NCBI GenBank assembly: GCA_043827405.1 | Contig: JBDRPD010000024.1 | Coordinates: forward strand, 1 to 49,892 | Source of the DNA: Elusimicrobiota bacterium | Lineage (GTDB): Bacteria; Elusimicrobiota; Elusimicrobia; UBA1565 | Direction of reading: 5' to 3' | DNA length: 49,892 nt | Shown here: piece by piece, positions 1 to 49,892 of the stretch | Numbering within the stretch: position 1 is the first letter of the stretch | Layout: each line of letters starts with the position of its first letter | Program-made: the position numbers and the translations under genes | The notes under the pieces: generated by a model | The model's input: only the letters and a program-made list of their open reading frames with translations | Databases searched by the model: none | What the model was told of the DNA's origin: nothing

Positions 1-1432
1 GGCGGCGTCCCGATAGCTGGAGAAATTTAAAAAGCGTAACCTCTGGTTGATGAAATCAACTTAGGCCAGTTAGAGCTGGCCGACACCGAGAGGTTACGCT
101 TAATGAATGGTACCAAAGTCGTTGCCGTCCGACAATCGAAGTCCGCGCTCCAGGTCCCGATGGGACGTGACGCGCTCACCGAAGCCCTCCGCGGCCGTAT
201 CCGTGGATTCCTGAACGACCTCCTCAGCGAAGAAGCCGACGCTTTTCTAGGAGCCGGCTCCTATCAACGGAGCGATTCACGTCGAGGCTATCGCCATGGC
301 AGCGTGCGGCGCGAGATCACGACATCCTTCGGAAAGACGCCCTTTGATCGCCCTCGCGCGAAGCTATTCGCCGAAGACGGCCATCTTGCCGAATGGCGAT
401 CCACGATGCTGCCGCGATATAGCCGGCGTTGCCGGGACGTGGACGCAGCCCTGCTAGGACTTTACTTCGGTGGGGTGAACACCCGGAAGGTGAAGCAGGC
501 GATCAGACCCCTTCTAAAGGGTTCTCCTCTCTCGAGTTCCACGATTTCGCGGCTCATCGTGAAGATCGAGGGATATTTCCAAGCATGGCAGTGCCGAAGT
601 CTGGTCGAGGAGGACATTCGCTACCTGTACTTGGATGGGATTTACGTTCGGGTGCGTTGCGGCCGGAAGGTGTCGAAGTTGCCGATGCTGGTAGCGGTGG
701 GCGTACGTGCGACGGGCGAGAAGATCCTCCTGGCGATGGAGACACGCGGTGAGGAAAGCGAGGAGGCATGGAAAGGGATGCTGCAAGGGCTCGCGGACCG
801 GGGCCTGAAGCGGCCCTTGCTGGCGATCGTGGACGGCAATCGCGGCTTGGCGAACGCGCTGGATTCGGTGTGGCCGAAAATGGATCGGCAGCGCTGTATC
901 ATTCACAAGCTGCGCAATCTTCAGTCGCATGCGCCCCGGCGCCTCTACGATGAGCTCAAGGAAGACTTCCATAGGATCGTCTACGCCGACGACATGGCTT
1001 CGGGCAAGGAGTTCTATGATCGTTTCTTGCGCAAGTGGAAGAAGCAATGGACGCCGGTGGCGCGCTCGCTGGAGGAGGCTGGACCGGAACTCCTGGCTTT
1101 CTATCGATACCCGCAGAGCCAGTGGAAGTCTTTAAGAACAACGAACGCCGTGGAGCGGCTCAACGAGGAGTTCCGGCGACGCATGAAGACGCAGGGATCA
1201 TTCCCAAGCGAGTCCTCCGTGCTCGTCGTTTTGTTCGGGCTCGTAGCGTCGGGGATGGTGCGGCTACGGAAGATTCCGGGCTACTACGACATGCCGCCAA
1301 GGAGTCCGGAGGCGTTGGAGCGATCAGTTTGAAGCAAGAGGGATAAAGCGAAAGGAGAACGAAAAAGCTAGAATGAAATTCCTCAACCGAGAGCTACGCT
1401 AAACGAATTTCTCCACGAATCGGGACGCGGCC
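1..1432 (+). mobile_element. IS256-family insertion sequence, complete
   Basis: Terminal inverted repeats 1-27 (GGCGGCGTCCCGATAGCTGGAGAAATT) and 1406-1432 match at 23/27 and enclose a single DDE transposase. The left flank is outside the window, so the target duplication cannot be checked. Confidence 0.93.
103..1332 (+). CDS. IS256-family (Mutator-type) DDE transposase
   Basis: 409 aa with YLYLDG, AIVDG..GL, QRCIIHKLRN and RTTNAVERLNEEFRRR motifs typical of IS256 transposases. Confidence 0.95.
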   Translation: MNGTKVVAVRQSKSALQVPMGRDALTEALRGRIRGFLNDLLSEEADAFLGAGSYQRSDSRRGYRHGSVRREITTSFGKTPFDRPRAKLFAEDGHLAEWRSTMLPRYSRRCRDVDAALLGLYFGGVNTRKVKQAIRPLLKGSPLSSSTISRLIVKIEGYFQAWQCRSLVEEDIRYLYLDGIYVRVRCGRKVSKLPMLVAVGVRATGEKILLAMETRGEESEEAWKGMLQGLADRGLKRPLLAIVDGNRGLANALDSVWPKMDRQRCIIHKLRNLQSHAPRRLYDELKEDFHRIVYADDMASGKEFYDRFLRKWKKQWTPVARSLEEAGPELLAFYRYPQSQWKSLRTTNAVERLNEEFRRRMKTQGSFPSESSVLVVLFGLVASGMVRLRKIPGYYDMPPRSPEALERSV

Positions 1433-1446
1433 TGGACACGTCGCCA

Positions 1447-2403
1447 CTATTCAATAATTGTTGCCTCAATCCGGTTCTTTAATTTTATTCGTAGATCTGC
1501 TGGACTCTTCCAGACAATGTGATTATATTGACGCGTGTCAAAATGTGCGTCGTCCAAGTCGGAGTCTTTACACGTAAATATCACGGGGCGACCTAATCCT
1601 AAAGAAAACCCCGCTTCGAAGTAAACCCCATGGCGATGCATGGAGAAGTCGGCCACTAGAAATCTACTTCTCTTTATCTCCCCGATTATGCGGTCACAAA
1701 TCTTTTCATTGTGCTCTTTGAGGTCAATTCTTAGCGGATTGTATCCAGCATCCTTAATCCCTTGAGAAAAACCTTTCTCCCAAGCCTCGTATAGTGTCGC
1801 GTCAAATGACATCGCAACAAATACTTGTTTGCTTTGCGATCCCAGCGCACCACGCTGAATCTCAATTATCCGACTGAGCCCTTTCGCCGTTAGATTTAGA
1901 TGGCAAGGGAGCGCCCCTTTGTAGTGATCGATATATCCACTTATATGTAATTGATTGAGGATGAAATGCATCTCCTGAGAGTTTATTGCATAAAGGATAG
2001 GGTGATCCTTGATGCGGATTTCAAGTTTATCACCAAGATGCTTTGTTAGATAATTTAAGTTCAATAATGCTCTGTCTAACCTATCAGCCAAGGACTGCGG
2101 TGAGAACATTGAGAGGATCGCATCGATGCCAATGCAGTTCTTCTTCGATTGGGTGCTAGCGACTTTTTGACTAGATAATATTCGAGGGCAATGTAGTTCC
2201 TGAATCAAGAGTTTTTTGACATATGCAGAAAGCATCGCACGATCCTCGGCGGTGAGACCAGAGATTCTATCAACAGCTTCTTCTGTGATTTCATACTTAC
2301 CACAATAGCTGCAATCAACGAACAAAACCTCGCCGAAGCTGCCATGAACGTCGTGCTCATTCAACGGTTCGTGGCAGAAATAGCAGGGATGTCGGTCTCC
2401 CAT
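1447..2403 (-). CDS. Zn-ribbon + nucleoside 2-deoxyribosyltransferase/TIR-like domain protein, putative defence effector
   Basis: N-terminal CYFC and CSYC pairs. C-terminal VFVAMSF...IIGEIKRSRFLVADFS..RHGVYFEAGFSLGLGRPVI...FDTRQYNHIVW is typical of the NDT-like fold with conserved Glu. Confidence 0.75.
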   Translation of the reverse strand: MGDRHPCYFCHEPLNEHDVHGSFGEVLFVDCSYCGKYEITEEAVDRISGLTAEDRAMLSAYVKKLLIQELHCPRILSSQKVASTQSKKNCIGIDAILSMFSPQSLADRLDRALLNLNYLTKHLGDKLEIRIKDHPILYAINSQEMHFILNQLHISGYIDHYKGALPCHLNLTAKGLSRIIEIQRGALGSQSKQVFVAMSFDATLYEAWEKGFSQGIKDAGYNPLRIDLKEHNEKICDRIIGEIKRSRFLVADFSMHRHGVYFEAGFSLGLGRPVIFTCKDSDLDDAHFDTRQYNHIVWKSPADLRIKLKNRIEATIIE

Positions 2404-2580
2404 GGTCGCGCTCCTAAAGGTTAATGGTTGTCCTGGAATATGCTACTTCGAAAAAAGGGGGCCATGGGGCTGCTTTCGAAAGATTCGGCACAGTATCGCA
2501 GTGGATCATTTGGAGCCTTTTCGACTTGTAACGGAGAGAAGCCAAGAGAGTATGCGAGCGAGTTCTTCGGGAACAAATCA

Positions 2581-3555
2581 CTAACTCTGCGCTGGTCCCT
2601 CTCGCGAGACGGCCACCCGGATCAATTCTGCCTCTGAGATTTCGAGCGTTTTGAGTGCCCCGCGCTTTGAAGCAGATGCTTGGTCTTCGCATAGATCAAT
2701 TACGAGCATGAAGATCGTCTTGTTGTTGTAGGTGATGCATGGCACGGACTGCTCTTGGCCGGCGAACGGGAAGCGAATTCCCTCCGGGCAGAACTTGAAG
2801 ACAACCAAGTACCCAAAGGGCTCATTGTAGTCGACGGTGTATGCATAGATTTGGTTGAAGGCGTTGATGAGATAGCTCTTCCCCTTCTCTAAGGTGAAGA
2901 TCTTGGCATCAGCGACAAGACGCTCTGGCCCTGTCTGAGCTCCAACCAGATCTGCATTCCCGGACGCTGATTTTGGTTCGATTGAGAACTCAATGCCTTG
3001 CACGAAGAGAAACTCATAAAGATTCCGGGTGAGATTCTTCTCACCCCTTTTAGTATCAGCCTTCCATAGGGCGACCAATTGCTCCCGCCGGAACCATTCA
3101 CACCGGTGTTTGTAGCGCTTGAGTTGGGCTAGAACTGCTCGCTGGTCATCGAGTTGCTCATCAACATAGTCGTATAGAGTCTCCAGGAAGATAGAGCGAA
3201 AGGAGTCGAGGCTCTCGTTGTGGTTCGATGCGTTGCAATACTGTCGTCCCAAAGTTACTTCAACTTTGTCGGATGCGCCCAGGCATTTCTTAATAACGAA
3301 GTAAGAGACAACAACATTTTCGAGCTCCGTCTCAAATACAAGTGCTTGGCCTTTGAGTATCTTGTCAGCTTCGGCTTCCATTTCGGGCTTCTTCTTAGCT
3401 AATTCATCCAGGAGGGATGCAAGAATGGAATTTCCCTGAAAGAATCCCCAATATTGCTTAAGGCCATAGTGGAAAAGCTGAAATTCGAGCGAGTTTAGGC
3501 GTCGTGTGCGCTTCTGAAGTTTATAGCGCAGGCTCTGGATCAACTCGTTGTTCAT
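2581..3555 (-). CDS. Putative PD-(D/E)xK nuclease-fold protein
   Basis: 324 aa. C-terminal half has E..SG.ADL...LVADAK followed by NQIYAY (QxxxY) and GYLVVF; N-terminal half is helical. Confidence 0.6.
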   Translation of the reverse strand: MNNELIQSLRYKLQKRTRRLNSLEFQLFHYGLKQYWGFFQGNSILASLLDELAKKKPEMEAEADKILKGQALVFETELENVVVSYFVIKKCLGASDKVEVTLGRQYCNASNHNESLDSFRSIFLETLYDYVDEQLDDQRAVLAQLKRYKHRCEWFRREQLVALWKADTKRGEKNLTRNLYEFLFVQGIEFSIEPKSASGNADLVGAQTGPERLVADAKIFTLEKGKSYLINAFNQIYAYTVDYNEPFGYLVVFKFCPEGIRFPFAGQEQSVPCITYNNKTIFMLVIDLCEDQASASKRGALKTLEISEAELIRVAVSREGPAQS

Positions 3556-3562
3556 GGGAGTC

Positions 3563-3799
3563 CTATAGCCGGATGTTAATGTTCATTCCTTTGAGCGAAT
3601 TACGAAGCGTGTCCATGGCCTGCTTAAATCGTTGGATTGCCTTTCGGCATTCGTTCATGTGGTCATCAAGCTGAATGTTGCATTTGCAACCGCGACAGAT
3701 CACGACATCCCGCAACCTGGCTTGTCTCAAGTAGATTGGGTTATAGAAACCACAGTCGGGACATGGAACCTCGACGGTGTGTTTATCGAGGTCAATCAT
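3563..3799 (-). CDS. Small Zn-ribbon + coiled-coil protein (78 aa)
   Basis: MIDLDKHTVEVPCPDCG...VICRGCK; stop codon lies 7 bp before the start of the nuclease gene. Confidence 0.65.
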   Translation of the reverse strand: MIDLDKHTVEVPCPDCGFYNPIYLRQARLRDVVICRGCKCNIQLDDHMNECRKAIQRFKQAMDTLRNSLKGMNINIRL

Positions 3800-3946
3800 T
3801 TTGGGGTCTTGGCAGTATGGGGTGAGAAACGACGCGCATATTAGAACCAATGGCACATGAAGTCCCCACGAATGCAGCTGGAGCGAGACAAGACATATCT
3901 AGAGTTTAGCGCGATTCAAGCGGGAGTGCTAGGGGTGAGAGGCACC

Positions 3947-3982
3947 AAAAAAGTTCGCCTTTTAGACGAAAGACGAACTTTT
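3947..3982 (-). terminator. Possible intrinsic terminator downstream of the excisionase-like gene
   Basis: Inverted repeat 3949-3962/3969-3982 with a G-U pair on the minus strand, ending in a U run. Confidence 0.4.
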
Positions 3983-4043
3983 CCCCGCGAGGTTCCCTGG
4001 AGTATTTTTGGCGAAAGAATTACTAGAAACGTCTTCCAAATGG

Positions 4044-4250
4044 CTAACTCAAGTTCACATCCACCCGCCGCGCGGTCCTTCCGGACGTCTCCCTCTTATC
4101 CAGCCATTCCGTGATCGTGGCCGGGCGAAATCGCACCAAACTTCCAAGCTTGACCACCGGAATATAGCGCTCATGGACCCACTGATAGACCGTCCTAGGC
4201 TTAACCTGAAGCCTCTCGGCGAGCTGTTCCACGGTCATCAGACGGTCCAC
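4044..4250 (-). CDS. Excisionase-like HTH DNA-binding protein
   Basis: LMTVEQLAERLQVKPRTVYQWVHERYIPVVKLGSLVRF is an Xis/HTH_17-type motif; GTG start preceded by GGGGGTGAG. Confidence 0.85.
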   Translation of the reverse strand: MDRLMTVEQLAERLQVKPRTVYQWVHERYIPVVKLGSLVRFRPATITEWLDKRETSGRTARRVDVNLS

Positions 4251-4257
4251 TAGAAGC

Positions 4258-5118
4258 TCACCCCCGCGCCCGTCCGGCCTTCCGGAATTTCGCCTCGCCA
4301 AGCCGCATCGTATCGCCCCAGGCATTCTTAAAGGGCGCGCGAGCAGGGTCCGTCTGGAACTCCTCAAGATCGCAGGCGTACATGAAAGCCGCTTTCGTTT
4401 TCTTGGCCGCTTGGAAAAACTCCCCCATCAGGGCCGGGAATTGGAGCAGGTATAGCATCATAGCCCCCTCCCGCTCCCTCTTGAGCAGCCGGGGCGCCAG
4501 CTTGTAGTGATCCACCACGACAAAGTCCCACAGAGGGCTGAATTTCACGCGCAGGTCCACCGGACTCTCCCGTATCTCCCGCTCGCTCAAACCTTGCGCT
4601 CTCCCCTCCCATTCCAACTCGTGACGGCTGAAGACCGGCAGCTTGAGATGCCGGGAAACGGCCAACCCCATTCCGTTAATAAGCGTGTAGCGCGGTATCA
4701 CGCGAGTCGACCATCTGCGGCGCAAGCCCACGCCCAACAAGCGCCCCGCGCACTTTAGGACCGTCTGTCCGGGACGCCTTAGAGCGTAGGCTTTAGGCAG
4801 CGGGTGAGAGAGCCTATGGGAGTGACATCCCGCAATCAAGCCCGCCTGTTCGAGGCGGTTGAGCCGCTTGTAGCCGTAGCCGTCATAGGCGCTTTCGGGG
4901 TACTCATTGCGGTATAGTCGCAGCCTTTCTTCGTCGCTTAGATCCGGCCGGAACAGCATGGCATCCAGCTGGCCGAATCCAAGTGCGCCCCACTTTTCTA
5001 GCGCGGACAATATCTCCAAATCACGTGCTCTCGGCCGGATTTTTTGAGTCCTTTCCGTTGGCCTTTTGTCGTTGGTTGTTGTTCTGTTTTTTATATTCTG
5101 AACTTTAATTTGTACCAT
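4258..5118 (-). CDS. Replication-relaxation-family-like protein (N-terminal winged HTH)
   Basis: RDLEILSAL...LGFGQL...YKRLNRLEQAGLI...YAL resembles the Replic_Relax N-terminus. The C-terminal part is divergent and the start is uncertain. Confidence 0.5.
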   Translation of the reverse strand: MVQIKVQNIKNRTTTNDKRPTERTQKIRPRARDLEILSALEKWGALGFGQLDAMLFRPDLSDEERLRLYRNEYPESAYDGYGYKRLNRLEQAGLIAGCHSHRLSHPLPKAYALRRPGQTVLKCAGRLLGVGLRRRWSTRVIPRYTLINGMGLAVSRHLKLPVFSRHELEWEGRAQGLSEREIRESPVDLRVKFSPLWDFVVVDHYKLAPRLLKREREGAMMLYLLQFPALMGEFFQAAKKTKAAFMYACDLEEFQTDPARAPFKNAWGDTMRLGEAKFRKAGRARG

Positions 5119-5138
5119 CTCAATTCGTTAACCGACCC

Positions 5139-5234
5139 CCGCACCCGCCGTCTTCCCGACCACACTCTCACTACTGGTTGGGAGAGCGTGGTCGGGAAGC
5201 GATACGGGCATAGCCCGGATCGAGGCGGGTGCGG
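5139..5234 (-). ncRNA. Predicted three-way-junction structured element of unknown class
   Basis: Outer 11-bp stem 5139-5149/5224-5234 encloses an ~18-bp hairpin (5152-5199) and a hairpin at 5200-5222. Confidence 0.45.
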
Positions 5235-5293
5235 ATTAAGTAATAAAAATCGAAGCTTCTCGGCGCATCGGTCCGGCGCGAAGTGTCCGCCAG

Positions 5294-5315
5294 CCCCTCT
5301 AATTCATTAGAGGGG
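5294..5315. promoter_or_regulatory. Perfect palindrome, candidate operator
   Basis: CCCCTCTAAT-tc-ATTAGAGGGG, 10-bp arms, intergenic. Confidence 0.4.
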
Positions 5316-5352
5316 TGTGCCATACGATCCGTCACTTTCCAACTTCCAGGGA

Positions 5353-6135
5353 TCATCCTTTTCCGGACGCCTTTTCCGCGAAATCACGAGCCTGCCGGGC
5401 CAGCATCTTGTTCCGTATCCGCTGGGCGAAGCGCTGCCGCCAGGCGAGATCCTGGAAGTCTTGGGCGGCTTCTCGCCGCACGAAATCCTGACGTTTGCCG
5501 GACTTAACCCAGCCCTTTATCTCGTCCAGCCGGGACAGGATCAGCTTCTCTTCAAGGTCCCGCAGACCGTCTTTTTCCTCCGTTGCGGCGGCCAAAGCTT
5601 GGTCCGAAGGCAGTACGTCTTCCAGCATGGCGTCGCAGGCCTTGGCCATGAAAATGTCCTTGGGCTCGAAGCCGTTGGGGAGCATCTTGGCCGCGTCCAA
5701 GAGCTGTTCCGTGGTCAGTTTCCGGGACGTTATGACGTGAAATAGATCGCCCGGGAAGTGCTCCAGAATCCGTTGGATGGTCTTTAAAGGGAAGTGATAG
5801 CCGTAGCGCAGCGTCAGGATAACGGCCACCTGCTCGAAGTGATCGGGGTACACGTACAGCTCCGTCCGCCCCTCTTTCTCGACCGTCGGCGCGATCAGTT
5901 TGAGGGTCGGCGAAGCCCATGCCTTGAGCAGGCGCGGGCTCATCTTGAAGTCCGCCAAAGCTTCCACTAGATCGGCGAATAGAGGAGCCGGGACCAGCAT
6001 CCGAAAGGGGTCGCTTTCCCCCCCTTCCTTGCGCTTTATGTTCTCGTCCGCGTAGTATTTCAGCGCGTCCTTGCGCTCGCAGATAGGCAGGTCTCGCAGT
6101 TCGTCTTCCAGCGGGAAATTTTTTGATTTTGCCAT
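5353..6135 (-). CDS. MerR-like HTH domain protein
   Basis: MSPRLLKAWAS..LKLIAP....GRTELYVY......VILTLRYGYHFPLKTIQRIL follows the MerR HTH pattern. Confidence 0.55.
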   Translation of the reverse strand: MAKSKNFPLEDELRDLPICERKDALKYYADENIKRKEGGESDPFRMLVPAPLFADLVEALADFKMSPRLLKAWASPTLKLIAPTVEKEGRTELYVYPDHFEQVAVILTLRYGYHFPLKTIQRILEHFPGDLFHVITSRKLTTEQLLDAAKMLPNGFEPKDIFMAKACDAMLEDVLPSDQALAAATEEKDGLRDLEEKLILSRLDEIKGWVKSGKRQDFVRREAAQDFQDLAWRQRFAQRIRNKMLARQARDFAEKASGKG

Positions 6136-6278
6136 AGCTAATTATAGATTTCTTCGAGTGTCTGCGAGACGGATTCCTGCGTCGCTATCTGAAATAATCC
6201 GATACGTTTTTATGGAGGGACGTCAGGCTACTTGAGGGGTACTTGGGCAAGGTAGACGGGGGCATCCCCCGGTCCGGT

Positions 6279-7190
6279 TTATGCCCAAGGGCCTGGAGCG
6301 TTCCACTTCATCCCGTCGACCTTGCCCTTTAGGACGGCCGTGGCGATCGGAGGCAGGAACCGACGCAGGGCCCCCACGACTTCTTTAAGTTCCTTGGGGG
6401 CGGTATCAATCTTCGTCCGCCGAATGAAAGCCCGCCATTGGACGATCTTCCCCGCGTCACTGGTAAACTCGTCTGTGAGCGCGACGGGATGCGCTTCAAG
6501 CTTTGTCTTTCGGTTAGCGAAGGTTTTTTTGATCGCTTCGCCGAGGATTTTCCCATCGAAGTTGAACTGCTCGGACAGCAGCCAGATGTCATAGAAGTCC
6601 TTCATGCGGCTGTTGAGAAGCCCAAGTTGGGTCATGGCCTCGAACTTTTCTGCGATAACCGTCTCGCGGGGATAGCCGCGAAGCTTCGGCGCGGGCATGT
6701 CCAGGAAGGTCGGGTAGTCGATCTCGCGAGGCTTGGGTGAGACCGTGTCGCCGAATCCGAAATCGATCTGCATCGCGGCCTTGGCCTGGCCGAGCTTGCC
6801 GGTAAAGGTCACTCGCACGCCCTCGTAATCAGCGTCCTCCTTGATGCGCTTACCTTTGACGCTGCCTTCGAGGAAGCTCATTCCGTCGGCCTCGACCTCG
6901 ATTGCGCAGACCTCCTTGACCATGGTGACTAGATTCTCCACAGTGTTGTTGGTCCGGCCCAGGAGGTCGATGTCCCGCGTGGCCCGCGAGCGCGGAGCCT
7001 TCCAGACGACGAACATCAATGCCCCCTTGAGCACGACCTTGTCCTTGTATTTCGAGCGGCTCAGGCGGTAGAGAAAGCGCTCCATCGCGAAGTACTGGAG
7101 GAGTTCGTCGAACGGCCGGGAACTCTCGCGGGCAAGGTTGAGCAGGCGCTGACGGGCCGAGGCCGCGACATTTTTGATGGGCTTATTCAC
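6279..7190 (-). CDS. abiEii: Type IV TA toxin, AbiEii/AbiGii nucleotidyltransferase
   Basis: VLKGA, RATRDIDL, AEKFEA and SRMKDFYDI motifs; GTG start overlaps the abiEi TGA. Confidence 0.92.
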   Translation of the reverse strand: MNKPIKNVAASARQRLLNLARESSRPFDELLQYFAMERFLYRLSRSKYKDKVVLKGALMFVVWKAPRSRATRDIDLLGRTNNTVENLVTMVKEVCAIEVEADGMSFLEGSVKGKRIKEDADYEGVRVTFTGKLGQAKAAMQIDFGFGDTVSPKPREIDYPTFLDMPAPKLRGYPRETVIAEKFEAMTQLGLLNSRMKDFYDIWLLSEQFNFDGKILGEAIKKTFANRKTKLEAHPVALTDEFTSDAGKIVQWRAFIRRTKIDTAPKELKEVVGALRRFLPPIATAVLKGKVDGMKWNAPGPWA

Positions 7191-7795
7191 AGCAGGGCTT
7201 CGAGATAGGGTTTCATAACGCGTCCGACACGGCAAATCTTCGCATATTTGAGCAGAGCGTCCGGCTTGGAGCGTTTCCTCTCCCGGCAGAGCTTGAGCGC
7301 TTCGATGGCTACATCCAGGCCGATGCGGTTGCGGAACTTGAAGCAGTCGGCGACGGTCTTCTCCGGGGAATAGACTCGGAGTTCGACCCCATCGACCTTA
7401 TGGATATCGATCCCCTCGCTTTGGGCTTTGCCTGAGAGCCAGACGCAGCGAAGCGGCGGAAAATCGAGCCGGGGCTTCTCCGCGCCCTTCGCCAGAGCCA
7501 CATGAACCTCGTGCGGGACCTGGGTCGTGATTTCATGGAAAGCGAGAGCCGAGATTAGACAGATTACGCCCTGCGGTACGCGGAGCGCGACCGTGGCCAG
7601 GTCCGGCTTGGAGAAAGGCGGCAGTCCGGCCAGGCGGTAGAGCCCGCGGCTTACGGGCTCGATCATTCCCATCTCCCGCATGCCGTAGAGGTTGCGGGGA
7701 TGGATGCCGAGCTCAAGAGCTTGGGAGGTCCTTAGGAGGCCTCCGTGTGCTTTGAAGATCTTCAGCTCTCGCTGATATGGGGTAGATGATGCCAT
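7187..7795 (-). CDS. abiEi: Type IV TA antitoxin, AbiEi family
   Basis: N-terminal wHTH (VSRGLYRL), ICLISALAFHEITTQVP, YSPEKTVADCFKFRN. Confidence 0.92.
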   Translation of the reverse strand: MASSTPYQRELKIFKAHGGLLRTSQALELGIHPRNLYGMREMGMIEPVSRGLYRLAGLPPFSKPDLATVALRVPQGVICLISALAFHEITTQVPHEVHVALAKGAEKPRLDFPPLRCVWLSGKAQSEGIDIHKVDGVELRVYSPEKTVADCFKFRNRIGLDVAIEALKLCRERKRSKPDALLKYAKICRVGRVMKPYLEALL

Positions 7796-7861
7796 GGATA
7801 AATATACCGATACTTATATATATCTATAGGTAATATTATCCCGAAAAGCATGGATTGTCAA
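7796..7861 (-). promoter_or_regulatory. Sigma70 promoter and inverted-repeat operator of abiE
   Basis: TTGACA (7861-7856), 17 bp, TAATAT (7838-7833). Imperfect inverted repeat GGATAAATATACC/GGTAATATTATCC (7796-7841) overlaps the -10, as expected for AbiEi autoregulation. Confidence 0.6.
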
Positions 7862-8028
7862 TGCCTTTTTGACATCATAATCCAATCCGCCTGGCAGGCC
7901 CCCCCCAACAGGGCTTAAAATTGCTGCCCGGAAATGTCCACTCCATTTGGCTCCAACGCCTGAGATGATGATAAACTACTATGTAACTAATACTGTCAGA
8001 TTAGTCTGGCTACGTGGGGGCAGCAAAG

Positions 8029-9837
8029 ATGGCGAAGAGTCTTTTGATGGAAGTGGTGTTGCTCGGGGAGGGCAGCTTTGGGCAGACCTTCCTCGTGCAC
8101 GACCTCAGCAAACGGTTCGGAGCGCCGCTCCTTGTTATGAAGATTCCAAAGGATAGTACCGGGGTTGTAGATGACGACATTAAGAACGAAATTAACACTT
8201 TAATACGTCTCGCCCCCCACAGTAATGTTGTGAAACTGCTTGGTATTGAGGAGTTTCGAGGCCACGCATGCATTGTGATGGAACATGTCAACGGAGGTAA
8301 TTTACGAGATCCAGCAGACAATTGGAGCAAAGCTTTTCGCTCCGGGAGAGAGCAACAAATTCTTGAAGCTGAAGCCGCTATCCGCCAAATATGCCTTGGC
8401 TTAAAGCACATACATGACAAACAAGTTATACACCGGGACCTAAAACTCGAGAACATCCTCTATGAAGATGGCGGCGAAGGCATACTTATAAAAATCTGCG
8501 ATTTCGGTCTATCCAGGACCTTCAAAGCAGACGACTGGACGACAGTCGGGGGAACCCTCCCCTATATGGCCCCCGAAACCCTGGAAGGGACCTACAGCTA
8601 CTCTACTGACATTTATGCACTAGGCGCAATTATATACCGCATAATAACTGGGAAATTTCCCTTGGACTTCGGCGATTGTCGAGACTCCACTGAAAAGAAA
8701 GAAGTAATTCGAACGGAACGACCACAAACGCCCGATAAGGTGATTGGCAGAGCCGCTGGAACACTCGGCGATATCGCTGCGAAGTGTCTTGAAAAGAGCC
8801 CCGAAGCCCGCTATGGATCGATTGATGACATCCTTCGCGCACTCCCGACAGCCACGCCCACGCAAAGGTCCCCGGCCCCCCCCTCAAGCGCTCCTGCGAC
8901 AAAGCCGCCCGATATCACTGAAGCTATAAAAGAGAAACTCTCTGGGTGCGGAATAACCATCGACTCCGAAAAATCCATTGAGTATGGGATCCAACTTGTA
9001 GCGCGTTTAGGTGGAGAGAAAAACAATATCAATATCTACACAGGCAAAAAGGGAACGAAGGTGATTGTCGGCGGAAAACAGGGAGCCTTGTTCCAACAAC
9101 TCCAGGAGATCCATAAAGAACTCGGCATTGGGGCCTCCGCCCAACAACGCAAAGCATCACCTGCGGCGGCCCTCCCTCCGTTACCCGCGCCACCATGGAT
9201 CGGCACTGACGAGTCGGGCAAGGGGGATTATTTTGGACCTCTTGTCATCGCAGGCGCCTACGTCGAGCCAAGCCTCCTCGAAGTTTTGCATGAACTAGGA
9301 ATACGGGACAGCAAGCGCCTTAGCGACAAGCGGATTCGCCTACTGGCAGGCCAAATCCGTCGACTGATGAAGAAGGAGCATTTTGCCGTAGTCGAAATTA
9401 AACCAGAGACTTACAACAAGCTGTACGCAGAGTTCCGTAATGAGGGGAAGAACCTGAACACCCTCCTTGCCTGGGGGCACGCACGAGCGATTGAAGATAT
9501 TATCTCAATGCAGCCCTGCGAGACCGTTATCGCCGACCAATTTGGTGATGAAAGCTATATCAAATCCAAACTACTCAAGAGCACCAAGGACCAACGAGTA
9601 AACCTCATACAGCGACACAAGGCGGAAGCCAACATCGCCGTCGCTACTGCGTCCATCCTCGCTAGAGACAGGTATCTTGATTGGCTCGAGCGAGCATTTA
9701 AAGAATGGGGCGAGCCTCTGCCTAAGGGGGCGTCAAATTTGGTTCTTGAAGCGGCCAAGCGTTTTTCCAAATGTAACGGACATGACAACCTTGTTAAAGT
9801 GGCAAAACTACATTTTAAGACGACTCAAAGGATTTAG
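8029..9837 (+). CDS. Ser/Thr protein kinase - ribonuclease HIII fusion protein
   Basis: Hanks kinase motifs GEGSFG, VMK, HRDLKLEN, DFG, APE, DIYALG. Then a Pro-rich linker, a TBP-like segment (GIQL...INIYTGKKGTKVIVGG) and the RNase HIII core (IGTDESGKGDYFGPLV, DSKRL, IADQF, KAE..IAVATASILAR). Alternative GTG start at 8014. Confidence 0.9.
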   Translation: MAKSLLMEVVLLGEGSFGQTFLVHDLSKRFGAPLLVMKIPKDSTGVVDDDIKNEINTLIRLAPHSNVVKLLGIEEFRGHACIVMEHVNGGNLRDPADNWSKAFRSGREQQILEAEAAIRQICLGLKHIHDKQVIHRDLKLENILYEDGGEGILIKICDFGLSRTFKADDWTTVGGTLPYMAPETLEGTYSYSTDIYALGAIIYRIITGKFPLDFGDCRDSTEKKEVIRTERPQTPDKVIGRAAGTLGDIAAKCLEKSPEARYGSIDDILRALPTATPTQRSPAPPSSAPATKPPDITEAIKEKLSGCGITIDSEKSIEYGIQLVARLGGEKNNINIYTGKKGTKVIVGGKQGALFQQLQEIHKELGIGASAQQRKASPAAALPPLPAPPWIGTDESGKGDYFGPLVIAGAYVEPSLLEVLHELGIRDSKRLSDKRIRLLAGQIRRLMKKEHFAVVEIKPETYNKLYAEFRNEGKNLNTLLAWGHARAIEDIISMQPCETVIADQFGDESYIKSKLLKSTKDQRVNLIQRHKAEANIAVATASILARDRYLDWLERAFKEWGEPLPKGASNLVLEAAKRFSKCNGHDNLVKVAKLHFKTTQRI

Positions 9838-9839
9838 TT

Positions 9840-11111
9840 ATGAATGAAGAACTAAAACAACTATTTTCAAAACATAAGTATTTCGCCTGCATCAAACAGA
9901 TTGAGTCATCTCCAGGGACTGAGCAGGCCCAAGACGTCGCGAAAGTGTTTTTATCGAGCCTGCTAGGAACAGGCCAGCATGAGCGGGCCATAGAATTCTG
10001 CAAACGAAAAATCGAAGAGGCAAAAAGCCGCAAAGATAGAAATGATTGGCAGTACCGGCTGGCAGGAGCCTACCTTGAAACTAAACCCGAATTGGCTCTT
10101 GAAGCGATCCAAACCCATCTGCGGGAATTCAAGCAAAGCATTCACGGCAGAGCGGTCGCTATCCGGATCTGTTCGAAGCTCGCTCGGCACTCAGCTGCCG
10201 AGCAGTACTACAGAGAAGGGATAGACATCATCCAAGCACTCCCAGAAGCCAAGAAAAAAAGTTTTGGGTCCCTGATCGCGATGCTTCACAAGGACTACGG
10301 GGATTTCCTCCACAAAGTAGCAGAATCTAATCAAGACCACGAGAAGAAGCAGGCTGCTTGCGAGGCATTCCAGCATGCCGCCAATGCACACCCAGGAAAC
10401 CACTTAAACTGGTACCACCTCGGGAAAGTTCATTTTGAGTTGCATAATTTGGATGAGGCGAAAGCAGCTTTCGCGCACGCACTAAAAATTAAGGAGGAAC
10501 CCTATATCATCCACCAACTTGCGCAAGTCGAAGCTGCGAGGGGGCACGACGAAGAGGCTGTTAAGATATACAGCCAAATCCCCGACAAACGCCGACAGCC
10601 ATATGTGTGGTCGAAGCTCGGCCAGTGTCTCGAACGTTTAGGGAAACAACGGGAGGCTGGACGCGCTTACCGTGAAGCAATCGCACGGGAGTCGAACAAG
10701 CATTATCACCACCTCTACTTGGGCCGCCTTTTTATGGCAATGAATGCGAAAACGCAGGCCATAAGGGAGTTTGAGGAAACGCGCAAACTACACAAGAGTG
10801 AGTTTGGCCCCGACCATTCAGCGGCACGTGAGCTCATCGAAAAATGCAAGCAGATGGAAGAAGACACAACCGTGACCTTTCGGGAAGCTGCTAAAGTGAA
10901 AAAAGAACGTGGAGTGATCGCCCGCTACAATATGGATAAGGGCTTTGGCTTTATAGATTTTGGATCAAAAAGTCTCTTCTTCCACATCACCGACATCAAA
11001 GACCAATCAAGAAAGGGAACCCCTTCCAGCGGGCAGCGGGTATTGTTTCTCGTAAAAGAAACACCGAAGGGGTTCGCGGCGAGTGAGGTTGAGCGTGCAT
11101 CCGCAGATTAG
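9840..11111 (+). CDS. TPR-repeat protein with C-terminal cold-shock (OB-fold) domain
   Basis: Repeated TPR-like helices (WYHLGKVHFELHNLDEAKAAF, WSKLGQCLERLGKQREA). C-terminal GVIARYNMDKGFGFI...LFFHITDI...GQRVLF...KGFAASEV. Starts 2 bp after the kinase stop. Confidence 0.85.
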   Translation: MNEELKQLFSKHKYFACIKQIESSPGTEQAQDVAKVFLSSLLGTGQHERAIEFCKRKIEEAKSRKDRNDWQYRLAGAYLETKPELALEAIQTHLREFKQSIHGRAVAIRICSKLARHSAAEQYYREGIDIIQALPEAKKKSFGSLIAMLHKDYGDFLHKVAESNQDHEKKQAACEAFQHAANAHPGNHLNWYHLGKVHFELHNLDEAKAAFAHALKIKEEPYIIHQLAQVEAARGHDEEAVKIYSQIPDKRRQPYVWSKLGQCLERLGKQREAGRAYREAIARESNKHYHHLYLGRLFMAMNAKTQAIREFEETRKLHKSEFGPDHSAARELIEKCKQMEEDTTVTFREAAKVKKERGVIARYNMDKGFGFIDFGSKSLFFHITDIKDQSRKGTPSSGQRVLFLVKETPKGFAASEVERASAD

Positions 11112-11117
11112 GGCCGA

Positions 11118-11300
11118 TTAGTTATCCGCGGCGCTCACAGCATCGCCCGCACCATAGTCGACGTCAACCTCGAGGTTCCAACGATAAAAGGTCGTTTCGG
11201 TGATACCATGCTTGCGGCAAGCGTCTTTTATGCTGCCGCTGGTGTCGGCTTCCCGCAGGATCGCTACGATCTGTTCCGGCTTGAATTTTTTCCGTGCCAT
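11118..11300 (-). pseudogene. Truncated IS3-family transposase OrfA fragment
   Basis: MARKKFKPEQIVAILREA...KDACRKHGITETTFYRW, then homology ends; no OrfB. Confidence 0.8.
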
Positions 11301-11414
11301 TCATCCCCCATCGCGACCCAGTCCCAAGAAACTCCGCCAAAACTAGAGTTAGGAATTTCGTAAGTTCAATAATATTATTGTTATTAGATCGTTTGTTATT
11401 ATTAAAGGAATAAT

Positions 11415-12704
11415 ATGGGAAAACGGAAAAAGAGGATTGTCTACCTGATCGGGGCAGGAGCTTCTATCGCTGTCGATCCCGTAGTCCCCGGTATGGATAA
11501 TTTTCTGGACTGCGCTCTAAACAATCTCGAGGGTCCTGAAGATGCCTCATGTGTTTTAGCTTTGGAGAAGCTTCGGGAATTGGCGACTTTCCCATTCTCG
11601 GGCCATCTCGAAACACCGTGGCCTTTAAGTGGCCTCCACGACGAACGAAGACTCACGCAGTTTAAAGGTTTTTATAAGACGTTCCTGAGCGAGCGTGCCC
11701 AGCACAAAAAACCTGGATATAATAACTTGGAATCCATTTTTGACGAAGCTACTATGGGCTGGCATAAGGATGGCGGAGAAGCCCATAGACGTCTGACAAC
11801 CTTGATTGGGTGGTTGTTCTCAAAACTGGATCAAAAATTATCTACATCATTAACCTCATCGAAGAACCCCTATCGAATTCTGGGAGGCTGGCTCTCTGAG
11901 AAGGCCGCATCGGAATACCAGCATCTATTGATTTCATTTAATTATGATGTTTGGCTTGAGCAAGCATTGTTCGATTCACATGTGGGAGGCCGCAGATTAT
12001 GGCATCCAAGTGACGGTTACTGTATGCCAAGCCATTCGACACTATTCGGCGGATATCTCGGCCCTTCAGATAGAGAGCAGAGTCGCAGACAACAGGCGAA
12101 TCACTCCAAGGGTGACATAGGCACGATGGTTCCGCTTGAGGCGCGCCTCTTTCGCAATATTCCGAAGCGATCTAGGATCAAGATATTGAAACCTCATGGG
12201 TCACTATCTTGGGTGCGCCCCGTAGAAAAGCCCTACTCTACACCACCGTTGCTACTCCTCGACGTTGATGAGATCCATACTAATACGCTCGCAGGAAATG
12301 TCGTTCACCTCGAGAAAGGTCAGGAATTAATCAATATCAAGCAGCAAACGACATCGCCGGATAGGTACTTCCCACTAATTGTTCCGCCTGCGACAGTGAA
12401 GGCTCGTTCTGGAAGGGTTTTTTGGGAAATTCAGAAAGAACTAGATTCTCAGATCAATAGTGCTGATGTTGTTGTTGTTATTGGATGGAGTATGCCGGAT
12501 ACTGATATCGACTCACGTTCACGAATGCAAGGAATTATATCGAGGCGGAATAAGCAGCTGGAAAAATTAATCGTCTGCAACTTCCACCAACCCGATCCAT
12601 TTTATACTAAATTTGAGAATCTTTTTTGGCCAGAAACCGAACCAATATTCTGGGATGAAGGATTTAATAGGGATTTTGTCGAAAAATGTCTCACGTGTCT
12701 CTAG
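11415..12704 (+). CDS. SIR2-like domain protein, putative NADase defence effector
   Basis: YLIGAGAS, ISFNYDVWLEQAL, LKPHGSLSW, LIVPP and VIGWSMPDTD motifs. Confidence 0.85.
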   Translation: MGKRKKRIVYLIGAGASIAVDPVVPGMDNFLDCALNNLEGPEDASCVLALEKLRELATFPFSGHLETPWPLSGLHDERRLTQFKGFYKTFLSERAQHKKPGYNNLESIFDEATMGWHKDGGEAHRRLTTLIGWLFSKLDQKLSTSLTSSKNPYRILGGWLSEKAASEYQHLLISFNYDVWLEQALFDSHVGGRRLWHPSDGYCMPSHSTLFGGYLGPSDREQSRRQQANHSKGDIGTMVPLEARLFRNIPKRSRIKILKPHGSLSWVRPVEKPYSTPPLLLLDVDEIHTNTLAGNVVHLEKGQELINIKQQTTSPDRYFPLIVPPATVKARSGRVFWEIQKELDSQINSADVVVVIGWSMPDTDIDSRSRMQGIISRRNKQLEKLIVCNFHQPDPFYTKFENLFWPETEPIFWDEGFNRDFVEKCLTCL

Positions 12705-12734
12705 CGTGTTGATCTAAGCTATTTAAGAAGATTT

Positions 12735-13043
12735 TTATACATATTTCTCGCATTTTTTACGGAGTTCTTTTGTTTTATCAAGAATTCCTTGAATGACCTC
12801 CTTGGGGCGCCCTGGCTTCGCGTGTAGTAAGCAGTATTCTAATTCTGTTATAGACATATCTGGAGCAGGTGCTATTTTATCCATCCATGAGCAGGATTCG
12901 TTCTCACATCTATTCGCTCGTATATTGCGATCATACTGTAAAGACTTTTCGTTACAGTTTGGACATTCCGAACAGTTCTCGCCATAAATTGGGTCAAAGA
13001 CGTCTTTTTTGGCAGGTTTTGTGAGCAAATTAAGTTCTGTCAT
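12735..13043 (-). CDS. Small Cys-rich (Zn-ribbon) protein
   Basis: CPNC...RCENESCSW; ATG at 13043 overlaps the 3' end of the deaminase gene. Confidence 0.6.
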   Translation of the reverse strand: MTELNLLTKPAKKDVFDPIYGENCSECPNCNEKSLQYDRNIRANRCENESCSWMDKIAPAPDMSITELEYCLLHAKPGRPKEVIQGILDKTKELRKKCEKYV

Positions 13044-14226
13044 AGACCCTCTCAAATGCGCGAGCTTTTATGCCTTCAAATTTTTTTAATTCAACTTTAG
13101 CTTCTTCAAGCATCCGCCAAGCCTCAGGGGATGGGTATGGCTCGACATAGACTACCTCACGTAGCCCGATTTCAATAATCTTTTTTGCGCAAAGCAAACA
13201 GGGGAAAGTCGTCGTATATAGAACAGCGCCATTATTTAATACAGCCTCACTCCCTCTTCGCCCCAGTTGAAGTATGGCTCTCTCCTCTGCGTGAACTGCC
13301 CTGCATAAATCCAGGGCTTTGCTAATTTCGCGATATTGCTCTAATTCTGGTTGAGTTCCACAATTCGGACATTCTGAAAGGATGCACTGTATCCGAATTT
13401 TACGTCGGTTGCCTTTAGAACAGGTTAAACAACTCCTCCTTAAGTCTCTCCGGCAAGCCTGTATGCTGGCACATGTCGCCGTGCCTTGAGGAACATCATT
13501 GAAACCGCTTGATGCGACATTCGACTTCAGGTCCATGATGGCCGCGCCAACCTTTCTCTTTAAGCATGTGGACCTTTTGGCTTGCGTCCAGGCATGAGAC
13601 ATGCCAATCTCCATGGGGGTGGGGCTATAATCATCAGGATTCTCGATACGGGCTAAATAATCGTCTACTTTTTGTGTTAGATCTTGTGTTGTGGATGTGT
13701 TATTGATAACCAAATCAGCTTGGTCGACACACCTGGCTACATGTTGCCCGTGGAGTGGCTCATTCTCGCCTGAGTCACGCTGATCATCTATTTCAAAATC
13801 TTTTATATTCGTATATTCTTTGTCGTGCAGAACTCTTTCCCATCGCACTTGTTTCGAAGCGTCAATATTAATTAGGAAAAAATTAGGATATTGCCCTCTT
13901 AAAGTTCGTGCTTCCTGTTGATTGCGGATGCTTTTTACGACTATGCGTGAGGGGCGCTTTCGTTTGCCAGATTTCGCAGATGGGACGTTTTCAATTTCTA
14001 AAATCGTAAGAGAAGCGAGATGCTGTTCCCCGTTACTCTTTCGCAACTCATCTCCAATGTTTTGACTATCTCGGCGAGTTAGAGCAGGATACCCCCTTCG
14101 CTTTCCTTCAATCTTGATGGGATTTGCTAACGAGAAAATGGCGAAGCCCTTTTTCGCTAAATATTGAGCGACAGTGCCGCACCCGCTACCGAAAGAGCCT
14201 GTCAGTCCTAGTACTAGCGAGTCCAA
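13030..14226 (-). CDS. P-loop kinase - deoxycytidylate deaminase fusion (AvcD/dCTP-deaminase antiphage type)
   Basis: N-terminal GLTGSFGSGCGTVA; C-terminal STCLKRKVGA, HAEERAI and FPCLLCAKKI; TTG start with GGAG RBS. Confidence 0.85.
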   Translation of the reverse strand: MDSLVLGLTGSFGSGCGTVAQYLAKKGFAIFSLANPIKIEGKRRGYPALTRRDSQNIGDELRKSNGEQHLASLTILEIENVPSAKSGKRKRPSRIVVKSIRNQQEARTLRGQYPNFFLINIDASKQVRWERVLHDKEYTNIKDFEIDDQRDSGENEPLHGQHVARCVDQADLVINNTSTTQDLTQKVDDYLARIENPDDYSPTPMEIGMSHAWTQAKRSTCLKRKVGAAIMDLKSNVASSGFNDVPQGTATCASIQACRRDLRRSCLTCSKGNRRKIRIQCILSECPNCGTQPELEQYREISKALDLCRAVHAEERAILQLGRRGSEAVLNNGAVLYTTTFPCLLCAKKIIEIGLREVVYVEPYPSPEAWRMLEEAKVELKKFEGIKARAFERVYDRT

Positions 14227-14388
14227 ATTGTCTCCAGTATATGCTGATCAATCAAGTGAGATTAGGTAATGATAGCAATGAAATAGTCGTTTTAGTACTG
14301 CTTTTTCAGGTATAAAAACCGAGCTTATGTTTTCCTGGTTTGCCCAAAGAATACAGATTCCCATAATTGGATGGGGAAGTTTGCGGCC

Positions 14389-14417
14389 TTGACAATATAC
14401 CGTACACGGTATATACT
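14389..14417 (+). promoter_or_regulatory. Promoter with palindromic operator of the HigBA-like TA
   Basis: TTGACA (14389-94), 17 bp, TATACT (14412-17). Palindrome ATATACCGT-ac-ACGGTATAT (14395-14414) fills the spacer. Confidence 0.8.
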
Positions 14418-14454
14418 TAAATAGGTATATATTCCGGCTGGATCATCCGCGTTA

Positions 14455-14814
14455 ATGCTTCATAGAAGATACTACCCCAAAGGGGATAGGGGAAATGTCC
14501 GCGAATATCTGGACGCTCTGCGCCGGAACAGCCAGACAAAGAAGGCCGCAGCCAAGCTCGATATCGATTTGCAGACCTTGGAGGAATACTGGCCGAAAAA
14601 GTTGGGCGTCACCGTGCGTACTCTGAAGGGCTGGGAGCCGCTCAAGGAGCTTAAAAGAAAATATGACAAGATCGCCTATCGGATTTTCTTCTGCATCAGG
14701 CGAAACGAGATTTGGCTCCTCTCCGCGTATGAAAAGGCGTCGGAGGCTACGCCCAAGAAAGAGCTGGAAAAGGCATATAAGCGCATGAAAGAGGTGCTGG
14801 AGGGACGCATATGA
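14455..14814 (+). CDS. RelE/HigB-like toxin
   Basis: LKGWEPLKELK...AYRIFFC....IWLLSAYEKASEATPKKELEKA; toxin-first gene order. Confidence 0.8.
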   Translation: MLHRRYYPKGDRGNVREYLDALRRNSQTKKAAAKLDIDLQTLEEYWPKKLGVTVRTLKGWEPLKELKRKYDKIAYRIFFCIRRNEIWLLSAYEKASEATPKKELEKAYKRMKEVLEGRI

Positions 14815-15155
14815 GCGCGAGAAAGATTCCCGAATTCGACAAGGACGTCCGCAAGGCCATCGAGTCCGATCCGGAATATGCGATGGAGTATTTCGAGGAA
14901 CTTAAGACCCGACCCCTCCCCGTTCAGCTCACGCTTCTGCGCAAATTCCTCGGGCTGACCCAGGAAGACCTCGCCAAGGCGCTGGGCCTCAAGCAGACCC
15001 ATATATCTCGCCTGGAGAAGGTCGACTCCGACCATCTCCTCAGCCTTTACCGGAGGGCGGCGAAGAAGCTGGGCGCCCATCTAGCCATAGTCCCGAATGA
15101 CATGGTCCTGATCTCCAAGAAGCAGCTGAAGAGGTTGTCCGCCGCCCGCGCCTAA
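14811..15155 (+). CDS. Xre-HTH antitoxin (HigA-like)
   Basis: LRKFLGLTQEDLAKALGLKQTHISRLE; ATGA overlap with the toxin gene. Confidence 0.85.
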   Translation: MSARKIPEFDKDVRKAIESDPEYAMEYFEELKTRPLPVQLTLLRKFLGLTQEDLAKALGLKQTHISRLEKVDSDHLLSLYRRAAKKLGAHLAIVPNDMVLISKKQLKRLSAARA

Positions 15156-15162
15156 CATCTAG

Positions 15163-15183
15163 ATTTGTGCCATATTTGTGCCA
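15163..15183. repeat. Tandem 10-bp direct repeat, candidate integrase arm-type sites
   Basis: ATTTGTGCCA at 15163-72 and 15174-83, about 125 bp inside the att site. Confidence 0.5.
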
Positions 15184-15307
15184 AGTTGGGGTGAAAACAG
15201 GCGGTAATAGGTGTAAGCCCATGCATGCCCATGCAAGTCGTTTTCTCGACGAGAAACGGGCATTTTTAGGGACCGCCGTCGGACAGCGCAAACCCCCCCT
15301 TAATACA

Positions 15308-15352
15308 TTCGCAAGGTAGAGGTCAGGGGTTCGATCCCCCTCAGGTCCACCA
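15308..15352 (+). mobile_element. att site: 3' half of tRNA-Ala(CGC), right boundary of the island
   Basis: TTCGCAA-GGTAG-AGGTC-AGGGG-TTCGATC-CCCCT-CAGGTCC-ACCA gives anticodon loop, T arm, acceptor strand with U70, A73 and CCA. No 5' half is present upstream. Confidence 0.88.
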
Positions 15353-15359
15353 TTTAATA

Positions 15360-15397
15360 ACCCCACGAAATCCAAAAGATTTCGTGGGGTCTTTCTT
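15360..15397 (+). terminator. Intrinsic terminator after the tRNA fragment
   Basis: CCCCACGAAATC-caaaa-GATTTCGTGGGG followed by TCTTTCTT. Confidence 0.75.
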
Positions 15398-15417
15398 ATG
15401 GTTTCGAACTCCTCCCC

Positions 15418-15448
15418 AAAAAGACAGGCCCCGGTTTCCCGAGGCCTG
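15418..15448 (-). terminator. Intrinsic terminator / attenuator hairpin
   Basis: Minus strand CAGGCCTCGG-GAAA-CCGGGGCCTG-TCTTTTT with a GNRA loop; one pair works as G-U only on this strand. Confidence 0.7.
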
Positions 15449-15578
15449 CGCAGGGTCGTCTAACTTCCCGTCAGTCGTCCATAGTATATCAGCCTCACCG
15501 CAGACTTGCCAGTGCCGCTCGACAAAGCGGAGCGGTTCCCCAGAGGCCGTCAGCGGAATCCTTTGGGAAACCGTCGGC

Positions 15579-15651
15579 CTGCGGGGGTGGGACTCGAACC
15601 CACATCCCTCCGTTTGACTGACGGGAGACTTACCAGTTAGTCGACCCCGCA
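15579..15651 (-). tRNA. Atypical tRNA-Asp(GTC)-like RNA
   Basis: 73-nt cloverleaf: TGCGGGG/CCCCGCA acceptor, GACT/AGTC D stem, anticodon loop CAGTCAA, GTGGG-TTCGAGT-CCCAC T arm, G73. Atypical features are A33, a C-A mismatch at the top of the anticodon stem, U1-A72 and no encoded CCA. Confidence 0.75.
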
Positions 15652-15727
15652 GACCTGCCCATATTTACGAATGAGGTCCAGAATAGTTCCCTGTCGCGGG
15701 CAAATATCGAGCCAGTTGCGAAACTCG

Positions 15728-15744
15728 CCCCCGCAGGTCCACCA
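15728..15744 (+). repeat. Second, shorter copy of the tRNA-Ala 3' end (older att remnant)
   Basis: CCCCCgCAGGTCCACCA matches 15336-15352 at 16/17. Confidence 0.65.
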
Positions 15745-15756
15745 AGTTTTCAGACG

Positions 15757-15785
15757 AATAGCCCCTCTGGCAGGAGGGGCTATTT
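15757..15785. terminator. Probable bidirectional terminator
   Basis: AATAGCCCCTC-tggcag-GAGGGGCTATT between the att remnant and the convergent caspase-like gene. Confidence 0.7.
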
Positions 15786-15801
15786 GCTTGGCAGATGGTT
15801 C

Positions 15802-17154
15802 TTAGCGGATGACGATATCGGATGAGGTATGGAGAGTCGGACTCTGGTCCCGGTTCTGGCGCCGTGCCTCGTCCTGTACCTTAGGCTTCACGTACTGGTA
15901 AAGGCTCTTCACGGTAATCAGCCCTTTGACATCCTTCGCCTCGCCATCGAGTCCCTGCAAAAGATAATACGTGAAGGTGCCATGTCCCCGCGATTCCAGA
16001 GTACTGGTTATTTGCTCTCCGGTCGCGGCGGCCATTACCGTCAATTCGGGCGGGATTGCGGCTTTCTCCACCTTGAGGACTAGAGGCCGAGCGCCTTTGG
16101 GAAGTACTGAACGGCCGCCCGTGCCCGAGAAGCAAGCGTCCATAGCAAGAATGACTTCTTTGGCTTTGAGCGCTGAGAGTTTTTCGTAGAGCCTTTGTGT
16201 AGGATAGGCGGTGTCTTTGAGAAAAGCCGGATCCCCGTCCCAGGGAACGAGATAGGCTTTCCCGGTCGATACGTCCGGCGCTCCGTGACCGGAGAAATAG
16301 AAGAAAACGCGGCTGTTCTTCTGGATGTTTTGCGGGAGCCAGGATTCAATGTTCTTCTTGAGGGCGGAGTAGCTTGCATCAGGACCGATCAGCTGGATGA
16401 TGTTGCGCCGGGGGAAACCCAAGGCGAGCAGGTAGCCGGTCATGGCTTTTGCATCCCGTTCCGCGTAGTCCGCCTGCGTGATGCGCGAATACTGTTCGAT
16501 TCCCACAACGACCGCGAACGCCGTCTCATCCTGCTTCATGGAGAACTGCGGTTTCAGTATCGGGGCGAGATTCGGAGCCTTTGCTACGGGAGTGCCGCCG
16601 GCCTTGCGCTGGGCGAACTCCCGCAAGGCGCCGGAGCCCAGAATCCCCGCTTCCACCTTGCGGAGAAGTTCGTCGGCCATCTTCGCGATGGCCTTGCGCG
16701 GGTTCATAGGCGGTCTGCGGAGTTCGCTGACGGCATGGACGCGGTCGATTTCCGCCCCCCCAGGCTCGAGGAATATGATGGTTTCTTCCATCTTGTATTT
16801 ACGCCGCTCCGGGATGATCGTGTCCACGATGGCGGCCAGATCGACTCCCGCCCGCTGAGCCGCCGCCACAGAGTCGGCATGCAGCACTTCTCCGAAAAGC
16901 CGTTTGAACAGGGCGACGTCCTGCTGGGTCATCTTCTCGGTCGATCCGCCCGCCAACCCCAGCATCTCCGTCTTGCGGCCATAGTCGACGGCGTCCCGGG
17001 TGTTTTCGGATGAGATGAGGGCGAGGCGCAGTTTTGGGAAAGCGGGCGGGGCCTCTGCTAGGCCCTGGTTGGCATACGGATCCCTCGCGGCTGGAACGTT
17101 GGGGAAGCAGCCTGCGAGCAGCATGGGAATAATAATCATTGCGGATATTCGCAT
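15802..17154 (-). CDS. Caspase-like (peptidase C14) domain lipoprotein
   Basis: Lipobox LLAGC; AVVVGIEQY, YFSGHG and MDACFSG (His-Cys dyad), NRDQSP. Confidence 0.88.
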   Translation of the reverse strand: MRISAMIIIPMLLAGCFPNVPAARDPYANQGLAEAPPAFPKLRLALISSENTRDAVDYGRKTEMLGLAGGSTEKMTQQDVALFKRLFGEVLHADSVAAAQRAGVDLAAIVDTIIPERRKYKMEETIIFLEPGGAEIDRVHAVSELRRPPMNPRKAIAKMADELLRKVEAGILGSGALREFAQRKAGGTPVAKAPNLAPILKPQFSMKQDETAFAVVVGIEQYSRITQADYAERDAKAMTGYLLALGFPRRNIIQLIGPDASYSALKKNIESWLPQNIQKNSRVFFYFSGHGAPDVSTGKAYLVPWDGDPAFLKDTAYPTQRLYEKLSALKAKEVILAMDACFSGTGGRSVLPKGARPLVLKVEKAAIPPELTVMAAATGEQITSTLESRGHGTFTYYLLQGLDGEAKDVKGLITVKSLYQYVKPKVQDEARRQNRDQSPTLHTSSDIVIR

Positions 17155-17249
17155 GACGGAAGTCTACTATTTTCCCCTGCGACGCTGAAGAGCTTTGGAC
17201 AAAAAAGCAGGGAAGCGAGGCGAAGATTACAGGCGGGATAGGCGGCGGG

Positions 17250-17711
17250 CTAATAGGCGCTCCAGATAGTCCCCTTGGAGTCCGTATGCGAGCAGTTTAC
17301 GAAGATGAAGCCGAAGTTGGCGGCGCTCGACTCGTTGTTGTAGCCCCAACCGCCCGTATCATTGGTGCTTTGACTTAAGCCTATGCCGCCGGAGTCGGCA
17401 TGGTAGTTCGGCGTTCGTGCGCTGGGGATCATGTCGATATAGTCGCCGCCCGTGGTCAGCGCCGCCGGCGTGTTCGGGTAGAGGCCTTCCTGGTCGCCGT
17501 AATAGATGCTCAGTGAGCTGCGGATGGCTCCCAGGTTGCCTTTGGTGGCGCCTTCGTTGGATTTGCGTATTAGGTCGGCGAACTTCGGAATAGCGATAGC
17601 CGCCAGGATTCCGATAATCGCCACTACGATCATAAGTTCAATCAGCGTAAAACCGGTCCGCTTGCGGTCTTCGGCGCGTGCTGCACGGCATAATCTCGGG
17701 AGAGTTGACAT
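17250..17711 (-). CDS. Type IV pilin / pseudopilin-like protein
   Basis: Prepilin N-methylation motif GFTLIELMIVVAIIGILAAIAIPKF. Confidence 0.9.
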   Translation of the reverse strand: MSTLPRLCRAARAEDRKRTGFTLIELMIVVAIIGILAAIAIPKFADLIRKSNEGATKGNLGAIRSSLSIYYGDQEGLYPNTPAALTTGGDYIDMIPSARTPNYHADSGGIGLSQSTNDTGGWGYNNESSAANFGFIFVNCSHTDSKGTIWSAY

Positions 17712-17906
17712 ATATCCTCCGGGGATGCGGTCAGCATCCGCCTAACTCCCATCACAGATATGGGATTCTGCTAGTATAGGCGAAGGGCCGCGCAATGTAA
17801 ATTAGATAAATAGGAACTTATACATCCAGGAAGCTTATGCATAAAATGTCCGCCGCCCGTGCCGCTCGATTGAATTATCGGCGTTTTCAAGCTAAACTCA
17901 AGTGTC

Positions 17907-18407
17907 GTGGCGAATCAAGTATTAAGCATCTTCTTTACCTTTGTTCTGGCTTTTTGGCCCCTGGCGGATTCGGCGGGCCGGCACCACGCACACCCGGGCG
18001 GGGAACAGGCCCACTCCCATATCCACCCGGCGCTGCAGACTCTTTGGCGCCTCTCGCATCGGCTGCAGCATCTGACCGCCGACAGCCCGTGGCGCGCGCT
18101 CCGCGGTCACGGCGAGCGGCGCGTCCGTCGTCACATCTGCCCGCATTACCATAGTCCTGCGCGCGTCGCGACGACCGCCTTCCCGGCCGGCAAGGGCCGG
18201 CGGCAATTAACCGCGGCCGACGGCAGGCACGGCCACGCGCCGCAGGCGCGTCCATCTTATGTCGTCACGCCGGTAAGCGCCGACCCGCCCGTTTTATTTG
18301 CTGATTCGCAGCGTCCGTTCGCCGCGCAAGCGATCGAGCGGCCGCCCTCTCTCCATGACGCCCGGGCCCCTCCCTTGACGGCCGAATCGCTGTGCCCTGC
18401 CGCCTAA
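17907..18407 (+). CDS. His-rich exported leader protein with C-terminal RAPP motif
   Basis: N-terminal hydrophobic signal, HHAH/HSHIH/HICPHYH clusters and RAPP at 18363-18374, directly upstream of hupE/ureJ. Confidence 0.55.
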   Translation: MANQVLSIFFTFVLAFWPLADSAGRHHAHPGGEQAHSHIHPALQTLWRLSHRLQHLTADSPWRALRGHGERRVRRHICPHYHSPARVATTAFPAGKGRRQLTAADGRHGHAPQARPSYVVTPVSADPPVLFADSQRPFAAQAIERPPSLHDARAPPLTAESLCPAA

Positions 18408-18469
18408 CCGCAGCCGCGCCGTATCGCCGGCTGCCTGATCGTAGGTAAAATTTGGGAGGAAACGAACCG

Positions 18470-19057
18470 ATGAAGCCACGTAATTATTTGCCCTGCTTAT
18501 TGCTGCTGGCCGCCACGCCCGCGCTCGCCCATACGGGAGCCGACGCCGGCGGCGGCTTTCTTATGGGTCTAAGACATCCGCTCTCCGGCCTGGATCATAT
18601 GCTGGCGATGCTGGCGGTGGGGATGTGGGGGGCGCAGCTCGGGAGTCCGTCTCTCTGGGCGCTGCCGATCGCATTCCCGCTGGTCATGACGCTCGGCGCG
18701 GGAATGGGAATTCTCGGGATACCGCTCCCGGGCATCGAGATCGGCATCGTGATATCAGTTGTTGTGCTGGGAGCCATGGTCGCGGCCGCGGCGTGCCCGC
18801 CCCTTGTCATCTCCAGCGCCTTGGTCGGGATATTCGCGATATTCCACGGTCATGCCCATGGTACGGAGCTGCCGAACCAGGCTAATGCGGTCACCTACAG
18901 CCTCGGCTTCGTCTTTGCCACCGGCTGCGTCCATCTGGCGGGTATCGGCATCGGGCTGGTGGAGAAGCTGCCGCGCGGCAAGCGGCTCCTGCGCGCCGGC
19001 GGTTTGGCTATTGCGATAAGCGGGATTATTCTGCTGTACCGGCAGTTCGTTGCGTGA
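18470..19057 (+). CDS. HupE/UreJ-family Ni/Co transporter
   Basis: ALAH, GLRHPLSGLDHMLAMLAVGMWG and FHGHAHGTEL motifs; GGAGG RBS. Confidence 0.92.
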   Translation: MKPRNYLPCLLLLAATPALAHTGADAGGGFLMGLRHPLSGLDHMLAMLAVGMWGAQLGSPSLWALPIAFPLVMTLGAGMGILGIPLPGIEIGIVISVVVLGAMVAAAACPPLVISSALVGIFAIFHGHAHGTELPNQANAVTYSLGFVFATGCVHLAGIGIGLVEKLPRGKRLLRAGGLAIAISGIILLYRQFVA

Positions 19058-19061
19058 GCGC

Positions 19062-19688
19062 ATGAGGCTTAGACAAAGCGCATGCCGGCTGGCGGCGGGC
19101 GCGGCGAGCTGTTTTTTGCTCGCCGTGCCCGCCATAGCACATGCTCCCTCCGGCGATCCGGACGCGCGCGCCTTCTATTTCGGCATCTGCGAAATTCTGC
19201 AGCACCCGGTGCACCTGCTCCCTATATTTTGTTTCGGCCTGTGGGTCGGACGGCGGGGTGACGCGCAGGCGGTCCGGGCGGCCCGGTCCTTTATTCTCGC
19301 GCAGGCTGCGGGGATCGCGCTGGGGGCCTGCGCCGTCGCGGTGCCGTGGGCGCCGACGTGCGTGCTGATCTCGATGGTCGTATTCGGCCTGGCCCTGGCC
19401 TTGCGCCTGCGCGGTCCCGGCTGGGTCGTCGTCGGGTCGGCGCTCTTCTTCGGCGGCTGTCACGGGTATGTGAGCGCCAAGGGGCTCAGCGGAACGCTTA
19501 TGGGAACGCTGGGCTACGGCGGCGGGCTGCTGCTGGTGACCGGCGCGCTTCTGTTCTACGCTTTTATGCTGGCGGGGCGCATAAAGGCTTTCGTCTGGCA
19601 AATCGCCCTGCGCGTATTCGGCAGCTGGATCGCGGCGGGCGGTCTGCTGCTGCTGGCGCTGGAGCTGCGACGGGTTTTCCCCCCTTGA
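19062..19688 (+). CDS. Second, divergent HupE/UreJ-like membrane protein
   Basis: AIAH, HPVHLLPIFCFGLW, GGCHGY and RVFGSWIAA; multiple transmembrane segments. Confidence 0.7.
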   Translation: MRLRQSACRLAAGAASCFLLAVPAIAHAPSGDPDARAFYFGICEILQHPVHLLPIFCFGLWVGRRGDAQAVRAARSFILAQAAGIALGACAVAVPWAPTCVLISMVVFGLALALRLRGPGWVVVGSALFFGGCHGYVSAKGLSGTLMGTLGYGGGLLLVTGALLFYAFMLAGRIKAFVWQIALRVFGSWIAAGGLLLLALELRRVFPP

Positions 19689-19718
19689 TGCGGGCCGACG
19701 TTTTGTACCATCTTAATC

Positions 19719-20147
19719 ATGCCTTTGGGACTCGATATTATTCACGCGGCGCTCGGCGGGCTGAGCCTTCTCCTGCTGCTCATCCTGGTCGCGCGGCGCC
19801 GGCCTTCTGACGAGCCGCTCAAAAAGGAGCTCGCCGGCCTCCAGCGCACGCTGGCGGAACTGCGCGGGAAACCGCTGGAGCAGGAATTCCGCATCGAGCG
19901 CTACGAGCTGCTGTGGTATCCCGTGGTCACCTACTCTCCACCCGAGAAGAAAGTGCTGAAGATCACGGTAGGCATCCCCCACTGTCCCAAATGCTGCGTC
20001 GCCATGAAAGGCCTCGACGAGAAGGTATGGGGCTGCCCGCAGTGCAAAACTACCTGTCCCGCTTCGGTGACCGATCTGAGCGTAATGGATTCGATCGAGA
20101 AGCTCGCCCGCGGCTACTTCCTGGAACGCCGCCCCGACTACCGCTAG
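19719..20147 (+). CDS. Membrane-anchored Zn-ribbon hypothetical protein
   Basis: N-terminal TM helix; CPKC and CPQC pairs. Confidence 0.6.
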   Translation: MPLGLDIIHAALGGLSLLLLLILVARRRPSDEPLKKELAGLQRTLAELRGKPLEQEFRIERYELLWYPVVTYSPPEKKVLKITVGIPHCPKCCVAMKGLDEKVWGCPQCKTTCPASVTDLSVMDSIEKLARGYFLERRPDYR

Positions 20148-21932
20148 CTAGACGTCCAGCTTGATATGCAGCTCCTTGAGCTGCTGGGGCGCGACCGCGG
20201 AAGGTGAATCGCTGAGCAGGTCCTGGCCCTTTTGGGTCTTGGGGAAGGCGATGACGTCGCGGATGGAGCTTTCACCCGCCAGCAGCGCCACCAGCCGGTC
20301 GAAGCCGAGGGCGATGCCGCCATGCGGCGGCGCGCCATGCTCCAAGGCATGCAGCAGCAGGCCGAAGAGCTTCCGCCGCTCCTCGGGGCCGTAGCCCATC
20401 AGGCCGAGAATTTTCTCCTGCAGCTCGGGCCGGTGGTTGCGGATCGAGCCCGAGCCGAGCTCCACTCCGTTGACGACCAGGTCGTATTGGTGCGACAGGA
20501 CATTGCCGGGATCGGTGTCGAGCTTCGGAATTTCCTCTTCCAGCGGCGCGGTGAACGGATTATGGGTGAAGGTCCAGCGCGTGTCCGTCTCGTCGCGCTC
20601 CAGCAGGGGGAAGTGCCGCACCCAGAGCAAAGACCACGGCCGCACCGGCTGCAGCTTCAAGCGGACGATCAGCTCGCGCCGCAGCATGCCCAGCTGCTCG
20701 GCCACGACGTTCGCGGGGCCGGCGCCGAAGAGAACGACCTCGTCGGGCTTCGGTCGGAAACGGTCTTTAAGCGCCCGCAGCTCCTCCGGCCGCATAAACT
20801 TGGCGATCGGCGAATCTTCCTTGAGCGCCTCACCCTTCCAGCGGATCCAGGCCAGGCCTTTGCCGCCCATCGCCTTGACCATGTCGGTCAGCTTGTCCAA
20901 AGCCGCGCGGGTGAGGATTTCCCCCTGGGCGTGCAGGCAGCGCACCACGCCGCCGCCGTCGACGGCGCCGCTGAACACCTTGAACGGCGAACCCTTAAAC
21001 AGCTCCGAACAGTCATGGATCTCGATAGCGTAGCGCGTGTCCGGCTTATCCGAGCCGAAGCGCGCCATGACCGCGGAATATTCATAAGCGGCAAACGGCG
21101 TCTCCAGTTCTACTCCGAGCGCCTCCTTGAACACGGCCCGCAGGATGCCCTCGGTCGTTTCGTGCACGTCGCGCTCGCGGACAAAGGCCATCTCGAGATC
21201 GATCTGGGTATGTTCCGGCTGGCGGTCGGAGCGCAGGTCCTCATCGCGGAAGGCCCGGGCGAACTGGAAGTAGCGCTCGACGCCCGAGGCCATCAGTATC
21301 TGCTTGAAGATCTGGGGCGACTGCGGCAGCGCGTAAAACGTTCCGGGGCTGAGCCGCGAAGGCACGAGGAAATCGCGCGCGCCCTCCGGCGTCGATTTCG
21401 TCAGCACCGGCGTCTCGACTTCGGTGAAGCCGCGCCCGTGCAGGAAAGTCCGCGCCGCGTGCGCCGCGCGGTGGCGCAGCGCCAGATTTTTCCGCATCCG
21501 CTCGCCGCGCAGATCAAGGAAGCGGTACTTCAGGCGCACCTCTTCCGACGGCCGCGCCGCGCCGTCGATCTCAAAGGGCAGGGGCTTGGAGACGTTGAGC
21601 ACCGTGATCTCGTCGGCCTCGATTTCGACCTCGCCGGTAGGCAGCTTGGGGTTGCGGCTCTCGTCGGGCCGCCGGGCCGCGATCCCGCGCACGGACACCA
21701 CATGCTCCGCGCCGAGGCGCTCGGCGGTCTTAAAGACCTCGGGCTTCTGCGGCCGGGCGACGATCTGCAGCAGCCCGCCGGCGTCGCGCAGATCAAAGAA
21801 GTAGACGCCGCCGTGATCGCGCCGTGAATGGACCCAGCCGCAGACGCGCACCTCTTGGCCGATATGCTCCGGGCGCAGCGCGCCGCAGGCATGCGTCCGC
21901 AGCGGCTCTTCTTCCGCCTTATTCTTCGCCAT
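20148..21932 (-). CDS. aspS: Aspartate-tRNA ligase
   Basis: RTHACG, RRDHGG, STPEGARDFLVPSR, FRDEDLRSDRQPE, GAPPHGGIALGFDR. Confidence 0.98.
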   Translation of the reverse strand: MAKNKAEEEPLRTHACGALRPEHIGQEVRVCGWVHSRRDHGGVYFFDLRDAGGLLQIVARPQKPEVFKTAERLGAEHVVSVRGIAARRPDESRNPKLPTGEVEIEADEITVLNVSKPLPFEIDGAARPSEEVRLKYRFLDLRGERMRKNLALRHRAAHAARTFLHGRGFTEVETPVLTKSTPEGARDFLVPSRLSPGTFYALPQSPQIFKQILMASGVERYFQFARAFRDEDLRSDRQPEHTQIDLEMAFVRERDVHETTEGILRAVFKEALGVELETPFAAYEYSAVMARFGSDKPDTRYAIEIHDCSELFKGSPFKVFSGAVDGGGVVRCLHAQGEILTRAALDKLTDMVKAMGGKGLAWIRWKGEALKEDSPIAKFMRPEELRALKDRFRPKPDEVVLFGAGPANVVAEQLGMLRRELIVRLKLQPVRPWSLLWVRHFPLLERDETDTRWTFTHNPFTAPLEEEIPKLDTDPGNVLSHQYDLVVNGVELGSGSIRNHRPELQEKILGLMGYGPEERRKLFGLLLHALEHGAPPHGGIALGFDRLVALLAGESSIRDVIAFPKTQKGQDLLSDSPSAVAPQQLKELHIKLDV

Positions 21933-23250
21933 GAGTGTTCCCGGAGAGCAGTCCGCCGCCCGCTATCTCCTTCAGGTTCGCCAGCGCGATCTCTTCCTGG
22001 CGGCCGTTCTCCATGTCCTTGAACATGCAGGCCGCCGGCTCCTTCTTCAGCTCGTCCTCGCCGAGGATCACCGCGAAGCGGGCGCCCTGGCGGCCCGCCT
22101 CGCGCATCTGCGCCTTGAGGCTCAAAGCGAACAGGCCGCCGGCCGTCCGGATGCCGAAGCGCCTTAGGGATTCGATAGTCTGCGTGCCGATCGACGCCGT
22201 CGCCGCGTCCCGCGTGGCGATGACGATAAAGACGTCGGTTTTCGGCGGCGGCAGGATCTTGCCCAGCGCCGCGGTTTCCGGATCGGCCGCCCGGGCCGCC
22301 ATGATCATCCGCTCTACGCCCAGCGCCCACCCGACGGCCGGAGTCGGCGCGCCGCCCAGGGATTCGACGAGCGAATCATAGCGCCCGCCGCCCGCCAGCG
22401 CGTCTTGGGCGCCGATGCCGTCGGCTTGGAACTCGAAGACCGTGCTCGTATAGTAGTCCAGGCCGCGCACGAGACCGGGATCGGGATATTTATGCGGACA
22501 GCCGACCGCATCGAGCATGCCGACGACGCTCTCGACATGCTCCCGGCAGCGCGGGCAGGCCTCGAGCGCGGGCGCGTCCTGGGCGAGGCCGGGGCCGTCC
22601 TTCTTGCAGTCCAGGGCGCGCAGCGGGTTGCGCTCAATTCGGCCGCAGCAGCTGGCGCACAGCCCGCCCTCGCGTTCCCGCAAAAAGGCGCGCAGCCGCT
22701 CGCGGTATCTGGGCCGGCATAGCGGATCCGTGTCGCAGCCGATATTGTTGAGACGCAGCCTGGTCTTGTCGCCCAGGCCCACCGTGTCGAGCAGATGCTT
22801 CAGCGCCAGGATCGCCTCGACATCGGCCGCCGGATGCGGGTTGCCCAGCGATTCCACCCCGATCTGCTCGAACTCCCGGTAGCGTCCCGCCTGCGGCCTT
22901 TCGGCGCGGAACATGCTGCCGATATAGAAGAGCTTGGCGCAGGGGCCCTGCTGGCCGAGGTGCTCATTGAGGAACGCCCGCACCACTCCGGGCGTGCCTT
23001 CCGGCCGCAGGGCGAGATGCCTCCCCCCCGCGTCCGTCAGCTTGTACATCTCCTTCTCGACGATATCGGTGGTTTCGCCGGTGGATTTAACAAACAGCTC
23101 GGCATGCTCGAGCGTCGGTATGCGAATCTCCCGGTAGCCGTAGAGCTCAAAGGTCGCGCGCGCCGCCTCTTCAAGAGCGGCGGTATGCTCGCAGTCCTTG
23201 CCCAGCAAGTCCCGGAAGCCCCGGATGGTCGTAATCTGTCCGCCGGACAC
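21919..23250 (-). CDS. hisS: Histidine-tRNA ligase
   Basis: LRPEGTPGVVRA, FRAERPQAGRYREFEQ, LVRGLDYYT, GGGRYD. Confidence 0.98.
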   Translation of the reverse strand: MSGGQITTIRGFRDLLGKDCEHTAALEEAARATFELYGYREIRIPTLEHAELFVKSTGETTDIVEKEMYKLTDAGGRHLALRPEGTPGVVRAFLNEHLGQQGPCAKLFYIGSMFRAERPQAGRYREFEQIGVESLGNPHPAADVEAILALKHLLDTVGLGDKTRLRLNNIGCDTDPLCRPRYRERLRAFLREREGGLCASCCGRIERNPLRALDCKKDGPGLAQDAPALEACPRCREHVESVVGMLDAVGCPHKYPDPGLVRGLDYYTSTVFEFQADGIGAQDALAGGGRYDSLVESLGGAPTPAVGWALGVERMIMAARAADPETAALGKILPPPKTDVFIVIATRDAATASIGTQTIESLRRFGIRTAGGLFALSLKAQMREAGRQGARFAVILGEDELKKEPAACMFKDMENGRQEEIALANLKEIAGGGLLSGNTHGEE

Positions 23251-23258
23251 GGCCGCCT

Positions 23259-23957
23259 CTACGCTGTCCCGACCGAGGTATGAATCAGGCTCTGCAGCTT
23301 TTTGGGATCCAGGATGTGGATCATGCCTTTGTGCGAGTCGACGAGCTCGGCGCGGCGCAGCATCGCCAGCGCCCGCGACAGCGGCTCCCGGGTCGTGCCG
23401 ACGAGGTCGGCGAGGTCCTGGTGGGTATACTTCTGGCGCAGGATCACGCCCTTGCGAAAGCGCCGCGCCCCGCCGCTTTTGGATAGATCGTTGATCGTCT
23501 TCGCCACCCGTCCCAGGATATTGCGAAACAGCAGGCTCTCGATCTCGTCATCGGCGCGCCGCAGACGATCGGAGACGGCTTTCAGCAGGTTGAAGCAAAG
23601 CTTGGCATCGGAGAGCAGCAGCTTGCGGAAATCGTCTTTTTTGATGATGATCAGGGAGCAGTCTTCGACCGCCTCAACGGAAGCGGAGCGCTCGCGGTCG
23701 ACAATAACGGCCATTTCTCCGAAGAAATCGCCGGCCCCCAGGTAGGCGAAGGTCTTGCGTTTGCGGGCGTTGGAATAGCAGAAGATCTTCACCCGGCCGG
23801 AGAGGACCATGAACATATGCTGGGCCTTTTCGGCCTTCTTGATGATTATTGAGCCGCTCGCGAAATTTTGCGGCTTGGCGATCGTCTGCACCCGCTCGAG
23901 CTCCTGCGCATTCAAGCTTCGTAAAAGTGGAATCTTTTTCAGGGAAAATGGCTTCAT
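23259..23957 (-). CDS. Crp/Fnr-family transcriptional regulator
   Basis: cNMP-binding FFGEMA..RSAS; HTH THQDLADLVGTTRE. Confidence 0.92.
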   Translation of the reverse strand: MKPFSLKKIPLLRSLNAQELERVQTIAKPQNFASGSIIIKKAEKAQHMFMVLSGRVKIFCYSNARKRKTFAYLGAGDFFGEMAVIVDRERSASVEAVEDCSLIIIKKDDFRKLLLSDAKLCFNLLKAVSDRLRRADDEIESLLFRNILGRVAKTINDLSKSGGARRFRKGVILRQKYTHQDLADLVGTTREPLSRALAMLRRAELVDSHKGMIHILDPKKLQSLIHTSVGTA

Positions 23958-23979
23958 GGAAACACTATACCTTATTTAA

Positions 23980-25014
23980 TTATTTCCTTCCCCCAAGGTC
24001 AAGCGGTGCCCGCAGGCGGAAAACCGCGCTTTCCTCATCCCAGAGCAGGAGCGTTCCGGTCGGATCGAGAGCGTCCTTTATGAGCTCCCGGCCATAAGGA
24101 CCCGCGGGCAGGAAGCGGCCGGGACCGATTTCCAAAGGCACGAACTCCGCAGCGAGCTGCGTGCGGCTCAGGCGCAGCCGGGCGATTACGGTCCATTGGG
24201 TGCCCGGGGTCGGCGAAACGAACAGGAAATTGCCCAGGCTGAAAAGCGCGAGGCGGCCATGCTCGCTCCGAATGGGCTGCAGCACATGCGGATGATGGCC
24301 GATGACGACATCGGCGCCGCCGTCCAGCAGCAGCCCGAAAATCTCCTCCTGCACGGGATTCGGGGTCTGCGACAGCTCCGTACCGCCATGGTAGCTGGCG
24401 ATCAGGATATCGCAGCGCCGCTTGGCTTCCCGGACCTGCTCTTTGAGCAGCCTTACGTCGGAGTAGGCGACTCCGGGCTTGGCCGCGCCCGCCCGGATGT
24501 CCTCCGGCAAAGTGCTCGTGACCGCGAGCATGCCAATGCGCAGGCCGTTGCGCTCAATGAAGACCGGCGCGGCGGCGGCGGCGGCGTCCGCTCCAGCGCC
24601 GACCGGCTGTATCCCGGCGGCGCGCAGCGCCTCCAGGGTGTCGCGCATCCCCGCGGCGCCGAAATCCATGACGTGGTTATTGGCCAGCGTGACGTGGGTA
24701 AAGCCGGCCGCGCGCAGGATGGCGGCATTCCCCGCCGGCGCCTTGAACGTATATTTTTTGTCCGCCGCCTGCCCGCGGCGGGTCAGGGCGCATTCCAGAT
24801 TGCCGTGCACGATATCGCCGGCCAGCGCCGCGCGCACTCCGTCGGTCGGCGCCTTCATGCCGCGCCGCCGGGCGGCATCGCCGAAGGGCCCGTCGAGCCG
24901 GATATCGCCGACCGCGACCAAGGTGACGGTTCCCGCGGCTTCCGGCGCCGGCTGGGCGCCGGCGTTCGCTGCCAGCAGCAGCGCCGCGACGGCCAGGCCG
25001 CTCAGAGCCGCCAC
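23980..25014 (-). CDS. CapA (PGA_cap) family metallophosphoesterase-like protein
   Basis: VGDI, GNLEC, LANNHVMDFG, YHGG, IGHHPHVLQ, SLGNF. Confidence 0.9.
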   Translation of the reverse strand: MAALSGLAVAALLLAANAGAQPAPEAAGTVTLVAVGDIRLDGPFGDAARRRGMKAPTDGVRAALAGDIVHGNLECALTRRGQAADKKYTFKAPAGNAAILRAAGFTHVTLANNHVMDFGAAGMRDTLEALRAAGIQPVGAGADAAAAAAPVFIERNGLRIGMLAVTSTLPEDIRAGAAKPGVAYSDVRLLKEQVREAKRRCDILIASYHGGTELSQTPNPVQEEIFGLLLDGGADVVIGHHPHVLQPIRSEHGRLALFSLGNFLFVSPTPGTQWTVIARLRLSRTQLAAEFVPLEIGPGRFLPAGPYGRELIKDALDPTGTLLLWDEESAVFRLRAPLDLGGRK

Positions 25015-25754
25015 GCGCGCAGCCGGGACAGGAAAGCCTCCCGCGTTAGATCGAGAGACAGCGGCGTGACCGACGCCTTATTGCGGCGCAGCGCGCCGAC
25101 ATCCGTGCCCGCCCGGGCGGCCGTCGGCAGCAGCTTGCCGGCCAGCCAATGGTATTCGCGGCCCAGCGGGTCTTTGCGGGTGGTGATGCGGTTGTCGTAT
25201 ACCCGCTCTCCCAGCCGGGTGACCTCCGTGCCCCGCAGGCGTCCATACGGCAGCGGCGGAACGTTGGCATTGAGGCACATGCCCGCCGGCAGCCCGCGCC
25301 GCAGCAGCTCACGGGCGATGCGGACGGCCAGGCCGGCGGCCTCTCGATAATCGCTGCCGCCGCTTCCCAAGCTGACGGCGAAGGACGGAATCTTCATGAT
25401 CGCGCCTTCCAGCGCCGCCGCGACCGTGCCGGAATAGACGACATCCTGCGCCACGTTATAGCCGGCATTGATCCCCGAGGCGATCAAATCAGCACGTCCC
25501 CGCAGCAGCTTGAGGACTCCCAGCCGCGCGCAATCCGCGGGGCTGCCGTTGGCCGTATATATCCCGCTGTTATGCTTCTTGATCCGCAGCGGCTTGTGTA
25601 AAGTCAGCGTATGACCCTGCGCGGAACGCTCCCGTTCGGGAACCAGCACGGTTACCTCGGCGAAAACCGCCAGCGCTTCGCGCAGCGGCTGGAGCCCGGG
25701 ACCGCGTATGCCGTCGTCGTTGACAATAAGTATGCGCGCACGCTTGGACGCCAT
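25002..25754 (-). CDS. surE: 5'/3'-nucleotidase SurE
   Basis: ILIVNDDG, GSPADC, SGINAGYN, YSGTVAAA. Confidence 0.96.
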   Translation of the reverse strand: MASKRARILIVNDDGIRGPGLQPLREALAVFAEVTVLVPERERSAQGHTLTLHKPLRIKKHNSGIYTANGSPADCARLGVLKLLRGRADLIASGINAGYNVAQDVVYSGTVAAALEGAIMKIPSFAVSLGSGGSDYREAAGLAVRIARELLRRGLPAGMCLNANVPPLPYGRLRGTEVTRLGERVYDNRITTRKDPLGREYHWLAGKLLPTAARAGTDVGALRRNKASVTPLSLDLTREAFLSRLRAWRL

Positions 25755-25771
25755 AGTGAAAAGATAGCAAT

Positions 25772-26887
25772 TTAGACCGCCTGCGCAGCGGCGGCTTCCT
25801 CGACGAGGTCCGCCAGCGCGGCGGCGCTGTGCGCGGCCGCGGGGATGGTGAGCCGGTCATAGGACGCCGCCATCGCGGCGAGGGTTTCGCGGCCGTCCAG
25901 CAGCCCGGCGAGCAAGGCGGTGAGAGCGTCGGTGCCCAGTGCGCTCTCTTCCAGCACCTCGGCCGCCCCGGCCTGCGCCAGGACCCGGGCGTTGACCGTC
26001 TGGTGTCCGGCCGCCGCGTGGGGATAGGGCACCAAAACCACGGGCTTGCGCTGGGCGGCCAGCTCGGAGAGCGTGCTGGCGCCCGAGCGCGAGATGACGA
26101 GATCGGCGGCGGCATAGGCCGGCGCCATATCCTGAGCGTAAGCCAGCACCGTCCACTTCAGCTCCCCGGCGCCGCGGCGATAGTCCTGCAAAACGGATTG
26201 CTCGTCGCGCAAGCCCGTCAGGTGCACGACCTGCAGCCCGCCGGGCTGCCGGCGGGCGCACTCACGCAGGGCGGACGGGACGAAGCGGTTGATGGCGCTG
26301 GCGCCCTGCGAGCCGCCGAACACCAGCACCGTGCGGCGGTGCGGATCGAGTCCGAGGCTTTCGCGTGCGGCTCCGGGCTCGCCCCCGGCGTAGAGCTCTT
26401 CGCGCACGGGAGTTCCGGTCAGCACGCTGCGCGTCGCTCCGGCGCCGCCGCACAAGGGCAGGCCGAGGGCGAGCGCGTAGGCGCCGCCGGCGCATAAGCG
26501 GTTCGCCAGGCCGAGCAGGGCGTTCGACTCATGCAGTACGTAGGGTATCCTGGACCGGCGCGCCGCGAACGCGATGGGAAAAGTTAGGTAGCCCCCCATG
26601 CCGACGACGGCCTGGGGGGCGTAGCTGCGCAGGATATTGCGCGCGGCCAGCAGGCTGCGCAGCAGCATCCAGGGGAAGGTGAACCAGCGCGCGCTTAGCC
26701 CTCGGGGCATGCCGCGAAGCTCCAGTTCGGCGGACGGCAGGTCTTCCGCCTCGAGCCGTCCGGCGGCGGGATCATCGGTGCGCAGCACGAACAGCGTCTG
26801 GTGGCCGCGCGCGCGCAGCACCTTGCCCAGCGCATAACCGGGATAGAAGTGCCCGCCCGTGCCGCCGCAAACGATGACGAATCTCAT
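25772..26887 (-). CDS. murG: Lipid II GlcNAc transferase MurG
   Basis: GGTGGH, GMGGY, HESNA, GGSQGA, RSGAST; true start MRFVIV overlaps the ftsW stop. Confidence 0.96.
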   Translation of the reverse strand: MRFVIVCGGTGGHFYPGYALGKVLRARGHQTLFVLRTDDPAAGRLEAEDLPSAELELRGMPRGLSARWFTFPWMLLRSLLAARNILRSYAPQAVVGMGGYLTFPIAFAARRSRIPYVLHESNALLGLANRLCAGGAYALALGLPLCGGAGATRSVLTGTPVREELYAGGEPGAARESLGLDPHRRTVLVFGGSQGASAINRFVPSALRECARRQPGGLQVVHLTGLRDEQSVLQDYRRGAGELKWTVLAYAQDMAPAYAAADLVISRSGASTLSELAAQRKPVVLVPYPHAAAGHQTVNARVLAQAGAAEVLEESALGTDALTALLAGLLDGRETLAAMAASYDRLTIPAAAHSAAALADLVEEAAAAQAV

Positions 26888-28065
26888 CGGGCGCGGACAA
26901 GGCCGGCGCTGCCGGCCGGCCGCGTTCGCCCGCCGCGCGGCGCGGAGAGGGAGCGCCCGCGCTGCCGTTCCGTGGAGTAGCGTGAGATGTTGAGCAGTAT
27001 GCCGACGGCCGTCAGTACGGTCAGCATCGAAGAGCCGCCATAGGAAAAGAACGGCAGCGGGACGCCCTTGGTCGGCAGCAGGCCGATCGACATGGAGATA
27101 TTGAAGAACGCCTGCAGGCAGATCAGAAATGTCAGGCCGGCGGCGAGAATCGTGCCGAACAGATCCGGAGCATTGCGCGCGATGCGGATTCCGCGCAGCA
27201 GGAACCACAGGAACAGCCCCAGGAGCGCCAGCGCGCCCAGCAGGCCGACCTCTTCGCAGATGACCGGGAAAATGAAATCCGTATGGGGCGCCGGCAGATA
27301 CATCAGCTTGAGCTGCGAGTCGCCCAGACCCTTGCCCAGCCAGCCTCCGGAGCCGACCGCCATCAGCGCCTGCGACAGCTGATAGCCCGTGCCCTGCGCG
27401 CTCTGAAACGGCGTGAGGAAGCTGAGCAGGCGTTCGCGGCGATAGTCGTAGCGCAGGATCTCAAAGAGCACCACGGGGACCGCCAGACACAGCGTCGTCG
27501 CGATATGCTTGAATCGCGTTCCGCCGATGTAGAGCATCAGGATTCCGCTCATAAAGATCAGGATCGGGGTTCCGAGGTCCGGCTCGAGCCCGATCAGCAT
27601 CAGGTTGACGCCCACGACCAGTCCCGGCACGATGAGCCCCTGCGTCAGCGAGACCACTTTGCTGCGCTTGCGGTCAAGATAGTCGGCCAGAAAGACGATT
27701 ATGGTCAGCTTGGCGAACTCCGCCGGCTGCAGCCCGAAGGAGCCGAAGCGGATCCACCGCCGGGCGCCGGCGATAGGAGCGCTGAGCAGGACCCCCGCCA
27801 GCGCGCAGAGCGTTAGGACCAGCAGCGGCCAGACCCATTCGCGCAGGCGGTGGTAGTCGACGCGGCTGACCCACGCCAGGGCGGCGAAGCCGAATATCGT
27901 CCAGATAAGCTGGCGCTTCAAATAGAACAGCGGGTCTCCGAAGTTCTGATCGGCGAGTATGGCGCTTGCCGAATACAGCATGACGAAGCCGAAGCTCACC
28001 AGGGCGAGAGTCAGGCTCAGAAAGGTGAAATCAATAGGCCGCAGGCGCCGCGTTATGCCGATCAC
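26884..28065 (-). CDS. ftsW: SEDS peptidoglycan polymerase FtsW
   Basis: GARRWI, QPAEFAK, YLPAPHTDFIF, LPFFSYGGSS. Confidence 0.96.
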   Translation of the reverse strand: MIGITRRLRPIDFTFLSLTLALVSFGFVMLYSASAILADQNFGDPLFYLKRQLIWTIFGFAALAWVSRVDYHRLREWVWPLLVLTLCALAGVLLSAPIAGARRWIRFGSFGLQPAEFAKLTIIVFLADYLDRKRSKVVSLTQGLIVPGLVVGVNLMLIGLEPDLGTPILIFMSGILMLYIGGTRFKHIATTLCLAVPVVLFEILRYDYRRERLLSFLTPFQSAQGTGYQLSQALMAVGSGGWLGKGLGDSQLKLMYLPAPHTDFIFPVICEEVGLLGALALLGLFLWFLLRGIRIARNAPDLFGTILAAGLTFLICLQAFFNISMSIGLLPTKGVPLPFFSYGGSSMLTVLTAVGILLNISRYSTERQRGRSLSAPRGGRTRPAGSAGLVRAR

Positions 28066-29591
28066 GCTCGTCCCCCATGCTTGCGGACCAGGTCCTTGAA
28101 GCAGCGGCCGCGTTCCTCGAAATCGGCGAACTGGTCAAAGGAAGCGCTGGCCGGCGACAGCAGCAGGATATCCCCTTTATGTCCGATCTTGTAGGCGACC
28201 TCGACCGCCGTCTGGAGGTTCACGCAGGGGAAGACGGGGCTGGCTCCCTGCAGGTCCTCTTCGATTTTGGCCGCGGCGCTGCCGATGGTCAGGACCGCCT
28301 TGGCATAGCGTTCGACCAGCTGGCGCAGCGGGCCGTAGCTCCCCCCCTTGTGCAGCCCGCCGAGAATCAGCAGCACCTTGCCCGCTTCCTTCTCGCTGAG
28401 GCTGCGCAGCGCCGCCAGCGTCGAGTCGACGTTGGTGGATTTTGAATCGTTGATGGCGCGCAGAATGCCGGACCGGCCGCAGTCCTCGATCCGGTGCTCG
28501 ACGCCCTTAAACGACTTAAATCCGCGCTGGATCGCCGCCGGCGCGATGCCGCGGGCCCGCGCCGCCAAGGCGACCGCCAAAGCGTTGTAGCGGTTATGCT
28601 CGCCCGGCAGCGGCGGGAAAGTGATCGTCTGCGCTTTCTTCTCTCCCGGCATGCGGCAGCGGATTTTCCCTTTCTCAATCCAGGCCGCGGTCCGGGTGGA
28701 GGCGGCGGCGCCGAAAAACAGGTTTCTGGCCCGCGAGCGGCGGGCGAGGTTGTACACAATGCCATCGTCGGCGTTGAAGACGCAGTGCTGCGAGCGGTCC
28801 TGATCGGCGAAGATGCGTGCCTTGGCGTCGATGTACTGCGGCATGCCGCCGTGGTGATCGATATGGTCGCGCGTGATGTTCAGGATGACCGCGACCGCCG
28901 GCCGCAGCCAGCGGCTGTCCTCCAGCTGATAGCTGGAGACCTCCAGGATCAAGGTATCGCTCTTCTTGACCTTGCCGGCCGCGCTCGACAGCGGTACGCC
29001 CATATTGCCGCAGACATGCACCCCGCGGCGCGCGGCGCGGCAGACCGCGGCCAGCAGGTGCACGACGGTGGTCTTGCCGTTGGTGCCGGTGACGGCGACG
29101 ATATTTTTCAGCGGACAGAACGACAGCGCTACCTCGAGCTCGCTGAAAACGGGGATGCCGGCCTCTTTAAGCTTGGCCAGCACGGGGGCATGCGAGGGGA
29201 TGCCGGGACTTTTTACCGCGAAATGGCACTTCAGGATGCGGTCGCTGTGTCCCTTGCCTTCCCACTGCACTCCGGCGGGAAGCTTGGCCGCCGCCGGGCG
29301 GAGCTCCTTATGGGGCCGCGTATCGCTGACCAGCACCTTGCAGCCCTTTTTATGCAGCAGGCGTGCGGCCGCCAGGCCCGAGCGCCCCATCCCCAGAACG
29401 CAGGCCCGCTTGTTGGCGAAAGCCTTGGGGCTGAAGTAGGTCGTCGGCAATACCGGCCCGCGCCGCTTACGCGGAGCGGCCGCTTTAAGCTTCTTCCCGG
29501 CGGCTTTTGCGGGCTTCTTGCGCGCGCTCTTCGCCGTCTTCCTGCCGGTCTTTTGCGCCGGCTTCTTGCGGGTCTTCTTCTTTCGCTTCAT
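28062..29591 (-). CDS. murD: MurD ligase with Lys-rich N-terminal extension
   Basis: GMGRSG, SPGI, TGTNGKTT, EVSSYQL, NDSKSTN, SPASASFDQF; start coupled to the mraY stop (TAATG). Confidence 0.96.
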   Translation of the reverse strand: MKRKKKTRKKPAQKTGRKTAKSARKKPAKAAGKKLKAAAPRKRRGPVLPTTYFSPKAFANKRACVLGMGRSGLAAARLLHKKGCKVLVSDTRPHKELRPAAAKLPAGVQWEGKGHSDRILKCHFAVKSPGIPSHAPVLAKLKEAGIPVFSELEVALSFCPLKNIVAVTGTNGKTTVVHLLAAVCRAARRGVHVCGNMGVPLSSAAGKVKKSDTLILEVSSYQLEDSRWLRPAVAVILNITRDHIDHHGGMPQYIDAKARIFADQDRSQHCVFNADDGIVYNLARRSRARNLFFGAAASTRTAAWIEKGKIRCRMPGEKKAQTITFPPLPGEHNRYNALAVALAARARGIAPAAIQRGFKSFKGVEHRIEDCGRSGILRAINDSKSTNVDSTLAALRSLSEKEAGKVLLILGGLHKGGSYGPLRQLVERYAKAVLTIGSAAAKIEEDLQGASPVFPCVNLQTAVEVAYKIGHKGDILLLSPASASFDQFADFEERGRCFKDLVRKHGGRA

Positions 29592-30676
29592 TAGCGGATC
29601 TTCAATGAGGCCAGCGTGCCCAGCGTCAGCATGATCCCGACGATCCAAAATCGGACGGTGACTTTCGGTTCAGCGATACCGCCTTCCTCAAAATGATGAT
29701 GCAGCGGCGCCATGCGAAAGACGCGCTTGCCGCCGCGCAGCTTGAACGACGCCATCTGCACGATCACCGACAGCGTTTCCACCAGGAAAACGCCCGCGAC
29801 GATAGGCAGCAGCAGCTCCTGCTTGACGCAGATCGCGACGGTGCCGATCACGCCGCCTAAAAACAGCGACGAAGTGTCTCCCATGAAGATCTCCGCCGGG
29901 TAGGCATTATACCAGAGAAAACCCAGGCAGGCTCCGATGAGCGCCGCCAGGAAAACGCTGATCTCTCCGGCGCCGGCGACCGGGATGATCTGCAGATAGG
30001 CCGCCAGCTTCACGTGGCCCGCGACATAGGCGAATACCCCATAGGCGACCGAGCTGAATATGATGGAGCCGGCGGCCAAGCCGTCCATGCCGTCGGTCAG
30101 GTTGACCGCGTTGGATGAGCCGACAATGATGAGCACGGCCAGGAAAAAGTAGAGCGGTCCCAGCTCGATGAAAGTCTGCTTCATGTACGGGATCAGCAGC
30201 GACGTCGCATGCGTATTGTTCGGCGCATACGCCGCGAGATATCCCACCACCACCAGCGCGGTTGCGATCTGCACCACAAACTTCATTCTTGACGAGGCGC
30301 CTCGCGGATCCTTGCGGATCAGTTTCAGATAGTCGTCCCAGAAGCCGATCCCGGTGAGCGCCACGGTAACAAAAAGGAGCAGCCAGGTGAATCGGATGTC
30401 GGGCCGCATCCATAGCAGCGCCGATATCACCACGGAGATAAAGATCAGCAGCCCGCCCATGGTCGGCGTGCCTTCCTTCGATAGGTGCGACCGGGGCCCG
30501 TCCTTGCGCTGCGACTGTCCGATCTTGTGCGCCCGCAGGTAGCTGATCAGGCGCGGTCCGAACAGGATGGAAAGCGCGAGCGCGGTGACTAAAGCGAAAC
30601 CCGCGCGCACGGTGATATAGCGGAATACGTTGAGCGGGCTCCATATCTCCTTTAACGTGAACAGGTAATACAGCAT
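29591..30676 (-). CDS. mraY: Phospho-MurNAc-pentapeptide transferase
   Basis: GTPTMGG, NAVNLTDGMDGL, FMGDT, MAPLHHHFE. Confidence 0.98.
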   Translation of the reverse strand: MLYYLFTLKEIWSPLNVFRYITVRAGFALVTALALSILFGPRLISYLRAHKIGQSQRKDGPRSHLSKEGTPTMGGLLIFISVVISALLWMRPDIRFTWLLLFVTVALTGIGFWDDYLKLIRKDPRGASSRMKFVVQIATALVVVGYLAAYAPNNTHATSLLIPYMKQTFIELGPLYFFLAVLIIVGSSNAVNLTDGMDGLAAGSIIFSSVAYGVFAYVAGHVKLAAYLQIIPVAGAGEISVFLAALIGACLGFLWYNAYPAEIFMGDTSSLFLGGVIGTVAICVKQELLLPIVAGVFLVETLSVIVQMASFKLRGGKRVFRMAPLHHHFEEGGIAEPKVTVRFWIVGIMLTLGTLASLKIR

Positions 30677-30679
30677 AGG

Positions 30680-32044
30680 CTACAGGGCCTCGCACAGCTC
30701 TTCCAGGCGCATCGCCCTGGAGGCTTTGAAGTATACCGCGGTATCGCCGTCGAGCGCCGCGCGCAGCGCAGCGGTGAGTTCCGCGGGCCGATCGGCGTGC
30801 GTCACGCTGGCGCCGCCGTGCTCGCTCAGCGCTTGGGCCGCGTGCTTCATCAGCGGTCCGATGAGGAATATCCCGGCCGTCGGTCGCTCGGCAAGCCAGC
30901 GGCCGAGCTCAGTATGCATCGCCGCGGCATCCGGACCCAGTTCCGCCATGTCGCCGAGGACCAGCAGCCGCTTTGCTTTAGCGGAAAGCTCAATAAAGGT
31001 CTCGATGCCCGCGCGCATAGAGGCCGGATTGGCGTTGTAGGTGTCCACCGTCAGTTCCGCGCCGGAGCCATGCTCCCGCCGGGCGAAGCGCAGCGGCGAG
31101 GGCTTGAATGCTTCCAGCCCGGCACGGATATCGTCGCTGTCGATGCCCAGCGCGCTGGCGGCGGCCGCCGCCGCCGCCGCGTTGATGCGGTGGATCGCGC
31201 CGAAGCCCTGCCCGCTCGCCGTTTGCACACAGCTGCCGTCGACGGACAGCCGGATGGTCCCGGACGGCGCCTCCGGCAGAACCCGTACCCTGGCGTCCGC
31301 GGCGGCGCCGTAGGTTACGGCGCGCGCTCCCAATTCCGACAGCAGGCGCCGCAGCAGGGGGTCGTCGATATTCAGCGCCACGGGAGCTCCGGCCGGCAGC
31401 TCCGCGATGAGTTCCGTTTTGGTCGCCAGGACCTTCTCGATGCTGCCAAAGAACTCCAAATGAGCCGGGCCGATATTGGTCAGCACGCCGACCGTCGGCC
31501 GGGCGATCCGGCACAGCTTGCGAATATCTCCCGTATGCGATGCGCCCATCTCGAATACGGCCGCACGATGCTCGTCTCGCAGCTCAAGGACCGACAGCGG
31601 CAGTCCGATCTCGTTGTTGAAATTGCCGGCGTTAGCGCATACCGGGCCGCGAACCTGGAGGATCGACGCCAGCATATCTTTGACCGAGGTCTTGCCGTTG
31701 GTGCCGGTTACGCCGACGACGGGAATGGAAAAGCGTCCGCGATGGAACGCGGCCAGGTCCCCTAAAGCCGTTAAGGTATCAGGCACCGTAAGGACATGCG
31801 GCGGCAGGCTCGACGGCAGCGCCGTGCCGGCGCGAACAATCCAGCCGCCCGCGGTTCGGGCCAGCTGCGCATCGAGGAAGTCATGCGCGTCGAAGCGCGC
31901 TCCCTTGAGCGCCCAGAAGACGTCGCCCGCCGCGGCCCGCCGGCTGTCGGTCGAAAAACAGGAAAACGCCGCCGCCGGGTCGCCGTGCGCCATGACGCCC
32001 TGCGTCGCTTGCGCGACCTGTCCCCAAGTCAGCCGCAAATCCAT
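30680..32044 (-). CDS. murF: MurF ligase
   Basis: TGTNGKTS, NFNNEIGLP, DTYNANPAS, LGDMAELG, KASR. Confidence 0.96.
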   Translation of the reverse strand: MDLRLTWGQVAQATQGVMAHGDPAAAFSCFSTDSRRAAAGDVFWALKGARFDAHDFLDAQLARTAGGWIVRAGTALPSSLPPHVLTVPDTLTALGDLAAFHRGRFSIPVVGVTGTNGKTSVKDMLASILQVRGPVCANAGNFNNEIGLPLSVLELRDEHRAAVFEMGASHTGDIRKLCRIARPTVGVLTNIGPAHLEFFGSIEKVLATKTELIAELPAGAPVALNIDDPLLRRLLSELGARAVTYGAAADARVRVLPEAPSGTIRLSVDGSCVQTASGQGFGAIHRINAAAAAAAASALGIDSDDIRAGLEAFKPSPLRFARREHGSGAELTVDTYNANPASMRAGIETFIELSAKAKRLLVLGDMAELGPDAAAMHTELGRWLAERPTAGIFLIGPLMKHAAQALSEHGGASVTHADRPAELTAALRAALDGDTAVYFKASRAMRLEELCEAL

Positions 32045-32061
32045 ACTCTCCCTAGCTTACG

Positions 32062-33588
32062 CTAGATTTTCCCGCTGTCTTTCAACGCCGTGCGCGCGAT
32101 TTCCGCATCGTCGAAGGTGATCGTACGGTCGCGCAAAATCTGCTTTTTTTCATGACCTTTTCCGGCGATGAGCACGATATCGCCCTGCTGCGCGAACCGC
32201 ATCGCTTCCAGAATGGCCTCTTCCCGATCCGGAACGATGCGGTAGTTCTCGCACCCTCTCTGCCGCAGGCCGTCCTCGATCTCGCGCAGGATGGCCATCG
32301 GATCCTCACCGCGCGGGTTGTCGCTCGTCGCTATGGCCAGGTCGCTTGCGGAGCAGGCCGCCACTCCCATGGGGCCGCGTTTCGAGGCGTCACGGTCGCC
32401 GCCGCAGCCGAACACGGTAATGATCTTGCGGTGCGGCAGGGCCCGCAGCGAGGCGAGAGTGGACTCCAAGGCGCTCTCGGTATGCGCGTAATCCACCAGC
32501 ACGCTGAAGCCTTGGCCGGCCCGCACCGGCTCCAGCCTTCCGGGTACGCTTTTGACGGAATCCAAGCCTTCGGCGATGGCGCGCGGTTCGACTCCGAGCT
32601 CCGCGGCACAGGCCGCAGCCGCCAGGGCGTTGCGGACATTATGCTCGCCCAGCAGGTGCAGCCTTACGGCCAAAACATCGTCTTTGCGCCGGATTCGAAA
32701 CATCGTCCCTTCGAGGCTGTAGGCGGCGCCTTCAGCGATATAATCGGATTCGGGCCCGAAACCGTAGCTCACGACGCTCAGTTCCGATATGCGGTGGCGG
32801 AGACGCTCATAGGTCTCGTCGTCACGATTGAGCACGGCGACGCGTGTTTCCTTGCGCGAGTCCGCCCGCTCCAGCAGCTCGAACAGCCGGGCTTTGGCGT
32901 CGAAGTACTGCTTCCGGGATTTGTGGAAATCCAGATGGTCGCTCTGCAGGTTGGTAAATACCGCGGCGTCGTAGTGGATCTCGTCGGCCCGCTTGGTCGC
33001 CAAAGCGTGCGAGGATATCTCCATGACGGCATGCGTCCCGCCGCCGTCGCGCATGCGCGCCAGCAGCCGCTGCAGATCGAGCGAAAACGGCGTCGTATTC
33101 GCGGCCGTTTCGATCCGGCGGTGGCGCAGGCGGTGCGAAACTGTTCCGATCACGCCCGGCACGCCTCCCGCCCGGCTGAAGATCGCTTCGAGGAAATAGG
33201 CCGTCGTCGTCTTGCCGTTGGTGCCGGTAATCCCCACGATGCGCATGTCGGCGGAGGGGTCGCGATAGAAATTGGCGGCGGCCCGTCCCATCGCGGTAAA
33301 GACATCCCGGACCTGCACCCAGGTAATGGAGCGAGCCAACGTTCCGGGACGGACCAGCGCGATAGGCGCCGGCGGCAGCTGCAGTTCGCTGAGTACGGCA
33401 ACGGCGCCTTTTTCAATCGCCTGACGCACATAACGGTTGCCGTCGGTGAGGGCGCCCGGCAGAGTAAAGAATACGGACTGCGGCTTGGCGAGGCGCGAAT
33501 CAAAGGTCATATGCAGGATTTCGCCGTCCTGCGGCCCGCTCACCGACAGTGGGCCGACGCCCTCCAGGACCTGCTCGAGCGGCATCAT
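32062..33588 (-). CDS. murE: MurE ligase (meso-DAP type)
   Basis: TGTNGKTT, DYAHT, GCGGDRD, DNPR, AGKGHE. Confidence 0.97.
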   Translation of the reverse strand: MMPLEQVLEGVGPLSVSGPQDGEILHMTFDSRLAKPQSVFFTLPGALTDGNRYVRQAIEKGAVAVLSELQLPPAPIALVRPGTLARSITWVQVRDVFTAMGRAAANFYRDPSADMRIVGITGTNGKTTTAYFLEAIFSRAGGVPGVIGTVSHRLRHRRIETAANTTPFSLDLQRLLARMRDGGGTHAVMEISSHALATKRADEIHYDAAVFTNLQSDHLDFHKSRKQYFDAKARLFELLERADSRKETRVAVLNRDDETYERLRHRISELSVVSYGFGPESDYIAEGAAYSLEGTMFRIRRKDDVLAVRLHLLGEHNVRNALAAAACAAELGVEPRAIAEGLDSVKSVPGRLEPVRAGQGFSVLVDYAHTESALESTLASLRALPHRKIITVFGCGGDRDASKRGPMGVAACSASDLAIATSDNPRGEDPMAILREIEDGLRQRGCENYRIVPDREEAILEAMRFAQQGDIVLIAGKGHEKKQILRDRTITFDDAEIARTALKDSGKI

Positions 33589-35330
33589 GCGGGGGCTCCC
33601 CCGTCCGCTCTGTCGAGCAGCGACGGAGGAGGAAGCTTCTTATGGGGCCGCGGCGCGGGCCGGGGCTTCTTTTCTCCCACGCTGAGCCGCAGCGGCAAGG
33701 GGCGCACGGGTTCGATCCCATGCAGGGCGAGGATGCTGCGCACGATCTTTTTGAACAACGGCGCGGCCACGATGGAGCCGTAATGCTCCTTCTGCGGGCT
33801 GTCGATGACGACCAGCAAGGTGTAGCGCGGATCCTCGGCGGGCACATAGCCGGCGAAGGACGAGACATAGTCCGTCTCCGAGTACAGCTTCGTCTTGGGG
33901 TCCACCTTCTGCGCCGTGCCGGTCTTGCCGGCGATGCGGTAGCCCGGGATCTGGGCGCTGACGCCGGTGCCGCTTTCGACGACGCCTTCCAGCATCGCCT
34001 GCAGCGCCCGCGCCGTTTCCGTTTTCACGACCCGGCGCACGACCACATTGCCCCGCGCGGCTTCACCCGAGTGGATGATCTGCGGCTCCAGTAGAGTCCC
34101 GCCGTTGGCGATGGCGGAGTAGGCCGTAACCAGCTGCAGCGGCGTTACCGCGACTCCCTGGCCGAAAGAAACATTGGCGAGACGAACCTGGTTGGCCCGC
34201 TTCGCCGGCATCATCAGACCCTTGTTTTCCGCCGGCAGCGGGATGCCGGTCTTGTAGCCGAAGCCGAACAGGCGGGAATAGCGGTCCATCCTTACCGAGC
34301 CCAGGCGCAGCCCGATTTTGGCCGAGCCGATATTGGACGAGTACTGGATGATCTCGCGCAGCGTCAGCCGCCCGAGCTTCTCGTGGTCTTTAATTCGGAT
34401 CTCTTCGGTGAGCTGCCATTTGCCGTTCTCACAGTCGATGCGCTCGTCCTTCTGTACCTCGCCCGACTCAACCGCCGCCGCCGCGGTGACGACCTTATAT
34501 GTCGAGCCGGGCTCATAGATGTCCTGCACGGCGCTGTTGTGGTAGGGGTCGGACGGATAGACGGCCATCGCCAGTATCTCGCCGTTGCGGGGATCCTGGA
34601 TCAGGACGCTGCCGCTCTTGGCCTTGTATTGCTGTACGGTTTCAGCCAGGGCCGCTTCCGCTATGAACTGCAGGTTGCGGTCGATGGTCAGCCGCAGGTC
34701 CGGGGGGCGCACCTGCTGCTGTTCCGGCTCATCCAGGATGGCGCGTCCCGAGCCGTCGCGGGTCAGCTGCCAGCGCATGGCCCGGCCGCTGAGCTTCCGG
34801 TCAAAGGCGAATTCGAGCCCGGCGCTCCCCCGGCCGTCGGCGCTGACCGCGCCCAACAGGGACCGGGCCAGATCTTCGTTGGGGTAAAACCGCTTTTCAT
34901 CGGCCACGATGCCCAGCGAGCGCATCTTCAGCGCCTTGAGCCGCGCCGACTCGTCGTAGCTCAATTTGCGCTTGAGCCATACGGTGCGGCGCGTGGATTT
35001 CATTTTGGCGGCTATCCGGCCGGCGTCCATACCCAATGCCTGCGCCAGACGCGCGATGCGCGGACCGGCCTTTTCCGTCGACTCGCTGAAGGCTTTTAGG
35101 TCGATAAAGCAGGACCATGCCGGCAGCGATTGCGCGAGAACGCGGCCTTCCCGATCGAGGATGCGCCCGCGCGGGATGATCTCAATAAGATGGCGCGCGG
35201 TCGATGACCGGACGCGCGATGACATATCCTTGTGCTGCAGTATCTGCAGGTGGACCAGACGGATCGAGATGGGCAGGAGCGGGAAAGCGCAGAGCAGCAG
35301 GCACAGCCGGAGGCGGGCCAGAGTCTGCAC
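33585..35330 (-). CDS. ftsI: Division transpeptidase FtsI/PBP3
   Basis: PRGRILDR, EPGSTYK (SxxK), SSN, KTGTAQK. Confidence 0.93.
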   Translation of the reverse strand: MQTLARLRLCLLLCAFPLLPISIRLVHLQILQHKDMSSRVRSSTARHLIEIIPRGRILDREGRVLAQSLPAWSCFIDLKAFSESTEKAGPRIARLAQALGMDAGRIAAKMKSTRRTVWLKRKLSYDESARLKALKMRSLGIVADEKRFYPNEDLARSLLGAVSADGRGSAGLEFAFDRKLSGRAMRWQLTRDGSGRAILDEPEQQQVRPPDLRLTIDRNLQFIAEAALAETVQQYKAKSGSVLIQDPRNGEILAMAVYPSDPYHNSAVQDIYEPGSTYKVVTAAAAVESGEVQKDERIDCENGKWQLTEEIRIKDHEKLGRLTLREIIQYSSNIGSAKIGLRLGSVRMDRYSRLFGFGYKTGIPLPAENKGLMMPAKRANQVRLANVSFGQGVAVTPLQLVTAYSAIANGGTLLEPQIIHSGEAARGNVVVRRVVKTETARALQAMLEGVVESGTGVSAQIPGYRIAGKTGTAQKVDPKTKLYSETDYVSSFAGYVPAEDPRYTLLVVIDSPQKEHYGSIVAAPLFKKIVRSILALHGIEPVRPLPLRLSVGEKKPRPAPRPHKKLPPPSLLDRADGGAPA

Positions 35331-35333
35331 GGG

Positions 35334-35687
35334 CTAGCGCCCGCTCAGCAACGCCACGATGCGCCCCAACGGCCGCGCCTTGGGCTCCGCCGCGGACGCG
35401 ATCCGCCCGCTTGGGCGCGGAACACGGCTGCCGATAAAGACCAGGCACTCGGGGCTGGGGGGCGCCATTCCCAGCCGCCGCCGCGCGCGGTCCGCCAGCT
35501 TTTCCGGGGTGATCAGGCGCTCCATTTCCAGACGCAGATAGGACGTCCGGTCGCGCAGCCGGCGCAGTTCCAGCTGCGAGCGGGTTATCTCATAGCCCAG
35601 CCGCGTCGCCTGCACCTGCTGCCACAAAAACAGCAGGGTCAGCGACATTCCAGCTGCGCAGAGTCCGAAGGTTCTCAAGTTGCTCAT
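35334..35687 (-). CDS. ftsL: Cell division protein FtsL
   Basis: TM helix, coiled coil and ARRRLGM; positioned between rsmH and ftsI. Alternative ATG at 35711. Confidence 0.75.
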   Translation of the reverse strand: MSNLRTFGLCAAGMSLTLLFLWQQVQATRLGYEITRSQLELRRLRDRTSYLRLEMERLITPEKLADRARRRLGMAPPSPECLVFIGSRVPRPSGRIASAAEPKARPLGRIVALLSGR

Positions 35688-35770
35688 TTTTAGAAAAGGA
35701 GGGAGGGGCATTGAGCCCCTCCCTGGAAAATCGGCGGGCACCCCGCCGAGTAGGTGCCCACCAGATCGGT

Positions 35771-35920
35771 TTAGCGCTCTTTGTACTTCCCCCCCTGAAG
35801 GAATACCCGCCGCCAGACATATCCGCGCATAGACGGGGAGGTCATGGGTTTTAAGCTGATTACTTGCTGCCTCATGTGGGGTAACTGCAACGATGACGAC
35901 TGAAGTCCTGAATTTTTCAT
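35771..35920 (-). CDS. Possible 49-aa ORF coupled to rsmH
   Basis: ATG overlaps the rsmH TGA (TGATG); MKNSGLQSSSLQLPHMRQQVISLKPMTSPSMRGYVWRRVFLQGGKYKER; no recognised motif. Confidence 0.3.
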   Translation of the reverse strand: MKNSGLQSSSLQLPHMRQQVISLKPMTSPSMRGYVWRRVFLQGGKYKER

Positions 35921-36837
35921 CACTTCCTCTCCACCACACGAAGTTTCGCGCTACGCGCCCGGGCGTTTCGGGCGATCTCGTCCGCGCCCGGGCTTAGAGG
36001 GGTCGACAAAACGCTGCGGCAGCGGCCATCCGCAACGAACGACTTGAAAACGTTTTTGACAATACGGTCTTCCAGGGAATGGAAGGAGATGACCGCGATG
36101 CGTCCGCCGACCTGCAGATGCGGAAGGACGCTTTCGAGCCCCCGGGTGAGGTTCTCCAGTTCCTGGTTGACGGTGATGCGCAGCGCCTGGAACACCCGCG
36201 TCGCGGGATGCAGGCGGCCGCTGCGGTGCTGCTTTGATGCAATAAGCTCGCGCAGTTCGCGGGTCGTCCGCAGCGGCCGCTCGCGGCGCGCTTCGACGAT
36301 GCAGCGGGCGAGCTTTGCCGACTGCCGCTCTTCTCCGTACTCCCGGAACAGCAGCTCCAGCTGCTCGACCGGCCATTCGTTGACGATCCGCTCGGCGGTC
36401 AGGGAGGCGGTCGGGTCCATGCGCATGTCCAGCGGCCCGTCGTGCAGGATGGAAAAGCCGCGGGAAGGCTTATCGAACTGCAGGGAGGAGACCCCCAGAT
36501 CGAATAGGGCGCCGGAAAGGGGCCCGCATCCCGCCGTCTGCAAAACATGGCTCAAGTTACGGAAGTTTCCGTGGATCAGCCGGCATTTTCCGGCGTGTCG
36601 CTGCAGCCTTACTCGGGCCTGTGACAGCGCATCGGGATCCATGTCCATTCCGATCAATAGTCCATTGTTTCCTTGAGCCAAAATCGAGTCCAGGATTGCT
36701 TCCGCGTGTCCGCCGAGGCCCAGCGTGGCATCGAGGTAGACGCCCTCCGGGTTATTAGGGAGGTGCTTGAGCACCTCCTGCAGAAGAACGGGCGCGTGGC
36801 TGTATTTTTCTTCCATGATAGGGGCGGCGGTCGTCAT
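35920..36837 (-). CDS. rsmH: 16S rRNA m4C1402 methyltransferase
   Basis: HAPVLL, DATLGLGGH, DLGVSS, GPLDMRMD, ISFHSLEDRIVK. Confidence 0.97.
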   Translation of the reverse strand: MTTAAPIMEEKYSHAPVLLQEVLKHLPNNPEGVYLDATLGLGGHAEAILDSILAQGNNGLLIGMDMDPDALSQARVRLQRHAGKCRLIHGNFRNLSHVLQTAGCGPLSGALFDLGVSSLQFDKPSRGFSILHDGPLDMRMDPTASLTAERIVNEWPVEQLELLFREYGEERQSAKLARCIVEARRERPLRTTRELRELIASKQHRSGRLHPATRVFQALRITVNQELENLTRGLESVLPHLQVGGRIAVISFHSLEDRIVKNVFKSFVADGRCRSVLSTPLSPGADEIARNARARSAKLRVVERK

Positions 36838-37289
36838 CAGATGTCCAAATCCCTTGCCAGCTTCTTGAAGGAGGGCGCTGCCTGCTTGCGGTCGTATTCC
36901 TGCCACCGCTTCTGATCCCAGATCTCGGCTTTGTCGCCGGCGCCCGATATCACCACATCCTTCTTCAGCTGCGCATGGCTTTTCAAATCCGGCGGGATCA
37001 GAATGCGTCCCTGGGTGTCGACCGGCGCTTCGGCCGCGGTCCGGTAGATGTAGCGCTTGAGCGCGCGCGCGGTCGATTTGTTCTTCGAGCTTTTGATCCC
37101 TTCGTTGAGCGTATTTAAGTAGCTCTCCCACTGCGAAGGCAGGAACAAGCTGATGCACTCGTCGATTCCTACGGCTAACGTAAAATGCGTTCCCTTCTCC
37201 GCGATGAGGGCTTCGCGGTAACGGGAAGGAATCGCCAAGCGGTTCTTGGCATCCAGCTTGTGTTCGTGGCGGCCGATCGTTACTGGCAT
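36837..37289 (-). CDS. mraZ: Transcriptional regulator MraZ
   Basis: LDAKNRLAIP and VDTQGRILIP repeats; AEIWD. Confidence 0.95.
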   Translation of the reverse strand: MPVTIGRHEHKLDAKNRLAIPSRYREALIAEKGTHFTLAVGIDECISLFLPSQWESYLNTLNEGIKSSKNKSTARALKRYIYRTAAEAPVDTQGRILIPPDLKSHAQLKKDVVISGAGDKAEIWDQKRWQEYDRKQAAPSFKKLARDLDI

Positions 37290-37316
37290 TTTCGTTTGGC
37301 AACTTTTTCAGAGTCT

Positions 37317-37390
37317 CCCCACTTTCCTGCACTCTCTGCCACAGCTCCACACTGCCCGGTGATTATAGAGTGAATGACCGATCTTGTCAA
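37317..37390 (-). promoter_or_regulatory. dcw operon promoter with MraZ-binding repeats
   Basis: TTGACA (37390-85), 17 bp, TATAAT (37367-62). Four 10-bp-period GTG repeats follow (GTGTGG, GTGGCA, GTGCAG, GTGGGG; 37352-37317). Confidence 0.85.
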
Positions 37391-37524
37391 GGACTATTTT
37401 ATTTCGCTTTTTTTCGGGCGCCAAAAAGGAAGCGCGTTTCTCGACGAGAAACGCGCGGGGAATTGCGGCGAAAATATTTCTTGAAAAACCGGCGGCGGGC
37501 GCGGCTTATCCTGGGCCTTCCGGC

Positions 37525-38679
37525 CTACTGCGGGCTGGACTGAATGTCGTAGCGCCAGGCGTACTCCAAAGCCTTCGCCCGGTTGAACGGCATTCCGTAG
37601 CTGCGGTAGAGCGCTTCCTCGAACGGCGTGCCGTCGCGCAGGTAGCGGCAGAACTTATAGAACGACGAGCGGTACTGCGAGCGGATGAGGAAGCGTACGA
37701 CGCTGTAGGACTGGGTGTACCACAGCCGGATGTCGTCGTCGGACGCGCCGGTGGTCTTGTCGACGTCGACGAGCTTCGTGATCGGATAGCCTTTCCCCCC
37801 CTTGAGCACGCGCAGGTTCGGCTGCAGCCAATTCGGCGCCGCAAGGCCGCGCTCGGTCTGTACCAGGGTCGCCATGCCTTCGCTGAGCCACAGCGGGTTG
37901 TCGCGGCCGTTGCTGAAAAATCCATCGAAGTAAATATGACAGAGCTCATGCGCGAGGATGCCGACGACCTCCGCGCTCTCGTAGAGGTAGATCTTGCGCC
38001 GCTTGACCGAACTCGCGCCGCCCGACCAGGACGGCCGTCCGGTTACCCGCTGATAGCTTTCCTGCGTGCGAAACAGAAAGATGGACACGCGCTCGTCGCG
38101 CGCCCACGGCGAGAACGCCGCCAGGTCGAGCATGATATTGGCGTGCAGGCTCTCCAGGGTTTCCAGGAACTCCAGCGAGGGCGGGGTGTCCTCGGAGTAT
38201 ACGAGGAAGTGCCGTGTCTGCTTCTTGACGAATCCCTTGGGAGCCTCCTGATCCGCAGCGGCGCCCTGCTTCTTGCGCGGCGCCGGACGGGCCTTGGGCT
38301 CGGCGGCCGGCTTGGCCGCGGGCTCCGGCAGCTTCGGCGCCGTGGGCAGCAGCTCCGTCCGGGGCGGCGTCCGCGCGGGAAGCGCGCCGGCCGAGCTCGG
38401 GATGCGTGCCAGCTTGGCGCCCATCTTGACATTTCTGACGGTCGCGGCCGGCTGGTAGTTCAAATCATCCGGCGGCTTGGCCGGAAACAGCTGCTCGGCC
38501 GGAATGCGCGGCATGCTTTCAAGATCGGGGATATCGTCCGGCGCCTTGAGCTGCATGGCGATCCAGCGCATCTTGGATGTCTCGGGCGCGTCCTCCCCCA
38601 TAAACTGATAGATCATCAGCCCCCACAGTCCAAGGACCATGAGCCAGAGAGCGACTCGCATGCGGACTAGAATATCCAT
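37525..38679 (-). CDS. Membrane-anchored zincin (peptidase MA-like) protein
   Basis: N-terminal TM, Pro/Ala linker, AHELCH (HExxH) and PLWLSEGMA. Confidence 0.8.
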   Translation of the reverse strand: MDILVRMRVALWLMVLGLWGLMIYQFMGEDAPETSKMRWIAMQLKAPDDIPDLESMPRIPAEQLFPAKPPDDLNYQPAATVRNVKMGAKLARIPSSAGALPARTPPRTELLPTAPKLPEPAAKPAAEPKARPAPRKKQGAAADQEAPKGFVKKQTRHFLVYSEDTPPSLEFLETLESLHANIMLDLAAFSPWARDERVSIFLFRTQESYQRVTGRPSWSGGASSVKRRKIYLYESAEVVGILAHELCHIYFDGFFSNGRDNPLWLSEGMATLVQTERGLAAPNWLQPNLRVLKGGKGYPITKLVDVDKTTGASDDDIRLWYTQSYSVVRFLIRSQYRSSFYKFCRYLRDGTPFEEALYRSYGMPFNRAKALEYAWRYDIQSSPQ

Positions 38680-38796
38680 AACAAACCTATCCTCCGCCGT
38701 CAGCCGGCGGAGGCCTTTTCCCTGCTACATCTGTATTGTAACCGGATGGCGGCAGAATGCAATGGCATATATATAGGGAAGGGCCGACGACAGACC

Positions 38797-39309
38797 CTAA
38801 AGGCGAGCGCGAATATCCCGCATTTTCAGCGCTGTTTGCGCCAAAGCATGGACAAACAGCGCCAATACCGGGATAAAGCCGGCATGTACCGCCGCCTGCG
38901 CCCATAGCTGGGCGGGGATGTCGTTGCCCCGCCAGCGCAGGTAATAGACGCCGATAACCGTACCGCCGGAGATCAAGCCCGTGAGGGCCGTTTGCAGCCG
39001 GGTCTGAAACAGCGCCGCGGTCACGGCCGGCATGGACAGCAGCAGCCACATCGGCGCCCAGTACGGAAACAGCAGATAGAACAGCAGCGCCGACCAGGCA
39101 TAGGTCAGCCAAATCTGGATATGCTTGAGCCGGCCCGCCCAGCCGACGAAGCGGTAGGTATTCTTCGAGAACCAGTGATTGACGAGCAGGGAGACCCCGA
39201 GAATCGCGAACGCCGAAATCTTGGTGCTCTTGTCCGGATCGGAAAAATAGATCGCGATGATCACGAGCAGGGTCGCGAACGGCGTAAAGTACAGGTTAAG
39301 CAGATTCAT
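38797..39309 (-). CDS. Hypothetical integral membrane protein
   Basis: Starts [11 protein letters not shown] after a GGAGG RBS; about 6 hydrophobic segments. Confidence 0.7.
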   Translation of the reverse strand: MNLLNLYFTPFATLLVIIAIYFSDPDKSTKISAFAILGVSLLVNHWFSKNTYRFVGWAGRLKHIQIWLTYAWSALLFYLLFPYWAPMWLLLSMPAVTAALFQTRLQTALTGLISGGTVIGVYYLRWRGNDIPAQLWAQAAVHAGFIPVLALFVHALAQTALKMRDIRARL

Positions 39310-39934
39310 TTCCCCTCCGGAATATGACGAGGTGACGGTCTTTGGACTCGCCCGGCAGACGGTACGCGAGCGTTTCGTCCCAGTCGGCTCCCGGCTCCGC
39401 GGGCGGGTCGCTCTGGTAGACGACGGCCTTCCCGCCGGGCCGGACCAGCGGCAGCAGGATGCGCCGCGCTTCCGCCAGCGGCGCCAGCGCGCGCGCCAAG
39501 ACGCCGTCATAGCCGCCCGCCGTGCCCGGTCCGGCGCGCTCCTGCAGGACGGTCAGACCCGGAAGCGCGAGGCGCGCGCTCGCCAGGTTTAAGAAGCAGT
39601 ATTTCCTATAAGATGATTCCATGAGCGTCACGTCGGCCGCGGGCCAAGCGATCTTCAGTCCGAAGCCGATAAAGCCGGCGCCCGCGCCGACATCCAGCAG
39701 CCGCGGGCATTCTCCGAGGCGCGTCCGCAGCGGCGCGACCGCGGCCATCCCGTCCAAGACGTGCCGGCGCATGAGCTCCGCCGCGTCCCGCGCGGCGGTA
39801 ATATTCACCCGGCGGTTGTATTCCAACACATCCTTTACGTATTTGTCGAGAAGCTCCCAGCCCGAATCCGGGAGCTCGAGCCCCCACCTCCGCAGGCAGT
39901 CCGCAGCCTCGTCCTTGAGCATGGGCGGCATCAT
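39296..39934 (-). CDS. rsmG: 16S rRNA m7G527 methyltransferase
   Basis: [18 protein letters not shown]; immediately downstream of mnmG. Confidence 0.92.
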
Positions 39935-41688
39935 CGGCCGGCGAGCCTGCGCCGCCAAACGGTGAGCAGCTGGATATCCGCCGGGGTGACGCCGGGAACG
40001 CGGGCCGCTTGTCCCAGGGTCCGCGGCCGGATGCGGGAGAGCTTCTGCCGCGTCTCGATCTGCAGCGGCAGCTCGGCGTAAGGAAAGTCGTCGGGCAAAG
40101 GCATGCCTTCCGCCTCCGCTCGCCGTCGGATATCCTGGTCCTCTCTATCGATATACGGGGCGTAGCCGCGCATGATGCGGGCTTGTTCCTCGATCAGCAC
40201 CCGGCTCCAGGGGCGCAGGTCCGCGTCATCCTGCGGGCCGGCGGAGTCCGCCAGGAAGGTCTGCAGGCCGTCGCGATAGCGCGAAAAACGCCGGTGCAGG
40301 CCGGGAGCGATCAGGCCCAGCGCATGGCCTTTGTCCAGCAGCCGGAGATCGGCATTGTCGGCGCGCAGGTTCAGGCGGTACTCCGCGCGCGCCGTGAACA
40401 TCCGGTAAGGCTCGTCGACGCCCTTGGTGACGAGATCGTCGAGCAGCACCCCGATATAGGCCTCGTCGCGGCCGAGCAGAAAGGGTTCCCCCCCGCGCAC
40501 TCCGCGCGCCGCGTTGACGCCCGCCATGAAGCCCTGCGCGGCGGCCTCTTCGTAGCCCGTCGTCCCGTTGATCTGGCCGGCGAGATAAAGACCGCGCAGC
40601 GGCTTGGACTCGAGCGTCGCGCGCAGCTGCGTCGGCGGGCAGTAGTCGTATTCGATCGCATAGCCCGGCCGCATGATCTCGGCACGCTCCAGGCCCGGGA
40701 TCGTTTCCAGCAGCGCCCATTGGACATCCTCGGGCAGGCTGGTGGAGAGGCCGTTCACGTAGACCTCTCGCGTGCCGTAGCCCTCCGGTTCGAGGATGAC
40801 CGTATGCTGCGGCTTGTCGGCGAACTTCACGACCTTGTCCTCGATCGAAGGGCAGTAGCGCGGCCCTTGAGCCCGGATGGCGCCGCTGTAGAGCGGCGAG
40901 CGGTCCAGGTTGGCCCGGATGATCCGGTGGGTCTCATCGCAGGTCCGGGTATTCCAGCACGACAGCTGTTCCCGCTCGATTTCCGCCGTGGCATGCGACA
41001 GGGGCCGGATAACCGCGGGCGGCTTCTGCTCTGTGCAGCGCGCATAGTCGATCGACCGGCCATTTATCCGCATCGGCGTTCCGGTTTTAAAGCGCCGCAC
41101 GTCGAAGCCCAGCGCGCGCAGGCTGCCGGACATCCCGTCGGCCGGCGCCTCGCCGGCGCGTCCGGCGGCGAAGGAATGGCGTCCGATATGGGCGGTGCCT
41201 TTGAGAAAAGTCCCGGTCGTGAGAATCACGGCGCGCGCGCGGTAGCGCATGCGGCGGCGCGTCTCGACGCCGGCCAGGCGTCCGCGGCAGACCCAGAGCC
41301 CCAGCGCCTCGTCTTGGCGCAGCTCCAGCAGCGGCTGCGATTCCAACGTCTCCTTCACCGCCAGCTGGTAAAGCTTCTTGTCGCACTGAACGCGGGGCGA
41401 ACGCACGGCCGCCCCTTTGCTTAGGTTGAGGGTCTGGAAATGCAGCCCCGCCCGGTCCGTATGCCGCGCCATCAGGCCGCCCAGGGCGTCGAGCTCGCGC
41501 ACGATCTGTCCCTTGCCGATCCCGCCGATCGACGGGTTGCATGACATCTGGGCGATGGTGTCCAGGTTCTGCGTCAGCAGCAAAGTCGCGCAGCCCATGC
41601 GGGCGGCCGCGCTGGCGGCTTCGGCTCCCGCGTGACCGCCGCCCACCACGATGACGTCGTATTCCTTGGGGTGGATCCGTCTCTTCAT
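39931..41688 (-). CDS. mnmG: tRNA U34 modification enzyme MnmG/GidA
   Basis: [41 protein letters not shown]. Confidence 0.97.
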
Positions 41689-42473
41689 ACGGCCAGCAGC
41701 GCCTTGAGGGCGTCTTTGGGTATCCAGCCGAGGAGGTAGAGCGCGATAATGAATATGAGCTGGCACCAGGACGCGAGAATTATCGCGAAGAACGCGCGCG
41801 CGGTCTGCAGGCCGGTCAGACGGCGGATGCCGTAGGCCGCCAGGCCCACGGTCCAGAACGCCGCGGCGAGTTCAACGATATGATAAACCAGCGGTGCGCG
41901 CAGCACGATGGCGGCGGCGAAAACGGGAAGCAGCGCGACGGCGGCGATATTGATCGTCATGAGCAGCGCCGCCAGCGAGCGCCACAGCTTCTTGTCCATG
42001 CCGTACAGCGCCGGGATCATCGCCGCGAGCAGCCCCGCCCAGGCGGCGGCGAACAGCGGCTTGCCGACGGCGCTGTTCGTATACGCCAGCACGGCGGCCG
42101 GCGGCAGGCAGGCGCAGGCGCAGCCCAGCAGAATCTTGAACGCGGCATGTCCCTTGGCCAGCAAGCGCGCGAACCAGGCGGCGAAGGCGATCAGGATCAC
42201 GGTGAACAGCGGGTGCCAAGCCAGCGCTTTGCTCCATGCAAACAGCCCGCAATGAACTTCCAGCTGCGCCAGCGGCGAATCCGGCGGCAGCGGCGGAAAA
42301 TCAGCGGGCTTGCCGGTGTAGAATAAAACGGCGGTCGCGAGATAGACGGCGTAGATAACCGCGGCCTCATACAGCGCGCCCTCTTCCCGCTCCATGCGGT
42401 CAAGAGCGCGGCCGGGCCGCGCGAGCATGTCGAGCGCCAGACGCAGCGCGGATTTAAGCGGCGGCTTCTGCAA
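41685..42473 (-). CDS. Yip1-like integral membrane protein
   Basis: [13 protein letters not shown]-terminus and multiple TM helices ending [16 protein letters not shown]. Confidence 0.55.
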
Positions 42474-43713
42474 GCGAATCCTCCTCGACGGCGATTCGCC
42501 GCGTGTCCTGCTCGACCACGCGGGCGCCCCATAGGCAGAACAAACCGGCGAGACCGAGAAACAGCATGGCGCCGATCAGCCCCAGCCGCAGGCCCCAAAG
42601 GTCGGAGACGATCCCGATCAGGGTGGGGCTGAGCGCGTCGCCCAAAGCGTGAATCACGAAAATATTGGCCGCGAAGGCCATGGAGCGCATCGGCGCGCTG
42701 GTAACGTTCACGATAACGCCGTTAAGCGGTCCCATATTCAGAAAAACCAGCACCTCGGTCACGAACAGCGCCGTCAAAGTAAGCGGATACCAGCTCGACA
42801 GGATCGCGATCACGCCCGCGGGCAGCGCCAGGATGAGCCCCGCCCCGGAGACAATAAAGTACGCTTTGCCGGTGACCTTGAGCAAACGATCCCCCAGCCA
42901 GCCGCCGGCCAAAGAGCCGATAAGCCCGGCGACTACCGTGATGCCGCCGAAGAGGGTCCCCGCCTGGGCGACGTTAAGGCCCCAGTAGCGGTTCAAGAAC
43001 GTCGGCATCCAGACCGCCAGACCGCCGAGCGCGAAGGTCAGGGCGGCCATAGCCAAGGTGCTGGCGACGTAGCTGGGTATCCGGTATAGCGATAAGTAAT
43101 CCCGGAAGCGCGGCAGCGGCTTGCCGCTTGCCGCGGACGGCCGGCGCGGGTCGCGCAGCCTATAGGCCAAACACGCCAGCAGCAGCCCCGGCAGCCCGAC
43201 GACCATAAACGCCGTGCGCCAGCCGTAATGGTAGCCGATCCAGCCGCCGCAAATATATCCCAGCGCGCTGCCGACCGGGATGGCCATGGAGAAGAACGCC
43301 AGCACGCGCCCGCGCTTCTCCGCGGTAAAGTGTTCGGCGACGAAGGACGGCGACACGCTGCCGTAGCCGGATTCGCCGATGCCGACGGCGGCCCGCGCCG
43401 CGAACAGCTGGCCGTAGCCGCGGGCCAGGCCGGAGGCGAAAGTCGCCACGCTCCAGATGCCGATACCGTAGGCGATCCAGTTCTTGCGGGTGCTGCGATC
43501 CGCCCAGTAGCCGATAAACGGCGCCGCGCACATATAGACGATCATGAAGGCCGAAGCCAGCGCTCCGAGTTCGCGGTCCGACAGCTGGAGGTCCGTCTTG
43601 ATCAGCGGCAGCAGCGAATACAGCACCTGCCGGTCGAGGTAGTTGATCAGGTTGATGGTAAACAGCAGGCCGAGGACGTAGTACGCCGTTTGTTTCACCG
43701 GCGCCGTGCTCAT
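42454..43713 (-). CDS. MFS transporter (spinster-like)
   Basis: NLINYLDRQ, GYWADR, VGIGESGY, IHALGDALSP. Confidence 0.9.
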   Translation of the reverse strand: MSTAPVKQTAYYVLGLLFTINLINYLDRQVLYSLLPLIKTDLQLSDRELGALASAFMIVYMCAAPFIGYWADRSTRKNWIAYGIGIWSVATFASGLARGYGQLFAARAAVGIGESGYGSVSPSFVAEHFTAEKRGRVLAFFSMAIPVGSALGYICGGWIGYHYGWRTAFMVVGLPGLLLACLAYRLRDPRRPSAASGKPLPRFRDYLSLYRIPSYVASTLAMAALTFALGGLAVWMPTFLNRYWGLNVAQAGTLFGGITVVAGLIGSLAGGWLGDRLLKVTGKAYFIVSGAGLILALPAGVIAILSSWYPLTLTALFVTEVLVFLNMGPLNGVIVNVTSAPMRSMAFAANIFVIHALGDALSPTLIGIVSDLWGLRLGLIGAMLFLGLAGLFCLWGARVVEQDTRRIAVEEDSLAEAAA

Positions 43714-45101
43714 TTTCCGATGCAGAAGCGGGAGAATATCTCGGCGAGAACGGCCTCCGGGGCGTCGGTGCCGAGAATCTCATCGAGGGCGCCCAGGGCG
43801 CGGCGCAGGCTTGCGGCGGCGAGCTCGCCGCGGCGTTCGTCTTCGCCCAGAACTGTCCGCGCCGCCGCCATGCCGTCGCGGGCCGCGCACAGCAGCGCGT
43901 AGTGCCGCTCCGAGGCGACGAGGACCTCGTCCTGCTCCGCTCCGCCGCCGTTCTCCAAAGCGCGCCGGATGCTGCGCACCAGCTCCGGCAGGCCGGCCCC
44001 GGTGCGCGCCGAAATCTCCAGCGCCGGCACGCCGCCGCCGATATGGCGCGGCGTCAGGCCGGCCGGCTCACGATCGCATTTATTGAGCACGGCGATCGCG
44101 CCGCGCTCGCTTGTCCGCGTCCGGGCGCTCAGGTCGCGCAGGACCTCCGCGCGCCGGCCGGGCTTAACGGTGCGGTCAAGCACCCAGAGCGCGAGGTCGG
44201 CACGCTCGAGCTCCCGCCGGGTCCGCCGCTGTCCTTCCCGTTCTACGGCGTTCTTCGCGCGCGCGAGCAGGCCCGCCGTATCGACGAGCACGGCGGCATA
44301 GCCGGCGATTTCCGCGCTTTCTTCGATCGTGTCGCGCGTGGTGCCGGGACGCGCCGACACGATCGCGCGCTCGCGCCCGAGCAGCGCGTTGAGCAGAGTG
44401 GACTTACCGGCGTTGGGGCGGCCGACGATGGCGATGCGCGCGCCCCGCTTGACGAGCCGTCCGCGGCGGTGGCTGTCCGTCAGCCGGCACAAGGCCGCGT
44501 GCAGCTCGTCGACGCGGCGGCCGGCTTCCCGCACGGGAAGCAGCGGGATATCCTCTTCCGGGTGATCGAGCTCAGCCTCGATCTGCGCCGTCAGCTCGAT
44601 AAGAGTCGAGCGCAGCGCCGCGATGCGCCGCGACAATCCCCCCGCGAGCTGCGAGACGGCGGCTCGGTGCGCGCGCTCGGTCTGCGCGGAAATCAGCTCG
44701 CAGACGGCCTCGGCCTGCGCGAGATCGAGCTTGCCGTTGAGGTAGGCCCGCTGGGTAAACTCGCCGGGCCGCGCCAGCCGCGCGCCGGCGTCCCGGGCCA
44801 AGCGCAGCAGGCGTTCCAGAACGTACGGCGAGCCGTGCGCCGAAATCTCGATCATCTCCTCGCCCGTATAAGACGCCGCCGGAGGGAAGTAGGTCGCCAG
44901 AACCTGATCGATGCGCTCGGCGCCGTCCGCGGCCCAGCACAAAGTAGCGCGCCGGGGCCGCAGCTCGCCTGGGAGCTGGAGAAAGCGCTGCGCGGCGGCG
45001 CGGGCGCCGCGGCCGCTCATGCGGACCAAGCCGATCGCCCCTTTGCCGGGCGGCGTGGCCGTCGCCGTGATCAGGCCGCCGACGAGGACTTCGCCGCGCA
45101 C
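43710..45101 (-). CDS. mnmE: tRNA modification GTPase MnmE
   Basis: GRPNAGKS, GTTRD, DTAG, NKCD, FCIGK. Confidence 0.97.
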   Translation of the reverse strand: MRGEVLVGGLITATATPPGKGAIGLVRMSGRGARAAAQRFLQLPGELRPRRATLCWAADGAERIDQVLATYFPPAASYTGEEMIEISAHGSPYVLERLLRLARDAGARLARPGEFTQRAYLNGKLDLAQAEAVCELISAQTERAHRAAVSQLAGGLSRRIAALRSTLIELTAQIEAELDHPEEDIPLLPVREAGRRVDELHAALCRLTDSHRRGRLVKRGARIAIVGRPNAGKSTLLNALLGRERAIVSARPGTTRDTIEESAEIAGYAAVLVDTAGLLARAKNAVEREGQRRTRRELERADLALWVLDRTVKPGRRAEVLRDLSARTRTSERGAIAVLNKCDREPAGLTPRHIGGGVPALEISARTGAGLPELVRSIRRALENGGGAEQDEVLVASERHYALLCAARDGMAAARTVLGEDERRGELAAASLRRALGALDEILGTDAPEAVLAEIFSRFCIGK

Positions 45102-45922
45102 TAGCCGCCGCGCCGCGGTTTGATGACGACCTTGCGCCAGACGCCCTCGCCCTCGGACGCGGTCACCACGTCCGGATGATCCGCCAAAGTGCGATGGATC
45201 AGGCGGCGCATCGAGGCCTCCAATGGATCGAAGCGGTAGCTGCTGCCCGTCTGCTTGACCTTTTCCACCGCGCTGCGCGCCTCGTCAAGGATTTTGTCTT
45301 CGATTTTCTTCCAGTACCCTTCAGTCTCGACCTGGATCGCGGTCGGAACGCCGGTCTTGCGCCCGACGATGACGGTCACCAAAAACTGCAGCGCCTCGAT
45401 GGTCCGCCCGCCCTTGCCGACCAGCAGCGGGGAGTCGTCGCTCACGACTTCGGCCATGACGCGGGACTGCTTCTCGTCCCAGGCGCAGCGGACGCTGGGC
45501 TTCGCCAGCTGGGCCAGCTTCAGTATCTCGCCCAAGACTTCCGCGGTGACCGCACAGGCCTTGGCGGAGTCGATCTGCGGCTCCTCGCTCTTGCGCGTCG
45601 GACGCGGCTTGGCCTTGGGCCGCGGCTTGTCGTTTCTGCGGGGCGCGGGGCGCGCCGGCTCCCGCCGGACCGCGGACCCGCTCTTCGCCTGGCGTTCCGG
45701 CTGCGGCGACGGCTTCGCCTGCGGCTTGTCCTCGGCCGATCCCTCCGACCAAATTTTTTCACGCAGCCGCACCTCAGCGAGCTTGGCGCCGATGCCCAGA
45801 AAGCCGGCGGAGCCTTCGCTGAGAACTTCGACCTCCACTTGATCGCGCCGCAGGCCGAGCTCCGTCAAGCCGTTCTCCACCGCGATCGTCACCGTCTTGC
45901 CCTCCACTTTAAGCTCTTTCAT
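45101..45922 (-). CDS. jag: Jag/KhpB (EloR) RNA-binding protein
   Basis: Jag_N (EGKTV...GFLGIG), KH (VGKGG), R3H (RRLIH, SEGEG). Confidence 0.93.
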   Translation of the reverse strand: MKELKVEGKTVTIAVENGLTELGLRRDQVEVEVLSEGSAGFLGIGAKLAEVRLREKIWSEGSAEDKPQAKPSPQPERQAKSGSAVRREPARPAPRRNDKPRPKAKPRPTRKSEEPQIDSAKACAVTAEVLGEILKLAQLAKPSVRCAWDEKQSRVMAEVVSDDSPLLVGKGGRTIEALQFLVTVIVGRKTGVPTAIQVETEGYWKKIEDKILDEARSAVEKVKQTGSSYRFDPLEASMRRLIHRTLADHPDVVTASEGEGVWRKVVIKPRRGG

Positions 45923-45953
45923 AGTAAAGTCCTCCTTAGTGTTAAATCGCCGC

Positions 45954-47576
45954 CTAGGCTCCCATCTGCCTCTTGATGATGAGCTGCTGGGCGAAACTTA
46001 GAATACTATTGGTCAGCCAGTACAGCACCAGGCCGGCCGGGAAGTTCAGGAACATAAAGGTGAAGATGATGGGCATGAACTGCATCATCTTGGCCTGGTT
46101 CGGATCGCCGCCCGCCACCGGCGTCATTTTGTTCTGCAGGAACATGATGCCGCCCATGACGACCGGCAGCACGTAGTACGGATCGGCCGCGGAGAGGTCC
46201 TGCACCCACAGCATCCACGGGGCGCCGTGCAGCTCCCAGGCGTTGCGCAGCATATTGAACAGCGCGATGAATATCGGCATCTGGGCCAGCATCGGCAGGC
46301 AGCCCCCGAGGGGATTCACGTTGTGGCGCTTGTAGAGCGCCATCATCTCCTGGTTGAGGCGCTGCGGGTTGCCCTTGAACTTCTGCTGCAGCTTGGCCTG
46401 CTCGGGAGCGACCTTCTTCATCATGACCATGGACTTCGTGCTCTTGTAGGTGAGCGGGAACATGATGATCTGCAGGCAGATGGTCAGCAGGATGATCGAC
46501 CACCCCCAGTTGTTCGTCCACGAATGGAAAGTGCTCAAAACATACAGCGTGAAGCGGCCCAGGCGGTGGAACCAGCCGAAGGAGACCGAGCGCTCCAAGC
46601 CCTGCCCGATGGCTTTTAACCGCGAGTAACCCTTGGGGCCGAAGTAGAAGGGTATCTCGAGCTTGACCGTTTCCCCGGGTCCGATGTCGAGCGCCGATGC
46701 CTCGGCGTTGAGCCATGGGGCGAGCGCCTCGCCCCGCTTCGTCTGTCCCAGCCACGATTTCGTCATCACCATCTTCTTGCGGGTACCGTGCTCAAAGCGG
46801 CCGAAATGGCTGTCCGCGGGGAAGATCGCGCTTAGGAAGTAGCGGTTCTGGATGCCGAGCCAGCGCCACTCCCCTTCATGCGCCACGGTCTCCTCTTCGT
46901 TTTTAAACTCCACGAATTCATCGCTGCGGCCCGCCTTTTCAGACGGCAGCAGGGCGACCGCTTGCCACTGCGCGGAGTTTTCCTTCTGCTCGGTGGGGAC
47001 CGTACCGAGCCCGGGCCCCAGCGCCAGCCGGAAAGCCGGCAGGCGCAGAGGCTCCTTCCCGGGGTTGGTGATCGTGAGGCGCAGGCTGTTGATCGAATGC
47101 GGCGACTGAAACAAATACTCCTTGCGAATTTGCGCGCCGGAAGCATGGACCGCGTCGAAAGCCGGCCAGTTTTTGTCGCCGCCGGCCCGCGTGAAGCGCA
47201 GTTCAGGCCAGGTCGCGAAGAAGCCGGGATAGGGATCGGCGATGAGATCGACCGGGCCCAAGGGGCCGGGGTAGCTGTAGCTGACGATGGCGGCGCCCAG
47301 CGGCTGAATCATGAGCTCCATGCCGCCGATATTGAACGTCATCGCGCCGTCGAGACCGCCGGCGGCGGGAGCGGGATCGGGCTGCGCGGGAGACAGCGAG
47401 GGCGTTACCGCGCGGGCCGGACCGCCCGCGGCGGTTGTCGGCGCCGAGCGCTCACCCGCCGCGGCCGGCGGCGCCGGCTCACGCACCGGCCGCGGCCGTT
47501 TCTTCTCAACTAAGGTAAACCAGCCGATGTAGACCAGAACGGAAAGAAAGATCGCGAGAAAAAAATTCTTATCCAT
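45954..47576 (-). CDS. yidC: Membrane protein insertase YidC
   Basis: NWGWSIILLT, NPLGGCLP, DPYYVLP, PAGLVLYW. Confidence 0.97.
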   Translation of the reverse strand: MDKNFFLAIFLSVLVYIGWFTLVEKKRPRPVREPAPPAAAGERSAPTTAAGGPARAVTPSLSPAQPDPAPAAGGLDGAMTFNIGGMELMIQPLGAAIVSYSYPGPLGPVDLIADPYPGFFATWPELRFTRAGGDKNWPAFDAVHASGAQIRKEYLFQSPHSINSLRLTITNPGKEPLRLPAFRLALGPGLGTVPTEQKENSAQWQAVALLPSEKAGRSDEFVEFKNEEETVAHEGEWRWLGIQNRYFLSAIFPADSHFGRFEHGTRKKMVMTKSWLGQTKRGEALAPWLNAEASALDIGPGETVKLEIPFYFGPKGYSRLKAIGQGLERSVSFGWFHRLGRFTLYVLSTFHSWTNNWGWSIILLTICLQIIMFPLTYKSTKSMVMMKKVAPEQAKLQQKFKGNPQRLNQEMMALYKRHNVNPLGGCLPMLAQMPIFIALFNMLRNAWELHGAPWMLWVQDLSAADPYYVLPVVMGGIMFLQNKMTPVAGGDPNQAKMMQFMPIIFTFMFLNFPAGLVLYWLTNSILSFAQQLIIKRQMGA

Positions 47577-47604
47577 ATCGCTCCATCGACTCCGTCGGGT
47601 AAAG

Positions 47605-47829
47605 TTAAACGGCAGACGGCGGCCTGACGGGATCATTGCCGCCCGGATCGAACGGATGGCAGCGCAGCAGCCGGCGGAGGATCATCGGAACAGCGTGTCG
47701 GAGTTCGAAACGCTCCAGCGACTCAACGGCATAAGCGGAGCAAGTCGGCCGAAAACGGCAGCTCGGTGGAAGTAGGACGGCCCTGATCGGGCGTAAAATT
47801 CCAAGAATTCCCAACAGCAGTTTACGCAT
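47605..47829 (-). CDS. yidD: Membrane protein insertion efficiency factor
   Basis: CRFRPTCSAYA, RCHPF, GGNDPV. Confidence 0.93.
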   Translation of the reverse strand: MRKLLLGILGILRPIRAVLLPPSCRFRPTCSAYAVESLERFELRHAVPMILRRLLRCHPFDPGGNDPVRPPSAV

Positions 47830-48193
47830 GCTCGATGATTCCCGCCTTGCGGCAAAGATCCAGAAACGACTCTTCTGCGTCGCGCAGCCCCTGCCAACTA
47901 CAGCCGGGCCGCGGGTATACGGTTAAGTCCGTCTCCGGACGCAACCGATGCGTATTCTTTCGAAACGACTCCCGCAGCAGGCGCTTAACCCTGTTGCGAC
48001 GCACGGCATTTCCCAACCGGCGGCTGACCGAAACGCCGAAGCGGGGCGACTCTCCCCCCGGACGGCGGCTGCGCCGCCACCATAGAATAAGGTCGCGGCC
48101 GACGATCTTCCTCCCCTCGGAGAAAACCCGGTCCATGTCCGCACCTCGAAGACGCTGTGAACGGCCGAATTTCTCGGAACTCTTCTCAATCAC
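47822..48193 (-). CDS. rnpA: RNase P protein
   Basis: RFGVSVSRRLGNAVRRNRVKRLLRE. Confidence 0.95.
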   Translation of the reverse strand: MIEKSSEKFGRSQRLRGADMDRVFSEGRKIVGRDLILWWRRSRRPGGESPRFGVSVSRRLGNAVRRNRVKRLLRESFRKNTHRLRPETDLTVYPRPGCSWQGLRDAEESFLDLCRKAGIIEHA

Positions 48194-48231
48194 TTTGCGT
48201 CGTACGGGCGGGGATGCCGCGAACTCTCGGT

Positions 48232-48372
48232 CTACTGCTTGGGGATCAGCGCCTTACGCCCTTTCTGGCGCCGACGGCTGATCACCGCGCGCCCTCCGGG
48301 TGTGGCCATACGGGCACGGAAACCGATACGTTTCGCACGTCTTCGTTTATTAGGTCTATACGTAGGAAGCAT
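48232..48372 (-). CDS. rpmH: 50S ribosomal protein L34 (not in ORF track)
   Basis: Manual translation [46 protein letters not shown]. Confidence 0.96.
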
Positions 48373-48461
48373 GAGCAATTATATGAGTATGGTCGGAGCC
48401 TGTCAAGTAAAAGGTATTGTTTTCCTTGCAGTTTTTGGCATTTTCATATATATTAGGTCCA

Positions 48462-49628
48462 ATGGCGCTGTTCCGACGTCAATTTATGCTCGCGGCGGCC
48501 GCGATTTTAGCCGTCGCGGTACTGCTCTCCGCCGCCGCCGCGGCCGAGAATACATCGAATACCGCGGGAACGAACCTGATCAAGGTCTGGACCCAGGCGC
48601 GCCGCAAGTACTCGGATGCGATGCTGATTTCCATCAGCGGCCGCACGGAATCCGCCGGCACACCGTTCTGCGATCCCCAAGACCCCTTCCGCAACGGCTG
48701 GCGCTACACTTTCTATTCCCCGGCGAAGGACGCCTTCATCATGATGGCCGAATGCGGCGGTGCCGTCGTCGGCCCGCTCACCCAGATGCGCGACCGCGGG
48801 GCTTCAAAACTTTTCGTCGAAGGGAAGTTCGCCGACAGCGACGCGGCGCTCAAGACTTTGGCCCGCTCGGGAGCGTCCATCGACCCCGCGGATTATCAGG
48901 TGCGCACGCGCCGGCCTTTCCTGCTGACGCTCTATCGCATTCAGGACGACCGCTTTAAAACCCATCCCACGGTCTGGAAAATCCGCATCGGCGAGAAAAG
49001 CTTCCTGATTGACGCGGTCAAAAATGAGATGTTCTCGCCGAAAAGCTACGGCGTCAGCCTGGGCATTGAGGTTTCAACCGAGGCGTACAGGTCGGAGGCC
49101 CTGGGCAAACGTCCGAAAAGGACCGATGTCCATACCGCGCGCAGCGACCTCGACAAGGTGCGCAGCTACGCCAAAAAGCGCTTCAAGAATGCCCGCCTCA
49201 TGGGCATCGAAGGTTTCTCCAACGCCTGGGGCGGTTCGCCCTGCACCGGCGCCGGCGACGGCTGGGCCTACTACTTCTACAACCCCAGCTCCCGCGGCTT
49301 CGAAGCCGTCTACGCATGCAACGGGTCGGTCGGACCCGGCCCCTCGCAGTATATCCCGATCGACCTCAACCTGCATGAGGCGATCGCCGAACCCTTTGTC
49401 GACAGCAGCGATATCCTTGACGGTCTGATCGTCAACTTCCCCGCGGTCATGAACGAGGGGATGGGCCGCAACTTCACGCGCAATGCCAGCCTGCTCCTGC
49501 GGCAGTTTCGCGCCTCCCCGCTGCGCCAGCCCGGCCAGTGGGAGATCCGCGCCATCTGGCGCGTGACCGTGGGGCGCACGAGCTACCGTTTCGACGCCAA
49601 GACCGGGAAGCTGCTCGGCACGGAATGA
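48462..49628 (+). CDS. Secreted hypothetical protein with an internal domain duplication
   Basis: Signal peptide (FRRQF...AAAAE). Two similar halves: C...GWRYTFYSP...C.G..VGP and C...GWAYYFYNP...C.G.VGP, each ending W...IG/VG...DA. Confidence 0.75.
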   Translation: MALFRRQFMLAAAAILAVAVLLSAAAAAENTSNTAGTNLIKVWTQARRKYSDAMLISISGRTESAGTPFCDPQDPFRNGWRYTFYSPAKDAFIMMAECGGAVVGPLTQMRDRGASKLFVEGKFADSDAALKTLARSGASIDPADYQVRTRRPFLLTLYRIQDDRFKTHPTVWKIRIGEKSFLIDAVKNEMFSPKSYGVSLGIEVSTEAYRSEALGKRPKRTDVHTARSDLDKVRSYAKKRFKNARLMGIEGFSNAWGGSPCTGAGDGWAYYFYNPSSRGFEAVYACNGSVGPGPSQYIPIDLNLHEAIAEPFVDSSDILDGLIVNFPAVMNEGMGRNFTRNASLLLRQFRASPLRQPGQWEIRAIWRVTVGRTSYRFDAKTGKLLGTE

Positions 49629-49892
49629 CCCTGTATCTTTTTGCGCAAGCGCGGCCGCTGTCCGCGCTCGCCTGCACCGCCGCCGCGTTCTTCGCGGCGC
49701 TGCTGCTCACGGTCCTCGCGCTGCTGCTTTTCGTCCTGGTCTCCCACGGCGAAAAGCTGAGCCGCCTGCGCGGCATACTCGGCGCCTCCCTGCTGGCCGC
49801 CTGGGTCGTCGTCCTCTACTGGCCGTTTTTCCCCGCGGCCTGGCACTGGCCGCCGGGCATCACCGGCGACGCCGCGCTCGCGCACTGCCTGC
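49625..49892 (+). CDS. Hypothetical membrane protein, partial (runs off the window)
   Basis: ATGA overlap with the previous gene; open hydrophobic frame MTLYLFAQARPLSALACTAAAFFAALLL... Confidence 0.5.
   Translation, partial: MTLYLFAQARPLSALACTAAAFFAALLLTVLALLLFVLVSHGEKLSRLRGILGASLLAAWVVVLYWPFFPAAWHWPPGITGDAALAHCL

Follow-up and report, generated by a model that had tools for sequence, protein, structure and literature searches.

The TOTE conflict systems (TPR, OB, TBP, Effector) are a class predicted computationally (Aravind, Iyer and Burroughs 2022, as cited in the 2025 preprint PMC12458937). According to the available sections of that preprint, they have a fusion of TPRs with a cold-shock domain (TPR-CSD) and TBP proteins in common and often include RNase H domains. 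Like TOTE, the system that the preprint itself describes contains a TPR-CSD fusion and TBP proteins, but in these sections it appears with a YprA helicase carrying an inactivated RNase H fold and with a NERD nuclease, and with neither a kinase nor an active RNase HIII. Two known arrangements resemble the locus described here most closely. The Lon-type form (e.g. the loci L015 of Nitrospira, L083, L107 and L115) encodes proteins of 735-820 aa in which an N-terminal Lon_C/ChlI-type protease domain precedes a TBP-like domain and an RNase HIII, and it is often found in a defence island. The three-gene form (e.g. the loci L005, L010, L024 and L081) consists of an RnlA-like gene (TBP and HEPN), a stand-alone RNase HIII gene and a gene encoding a TPR-OB protein of the DUF7017 type. 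Kinases also occur in other defence systems of one or several genes, for instance MAD6 of the MADS system, PD-T4-6 and Stk2. The housekeeping RNase HIII (Bst-RNase HIII, PDB 2d0a and 3asm, and T. ammonificans RNase H3 in complex with an RNA/DNA hybrid, PDB 4py5) is a stand-alone enzyme of about 310 aa with a TBP-like N-domain, a type 2 RNase H fold and four acidic residues.

We analysed a stretch of 49,892 nucleotides (the window), which is part of a metagenome-assembled genome and carries two adjacent genes, A and B, that together encode a Ser/Thr kinase, a TBP-like module, an RNase HIII and a TPR-CSD protein. The reading we favour, to which we assign a probability of roughly 0.6, is that the pair belongs to TOTE as a kinase-bearing form, was acquired horizontally and lies in a defence island, with a proposed core and a kinase as its output. 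The features of the locus are as follows.

7796..8028, no strand assigned: AT-rich intergenic region between the divergent abiEi and gene A, the presumed promoter site
8029..9837, plus strand: gene A, kinase-TBP-RNase HIII fusion, 602 aa (ORF, Pfam, NCBIfam, model)
8029..8844, plus strand: Hanks-type Ser/Thr kinase domain, residues 1-272 of A (Pfam Pkinase, motifs, Foldseek)
8914..9120, plus strand: TBP-like module, residues 296-364 of A (AlphaFold model and Foldseek)
9196..9837, plus strand: RNase HIII catalytic domain, residues 390-602 of A (Pfam, NCBIfam, PDB match, alignment, Foldseek)
9840..11111, plus strand: gene B, TPR-CSD partner, 423 aa (ORF, Pfam, model)
9840..10850, plus strand: TPR-like helical solenoid, residues 1-337 of B (Pfam TPR families, model)
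10905..11096, plus strand: cold-shock (OB) domain, residues 356-419 of B (Pfam CSD, alignment, model)
11208..11224, plus strand: terminator-like hairpin, about 100 nt 3' of gene B (hairpin scan)

An initial annotation, based on the nucleotide sequence, had described gene A as one uninterrupted frame joining a Hanks kinase, complete in its catalytic motifs, to an RNase HIII with its TBP-like segment and four acidic residues, and gene B as starting 2 nt further on and encoding TPRs plus a CSD; each of these points was borne out. The frame contains zero stops from the ATG at 8029, or from an alternative GTG start at 8014, up to 9837, and the corresponding protein stored in the database (P0003) begins at the ATG and likewise has 602 aa. 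Pfam Pkinase matches residues 10-266 (E 5.5e-45; 154.3 bits, cut-off 31.7), the matches of the gene A model in Foldseek include kinase folds, and the translation, numbered from the ATG, holds the motifs G13xG15xxG18, K38, E54, H135-R136-D137, N142, D158-F-G160 and A181-P-E183. The best PADLOC matches of this kinase, mad6 (1.4e-52) and PD-T4-6 (4.7e-38), cover the kinase domain only, and the NCBIfam model antiphage_MADS6 (cut-off 460 bits) reaches 118.9 bits. With these partial matches and without further mad genes next to the pair, membership of MADS or of PD-T4-6 was rejected; unlike gene A, neither MAD6, PD-T4-6 nor Stk2 is known to carry an RNase HIII.

In the AlphaFold model of gene A (pLDDT 86.9), the kinase is separated from the RNase H fold by a TBP-like segment made up of a helix (296-306), four strands (310-349) and a second helix (353-364). 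Low-confidence linkers rich in Ser, Thr and Pro (276-293 and 369-380) lie on either side of it, and these two short, non-hydrophobic stretches are all that the model leaves outside the globular domains, which would fit the lack of a TM segment put forward initially. Foldseek aligned the model with full-length Bst-RNase HIII (3asm, a chain of 308 residues) over 327 columns (E 2.4e-17). The Pfam model TBP-TOTE (PF22721; cut-off 27 bits) reaches only E 0.19 and 11.8 bits on the segment of gene A, but it matches the homologous kinase fusion of locus L134 at E 1.9e-5 (24.6 bits). The C-terminal part exceeds the cut-off of the NCBIfam rnhC model TIGR00716 (181.4 against 161.2 bits) and matches Bst-RNase HIII 2d0a at 3e-27, and its acidic residues D394, E395, D503 and E533 are unchanged across 30 aligned sequences. 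Judged by these motifs and residues, both the kinase and the RNase HIII domain are predicted to be catalytically intact.

The stop of gene A and the start of gene B are separated by positions 9838-9839. Several Pfam TPR families match gene B, and its model (pLDDT 94.8) consists of a 20-helix solenoid (1-337) followed by a five-stranded barrel (356-419). Pfam CSD matches residues 357-418 (E 1.3e-9 with the whole protein and 7.9e-11 with the segment alone), and the alignment of gene B homologues, which include full-length TPR-CSD proteins from elsewhere, keeps the GFGFI and FFHI motifs. It is the generic CSD model that matches gene B, whereas the TOTE-specific S1CSD-TOTE models do not. A prediction of the complex between residues 290-602 of gene A and gene B scored 0.00, which is no evidence either way. 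Promoter and terminator scans gave numbers of sites not above shuffled expectation, and in the intergenic region 7796..8028 the consensus scan for promoters, itself no better than chance, has its sole sigma-70-like match on the minus strand.

The comparison with the known arrangements suggests that the pair belongs to TOTE. The architecture had initially been put forward as undescribed, a claim that finds no support, as a TPR-OB protein combined with a TBP-effector protein is the TOTE family, according to the Pfam models and to the available sections of PMC12458937. Pfam includes models that are named after TOTE (TBP-TOTE and S1CSD-TOTE-2), the latter of which matches the partner proteins of loci L012 and L091, and in the window we found a TPR protein, a fused OB fold, a TBP-like domain, attached effector domains and a conserved operon linkage. 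The Lon-type proteins have the TBP-like domain and the RNase HIII in common with gene A, their catalytic part being 53-60% identical to it, and the gene directly downstream again encodes a TPR-CSD protein (partner HMM 1e-133 to 1e-151), but the N-terminal position is taken by a protease instead of a kinase. The three-gene form shares the RNase HIII with its DEDE residues and a directly adjacent TPR-OB gene; it differs in using an RnlA-type RNase effector, separate or fused, in the lack of a kinase and in its partner, which is of the DUF7017/S1CSD-TOTE type and matches PADLOC PDLC01170 end to end. The N-terminal domain attached to the RNase HIII protein is thus swapped between a kinase, a Lon-type protease and an RnlA-type HEPN RNase. 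While the class itself has been described, the kinase as a TOTE effector may be unreported: the literature searched contained no published name for a kinase-RNase HIII system and no experiment on the kinase pair or on any TOTE system, and the available part of the DefensePredictor paper held nothing relevant to such a system.

A census of 160 related loci plus the window, in which a locus was counted if it had 1300 nt or more of downstream sequence, supports the proposal that A and B are a functional pair conserved across loci. A TPR-OB gene directly follows the effector-linked RNase HIII in 39 of 41 loci, divided into 2/2 kinase loci (the window included), 13/14 Lon-type loci, 4/4 loci with a fused RnlA and 20/21 with an adjacent RnlA. 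Such a partner was found next to none of the 56 plain RNase HIII genes and next to two of 24 short ORFs, both of which are cut by the start of their contig. Depending on the locus, the TPR-OB gene starts between 166 nt before and 25 nt after the end of the RNase HIII gene (-166 to +25 nt).

The kinase form is rare. By domain content, the best 120 relatives of the RNase part divide into 60 with Lon_C, 8 with Pkinase (the query itself included), 2 with RnlA_toxin and 50 with RNase_HII only. The kinase/RNase HIII junction is common to five protein clusters in 5.8 billion, and there are a few fusions that are more distant. A scan of genome contigs with the single gene A protein returned no relatives, and a scan with the alignment returned no kinase fusion among the best 80 matches. 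In viral contigs the gene A alignment found no relatives either, which we regard as neutral, and the four closest gene B proteins yielded matches to the CSD only and no TOTE relative. In one kinase homologue (P0005) the HRD motif reads HRN, whereas the Asp is retained (HRD or HLD) in the remaining aligned sequences that bear a kinase; the system may therefore not depend on kinase catalysis in every case. A quickly built FastTree of the RNase domains has long branches, L134 being one, and we draw no order of events from it; it has kinase fusions in at least two places, near Lon-type forms. The clade that contains the TOTE RNase HIII domains also has 31 RNase HIII genes without a partner, some of which adjoin ordinary genes such as Thy1 and an arabinofuranosidase. 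The nuclease can therefore stand alone, and its part in a core sensor is something we infer.

The surroundings of the pair are in line with a defence island. Both kinase loci for which context was available (the window and L134; n=2) adjoin defence genes, as had been suggested for the window, L134 being followed downstream by HsdM, a DUF559 nuclease, a YhcG nuclease and HsdS. Of the neighbours initially named in the window, AbiEii/AbiEi and the dCTP deaminase (PADLOC dCTPase, 6.7e-96) gave strong matches, whereas the SIR2-like gene is weak (best match 3.6e-10 and no Pfam match). The island is rich in toxin-antitoxin (TA) and Abi modules, among them AbiE and Gp49/HTH. Across the other loci the defence enrichment near TOTE is modest: PADLOC matches were found in 20 of 110 flanking ORFs of 15 other TOTE loci and in 6 of 110 around plain RNase HIII genes (Fisher p 0.006), a comparison of non-independent loci in which several of the matches fall in generic families, and when counted by locus the figures become 9/15 and 5/14 (p 0.27).

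As had been noted, the pair is lower in GC than the genes of the host, its GC being 0.50 at 8-11 kb, while values beyond 18 kb lie mostly at 0.59-0.72 (about 0.65). The earlier proposal of a tRNA-integrated island is borne out in part: a tRNA-Asp gene (15576-15652) coincides with the shift, but the scanned ORFs include no integrase, and 1-18 kb holds no att-type or tRNA-derived direct repeat. The contig begins within the island. The genome encodes a separate RNase HII, as do 4/4 other TOTE genomes tested, and neither the RNase HIII part nor the fusion was present in the 40 relatives searched. Together with the low GC, this points to gene A as an accessory gene, and a stand-alone housekeeping RNase HIII was rejected on the same absence from relatives, the separate RNase HII and the fusion to a kinase.

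How the pair would work can be sketched from its parts. The TBP-RNase HIII and the TPR-CSD protein would form a constant, nucleic-acid-recognising core that binds RNA:DNA hybrids of an invader, such as replication primers, R-loops or reverse-transcription intermediates; the RNase HIII would cut the RNA strand of the hybrid and the CSD would bind single-stranded nucleic acid. The kinase would be the variable output arm and, once activated, would phosphorylate host or invader proteins, leading to growth arrest or abortive infection by analogy with stand-alone defence kinases. Tentatively, and with odds well below even, this core could be an innate sensor that reads invader hybrids by cutting them, the CSD capturing the products or the exposed single strands and thereby releasing a swappable effector, whose output would here be protein phosphorylation. 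If true, hybrid sensing would be coupled directly to a Hanks kinase, a link that is not known from any defence system.

The initial annotation had instead proposed that phosphorylation gates the cleavage of hybrids. In that scheme (auto)phosphorylation, triggered when the TPR-CSD protein senses its signal, would turn the fused RNase HIII on or off, with the nuclease as sole effector. The presence of kinase and nuclease in one polypeptide, the Ser/Thr/Pro-rich linkers, which could be phosphorylated, and the invariant catalytic residues of the RNase HIII are all compatible with such a switch. However, as a Lon-type protease or an RnlA-type RNase occupies the position of the kinase in front of the same TBP-RNase HIII core in the sister forms, and these are more easily understood as outputs than as gates, the kinase as output appears more parsimonious, and the missing catalytic Asp of P0005 also speaks against regulation by the kinase; we consider a gating kinase unlikely. 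An abortive module resembling a TA pair seems to us equally improbable. The toxicity of gene A would then stem from the kinase, from RNase H activity or from both, and gene B would neutralise it until released or degraded upon infection. The tight coupling of the two genes across loci, the many TA and Abi modules of the island (e.g. AbiE and Gp49/HTH) and the RnlA-type toxin domains of relatives would suit it, but gene B, with its 423 aa and its conserved nucleic-acid-binding motifs, is unlike a typical small and labile antitoxin.

More conventional explanations fare worse than either. Gene A passes the rnhC equivalog model and some partner-less genes of its clade have ordinary neighbours, as would be expected of a housekeeping enzyme for primer or R-loop removal with an incidental regulatory kinase and no role in conflict. 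Against this stand the genome's own RNase HII, the lack of the fusion in the relatives searched, the low GC, the position in a defence island and a partner gene that accompanies only the effector-linked forms, and we regard such a role as very improbable. Least probable is an artefact, either of assembly (a chimera) or of gene calling (two genes taken for one), the concern raised by the metagenomic origin of the window. A contig assembled separately from run X1, which may be the source sample, matches the window over 7000-10830 with 0 differences; it stops inside gene B but spans both the kinase/RNase junction and the junction between the genes. Kinase-RNase HIII fusions recur independently in other samples (47-53% identity in a close group and 33-37% in fusions that are more distant), and with the full-length homologues of gene B they confirm that the fusion is not chimeric. 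Two metatranscriptome runs of the same study contained next to no sampled words, gave no contigs and have no bearing on expression.

If the TOTE reading, which we hold to be probable at the level given above, is correct, a protein that public records label ribonuclease HIII can belong to an immune system, and such a label does not stand solely for a housekeeping enzyme. The kinase variant also opens the question of how one sensing core is joined to alternative outputs (protease, RNase or kinase). It is compact, with two genes in about 3.1 kb, and its kinase, RNase H and CSD nucleic-acid binding can each be assayed with a clear point mutant, which makes it a convenient entry point for studying RNA:DNA hybrids as a possible signal of infection. 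TOTE relatives are widespread in metagenomes: among the 8000 candidates scored, 2387 were relatives of the RNase part at E <=0.001.

The kinase-RNase HIII fusion gene (gene A) and the gene that follows it (gene B) do not form a new class: they are a rare, kinase-bearing variant of TOTE, a predicted class of conflict systems that already has a name. The pair and the tRNA gene beyond it are located as follows.

8029-9837, + strand: gene A, kinase-RNase HIII fusion of 602 aa, frame open throughout
9840-11111, + strand: gene B, TPR-cold-shock-domain protein, start 2 nt past the gene A stop
15576-15652: tRNA-Asp, downstream of the pair

Gene A indeed joins a kinase with all catalytic motifs to an RNase HIII in one uninterrupted reading frame, as the initial annotation had stated. 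The Pfam protein kinase domain covers residues 10-266 (5.5e-45), and the translation contains the glycine loop (G13xG15xxG18), K38, E54, H135-R136-D137, N142, D158-F-G160 and A181-P-E183. The RNase_HII-family domain of Pfam covers residues 391-599 (5.6e-27) and the NCBIfam RNase HIII equivalog TIGR00716 reaches 181.4 bits against a cut-off of 161.2 (residues 329-598); the four acidic residues D394, E395, D503 and E533 correspond to the Bst-RNase HIII set and do not vary across 30 aligned RNase HIII sequences, both kinase-fused and related. A GTG at 8014 is an alternative upstream start, and the database protein and the homologues start at the ATG. In the AlphaFold model (mean pLDDT 86.9), built on this 30-sequence alignment, the kinase occupies residues 1-272, a module of one helix, four strands and a second helix residues 296-364, and the RNase H fold residues 390-602; these three globular parts are joined by two Ser/Thr/Pro-rich linkers modelled at low confidence. 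The best PDB match of this model in Foldseek was Bst-RNase HIII (3asm; E 2.4e-17, 327 aligned columns vs a 308-residue chain), the other top match was T. ammonificans RNase H3 with bound RNA/DNA hybrid, and protein kinases came next. On these matches, the middle module is the counterpart of the TBP-like substrate-binding domain of RNase HIII. The assignment of gene B also held: Pfam gives TPR matches and a cold-shock domain (CSD) at residues 357-418, the model (pLDDT 94.8) has a solenoid of 20 helices with a five-stranded barrel after it, and 27 aligned partner proteins conserve GFGFI and FFHI in the CSD.

A separately assembled contig from run X1, a groundwater metagenome, spans 7000-10830 without differences from the window and bridges both the kinase/RNase junction and the junction of the two genes; since X1 may be the source sample, this agreement is not independent support. 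An artefactual fusion is ruled out by this contig together with independent kinase-RNase HIII fusions in other samples, namely the homologues P0005-P0008 and fragment P0004 (47-53% identity to gene A) and the more distant P0071, P0074 and L134 (33-37%). One homologue was labelled Elusimicrobiota by its source. The X1 contigs break at 10830-10836, within gene B and immediately 5' of the CSD, where word depth goes from 11.5 to 7.7. This break may reflect strain variation of the 3' part, and the existence of full-length TPR-CSD homologues argues against a chimeric gene B at this point.

When residues 215-400, which span the junction of kinase and TBP module, served as the query (7272 candidates scored, drawn from 5.8 billion proteins), five clusters including self came back at E up to 1e-5; with P0004, P0071, P0074 and L134 these make about nine distinct kinase fusions in this analysis. 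In a quick tree of the RNase domain the window falls within a well-supported six-member kinase clade, P0071 and P0074 adjoin Lon-type forms and L134 sits on a long branch, so the kinase may have been joined to RNase HIII more than once, a point on which the tree is too rough to insist. In P0071, P0074 and L134 (721-2811) the stretch from kinase to RNase domain is longer by about 95 aa, and L134 has two TBP-TOTE segments, which points to duplication of the TBP module in this second lineage of kinase fusions. The sole other kinase-fusion locus whose surroundings are available, L134, retains the TPR-CSD gene (1e-70); downstream of its pair come HsdM, a DUF559 nuclease, a YhcG nuclease and HsdS.

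The most telling result came from the relatives of the RNase HIII part: the partner is conserved where the N-terminal domain is not. Among the best 120 of 2387 relatives of the RNase HIII part (E up to 0.001, 8000 scored), 60 contain a Lon_C protease domain, 50 the RNase_HII domain alone, eight a kinase (self included) and two an RnlA_toxin domain. At 160 loci (species genomes, 80; metagenomes, 80) we assigned the RNase HIII gene to a class and sought gene-B-like ORFs with two HMMs (TPR-CSD type and DUF7017 type). At loci with at least 1300 nt downstream, the partner directly followed kinase-fused (2/2, window included), Lon-fused (13/14) and RnlA-fused (4/4) RNase HIII genes and those with an adjacent RnlA-like gene (20/21), none of the 56 plain RNase HIII genes and 2/24 short RNase HIII ORFs, both cut at the contig start. 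The constant pair is thus a TBP-RNase HIII gene and a TPR-OB gene, with a kinase, a Lon protease or an RnlA-type RNase as the variable N-terminal domain. An additional RNase HII-family gene, at least one, is present in 4/4 other TOTE genomes tested, and the genome of the window has a separate RNase HII gene. Two Lon-type loci have, on their upstream side, a gene for an HTH or antitoxin-like protein of 276-281 aa (L015, 5811-6641; L014, 641-1486) that matches dnstrm_HI1420 and MqsA-like/HTH_3, and that may be a regulator or third component of this subtype.

While the conserved conflict-type pairing proposed initially was borne out by these counts, its novelty was not. The partner at locus L012 matches the Pfam family 'S1/CSD-like domain 2 of the TOTE conflict systems', and the kinase fusion of L134 scores 1.9e-5, just below the cut-off, against 'TATA-binding-like protein domain of the TOTE conflict systems'. 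PADLOC v2.0.0 has no family for the TOTE RNase HIII proteins, whether Lon-fused or stand-alone, and its model 'TPR repeats containing protein fused to cold shock-like domain' matches DUF7017-type partners end to end. In the preprint PMC12458937, which cites Aravind, Iyer and Burroughs 2022, TOTE stands for 'TPR, OB, TBP, Effector' and TPR-CSD fusions and TBP proteins are common to them, with RNase H domains often included.

As to function, the known roles of the parts suggest that the constant pair would recognise and process invader-derived RNA:DNA hybrid, with the variable N-terminal domain as the output. Single-stranded nucleic acid is the ligand of cold-shock domains, and defence effectors are known among stand-alone kinases. 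The TBP domain of RNase HIII binds RNA/DNA hybrids, as cited in PMC3710099 and as the fold match to 4py5 also shows. The kinase would then act as the effector instead of gating the nuclease. Gating of the fused nuclease by the kinase, the initial idea, is a less probable alternative; P0005 has HRN, and the other kinase-bearing aligned sequences retain the Asp (HRD or HLD), which calls for caution in assuming that kinase catalysis is always required. A toxin-antitoxin-like pair with gene B as neutraliser is another less probable alternative.

The pair is lower in GC (0.50) than the sequence from 18 kb on (mostly 0.59-0.72), as had been noted. Of the neighbours named earlier, AbiE (AbiEii and AbiEi upstream, PADLOC 2e-108 and 6e-74) and the dCTP deaminase are strong and SIR2 is weak: downstream lie the SIR2-like gene, the deaminase gene, a Gp49/HTH pair and tRNA-Asp. 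The ORF at 11415-12704 (+, 429 aa) has only weak PADLOC SIR2 matches (best 3.6e-10) and matched no Pfam or NCBIfam family, and its label is tentative. The gene at 13030-14226 (-, 398 aa), which combines an AAA_18-like N-terminus with a dCMP/cytidine deaminase domain, is assigned to the dCTP-deaminase defence type on its PADLOC dCTPase match (6.7e-96). That the island is tRNA-integrated is plausible, although no integrase was found among the scanned ORFs, nor an att repeat in a repeat search of 1-18 kb, and the contig begins inside the island. A Mutator-family transposase at the contig start (103-1332, +; Pfam 1.6e-83) probably explains this assembly break. Two adjoining ORFs in 1447-3555 (-) may be another two-gene defence candidate, judging from weak matches to a TIR effector and nucleoside 2-deoxyribosyltransferase (1447-2403) and to PDC-M14B (2581-3555). 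A caspase-like protein (Peptidase_C14, 450 aa, 15802-17154, -) is encoded just past tRNA-Asp, at the low-GC island edge. When gene A was searched against 40 relatives from its own family or order, only generic kinase domains matched (up to 39% identity), and the RNase part had no match.

In the 5-kb flanks of 15 further TOTE loci, 20/110 ORFs had PADLOC matches (E up to 1e-10), including Type I R-M sets, AbiU, AbiEi, RmrA, HmaC and PDC-S70, compared with 6/110 beside plain RNase HIII genes (p 0.006, Fisher's test); per locus the figures are 9/15 and 5/14 (p 0.27). This enrichment is modest, as the loci lack independence and some of the matches belong to generic families. In Cytobacillus oceanisediminis (L012, 2008-6783) the PADLOC matches also include Tn7-type TnsB, TnsC and TniQ, with the TOTE genes just downstream of them, and the system may ride on a Tn7-like transposon there.

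What the first reader, a model, noticed from the sequence alone, without database searches (positions are those of the whole stretch)
15409..15655. tRNA-Asp-like RNA with its own downstream complementary targets, a Met-Asp-Asp mini-ORF and a terminator: candidate tRNA-derived antisense switch
Seen (minus strand, 5' to 3'): the cloverleaf (15651-15579) with non-canonical A33 and no CCA; a hairpin (15573-15533) whose loop carries CTGACGG, complementary to the anticodon arm; GGTGAGG followed by ATG GAC GAC TGA (15482-15471); GACTGACGGGA (15476-15466), perfectly complementary to the anticodon arm and loop; directly adjoining AGTTAGACGACCCTGC (15465-15450), complementary to the acceptor 5' strand and D arm (14/16 Watson-Crick plus one G-U), skipping the 8-nt GGTAAGTC; a GAAA-loop terminator; and a strong GGAGGAG RBS. 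The odd A33 is exactly what allows pairing with the UG of the stop codon. Known analogy: cloverleaf antisense RNAs of phage P1 (C4) and P4 (CI) control termination through bipartite targets. Inference: a tRNA repurposed as an antisense or attenuation regulator of a mobile element. The regulated gene seems lost (ATA where a start is expected). TGATATACT at 15491-15483 could alternatively be an extended -10 for the target leader.
Basis: partly seen in the sequence, partly recalled or inferred. Interest (0 to 1): 0.8.

Follow-up and report, generated by a model that had tools for sequence, protein, structure and literature searches.

The report
Spare tRNA with its own antisense RNA
An uncultured groundwater bacterium and its relatives carry an extra tRNA-shaped gene followed by a tiny RNA gene whose sequence is kept complementary to that tRNA, an apparently undescribed RNA-against-tRNA control device.

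Summary
The cloverleaf (A33, no CCA), the hairpin loop, the 11-nt and 16-nt complementary segments and the terminator lie where stated.

The reading changes. I collected 33 non-redundant homologous modules from the same bacterial order, plus diverged ones in two other families of the phylum. All share one layout:
- an ECF-sigma-type promoter (31 of 33);
- an accessory tRNA-like gene;
- often a trailer hairpin (21 of 33);
- a sigma-70 promoter;
- a 50-70-nt terminated sRNA.

The sRNA's 5' end pairs with the anticodon arm, and its 3' part pairs with the acceptor/D arm. The arm differs in 31 of 33 modules and the sRNA co-varies: nt 28-36 are paired in 31-32 of 32 modules, with 2-4 pair types per position.

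No homologue has a regulated downstream gene. The mini-ORF and the GGAGGAG are not conserved.

Best reading: a dedicated antisense sRNA locks or unfolds a stress-induced accessory tRNA.

Boldest reading still allowed: the tRNA has an Asp anticodon plus the U1-A72 and short D-loop determinants of GatCAB, so it could insert Asn at Asp codons.

No expression data exist. Rfam and four literature searches found no description of such a module.

The parts
15666..15691 (-). ECF-sigma-type promoter of the tRNA-like gene. GGGAAC lies at 15691-15686, followed by a 16-nt spacer and CGTA at 15669-15666. tRNA nt 1 lies 14 nt further on.
   Evidence: Read. A strict GGAAC-N16/17-CGTA is found in 31 of 33 modules, and GTA is invariant in alignment A1. 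In this genome the same motif precedes an ECF sigma gene (Pfam Sigma70_r2 + r4_2) and ORF6N genes. Promoter activity is inferred.
15579..15651 (-). Accessory tRNA-like gene of 73 nt. It has U1-A72, G73, anticodon GTC (15618-15616), A33 (15619) and no encoded CCA.
   Evidence: ARAGORN and Rfam tRNA at 48.1 bits. The cloverleaf is kept by compensatory changes in 16 of 21 pairs across 33 homologues. Model R1 scores it 116 bits.
15616..15626 (-). tRNA nt 26-36 (TCCCGTCAGTC): the 5' strand of the anticodon stem plus the loop. This is the site bound by the sRNA seed and, in part, by the hairpin loop.
   Evidence: 100% inverted repeat with 15466-15476 (I9). Per-position covariation is shown.
15533..15573 (-). 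Trailer hairpin. Its upper part carries CTGACGG (15553-15547), complementary to tRNA nt 28-34.
   Evidence: Fold energy -23.7 kcal/mol, z -3.05. A comparable hairpin is present in 21 of 33 modules. In 20 of those 21 the best complementary run maps to nt 27-37.
15483..15512 (-). Sigma-70-type promoter of the sRNA: CTGGCA, an 18-nt spacer, then TG-n-TATACT (an extended -10).
   Evidence: It is the only promoter-like site found in 15300-15820; shuffles give a mean of 0.2. Of 33 homologues, 24 have TTGACN at -35, 28 have TTGA, and 26 have the extended TG.
15416..15478 (-). Predicted anti-tRNA sRNA of about 60 nt. The start is inferred at about 7 nt after the -10 box; the RNA ends in the U-run.
   Evidence: Bounded by the promoter and the terminator. 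Its predicted duplex with the window's own tRNA-like RNA is -47.8 kcal/mol. The best of the other ARAGORN tRNA calls in the genome gives -33.1 kcal/mol. Transcript ends are not shown.
15466..15476 (-). sRNA segment A (GACTGACGGGA): the 5' seed, complementary to tRNA nt 26-36.
15450..15465 (-). sRNA segment B (AGTTAGACGACCCTGC), complementary to the acceptor 5' strand, nt 8-9 and the 5' side of the D arm.
   Evidence: 14 Watson-Crick pairs, 1 G-U and 1 mismatch. Over all modules segment B shows 19 G-U against 4 A-C mispairs.
15418..15449 (-). Intrinsic terminator: an 11-pair stem with a GAAA loop (15449-15424) followed by a T-run.
   Evidence: The motif GGCYYCGGGMRACCGGGGCC occurs 41 times in 27 of 101 genomes of the order and 0 times in the reversed control.

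Best explanation
This is one copy of a conserved, self-contained two-RNA module of an Elusimicrobiota lineage.

Gene 1 is an accessory tRNA. It has a full cloverleaf, all the tertiary-contact nucleotides, U1-A72, G73 and usually an Asp anticodon. In this order it is driven by an ECF-sigma-type promoter (GGGAAC-N16/17-CGTA).

Gene 2 lies 70-130 nt downstream on the same strand. It is a 50-70-nt sRNA made from its own near-consensus sigma-70 promoter and ended by a very conserved GNRA-loop terminator.

Proposed mechanism:
1. The 5' end of the sRNA pairs with the pre-stacked anticodon loop and runs into the 5' strand of the weak anticodon stem (tRNA nt 27-38).
2. A second sRNA segment pairs with the acceptor 5' strand and the D arm.
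3. Together the two duplexes would pull the cloverleaf apart.
4. The sRNA would therefore act as a cognate lock. It would keep the accessory tRNA unfolded, unprocessed, uncharged and probably exposed to duplex-specific RNases, until ECF-driven synthesis outruns it.

The trailer hairpin offers a third, cis copy of the anti-anticodon sequence. No terminator separates the two genes, so the ECF transcript should also carry the antisense part in cis.

Shown here: the architecture, the conservation, the covariation and the cloverleaf.
Inferred: transcription from both promoters, the direction of control, and what the free tRNA does.
For: Architecture:
- The terminator motif gave 49 distinct segments; 35 have a tRNA T-loop at the right distance. 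After dropping one broken copy and one duplicate, 33 were analysed.

Specific pairing:
- Cognate anticodon-arm/sRNA duplexes average -26.3 kcal/mol against -14.7 +/- 4.0 for non-cognate pairs. The cognate sRNA ranks first in 22 of 33 modules and within the top 7 in all.
- The uninterrupted run averages 12.8 nt against 7.2 (non-cognate) and 6.2 (shuffled). There are 31 distinct arms among the 33 modules.
- tRNA nt 28-36 are paired in 31-32 of 32 modules. Examples: nt 30 is G-C 19, A-U 9, C-G 4; nt 33 is U-A 17, C-G 12, G-C 1, A-U 1.
- Two tandem modules in one locus (L147) have different, mutually matching arms.

RNA-level selection:
- Segment B shows 19 G-U against 4 A-C mispairs.

Promoters and terminator:
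-.

tRNA character:
- 16 of 21 cloverleaf pairs show compensatory changes.
- U8, G10, A14, G18, G19 and the T-loop are invariant or nearly so.

Extra copy, not the housekeeping tRNA:
- A canonical tRNA-Asp exists in G000 and in G027.

Alternative folds:
- The tRNA-like RNA alone forms the cloverleaf (-41.3 kcal/mol).
- The 245-nt read-through RNA prefers the long-range duplex (-124.7 kcal/mol, z -5.76).

Distribution:
- Model R1 scores 93-116 bits in 12 of 43 sampled genomes of the order. The best scores for ordinary tRNAs are about 77 bits.
- Diverged modules were seen by eye in family f7 (L202) and in another class (L399).
Against: - There is no expression evidence at all.
- Segment A shows no G-U excess (9 G-U against 12 A-C). 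For that segment, DNA-level maintenance of an inverted repeat is not excluded by this test.
- One of the 33 modules (L010) has a non-matching sRNA, with a run of only 7 nt.
- Orphan sRNA units exist without an adjacent tRNA-like gene: G008 (L140) and the second units in L332 and L339.
- Each ECF transcript would carry its own antisense in cis. How free tRNA would ever accumulate is therefore not explained.
- The ECF promoter is not universal. The module of G110 has a sigma-70 promoter.
- The orthologous ECF sigma is present in 101 of 101 genomes of the order, so its presence does not track the module.
- The extended acceptor stem seen in the window is not general: 12 of 33 modules have 4 or more extra pairs.
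- The modules are related to one another, so the counts are not independent events.
Confidence: 0.6

Rival explanations
1. Reverse direction of control. The sRNA is the working regulator, with other unknown targets. The tRNA-like RNA, made on ECF activation, is its sponge or decoy, in the manner of the tRNA-spacer sponge 3'ETS-leuZ of E. coli (recalled, not looked up).
For: - Orphan sRNA units persist without a neighbouring tRNA-like gene.
- The sRNA's terminator and segment B are its most conserved parts.
- The sRNA has the layout of a classical trans-acting sRNA: a 5' seed plus a terminator.
Against: - The seed changes from module to module together with its own tRNA arm: 31 distinct arms in 33 modules. 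Shared mRNA targets would have to change as well.
- A sponge would not need to keep every tertiary-contact nucleotide of a tRNA.
Confidence: 0.15
2. A tRNA-derived antisense RNA acts in cis on a leader to control termination or translation of a downstream gene, which has been lost in this genome.
For: - The two-site complementarity and the adjoining terminator are real.
- P1 C4 and P4 CI work on same-strand targets (recalled).
Against: - None of the 33 homologues has a gene after the terminator in the module's orientation that recurs. The flanking genes are unrelated and mostly on the other strand.
- The target has its own promoter.
- The mini-ORF and the RBS are not conserved.
- Pairing with segment B stops short of the terminator stem.
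Confidence: 0.03
3. No RNA function. The complementary segments are a relic of an inverted partial duplication of the tRNA gene's 5' half, or a DNA-level palindrome kept alike by gene conversion.
For: - The order of segments A and B equals the reverse complement of tRNA nt 1-38 with the middle removed.
- Segment A has no G-U excess.
- In the window the module is bracketed by 17-nt copies of the tRNA-Ala 3' end (D2).
Against: - Complementarity is kept through 31 different arm sequences, while the linker, the spacing and the flanks diverge.
- The segments are only 8-18 nt long and are framed by a conserved promoter and terminator in the right orientation.
- Segment B shows a 19:4 G-U excess on this strand.
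Confidence: 0.05
4. An ordinary spare tRNA-Asp isoacceptor used in normal translation. The neighbouring sRNA has no bearing on it.
For: - It passes the Rfam tRNA threshold.
- Its anticodon loop CTGTCAA equals that of the canonical tRNA-Asp in most homologues.
- About half of this genome's tRNAs also lack an encoded CCA.
Against: - U33 is replaced in 15 of 33 modules.
- The anticodon is not GTC in 9 of 33.
- Anticodon stems carry mismatches.
- It has U1-A72 instead of the G1-C72 of the canonical tRNA-Asp.
- It is the only tRNA of the genome behind the ECF-type motif.
- The co-varying sRNA needs an explanation.
Confidence: 0.05

Closest known systems
C4 antisense RNA of phages P1/P7 and CI RNA of P4 (recalled; no paper read here)
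   Same: Both are small structured antisense RNAs encoded on the same strand as their targets, so the complementarity is an inverted repeat. Both recognise their target at two sites, and both are tRNA-like substrates of RNase P (recalled).
   Different: - Those RNAs control downstream genes (ant/icd in P1, P4 replication genes) in a prophage immunity region. Here nothing lies downstream.
- Here the complementary partner is a separate sRNA gene with its own promoter.
- Here the structured partner is a full tRNA.
- Rfam gives no C4 match at E up to 10.
- The gene contexts here are chromosomal and varied.
tRNA-ProX family of natural mistranslating tRNAs in Streptomyces/Kitasatospora (PMC10404621; passages read, abstract start)
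   Same: Both are accessory bacterial tRNAs that combine an anticodon for one amino acid with acceptor features of another tRNA type. The paper lists A33 among the odd features of that family, and the window's copy also has A33.
   Different: - tRNA-ProX comes with a dedicated synthetase, ProRSx. No synthetase gene accompanies these modules.
- My term search of that paper found 'antisense' 0 times and 'promoter' once, for the E. coli proK promoter used for cloning.
- Mistranslation is not shown here.
Engineered tRNA-Asp(U1-A72, deltaU20A) and tRNA-Asn(C36) as GatCAB substrates (Bailly et al. 2006, PMC1635274; abstract and passages read)
   Same: The natural RNA has the same combination: a GUC anticodon, U1-A72 and no extra D-loop nucleotide. 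In that paper Asp-tRNAAsp(U1-A72, deltaU20A) was amidated nearly as well as wild-type Asp-tRNAAsn, and C36 had little effect.
   Different: Those were laboratory variants tested with the Neisseria and Thermus enzymes. Charging and amidation of the present RNA are untested. Its body is not particularly tRNA-Asn-like by pairwise score.
3'ETS-leuZ tRNA-spacer sponge of E. coli (recalled; no paper read)
   Same: A piece of a tRNA transcription unit outside the mature tRNA acts by base pairing with another small RNA.
   Different: There the spacer absorbs sRNAs that regulate mRNAs. Here the trailer and sRNA are complementary to the unit's own tRNA body and have a separate promoter.
Bacterial Y RNAs (YrlA) with a tRNA-like domain (PMC4201824; only the search listing and abstract start seen)
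   Same: Both are non-coding RNAs that mimic tRNA.
   Different: In YrlA one RNA carries both the tRNA-like part and a Ro-binding stem, and it is linked to an rsr (Ro60) gene. Here a complete 73-nt tRNA is paired with a second RNA gene. There is no Rfam Y-RNA match. Ro60 linkage was not tested.
T-box leaders
   Same: An RNA reads a tRNA through pairing with its anticodon and sits next to a terminator.
   Different: T-box leaders pair with 3-4 nt of the anticodon and with the NCCA end, and they control a downstream gene. Here 10-18 nt of the anticodon arm and the acceptor 5' strand/D arm are paired, and no gene follows. No Rfam T-box match was found.

Membership tests
tRNA (Rfam RF00005) | Score at or above the family's gathering score | tested here: met
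   48.1 bits against 29. It ranks 45th of the genome's 49 matches.
tRNA (Rfam RF00005) | Cloverleaf kept by compensatory changes, with tertiary-contact nucleotides (U8, A14, G18-G19, T-loop) | tested here: met
   16 of 21 pairs show both-side changes across 33 homologues. The invariant and near-invariant columns are listed.
tRNA (Rfam RF00005) | Universal U33 and a regular 5-bp anticodon stem, as expected of a decoding tRNA (recalled rule) | tested here: not met
   The window has A33. Across the 33 modules position 33 is U 18, C 13, A 1, G 1. The anticodon stem has 5 of 5 pairs in only 7 of 33 modules.
P1/P7 C4 - P4 CI antisense RNAs | Match to the Rfam C4 model | tested here: not met
   A scan of all Rfam families over 15300-15800 at E up to 10 lists no C4 match.
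P1/P7 C4 - P4 CI antisense RNAs | Targets lie in the leader of a downstream gene whose translation or termination is controlled | tested here: not met
   In all 33 modules the terminator directly follows the targets. The nearest genes are unrelated in function.
P1/P7 C4 - P4 CI antisense RNAs | Two-site complementarity on the same strand | tested here: met
   Segment A reached the 8-nt cut-off in all 33 modules and segment B in 29 of 33.
T-box riboswitch | Specifier-anticodon pairing, plus pairing of the T-box bulge with the tRNA NCCA end; control of a downstream gene | tested here: not met
   No Rfam match. The second complementarity is to the acceptor 5' strand/D arm, not to the 3' end. No gene follows.
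Bacterial Y RNA (YrlA) | Rfam match and linkage to an rsr (Ro60) gene | tested here: inconclusive
   No Rfam match. No Ro-type gene appears among the 47 nearest neighbours scanned. A genome-wide search for Ro60 was not run.
Natural mistranslating tRNAs (tRNA-ProX type) | Anticodon of one amino acid combined with identity elements that lead to another amino acid | tested here: inconclusive
   - The anticodon is GTC in 24 of 33 modules.
- U1-A72 is present in 30 of 33, G73 in 27 of 33, and a single nucleotide between G19 and A21 in 30 of 33.
- GatB is present in G000 and in 5 of 5 multi-copy genomes.
- No biochemistry was done.
- The same acceptor stem also occurs in one tRNA-Met(CAT) of G027.
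Natural mistranslating tRNAs (tRNA-ProX type) | Dedicated synthetase paralogue encoded with the tRNA | tested here: not met
   There is no synthetase among the 47 neighbours of the modules. The AspRS gene 4.5 kb away in the window is not a recurrent neighbour.
RNA-RNA toxin-antitoxin pairs (type I / type VIII logic) | One partner is harmful when freed, and the other is a labile, strongly expressed antisense RNA | not testable with these tools
   Only circumstantial evidence:
- a near-consensus promoter for the sRNA;
- several mutually orthogonal copies per genome;
- patchy distribution, in 12 of 43 genomes sampled in the order.

The most novel reading that the evidence does not exclude
The accessory tRNA is a deliberately mis-specified decoder kept under an RNA lock.

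The proposed chain:
1. With a GUC anticodon and G73 it should be aspartylated by AspRS.
2. With U1-A72 and no extra D-loop nucleotide it carries exactly the features that make Asp-tRNA a good GatCAB substrate in vitro (PMC1635274).
3. GatB is present in this genome and in 5 of 5 multi-copy carriers.
4. It would therefore become Asn-tRNA(GUC) and put Asn at Asp codons. The CUC/UUC variants would likewise put Gln at Glu codons.

The constitutive cognate sRNA masks the anticodon and unfolds the tRNA. Stress-sigma induction, or loss of the sRNA, would release it. That would make this either a regulated mistranslation system or an all-RNA toxin-antitoxin or abortive-infection device with many orthogonal pairs per genome.
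Probability: 0.18. Interest if true: 0.95.

Novelty: categorically new. Interest (0 to 1): 0.82.

Why it matters
If the reading holds, this is, as far as I could find, the first family of bacterial tRNA genes that each come with a dedicated, co-evolving antisense RNA gene. That would be a way of controlling a tRNA by unfolding it rather than by controlling its synthesis or modification.

- It ties an ECF stress sigma factor to the tRNA pool.
- It supplies dozens of natural, mutually orthogonal RNA-RNA pairs built on a tRNA scaffold, which could be useful as parts for synthetic biology.
- It makes a sharp question testable: do bacteria keep a mis-specified tRNA (Asp anticodon with amidotransferase identity) for regulated Asp-to-Asn mistranslation, or as an RNA toxin?

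Even the conservative reading adds a new non-coding RNA family that Rfam 15 does not hold. Four full-text searches did not turn up a description of it.

Tried and rejected
Expression:
- No RNA holder was listed for 15380-15760.
- Two metatranscriptome runs from the source study were laid on 15300-15800. Their contigs cover only the tRNA-Ala fragment (15300-15367) and nothing of the module. DNA contigs cover the whole stretch.

Wide pattern scan:
Of 121 matches only 1 (L094) is a module and the rest are chance.

Viruses:
- The terminator motif is common in viral contigs (at least 117 loci). None of the 80 loci examined has the tRNA-like gene: one 28-bit ordinary tRNA hit.

Partner proteins:
- No recurrent neighbour among the 47 nearest ORFs.
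- The ECF sigma orthologue is in 101 of 101 genomes of the order, so there is no co-occurrence signal.

Origin of the tRNA body:
- I expected tRNA-Asn. By pairwise score the best canonical match is most often tRNA-Gly(TCC) (13 of 33), with Asn in only 4 of 33. In G000 no close relative was found.

Extended acceptor stem:
- It is 11 bp in the window but not general. The mean is 2.3 extra pairs against 1.5 in non-cognate controls.

Genome-wide count of GGGAAC-N15-18-CGTA:
- 56 matches against 46 for a reversed control, so no overall enrichment. Only the intergenic subset with TCGTA looks like promoters.

Canonical tRNA-Asp in relatives:
- A BLAST with the G000 tRNA-Asp hit tRNA-Glu(TTC) instead.
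- I settled the point for one genome, G027, by listing its 49 Rfam tRNA matches. ARAGORN made 46 distinct calls in the regions fetched for them, including a canonical tRNA-Asp.

Other:
- The mini-ORF, the GGAGGAG RBS and the idea that A33 serves a stop codon were rejected because they are not conserved.
Full report
**1. What is in the window**

On the minus strand ARAGORN finds one tRNA, Asp(GTC), at 15652-15576. Rfam's tRNA model matches 15651-15579 at 48.1 bits, above the gathering score of 29. That is the 45th of the 49 tRNA matches in this 4.33-Mb, 108-contig genome.

The anticodon loop reads CAGTCAA, so position 33 is A. The 3' end runs on as G-GCC, so no CCA is encoded.

- The repeat finder reports the 11-nt perfect inverted repeat 15466-15476 / 15616-15626 (I9).
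- The 16-nt stretch 15465-15450 pairs with the acceptor 5' strand and D arm with 14 Watson-Crick pairs, one G-U and one mismatch.
- The consensus scan finds one sigma-70-like promoter in 15300-15820: CTGGCA, an 18-nt spacer, then TG-n-TATACT at 15512-15483 on the minus strand. Shuffles give a mean of 0.2 such sites.
- The same scan finds the terminator at 15449-15424 followed by a T-run.

A permissive Rfam scan of 15300-15800 (E up to 10) gives nothing relevant apart from tRNA. The other listed matches lie far below their gathering scores or fall on the tRNA-Ala fragment.

**2. Context**

The window is a whole contig. Bases 1 to about 15300 have 44-59% G+C, against 60-72% further right.

This low-GC part carries defence-type genes:
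- AbiEii/AbiEi;
- a kinase-RNase HII fusion with a TPR/cold-shock partner;
- a deaminase;
- a Gp49/HTH pair;
- a Mutator-family transposase.

At 15308-15352 (+) lie the last 45 nt of tRNA-Ala(CGC), identical to the intact gene on contig C5. The end of C5 overlaps the first bases of the window. Next to the intact tRNA-Ala on C5 is a tyrosine integrase and an AbiU2 gene.

So an island of about 19 kb is integrated in tRNA-Ala. The tRNA-like locus lies just outside it, convergent with tRNA-Ala, as it does in relatives L006 and L010.

The genome has a separate canonical tRNA-Asp.

**3. Relatives keep the whole arrangement**

- A DNA search of 60 related genomes found both the tRNA-like part and the terminator-proximal part, in the same order, in several genera.
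- The terminator motif GGCYYCGGGMRACCGGGGCC occurs 41 times in 27 of 101 genomes of the order and never in the reversed control.
- In a phylum-wide sample of 401 genomes it occurs in 21. Five of these lie outside the order, and in those five the motif has no tRNA-like gene upstream.
- Of 49 distinct terminator-bearing segments, 35 have a tRNA T-loop at the right distance upstream. After dropping one broken copy (L008-242) and one duplicate (L173), 33 modules were analysed.

**4. Anatomy shared by the 33 modules**

(a) Upstream promoter. A strict GGAAC-N16/17-CGTA is found in 31 of 33. It ends 10-15 nt before tRNA nt 1, and GTA is invariant in the alignment.

(b) The tRNA-like gene.
- The cloverleaf is supported by both-side changes in 16 of 21 pairs.
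- U8, G10, A14, G18-G19 and the T-loop are conserved.
- U1-A72 is present in 30 of 33, G73 in 27 of 33, and one nucleotide between G19 and A21 in 30 of 33.
- The anticodon is GTC in 24, CTC in 3 and GAT in 2, with one each of GCC, TTC and GTA and one mis-registered call.
- Position 33 is U in 18, C in 13, A in 1 and G in 1.

(c) Trailer hairpin. It is present in 21 of 33. It is a strong hairpin of about 10-13 bp. In 20 of those 21, its loop carries 6-10 nt complementary to tRNA nt 27-37.

(d) The sRNA promoter. TTGACN is found in 24 of 33 and TTGA in 28 of 33, with a 16-18 nt spacer before a TAnnnT box. An extended TG is present in 26 of 33.

(e) The sRNA body. It runs 20-48 nt from the -10 box to the terminator. 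It starts with the anti-anticodon segment, and in most modules a second segment is complementary to the acceptor 5' strand/D arm.

(f) The terminator.

The Met-Asp-Asp ORF and the GGAGGAG of the window have no counterpart in the relatives.

**5. Covariation**

The anticodon arm (nt 27-43) has 31 different sequences among the 33 modules.

| Measure | Cognate | Non-cognate | Shuffled own sRNA |
|---|---|---|---|
| Predicted arm-sRNA duplex (kcal/mol) | -26.3 | -14.7 +/- 4.0 | not done |
| Longest uninterrupted Watson-Crick/G-U run (nt) | 12.8 (range 7-18) | 7.2 +/- 1.8 | 6.2 +/- 1.1 |

The cognate sRNA is the best partner in 22 of 33 modules and among the best seven in all.

In the register of that run, nt 28-36 are paired in 31-32 of 32 modules, with several pair types at each position (L010 left out because it has no cognate register):
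- nt 30: G-C 19, A-U 9, C-G 4;
- nt 31: C-G 15, U-A 9, G-C 4, A-U 4;
- nt 33: U-A 17, C-G 12, G-C 1, A-U 1.

So the window's odd A33 is simply one state of a freely co-varying pair.

The strand test gives a mixed result. Segment B has 19 G-U against 4 A-C mispairs, which argues for selection on RNA of this strand. Segment A has 9 against 12 and is uninformative.

The modules are relatives, so these are not independent events. Still, 31 different arms, and two different mutually matching modules side by side in L147, are hard to explain without selection for pairing.

**6. Folding**

- The tRNA-like RNA with its short leader and trailer folds as a cloverleaf (-41.3 kcal/mol).
- The 63-nt sRNA folds with an open 5' part and the terminator hairpin (-28.9 kcal/mol).
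- A 245-nt read-through RNA prefers a long-range duplex between the 5' half of the tRNA and segments A and B, leaving only the T arm. Its energy is -124.7 kcal/mol with z -5.76; 0 of 200 shuffles fold as well.

In the 12 short modules the sRNA promoter starts soon after the discriminator and no terminator intervenes. The upstream transcript must therefore contain the antisense part in cis.

**7. The upstream motif**

In G000 the motif with TCGTA precedes the following genes, mostly with the start codon about 10 nt after the -10 element:
- an ECF-type sigma gene on C52, where it occurs twice (Pfam Sigma70_r2 + r4_2);
- seven genes that look like ORF6N-domain genes, two of them confirmed by Pfam;
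- a ComM-type gene, confirmed by Pfam;
- an integrase-like ORF, judged by eye only.

No other tRNA of the genome has the motif. Several canonical tRNAs, including tRNA-Asp, show TATAAT-like boxes instead.

That this is an ECF promoter is an inference from its likeness to known ECF consensus sequences (recalled) and from its position before a sigma gene. The sigma orthologue is present in all 101 genomes of the order, so its presence does not track the module.

**8. Distribution**

A covariance model of promoter plus tRNA-like gene (R1) was searched against samples of the class and the phylum.
- It scores 93-116 bits in 12 of the 43 sampled genomes of the order, often at several places per genome.
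- Ordinary tRNAs, mostly tRNA-Asn, reach at most about 77 bits.
- No genome of the 108 sampled from other orders of the class reaches 93 bits.
- By eye, a diverged module is present in G466 (family f7; 75 bits; L202).
- In a phylum sample of 151 genomes, another is present in G110 (family f19, a different class; 87 bits; L399). There the tRNA-like gene has a TTGACA/TATAAT promoter.

A second subfamily of tRNA-like genes sits behind the same ECF-type motif. It has the acceptor GCCCCGG, G1-C72 and anticodons GAC, GGC or GCT. It also has its own downstream sRNAs complementary to its anticodon arm.

The neighbours of the modules are unrelated, for example cusB/cusA, moxR/DUF58, secA/lnt and glycosyltransferases. 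They are often on the opposite strand on both sides.

**9. What the free tRNA might do**

This part is speculative.
- In G027, ARAGORN made 46 distinct tRNA calls in the regions fetched for all 49 Rfam matches. Among the 45 other than the module tRNA, U1-A72 occurs only in tRNA-Asn, both tRNA-Gln and one tRNA-Met(CAT). That tRNA-Met has the same acceptor stem as the tRNA-like gene.
- The canonical tRNA-Asp and tRNA-Glu have G1-C72 and two nucleotides between G19 and A21.
- Bailly et al. (PMC1635274; abstract and passages read) showed that U1-A72 promotes amidation by bacterial GatCAB and that G1-C72 with U20A prevents it.
- They also showed that Asp-tRNAAsp(U1-A72, deltaU20A) is amidated nearly as well as Asp-tRNAAsn, and that C36 hardly matters.
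- Nakamura et al. (PMC2811023; abstract only) agree on the first base pair and the D-loop.
- G000 encodes AsnRS, GlnRS and GatB. GatB is found in 5 of 5 multi-copy carriers, split in two pieces in G042.

A GUC tRNA with these features is thus a predicted substrate for Asp-to-Asn conversion.

Points against this reading:
- The body is not specially Asn-like.
- U33 is often replaced. However, the mistranslating tRNA-ProX family is reported to have A33 (PMC10404621).
- The second subfamily has other acceptor features.
- The shared acceptor with the tRNA-Met offers another explanation for U1-A72.

**10. Verdict**

The proposed purpose, attenuation of a lost gene of a mobile element, is not.

The best-supported account is a two-gene RNA module in which a dedicated sRNA pairs with an accessory tRNA and unfolds it. 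The direction of control and the tRNA's task are open.

I found no description of such a module in Rfam 15 or in four full-text searches. Subscription-only literature was not searchable.

Earlier notes of this scan gave only the organism's phylum and habitat and one loosely parallel phage case.

Noticed in passing
window 1-15352, plus contig C5 (locus L398): An island of about 19 kb is integrated in tRNA-Ala(CGC).
- The last 45 nt of the tRNA are repeated at 15308-15352.
- The end of contig C5 overlaps the window's first bases.
- C5 carries the intact tRNA, a tyrosine integrase and an AbiU2 HEPN gene.
- The window part carries AbiEii/AbiEi, a deaminase with an AAA domain, a Gp49/HTH pair and a Mutator-family transposase.
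   Followed up: partly
window 8014-11111: One ORF fuses a Ser/Thr protein kinase domain to an RNase HII domain (607 aa). It is followed by a TPR protein ending in a cold-shock domain. This is an unusual pair inside the defence island.
   Followed up: no
window 15728-15744 (+) and 15712-15727: A second 17-nt copy of the tRNA-Ala 3' end (16 of 17 identical) lies on the far side of the module, so att-like direct repeats bracket a 375-bp segment.
- The adjoining CGAGTTTCGCAAC element recurs upstream of the module in relatives L003, L004 and L010.
- G002 shows two tandem units.
- A 420-nt metagenome contig ends at both repeats.
- This may be the trace of an old integration event or of a cis-mobilisable unit.
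   Followed up: partly
G000 contigs C25, C40, C54, C52, C63, C8: GGGAAC-N16/17-TCGTA precedes seven ORFs that look like ORF6N-domain genes (two confirmed by Pfam), an ECF sigma gene, a ComM-type gene and an integrase-like ORF (judged by eye). The start codon lies only about 10 nt after the -10 element. This looks like a regulon of leaderless, mobile-element-type genes.
   Followed up: partly
L336, L340, L342 and the second unit of L094: A second subfamily of tRNA-like genes sits behind the same ECF-type motif. It has the acceptor GCCCCGG/GCTCCCG, G1-C72 and anticodons GAC, GGC or GCT, and lacks the long arm of a true tRNA-Ser. Each has a downstream sRNA complementary to both sides of its anticodon arm, with a different segment order.
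   Followed up: partly
L140 (G008), and the second units in L332 and L339: These are sRNA units with promoter, seed, segment B and terminator but no adjacent tRNA-like gene. In G008 the best R1 match genome-wide is only 71.8 bits, the score of an ordinary tRNA.
   Followed up: partly
G027 locus L372; G000 contig C39: One tRNA-Met(CAT) of these genomes has U1-A72 and the same acceptor stem (TGCGGGG/CCCCGCA) as the tRNA-like family. It differs at the discriminator (A instead of G). Whether it is the initiator was not checked.
   Followed up: no
window 20148-23250 (-): AspRS and HisRS genes lie 4.5 kb from the tRNA-Asp-like gene. The genome also has AsnRS, GlnRS and GatB. AspRS is not a recurrent neighbour of the modules.
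   Followed up: partly
G042:C5:148331-149769: gatB matches in two adjoining pieces (model positions 3-278 and 277-480) in the genome with the most modules. This may be a frameshift or a split gene.
   Followed up: no
G000, all contigs: ARAGORN finds no tRNA-Asn in this 98%-complete assembly, although relatives have one. It also makes several long, odd calls (His, Gly(ACC), Ser) that look like false positives.
   Followed up: no
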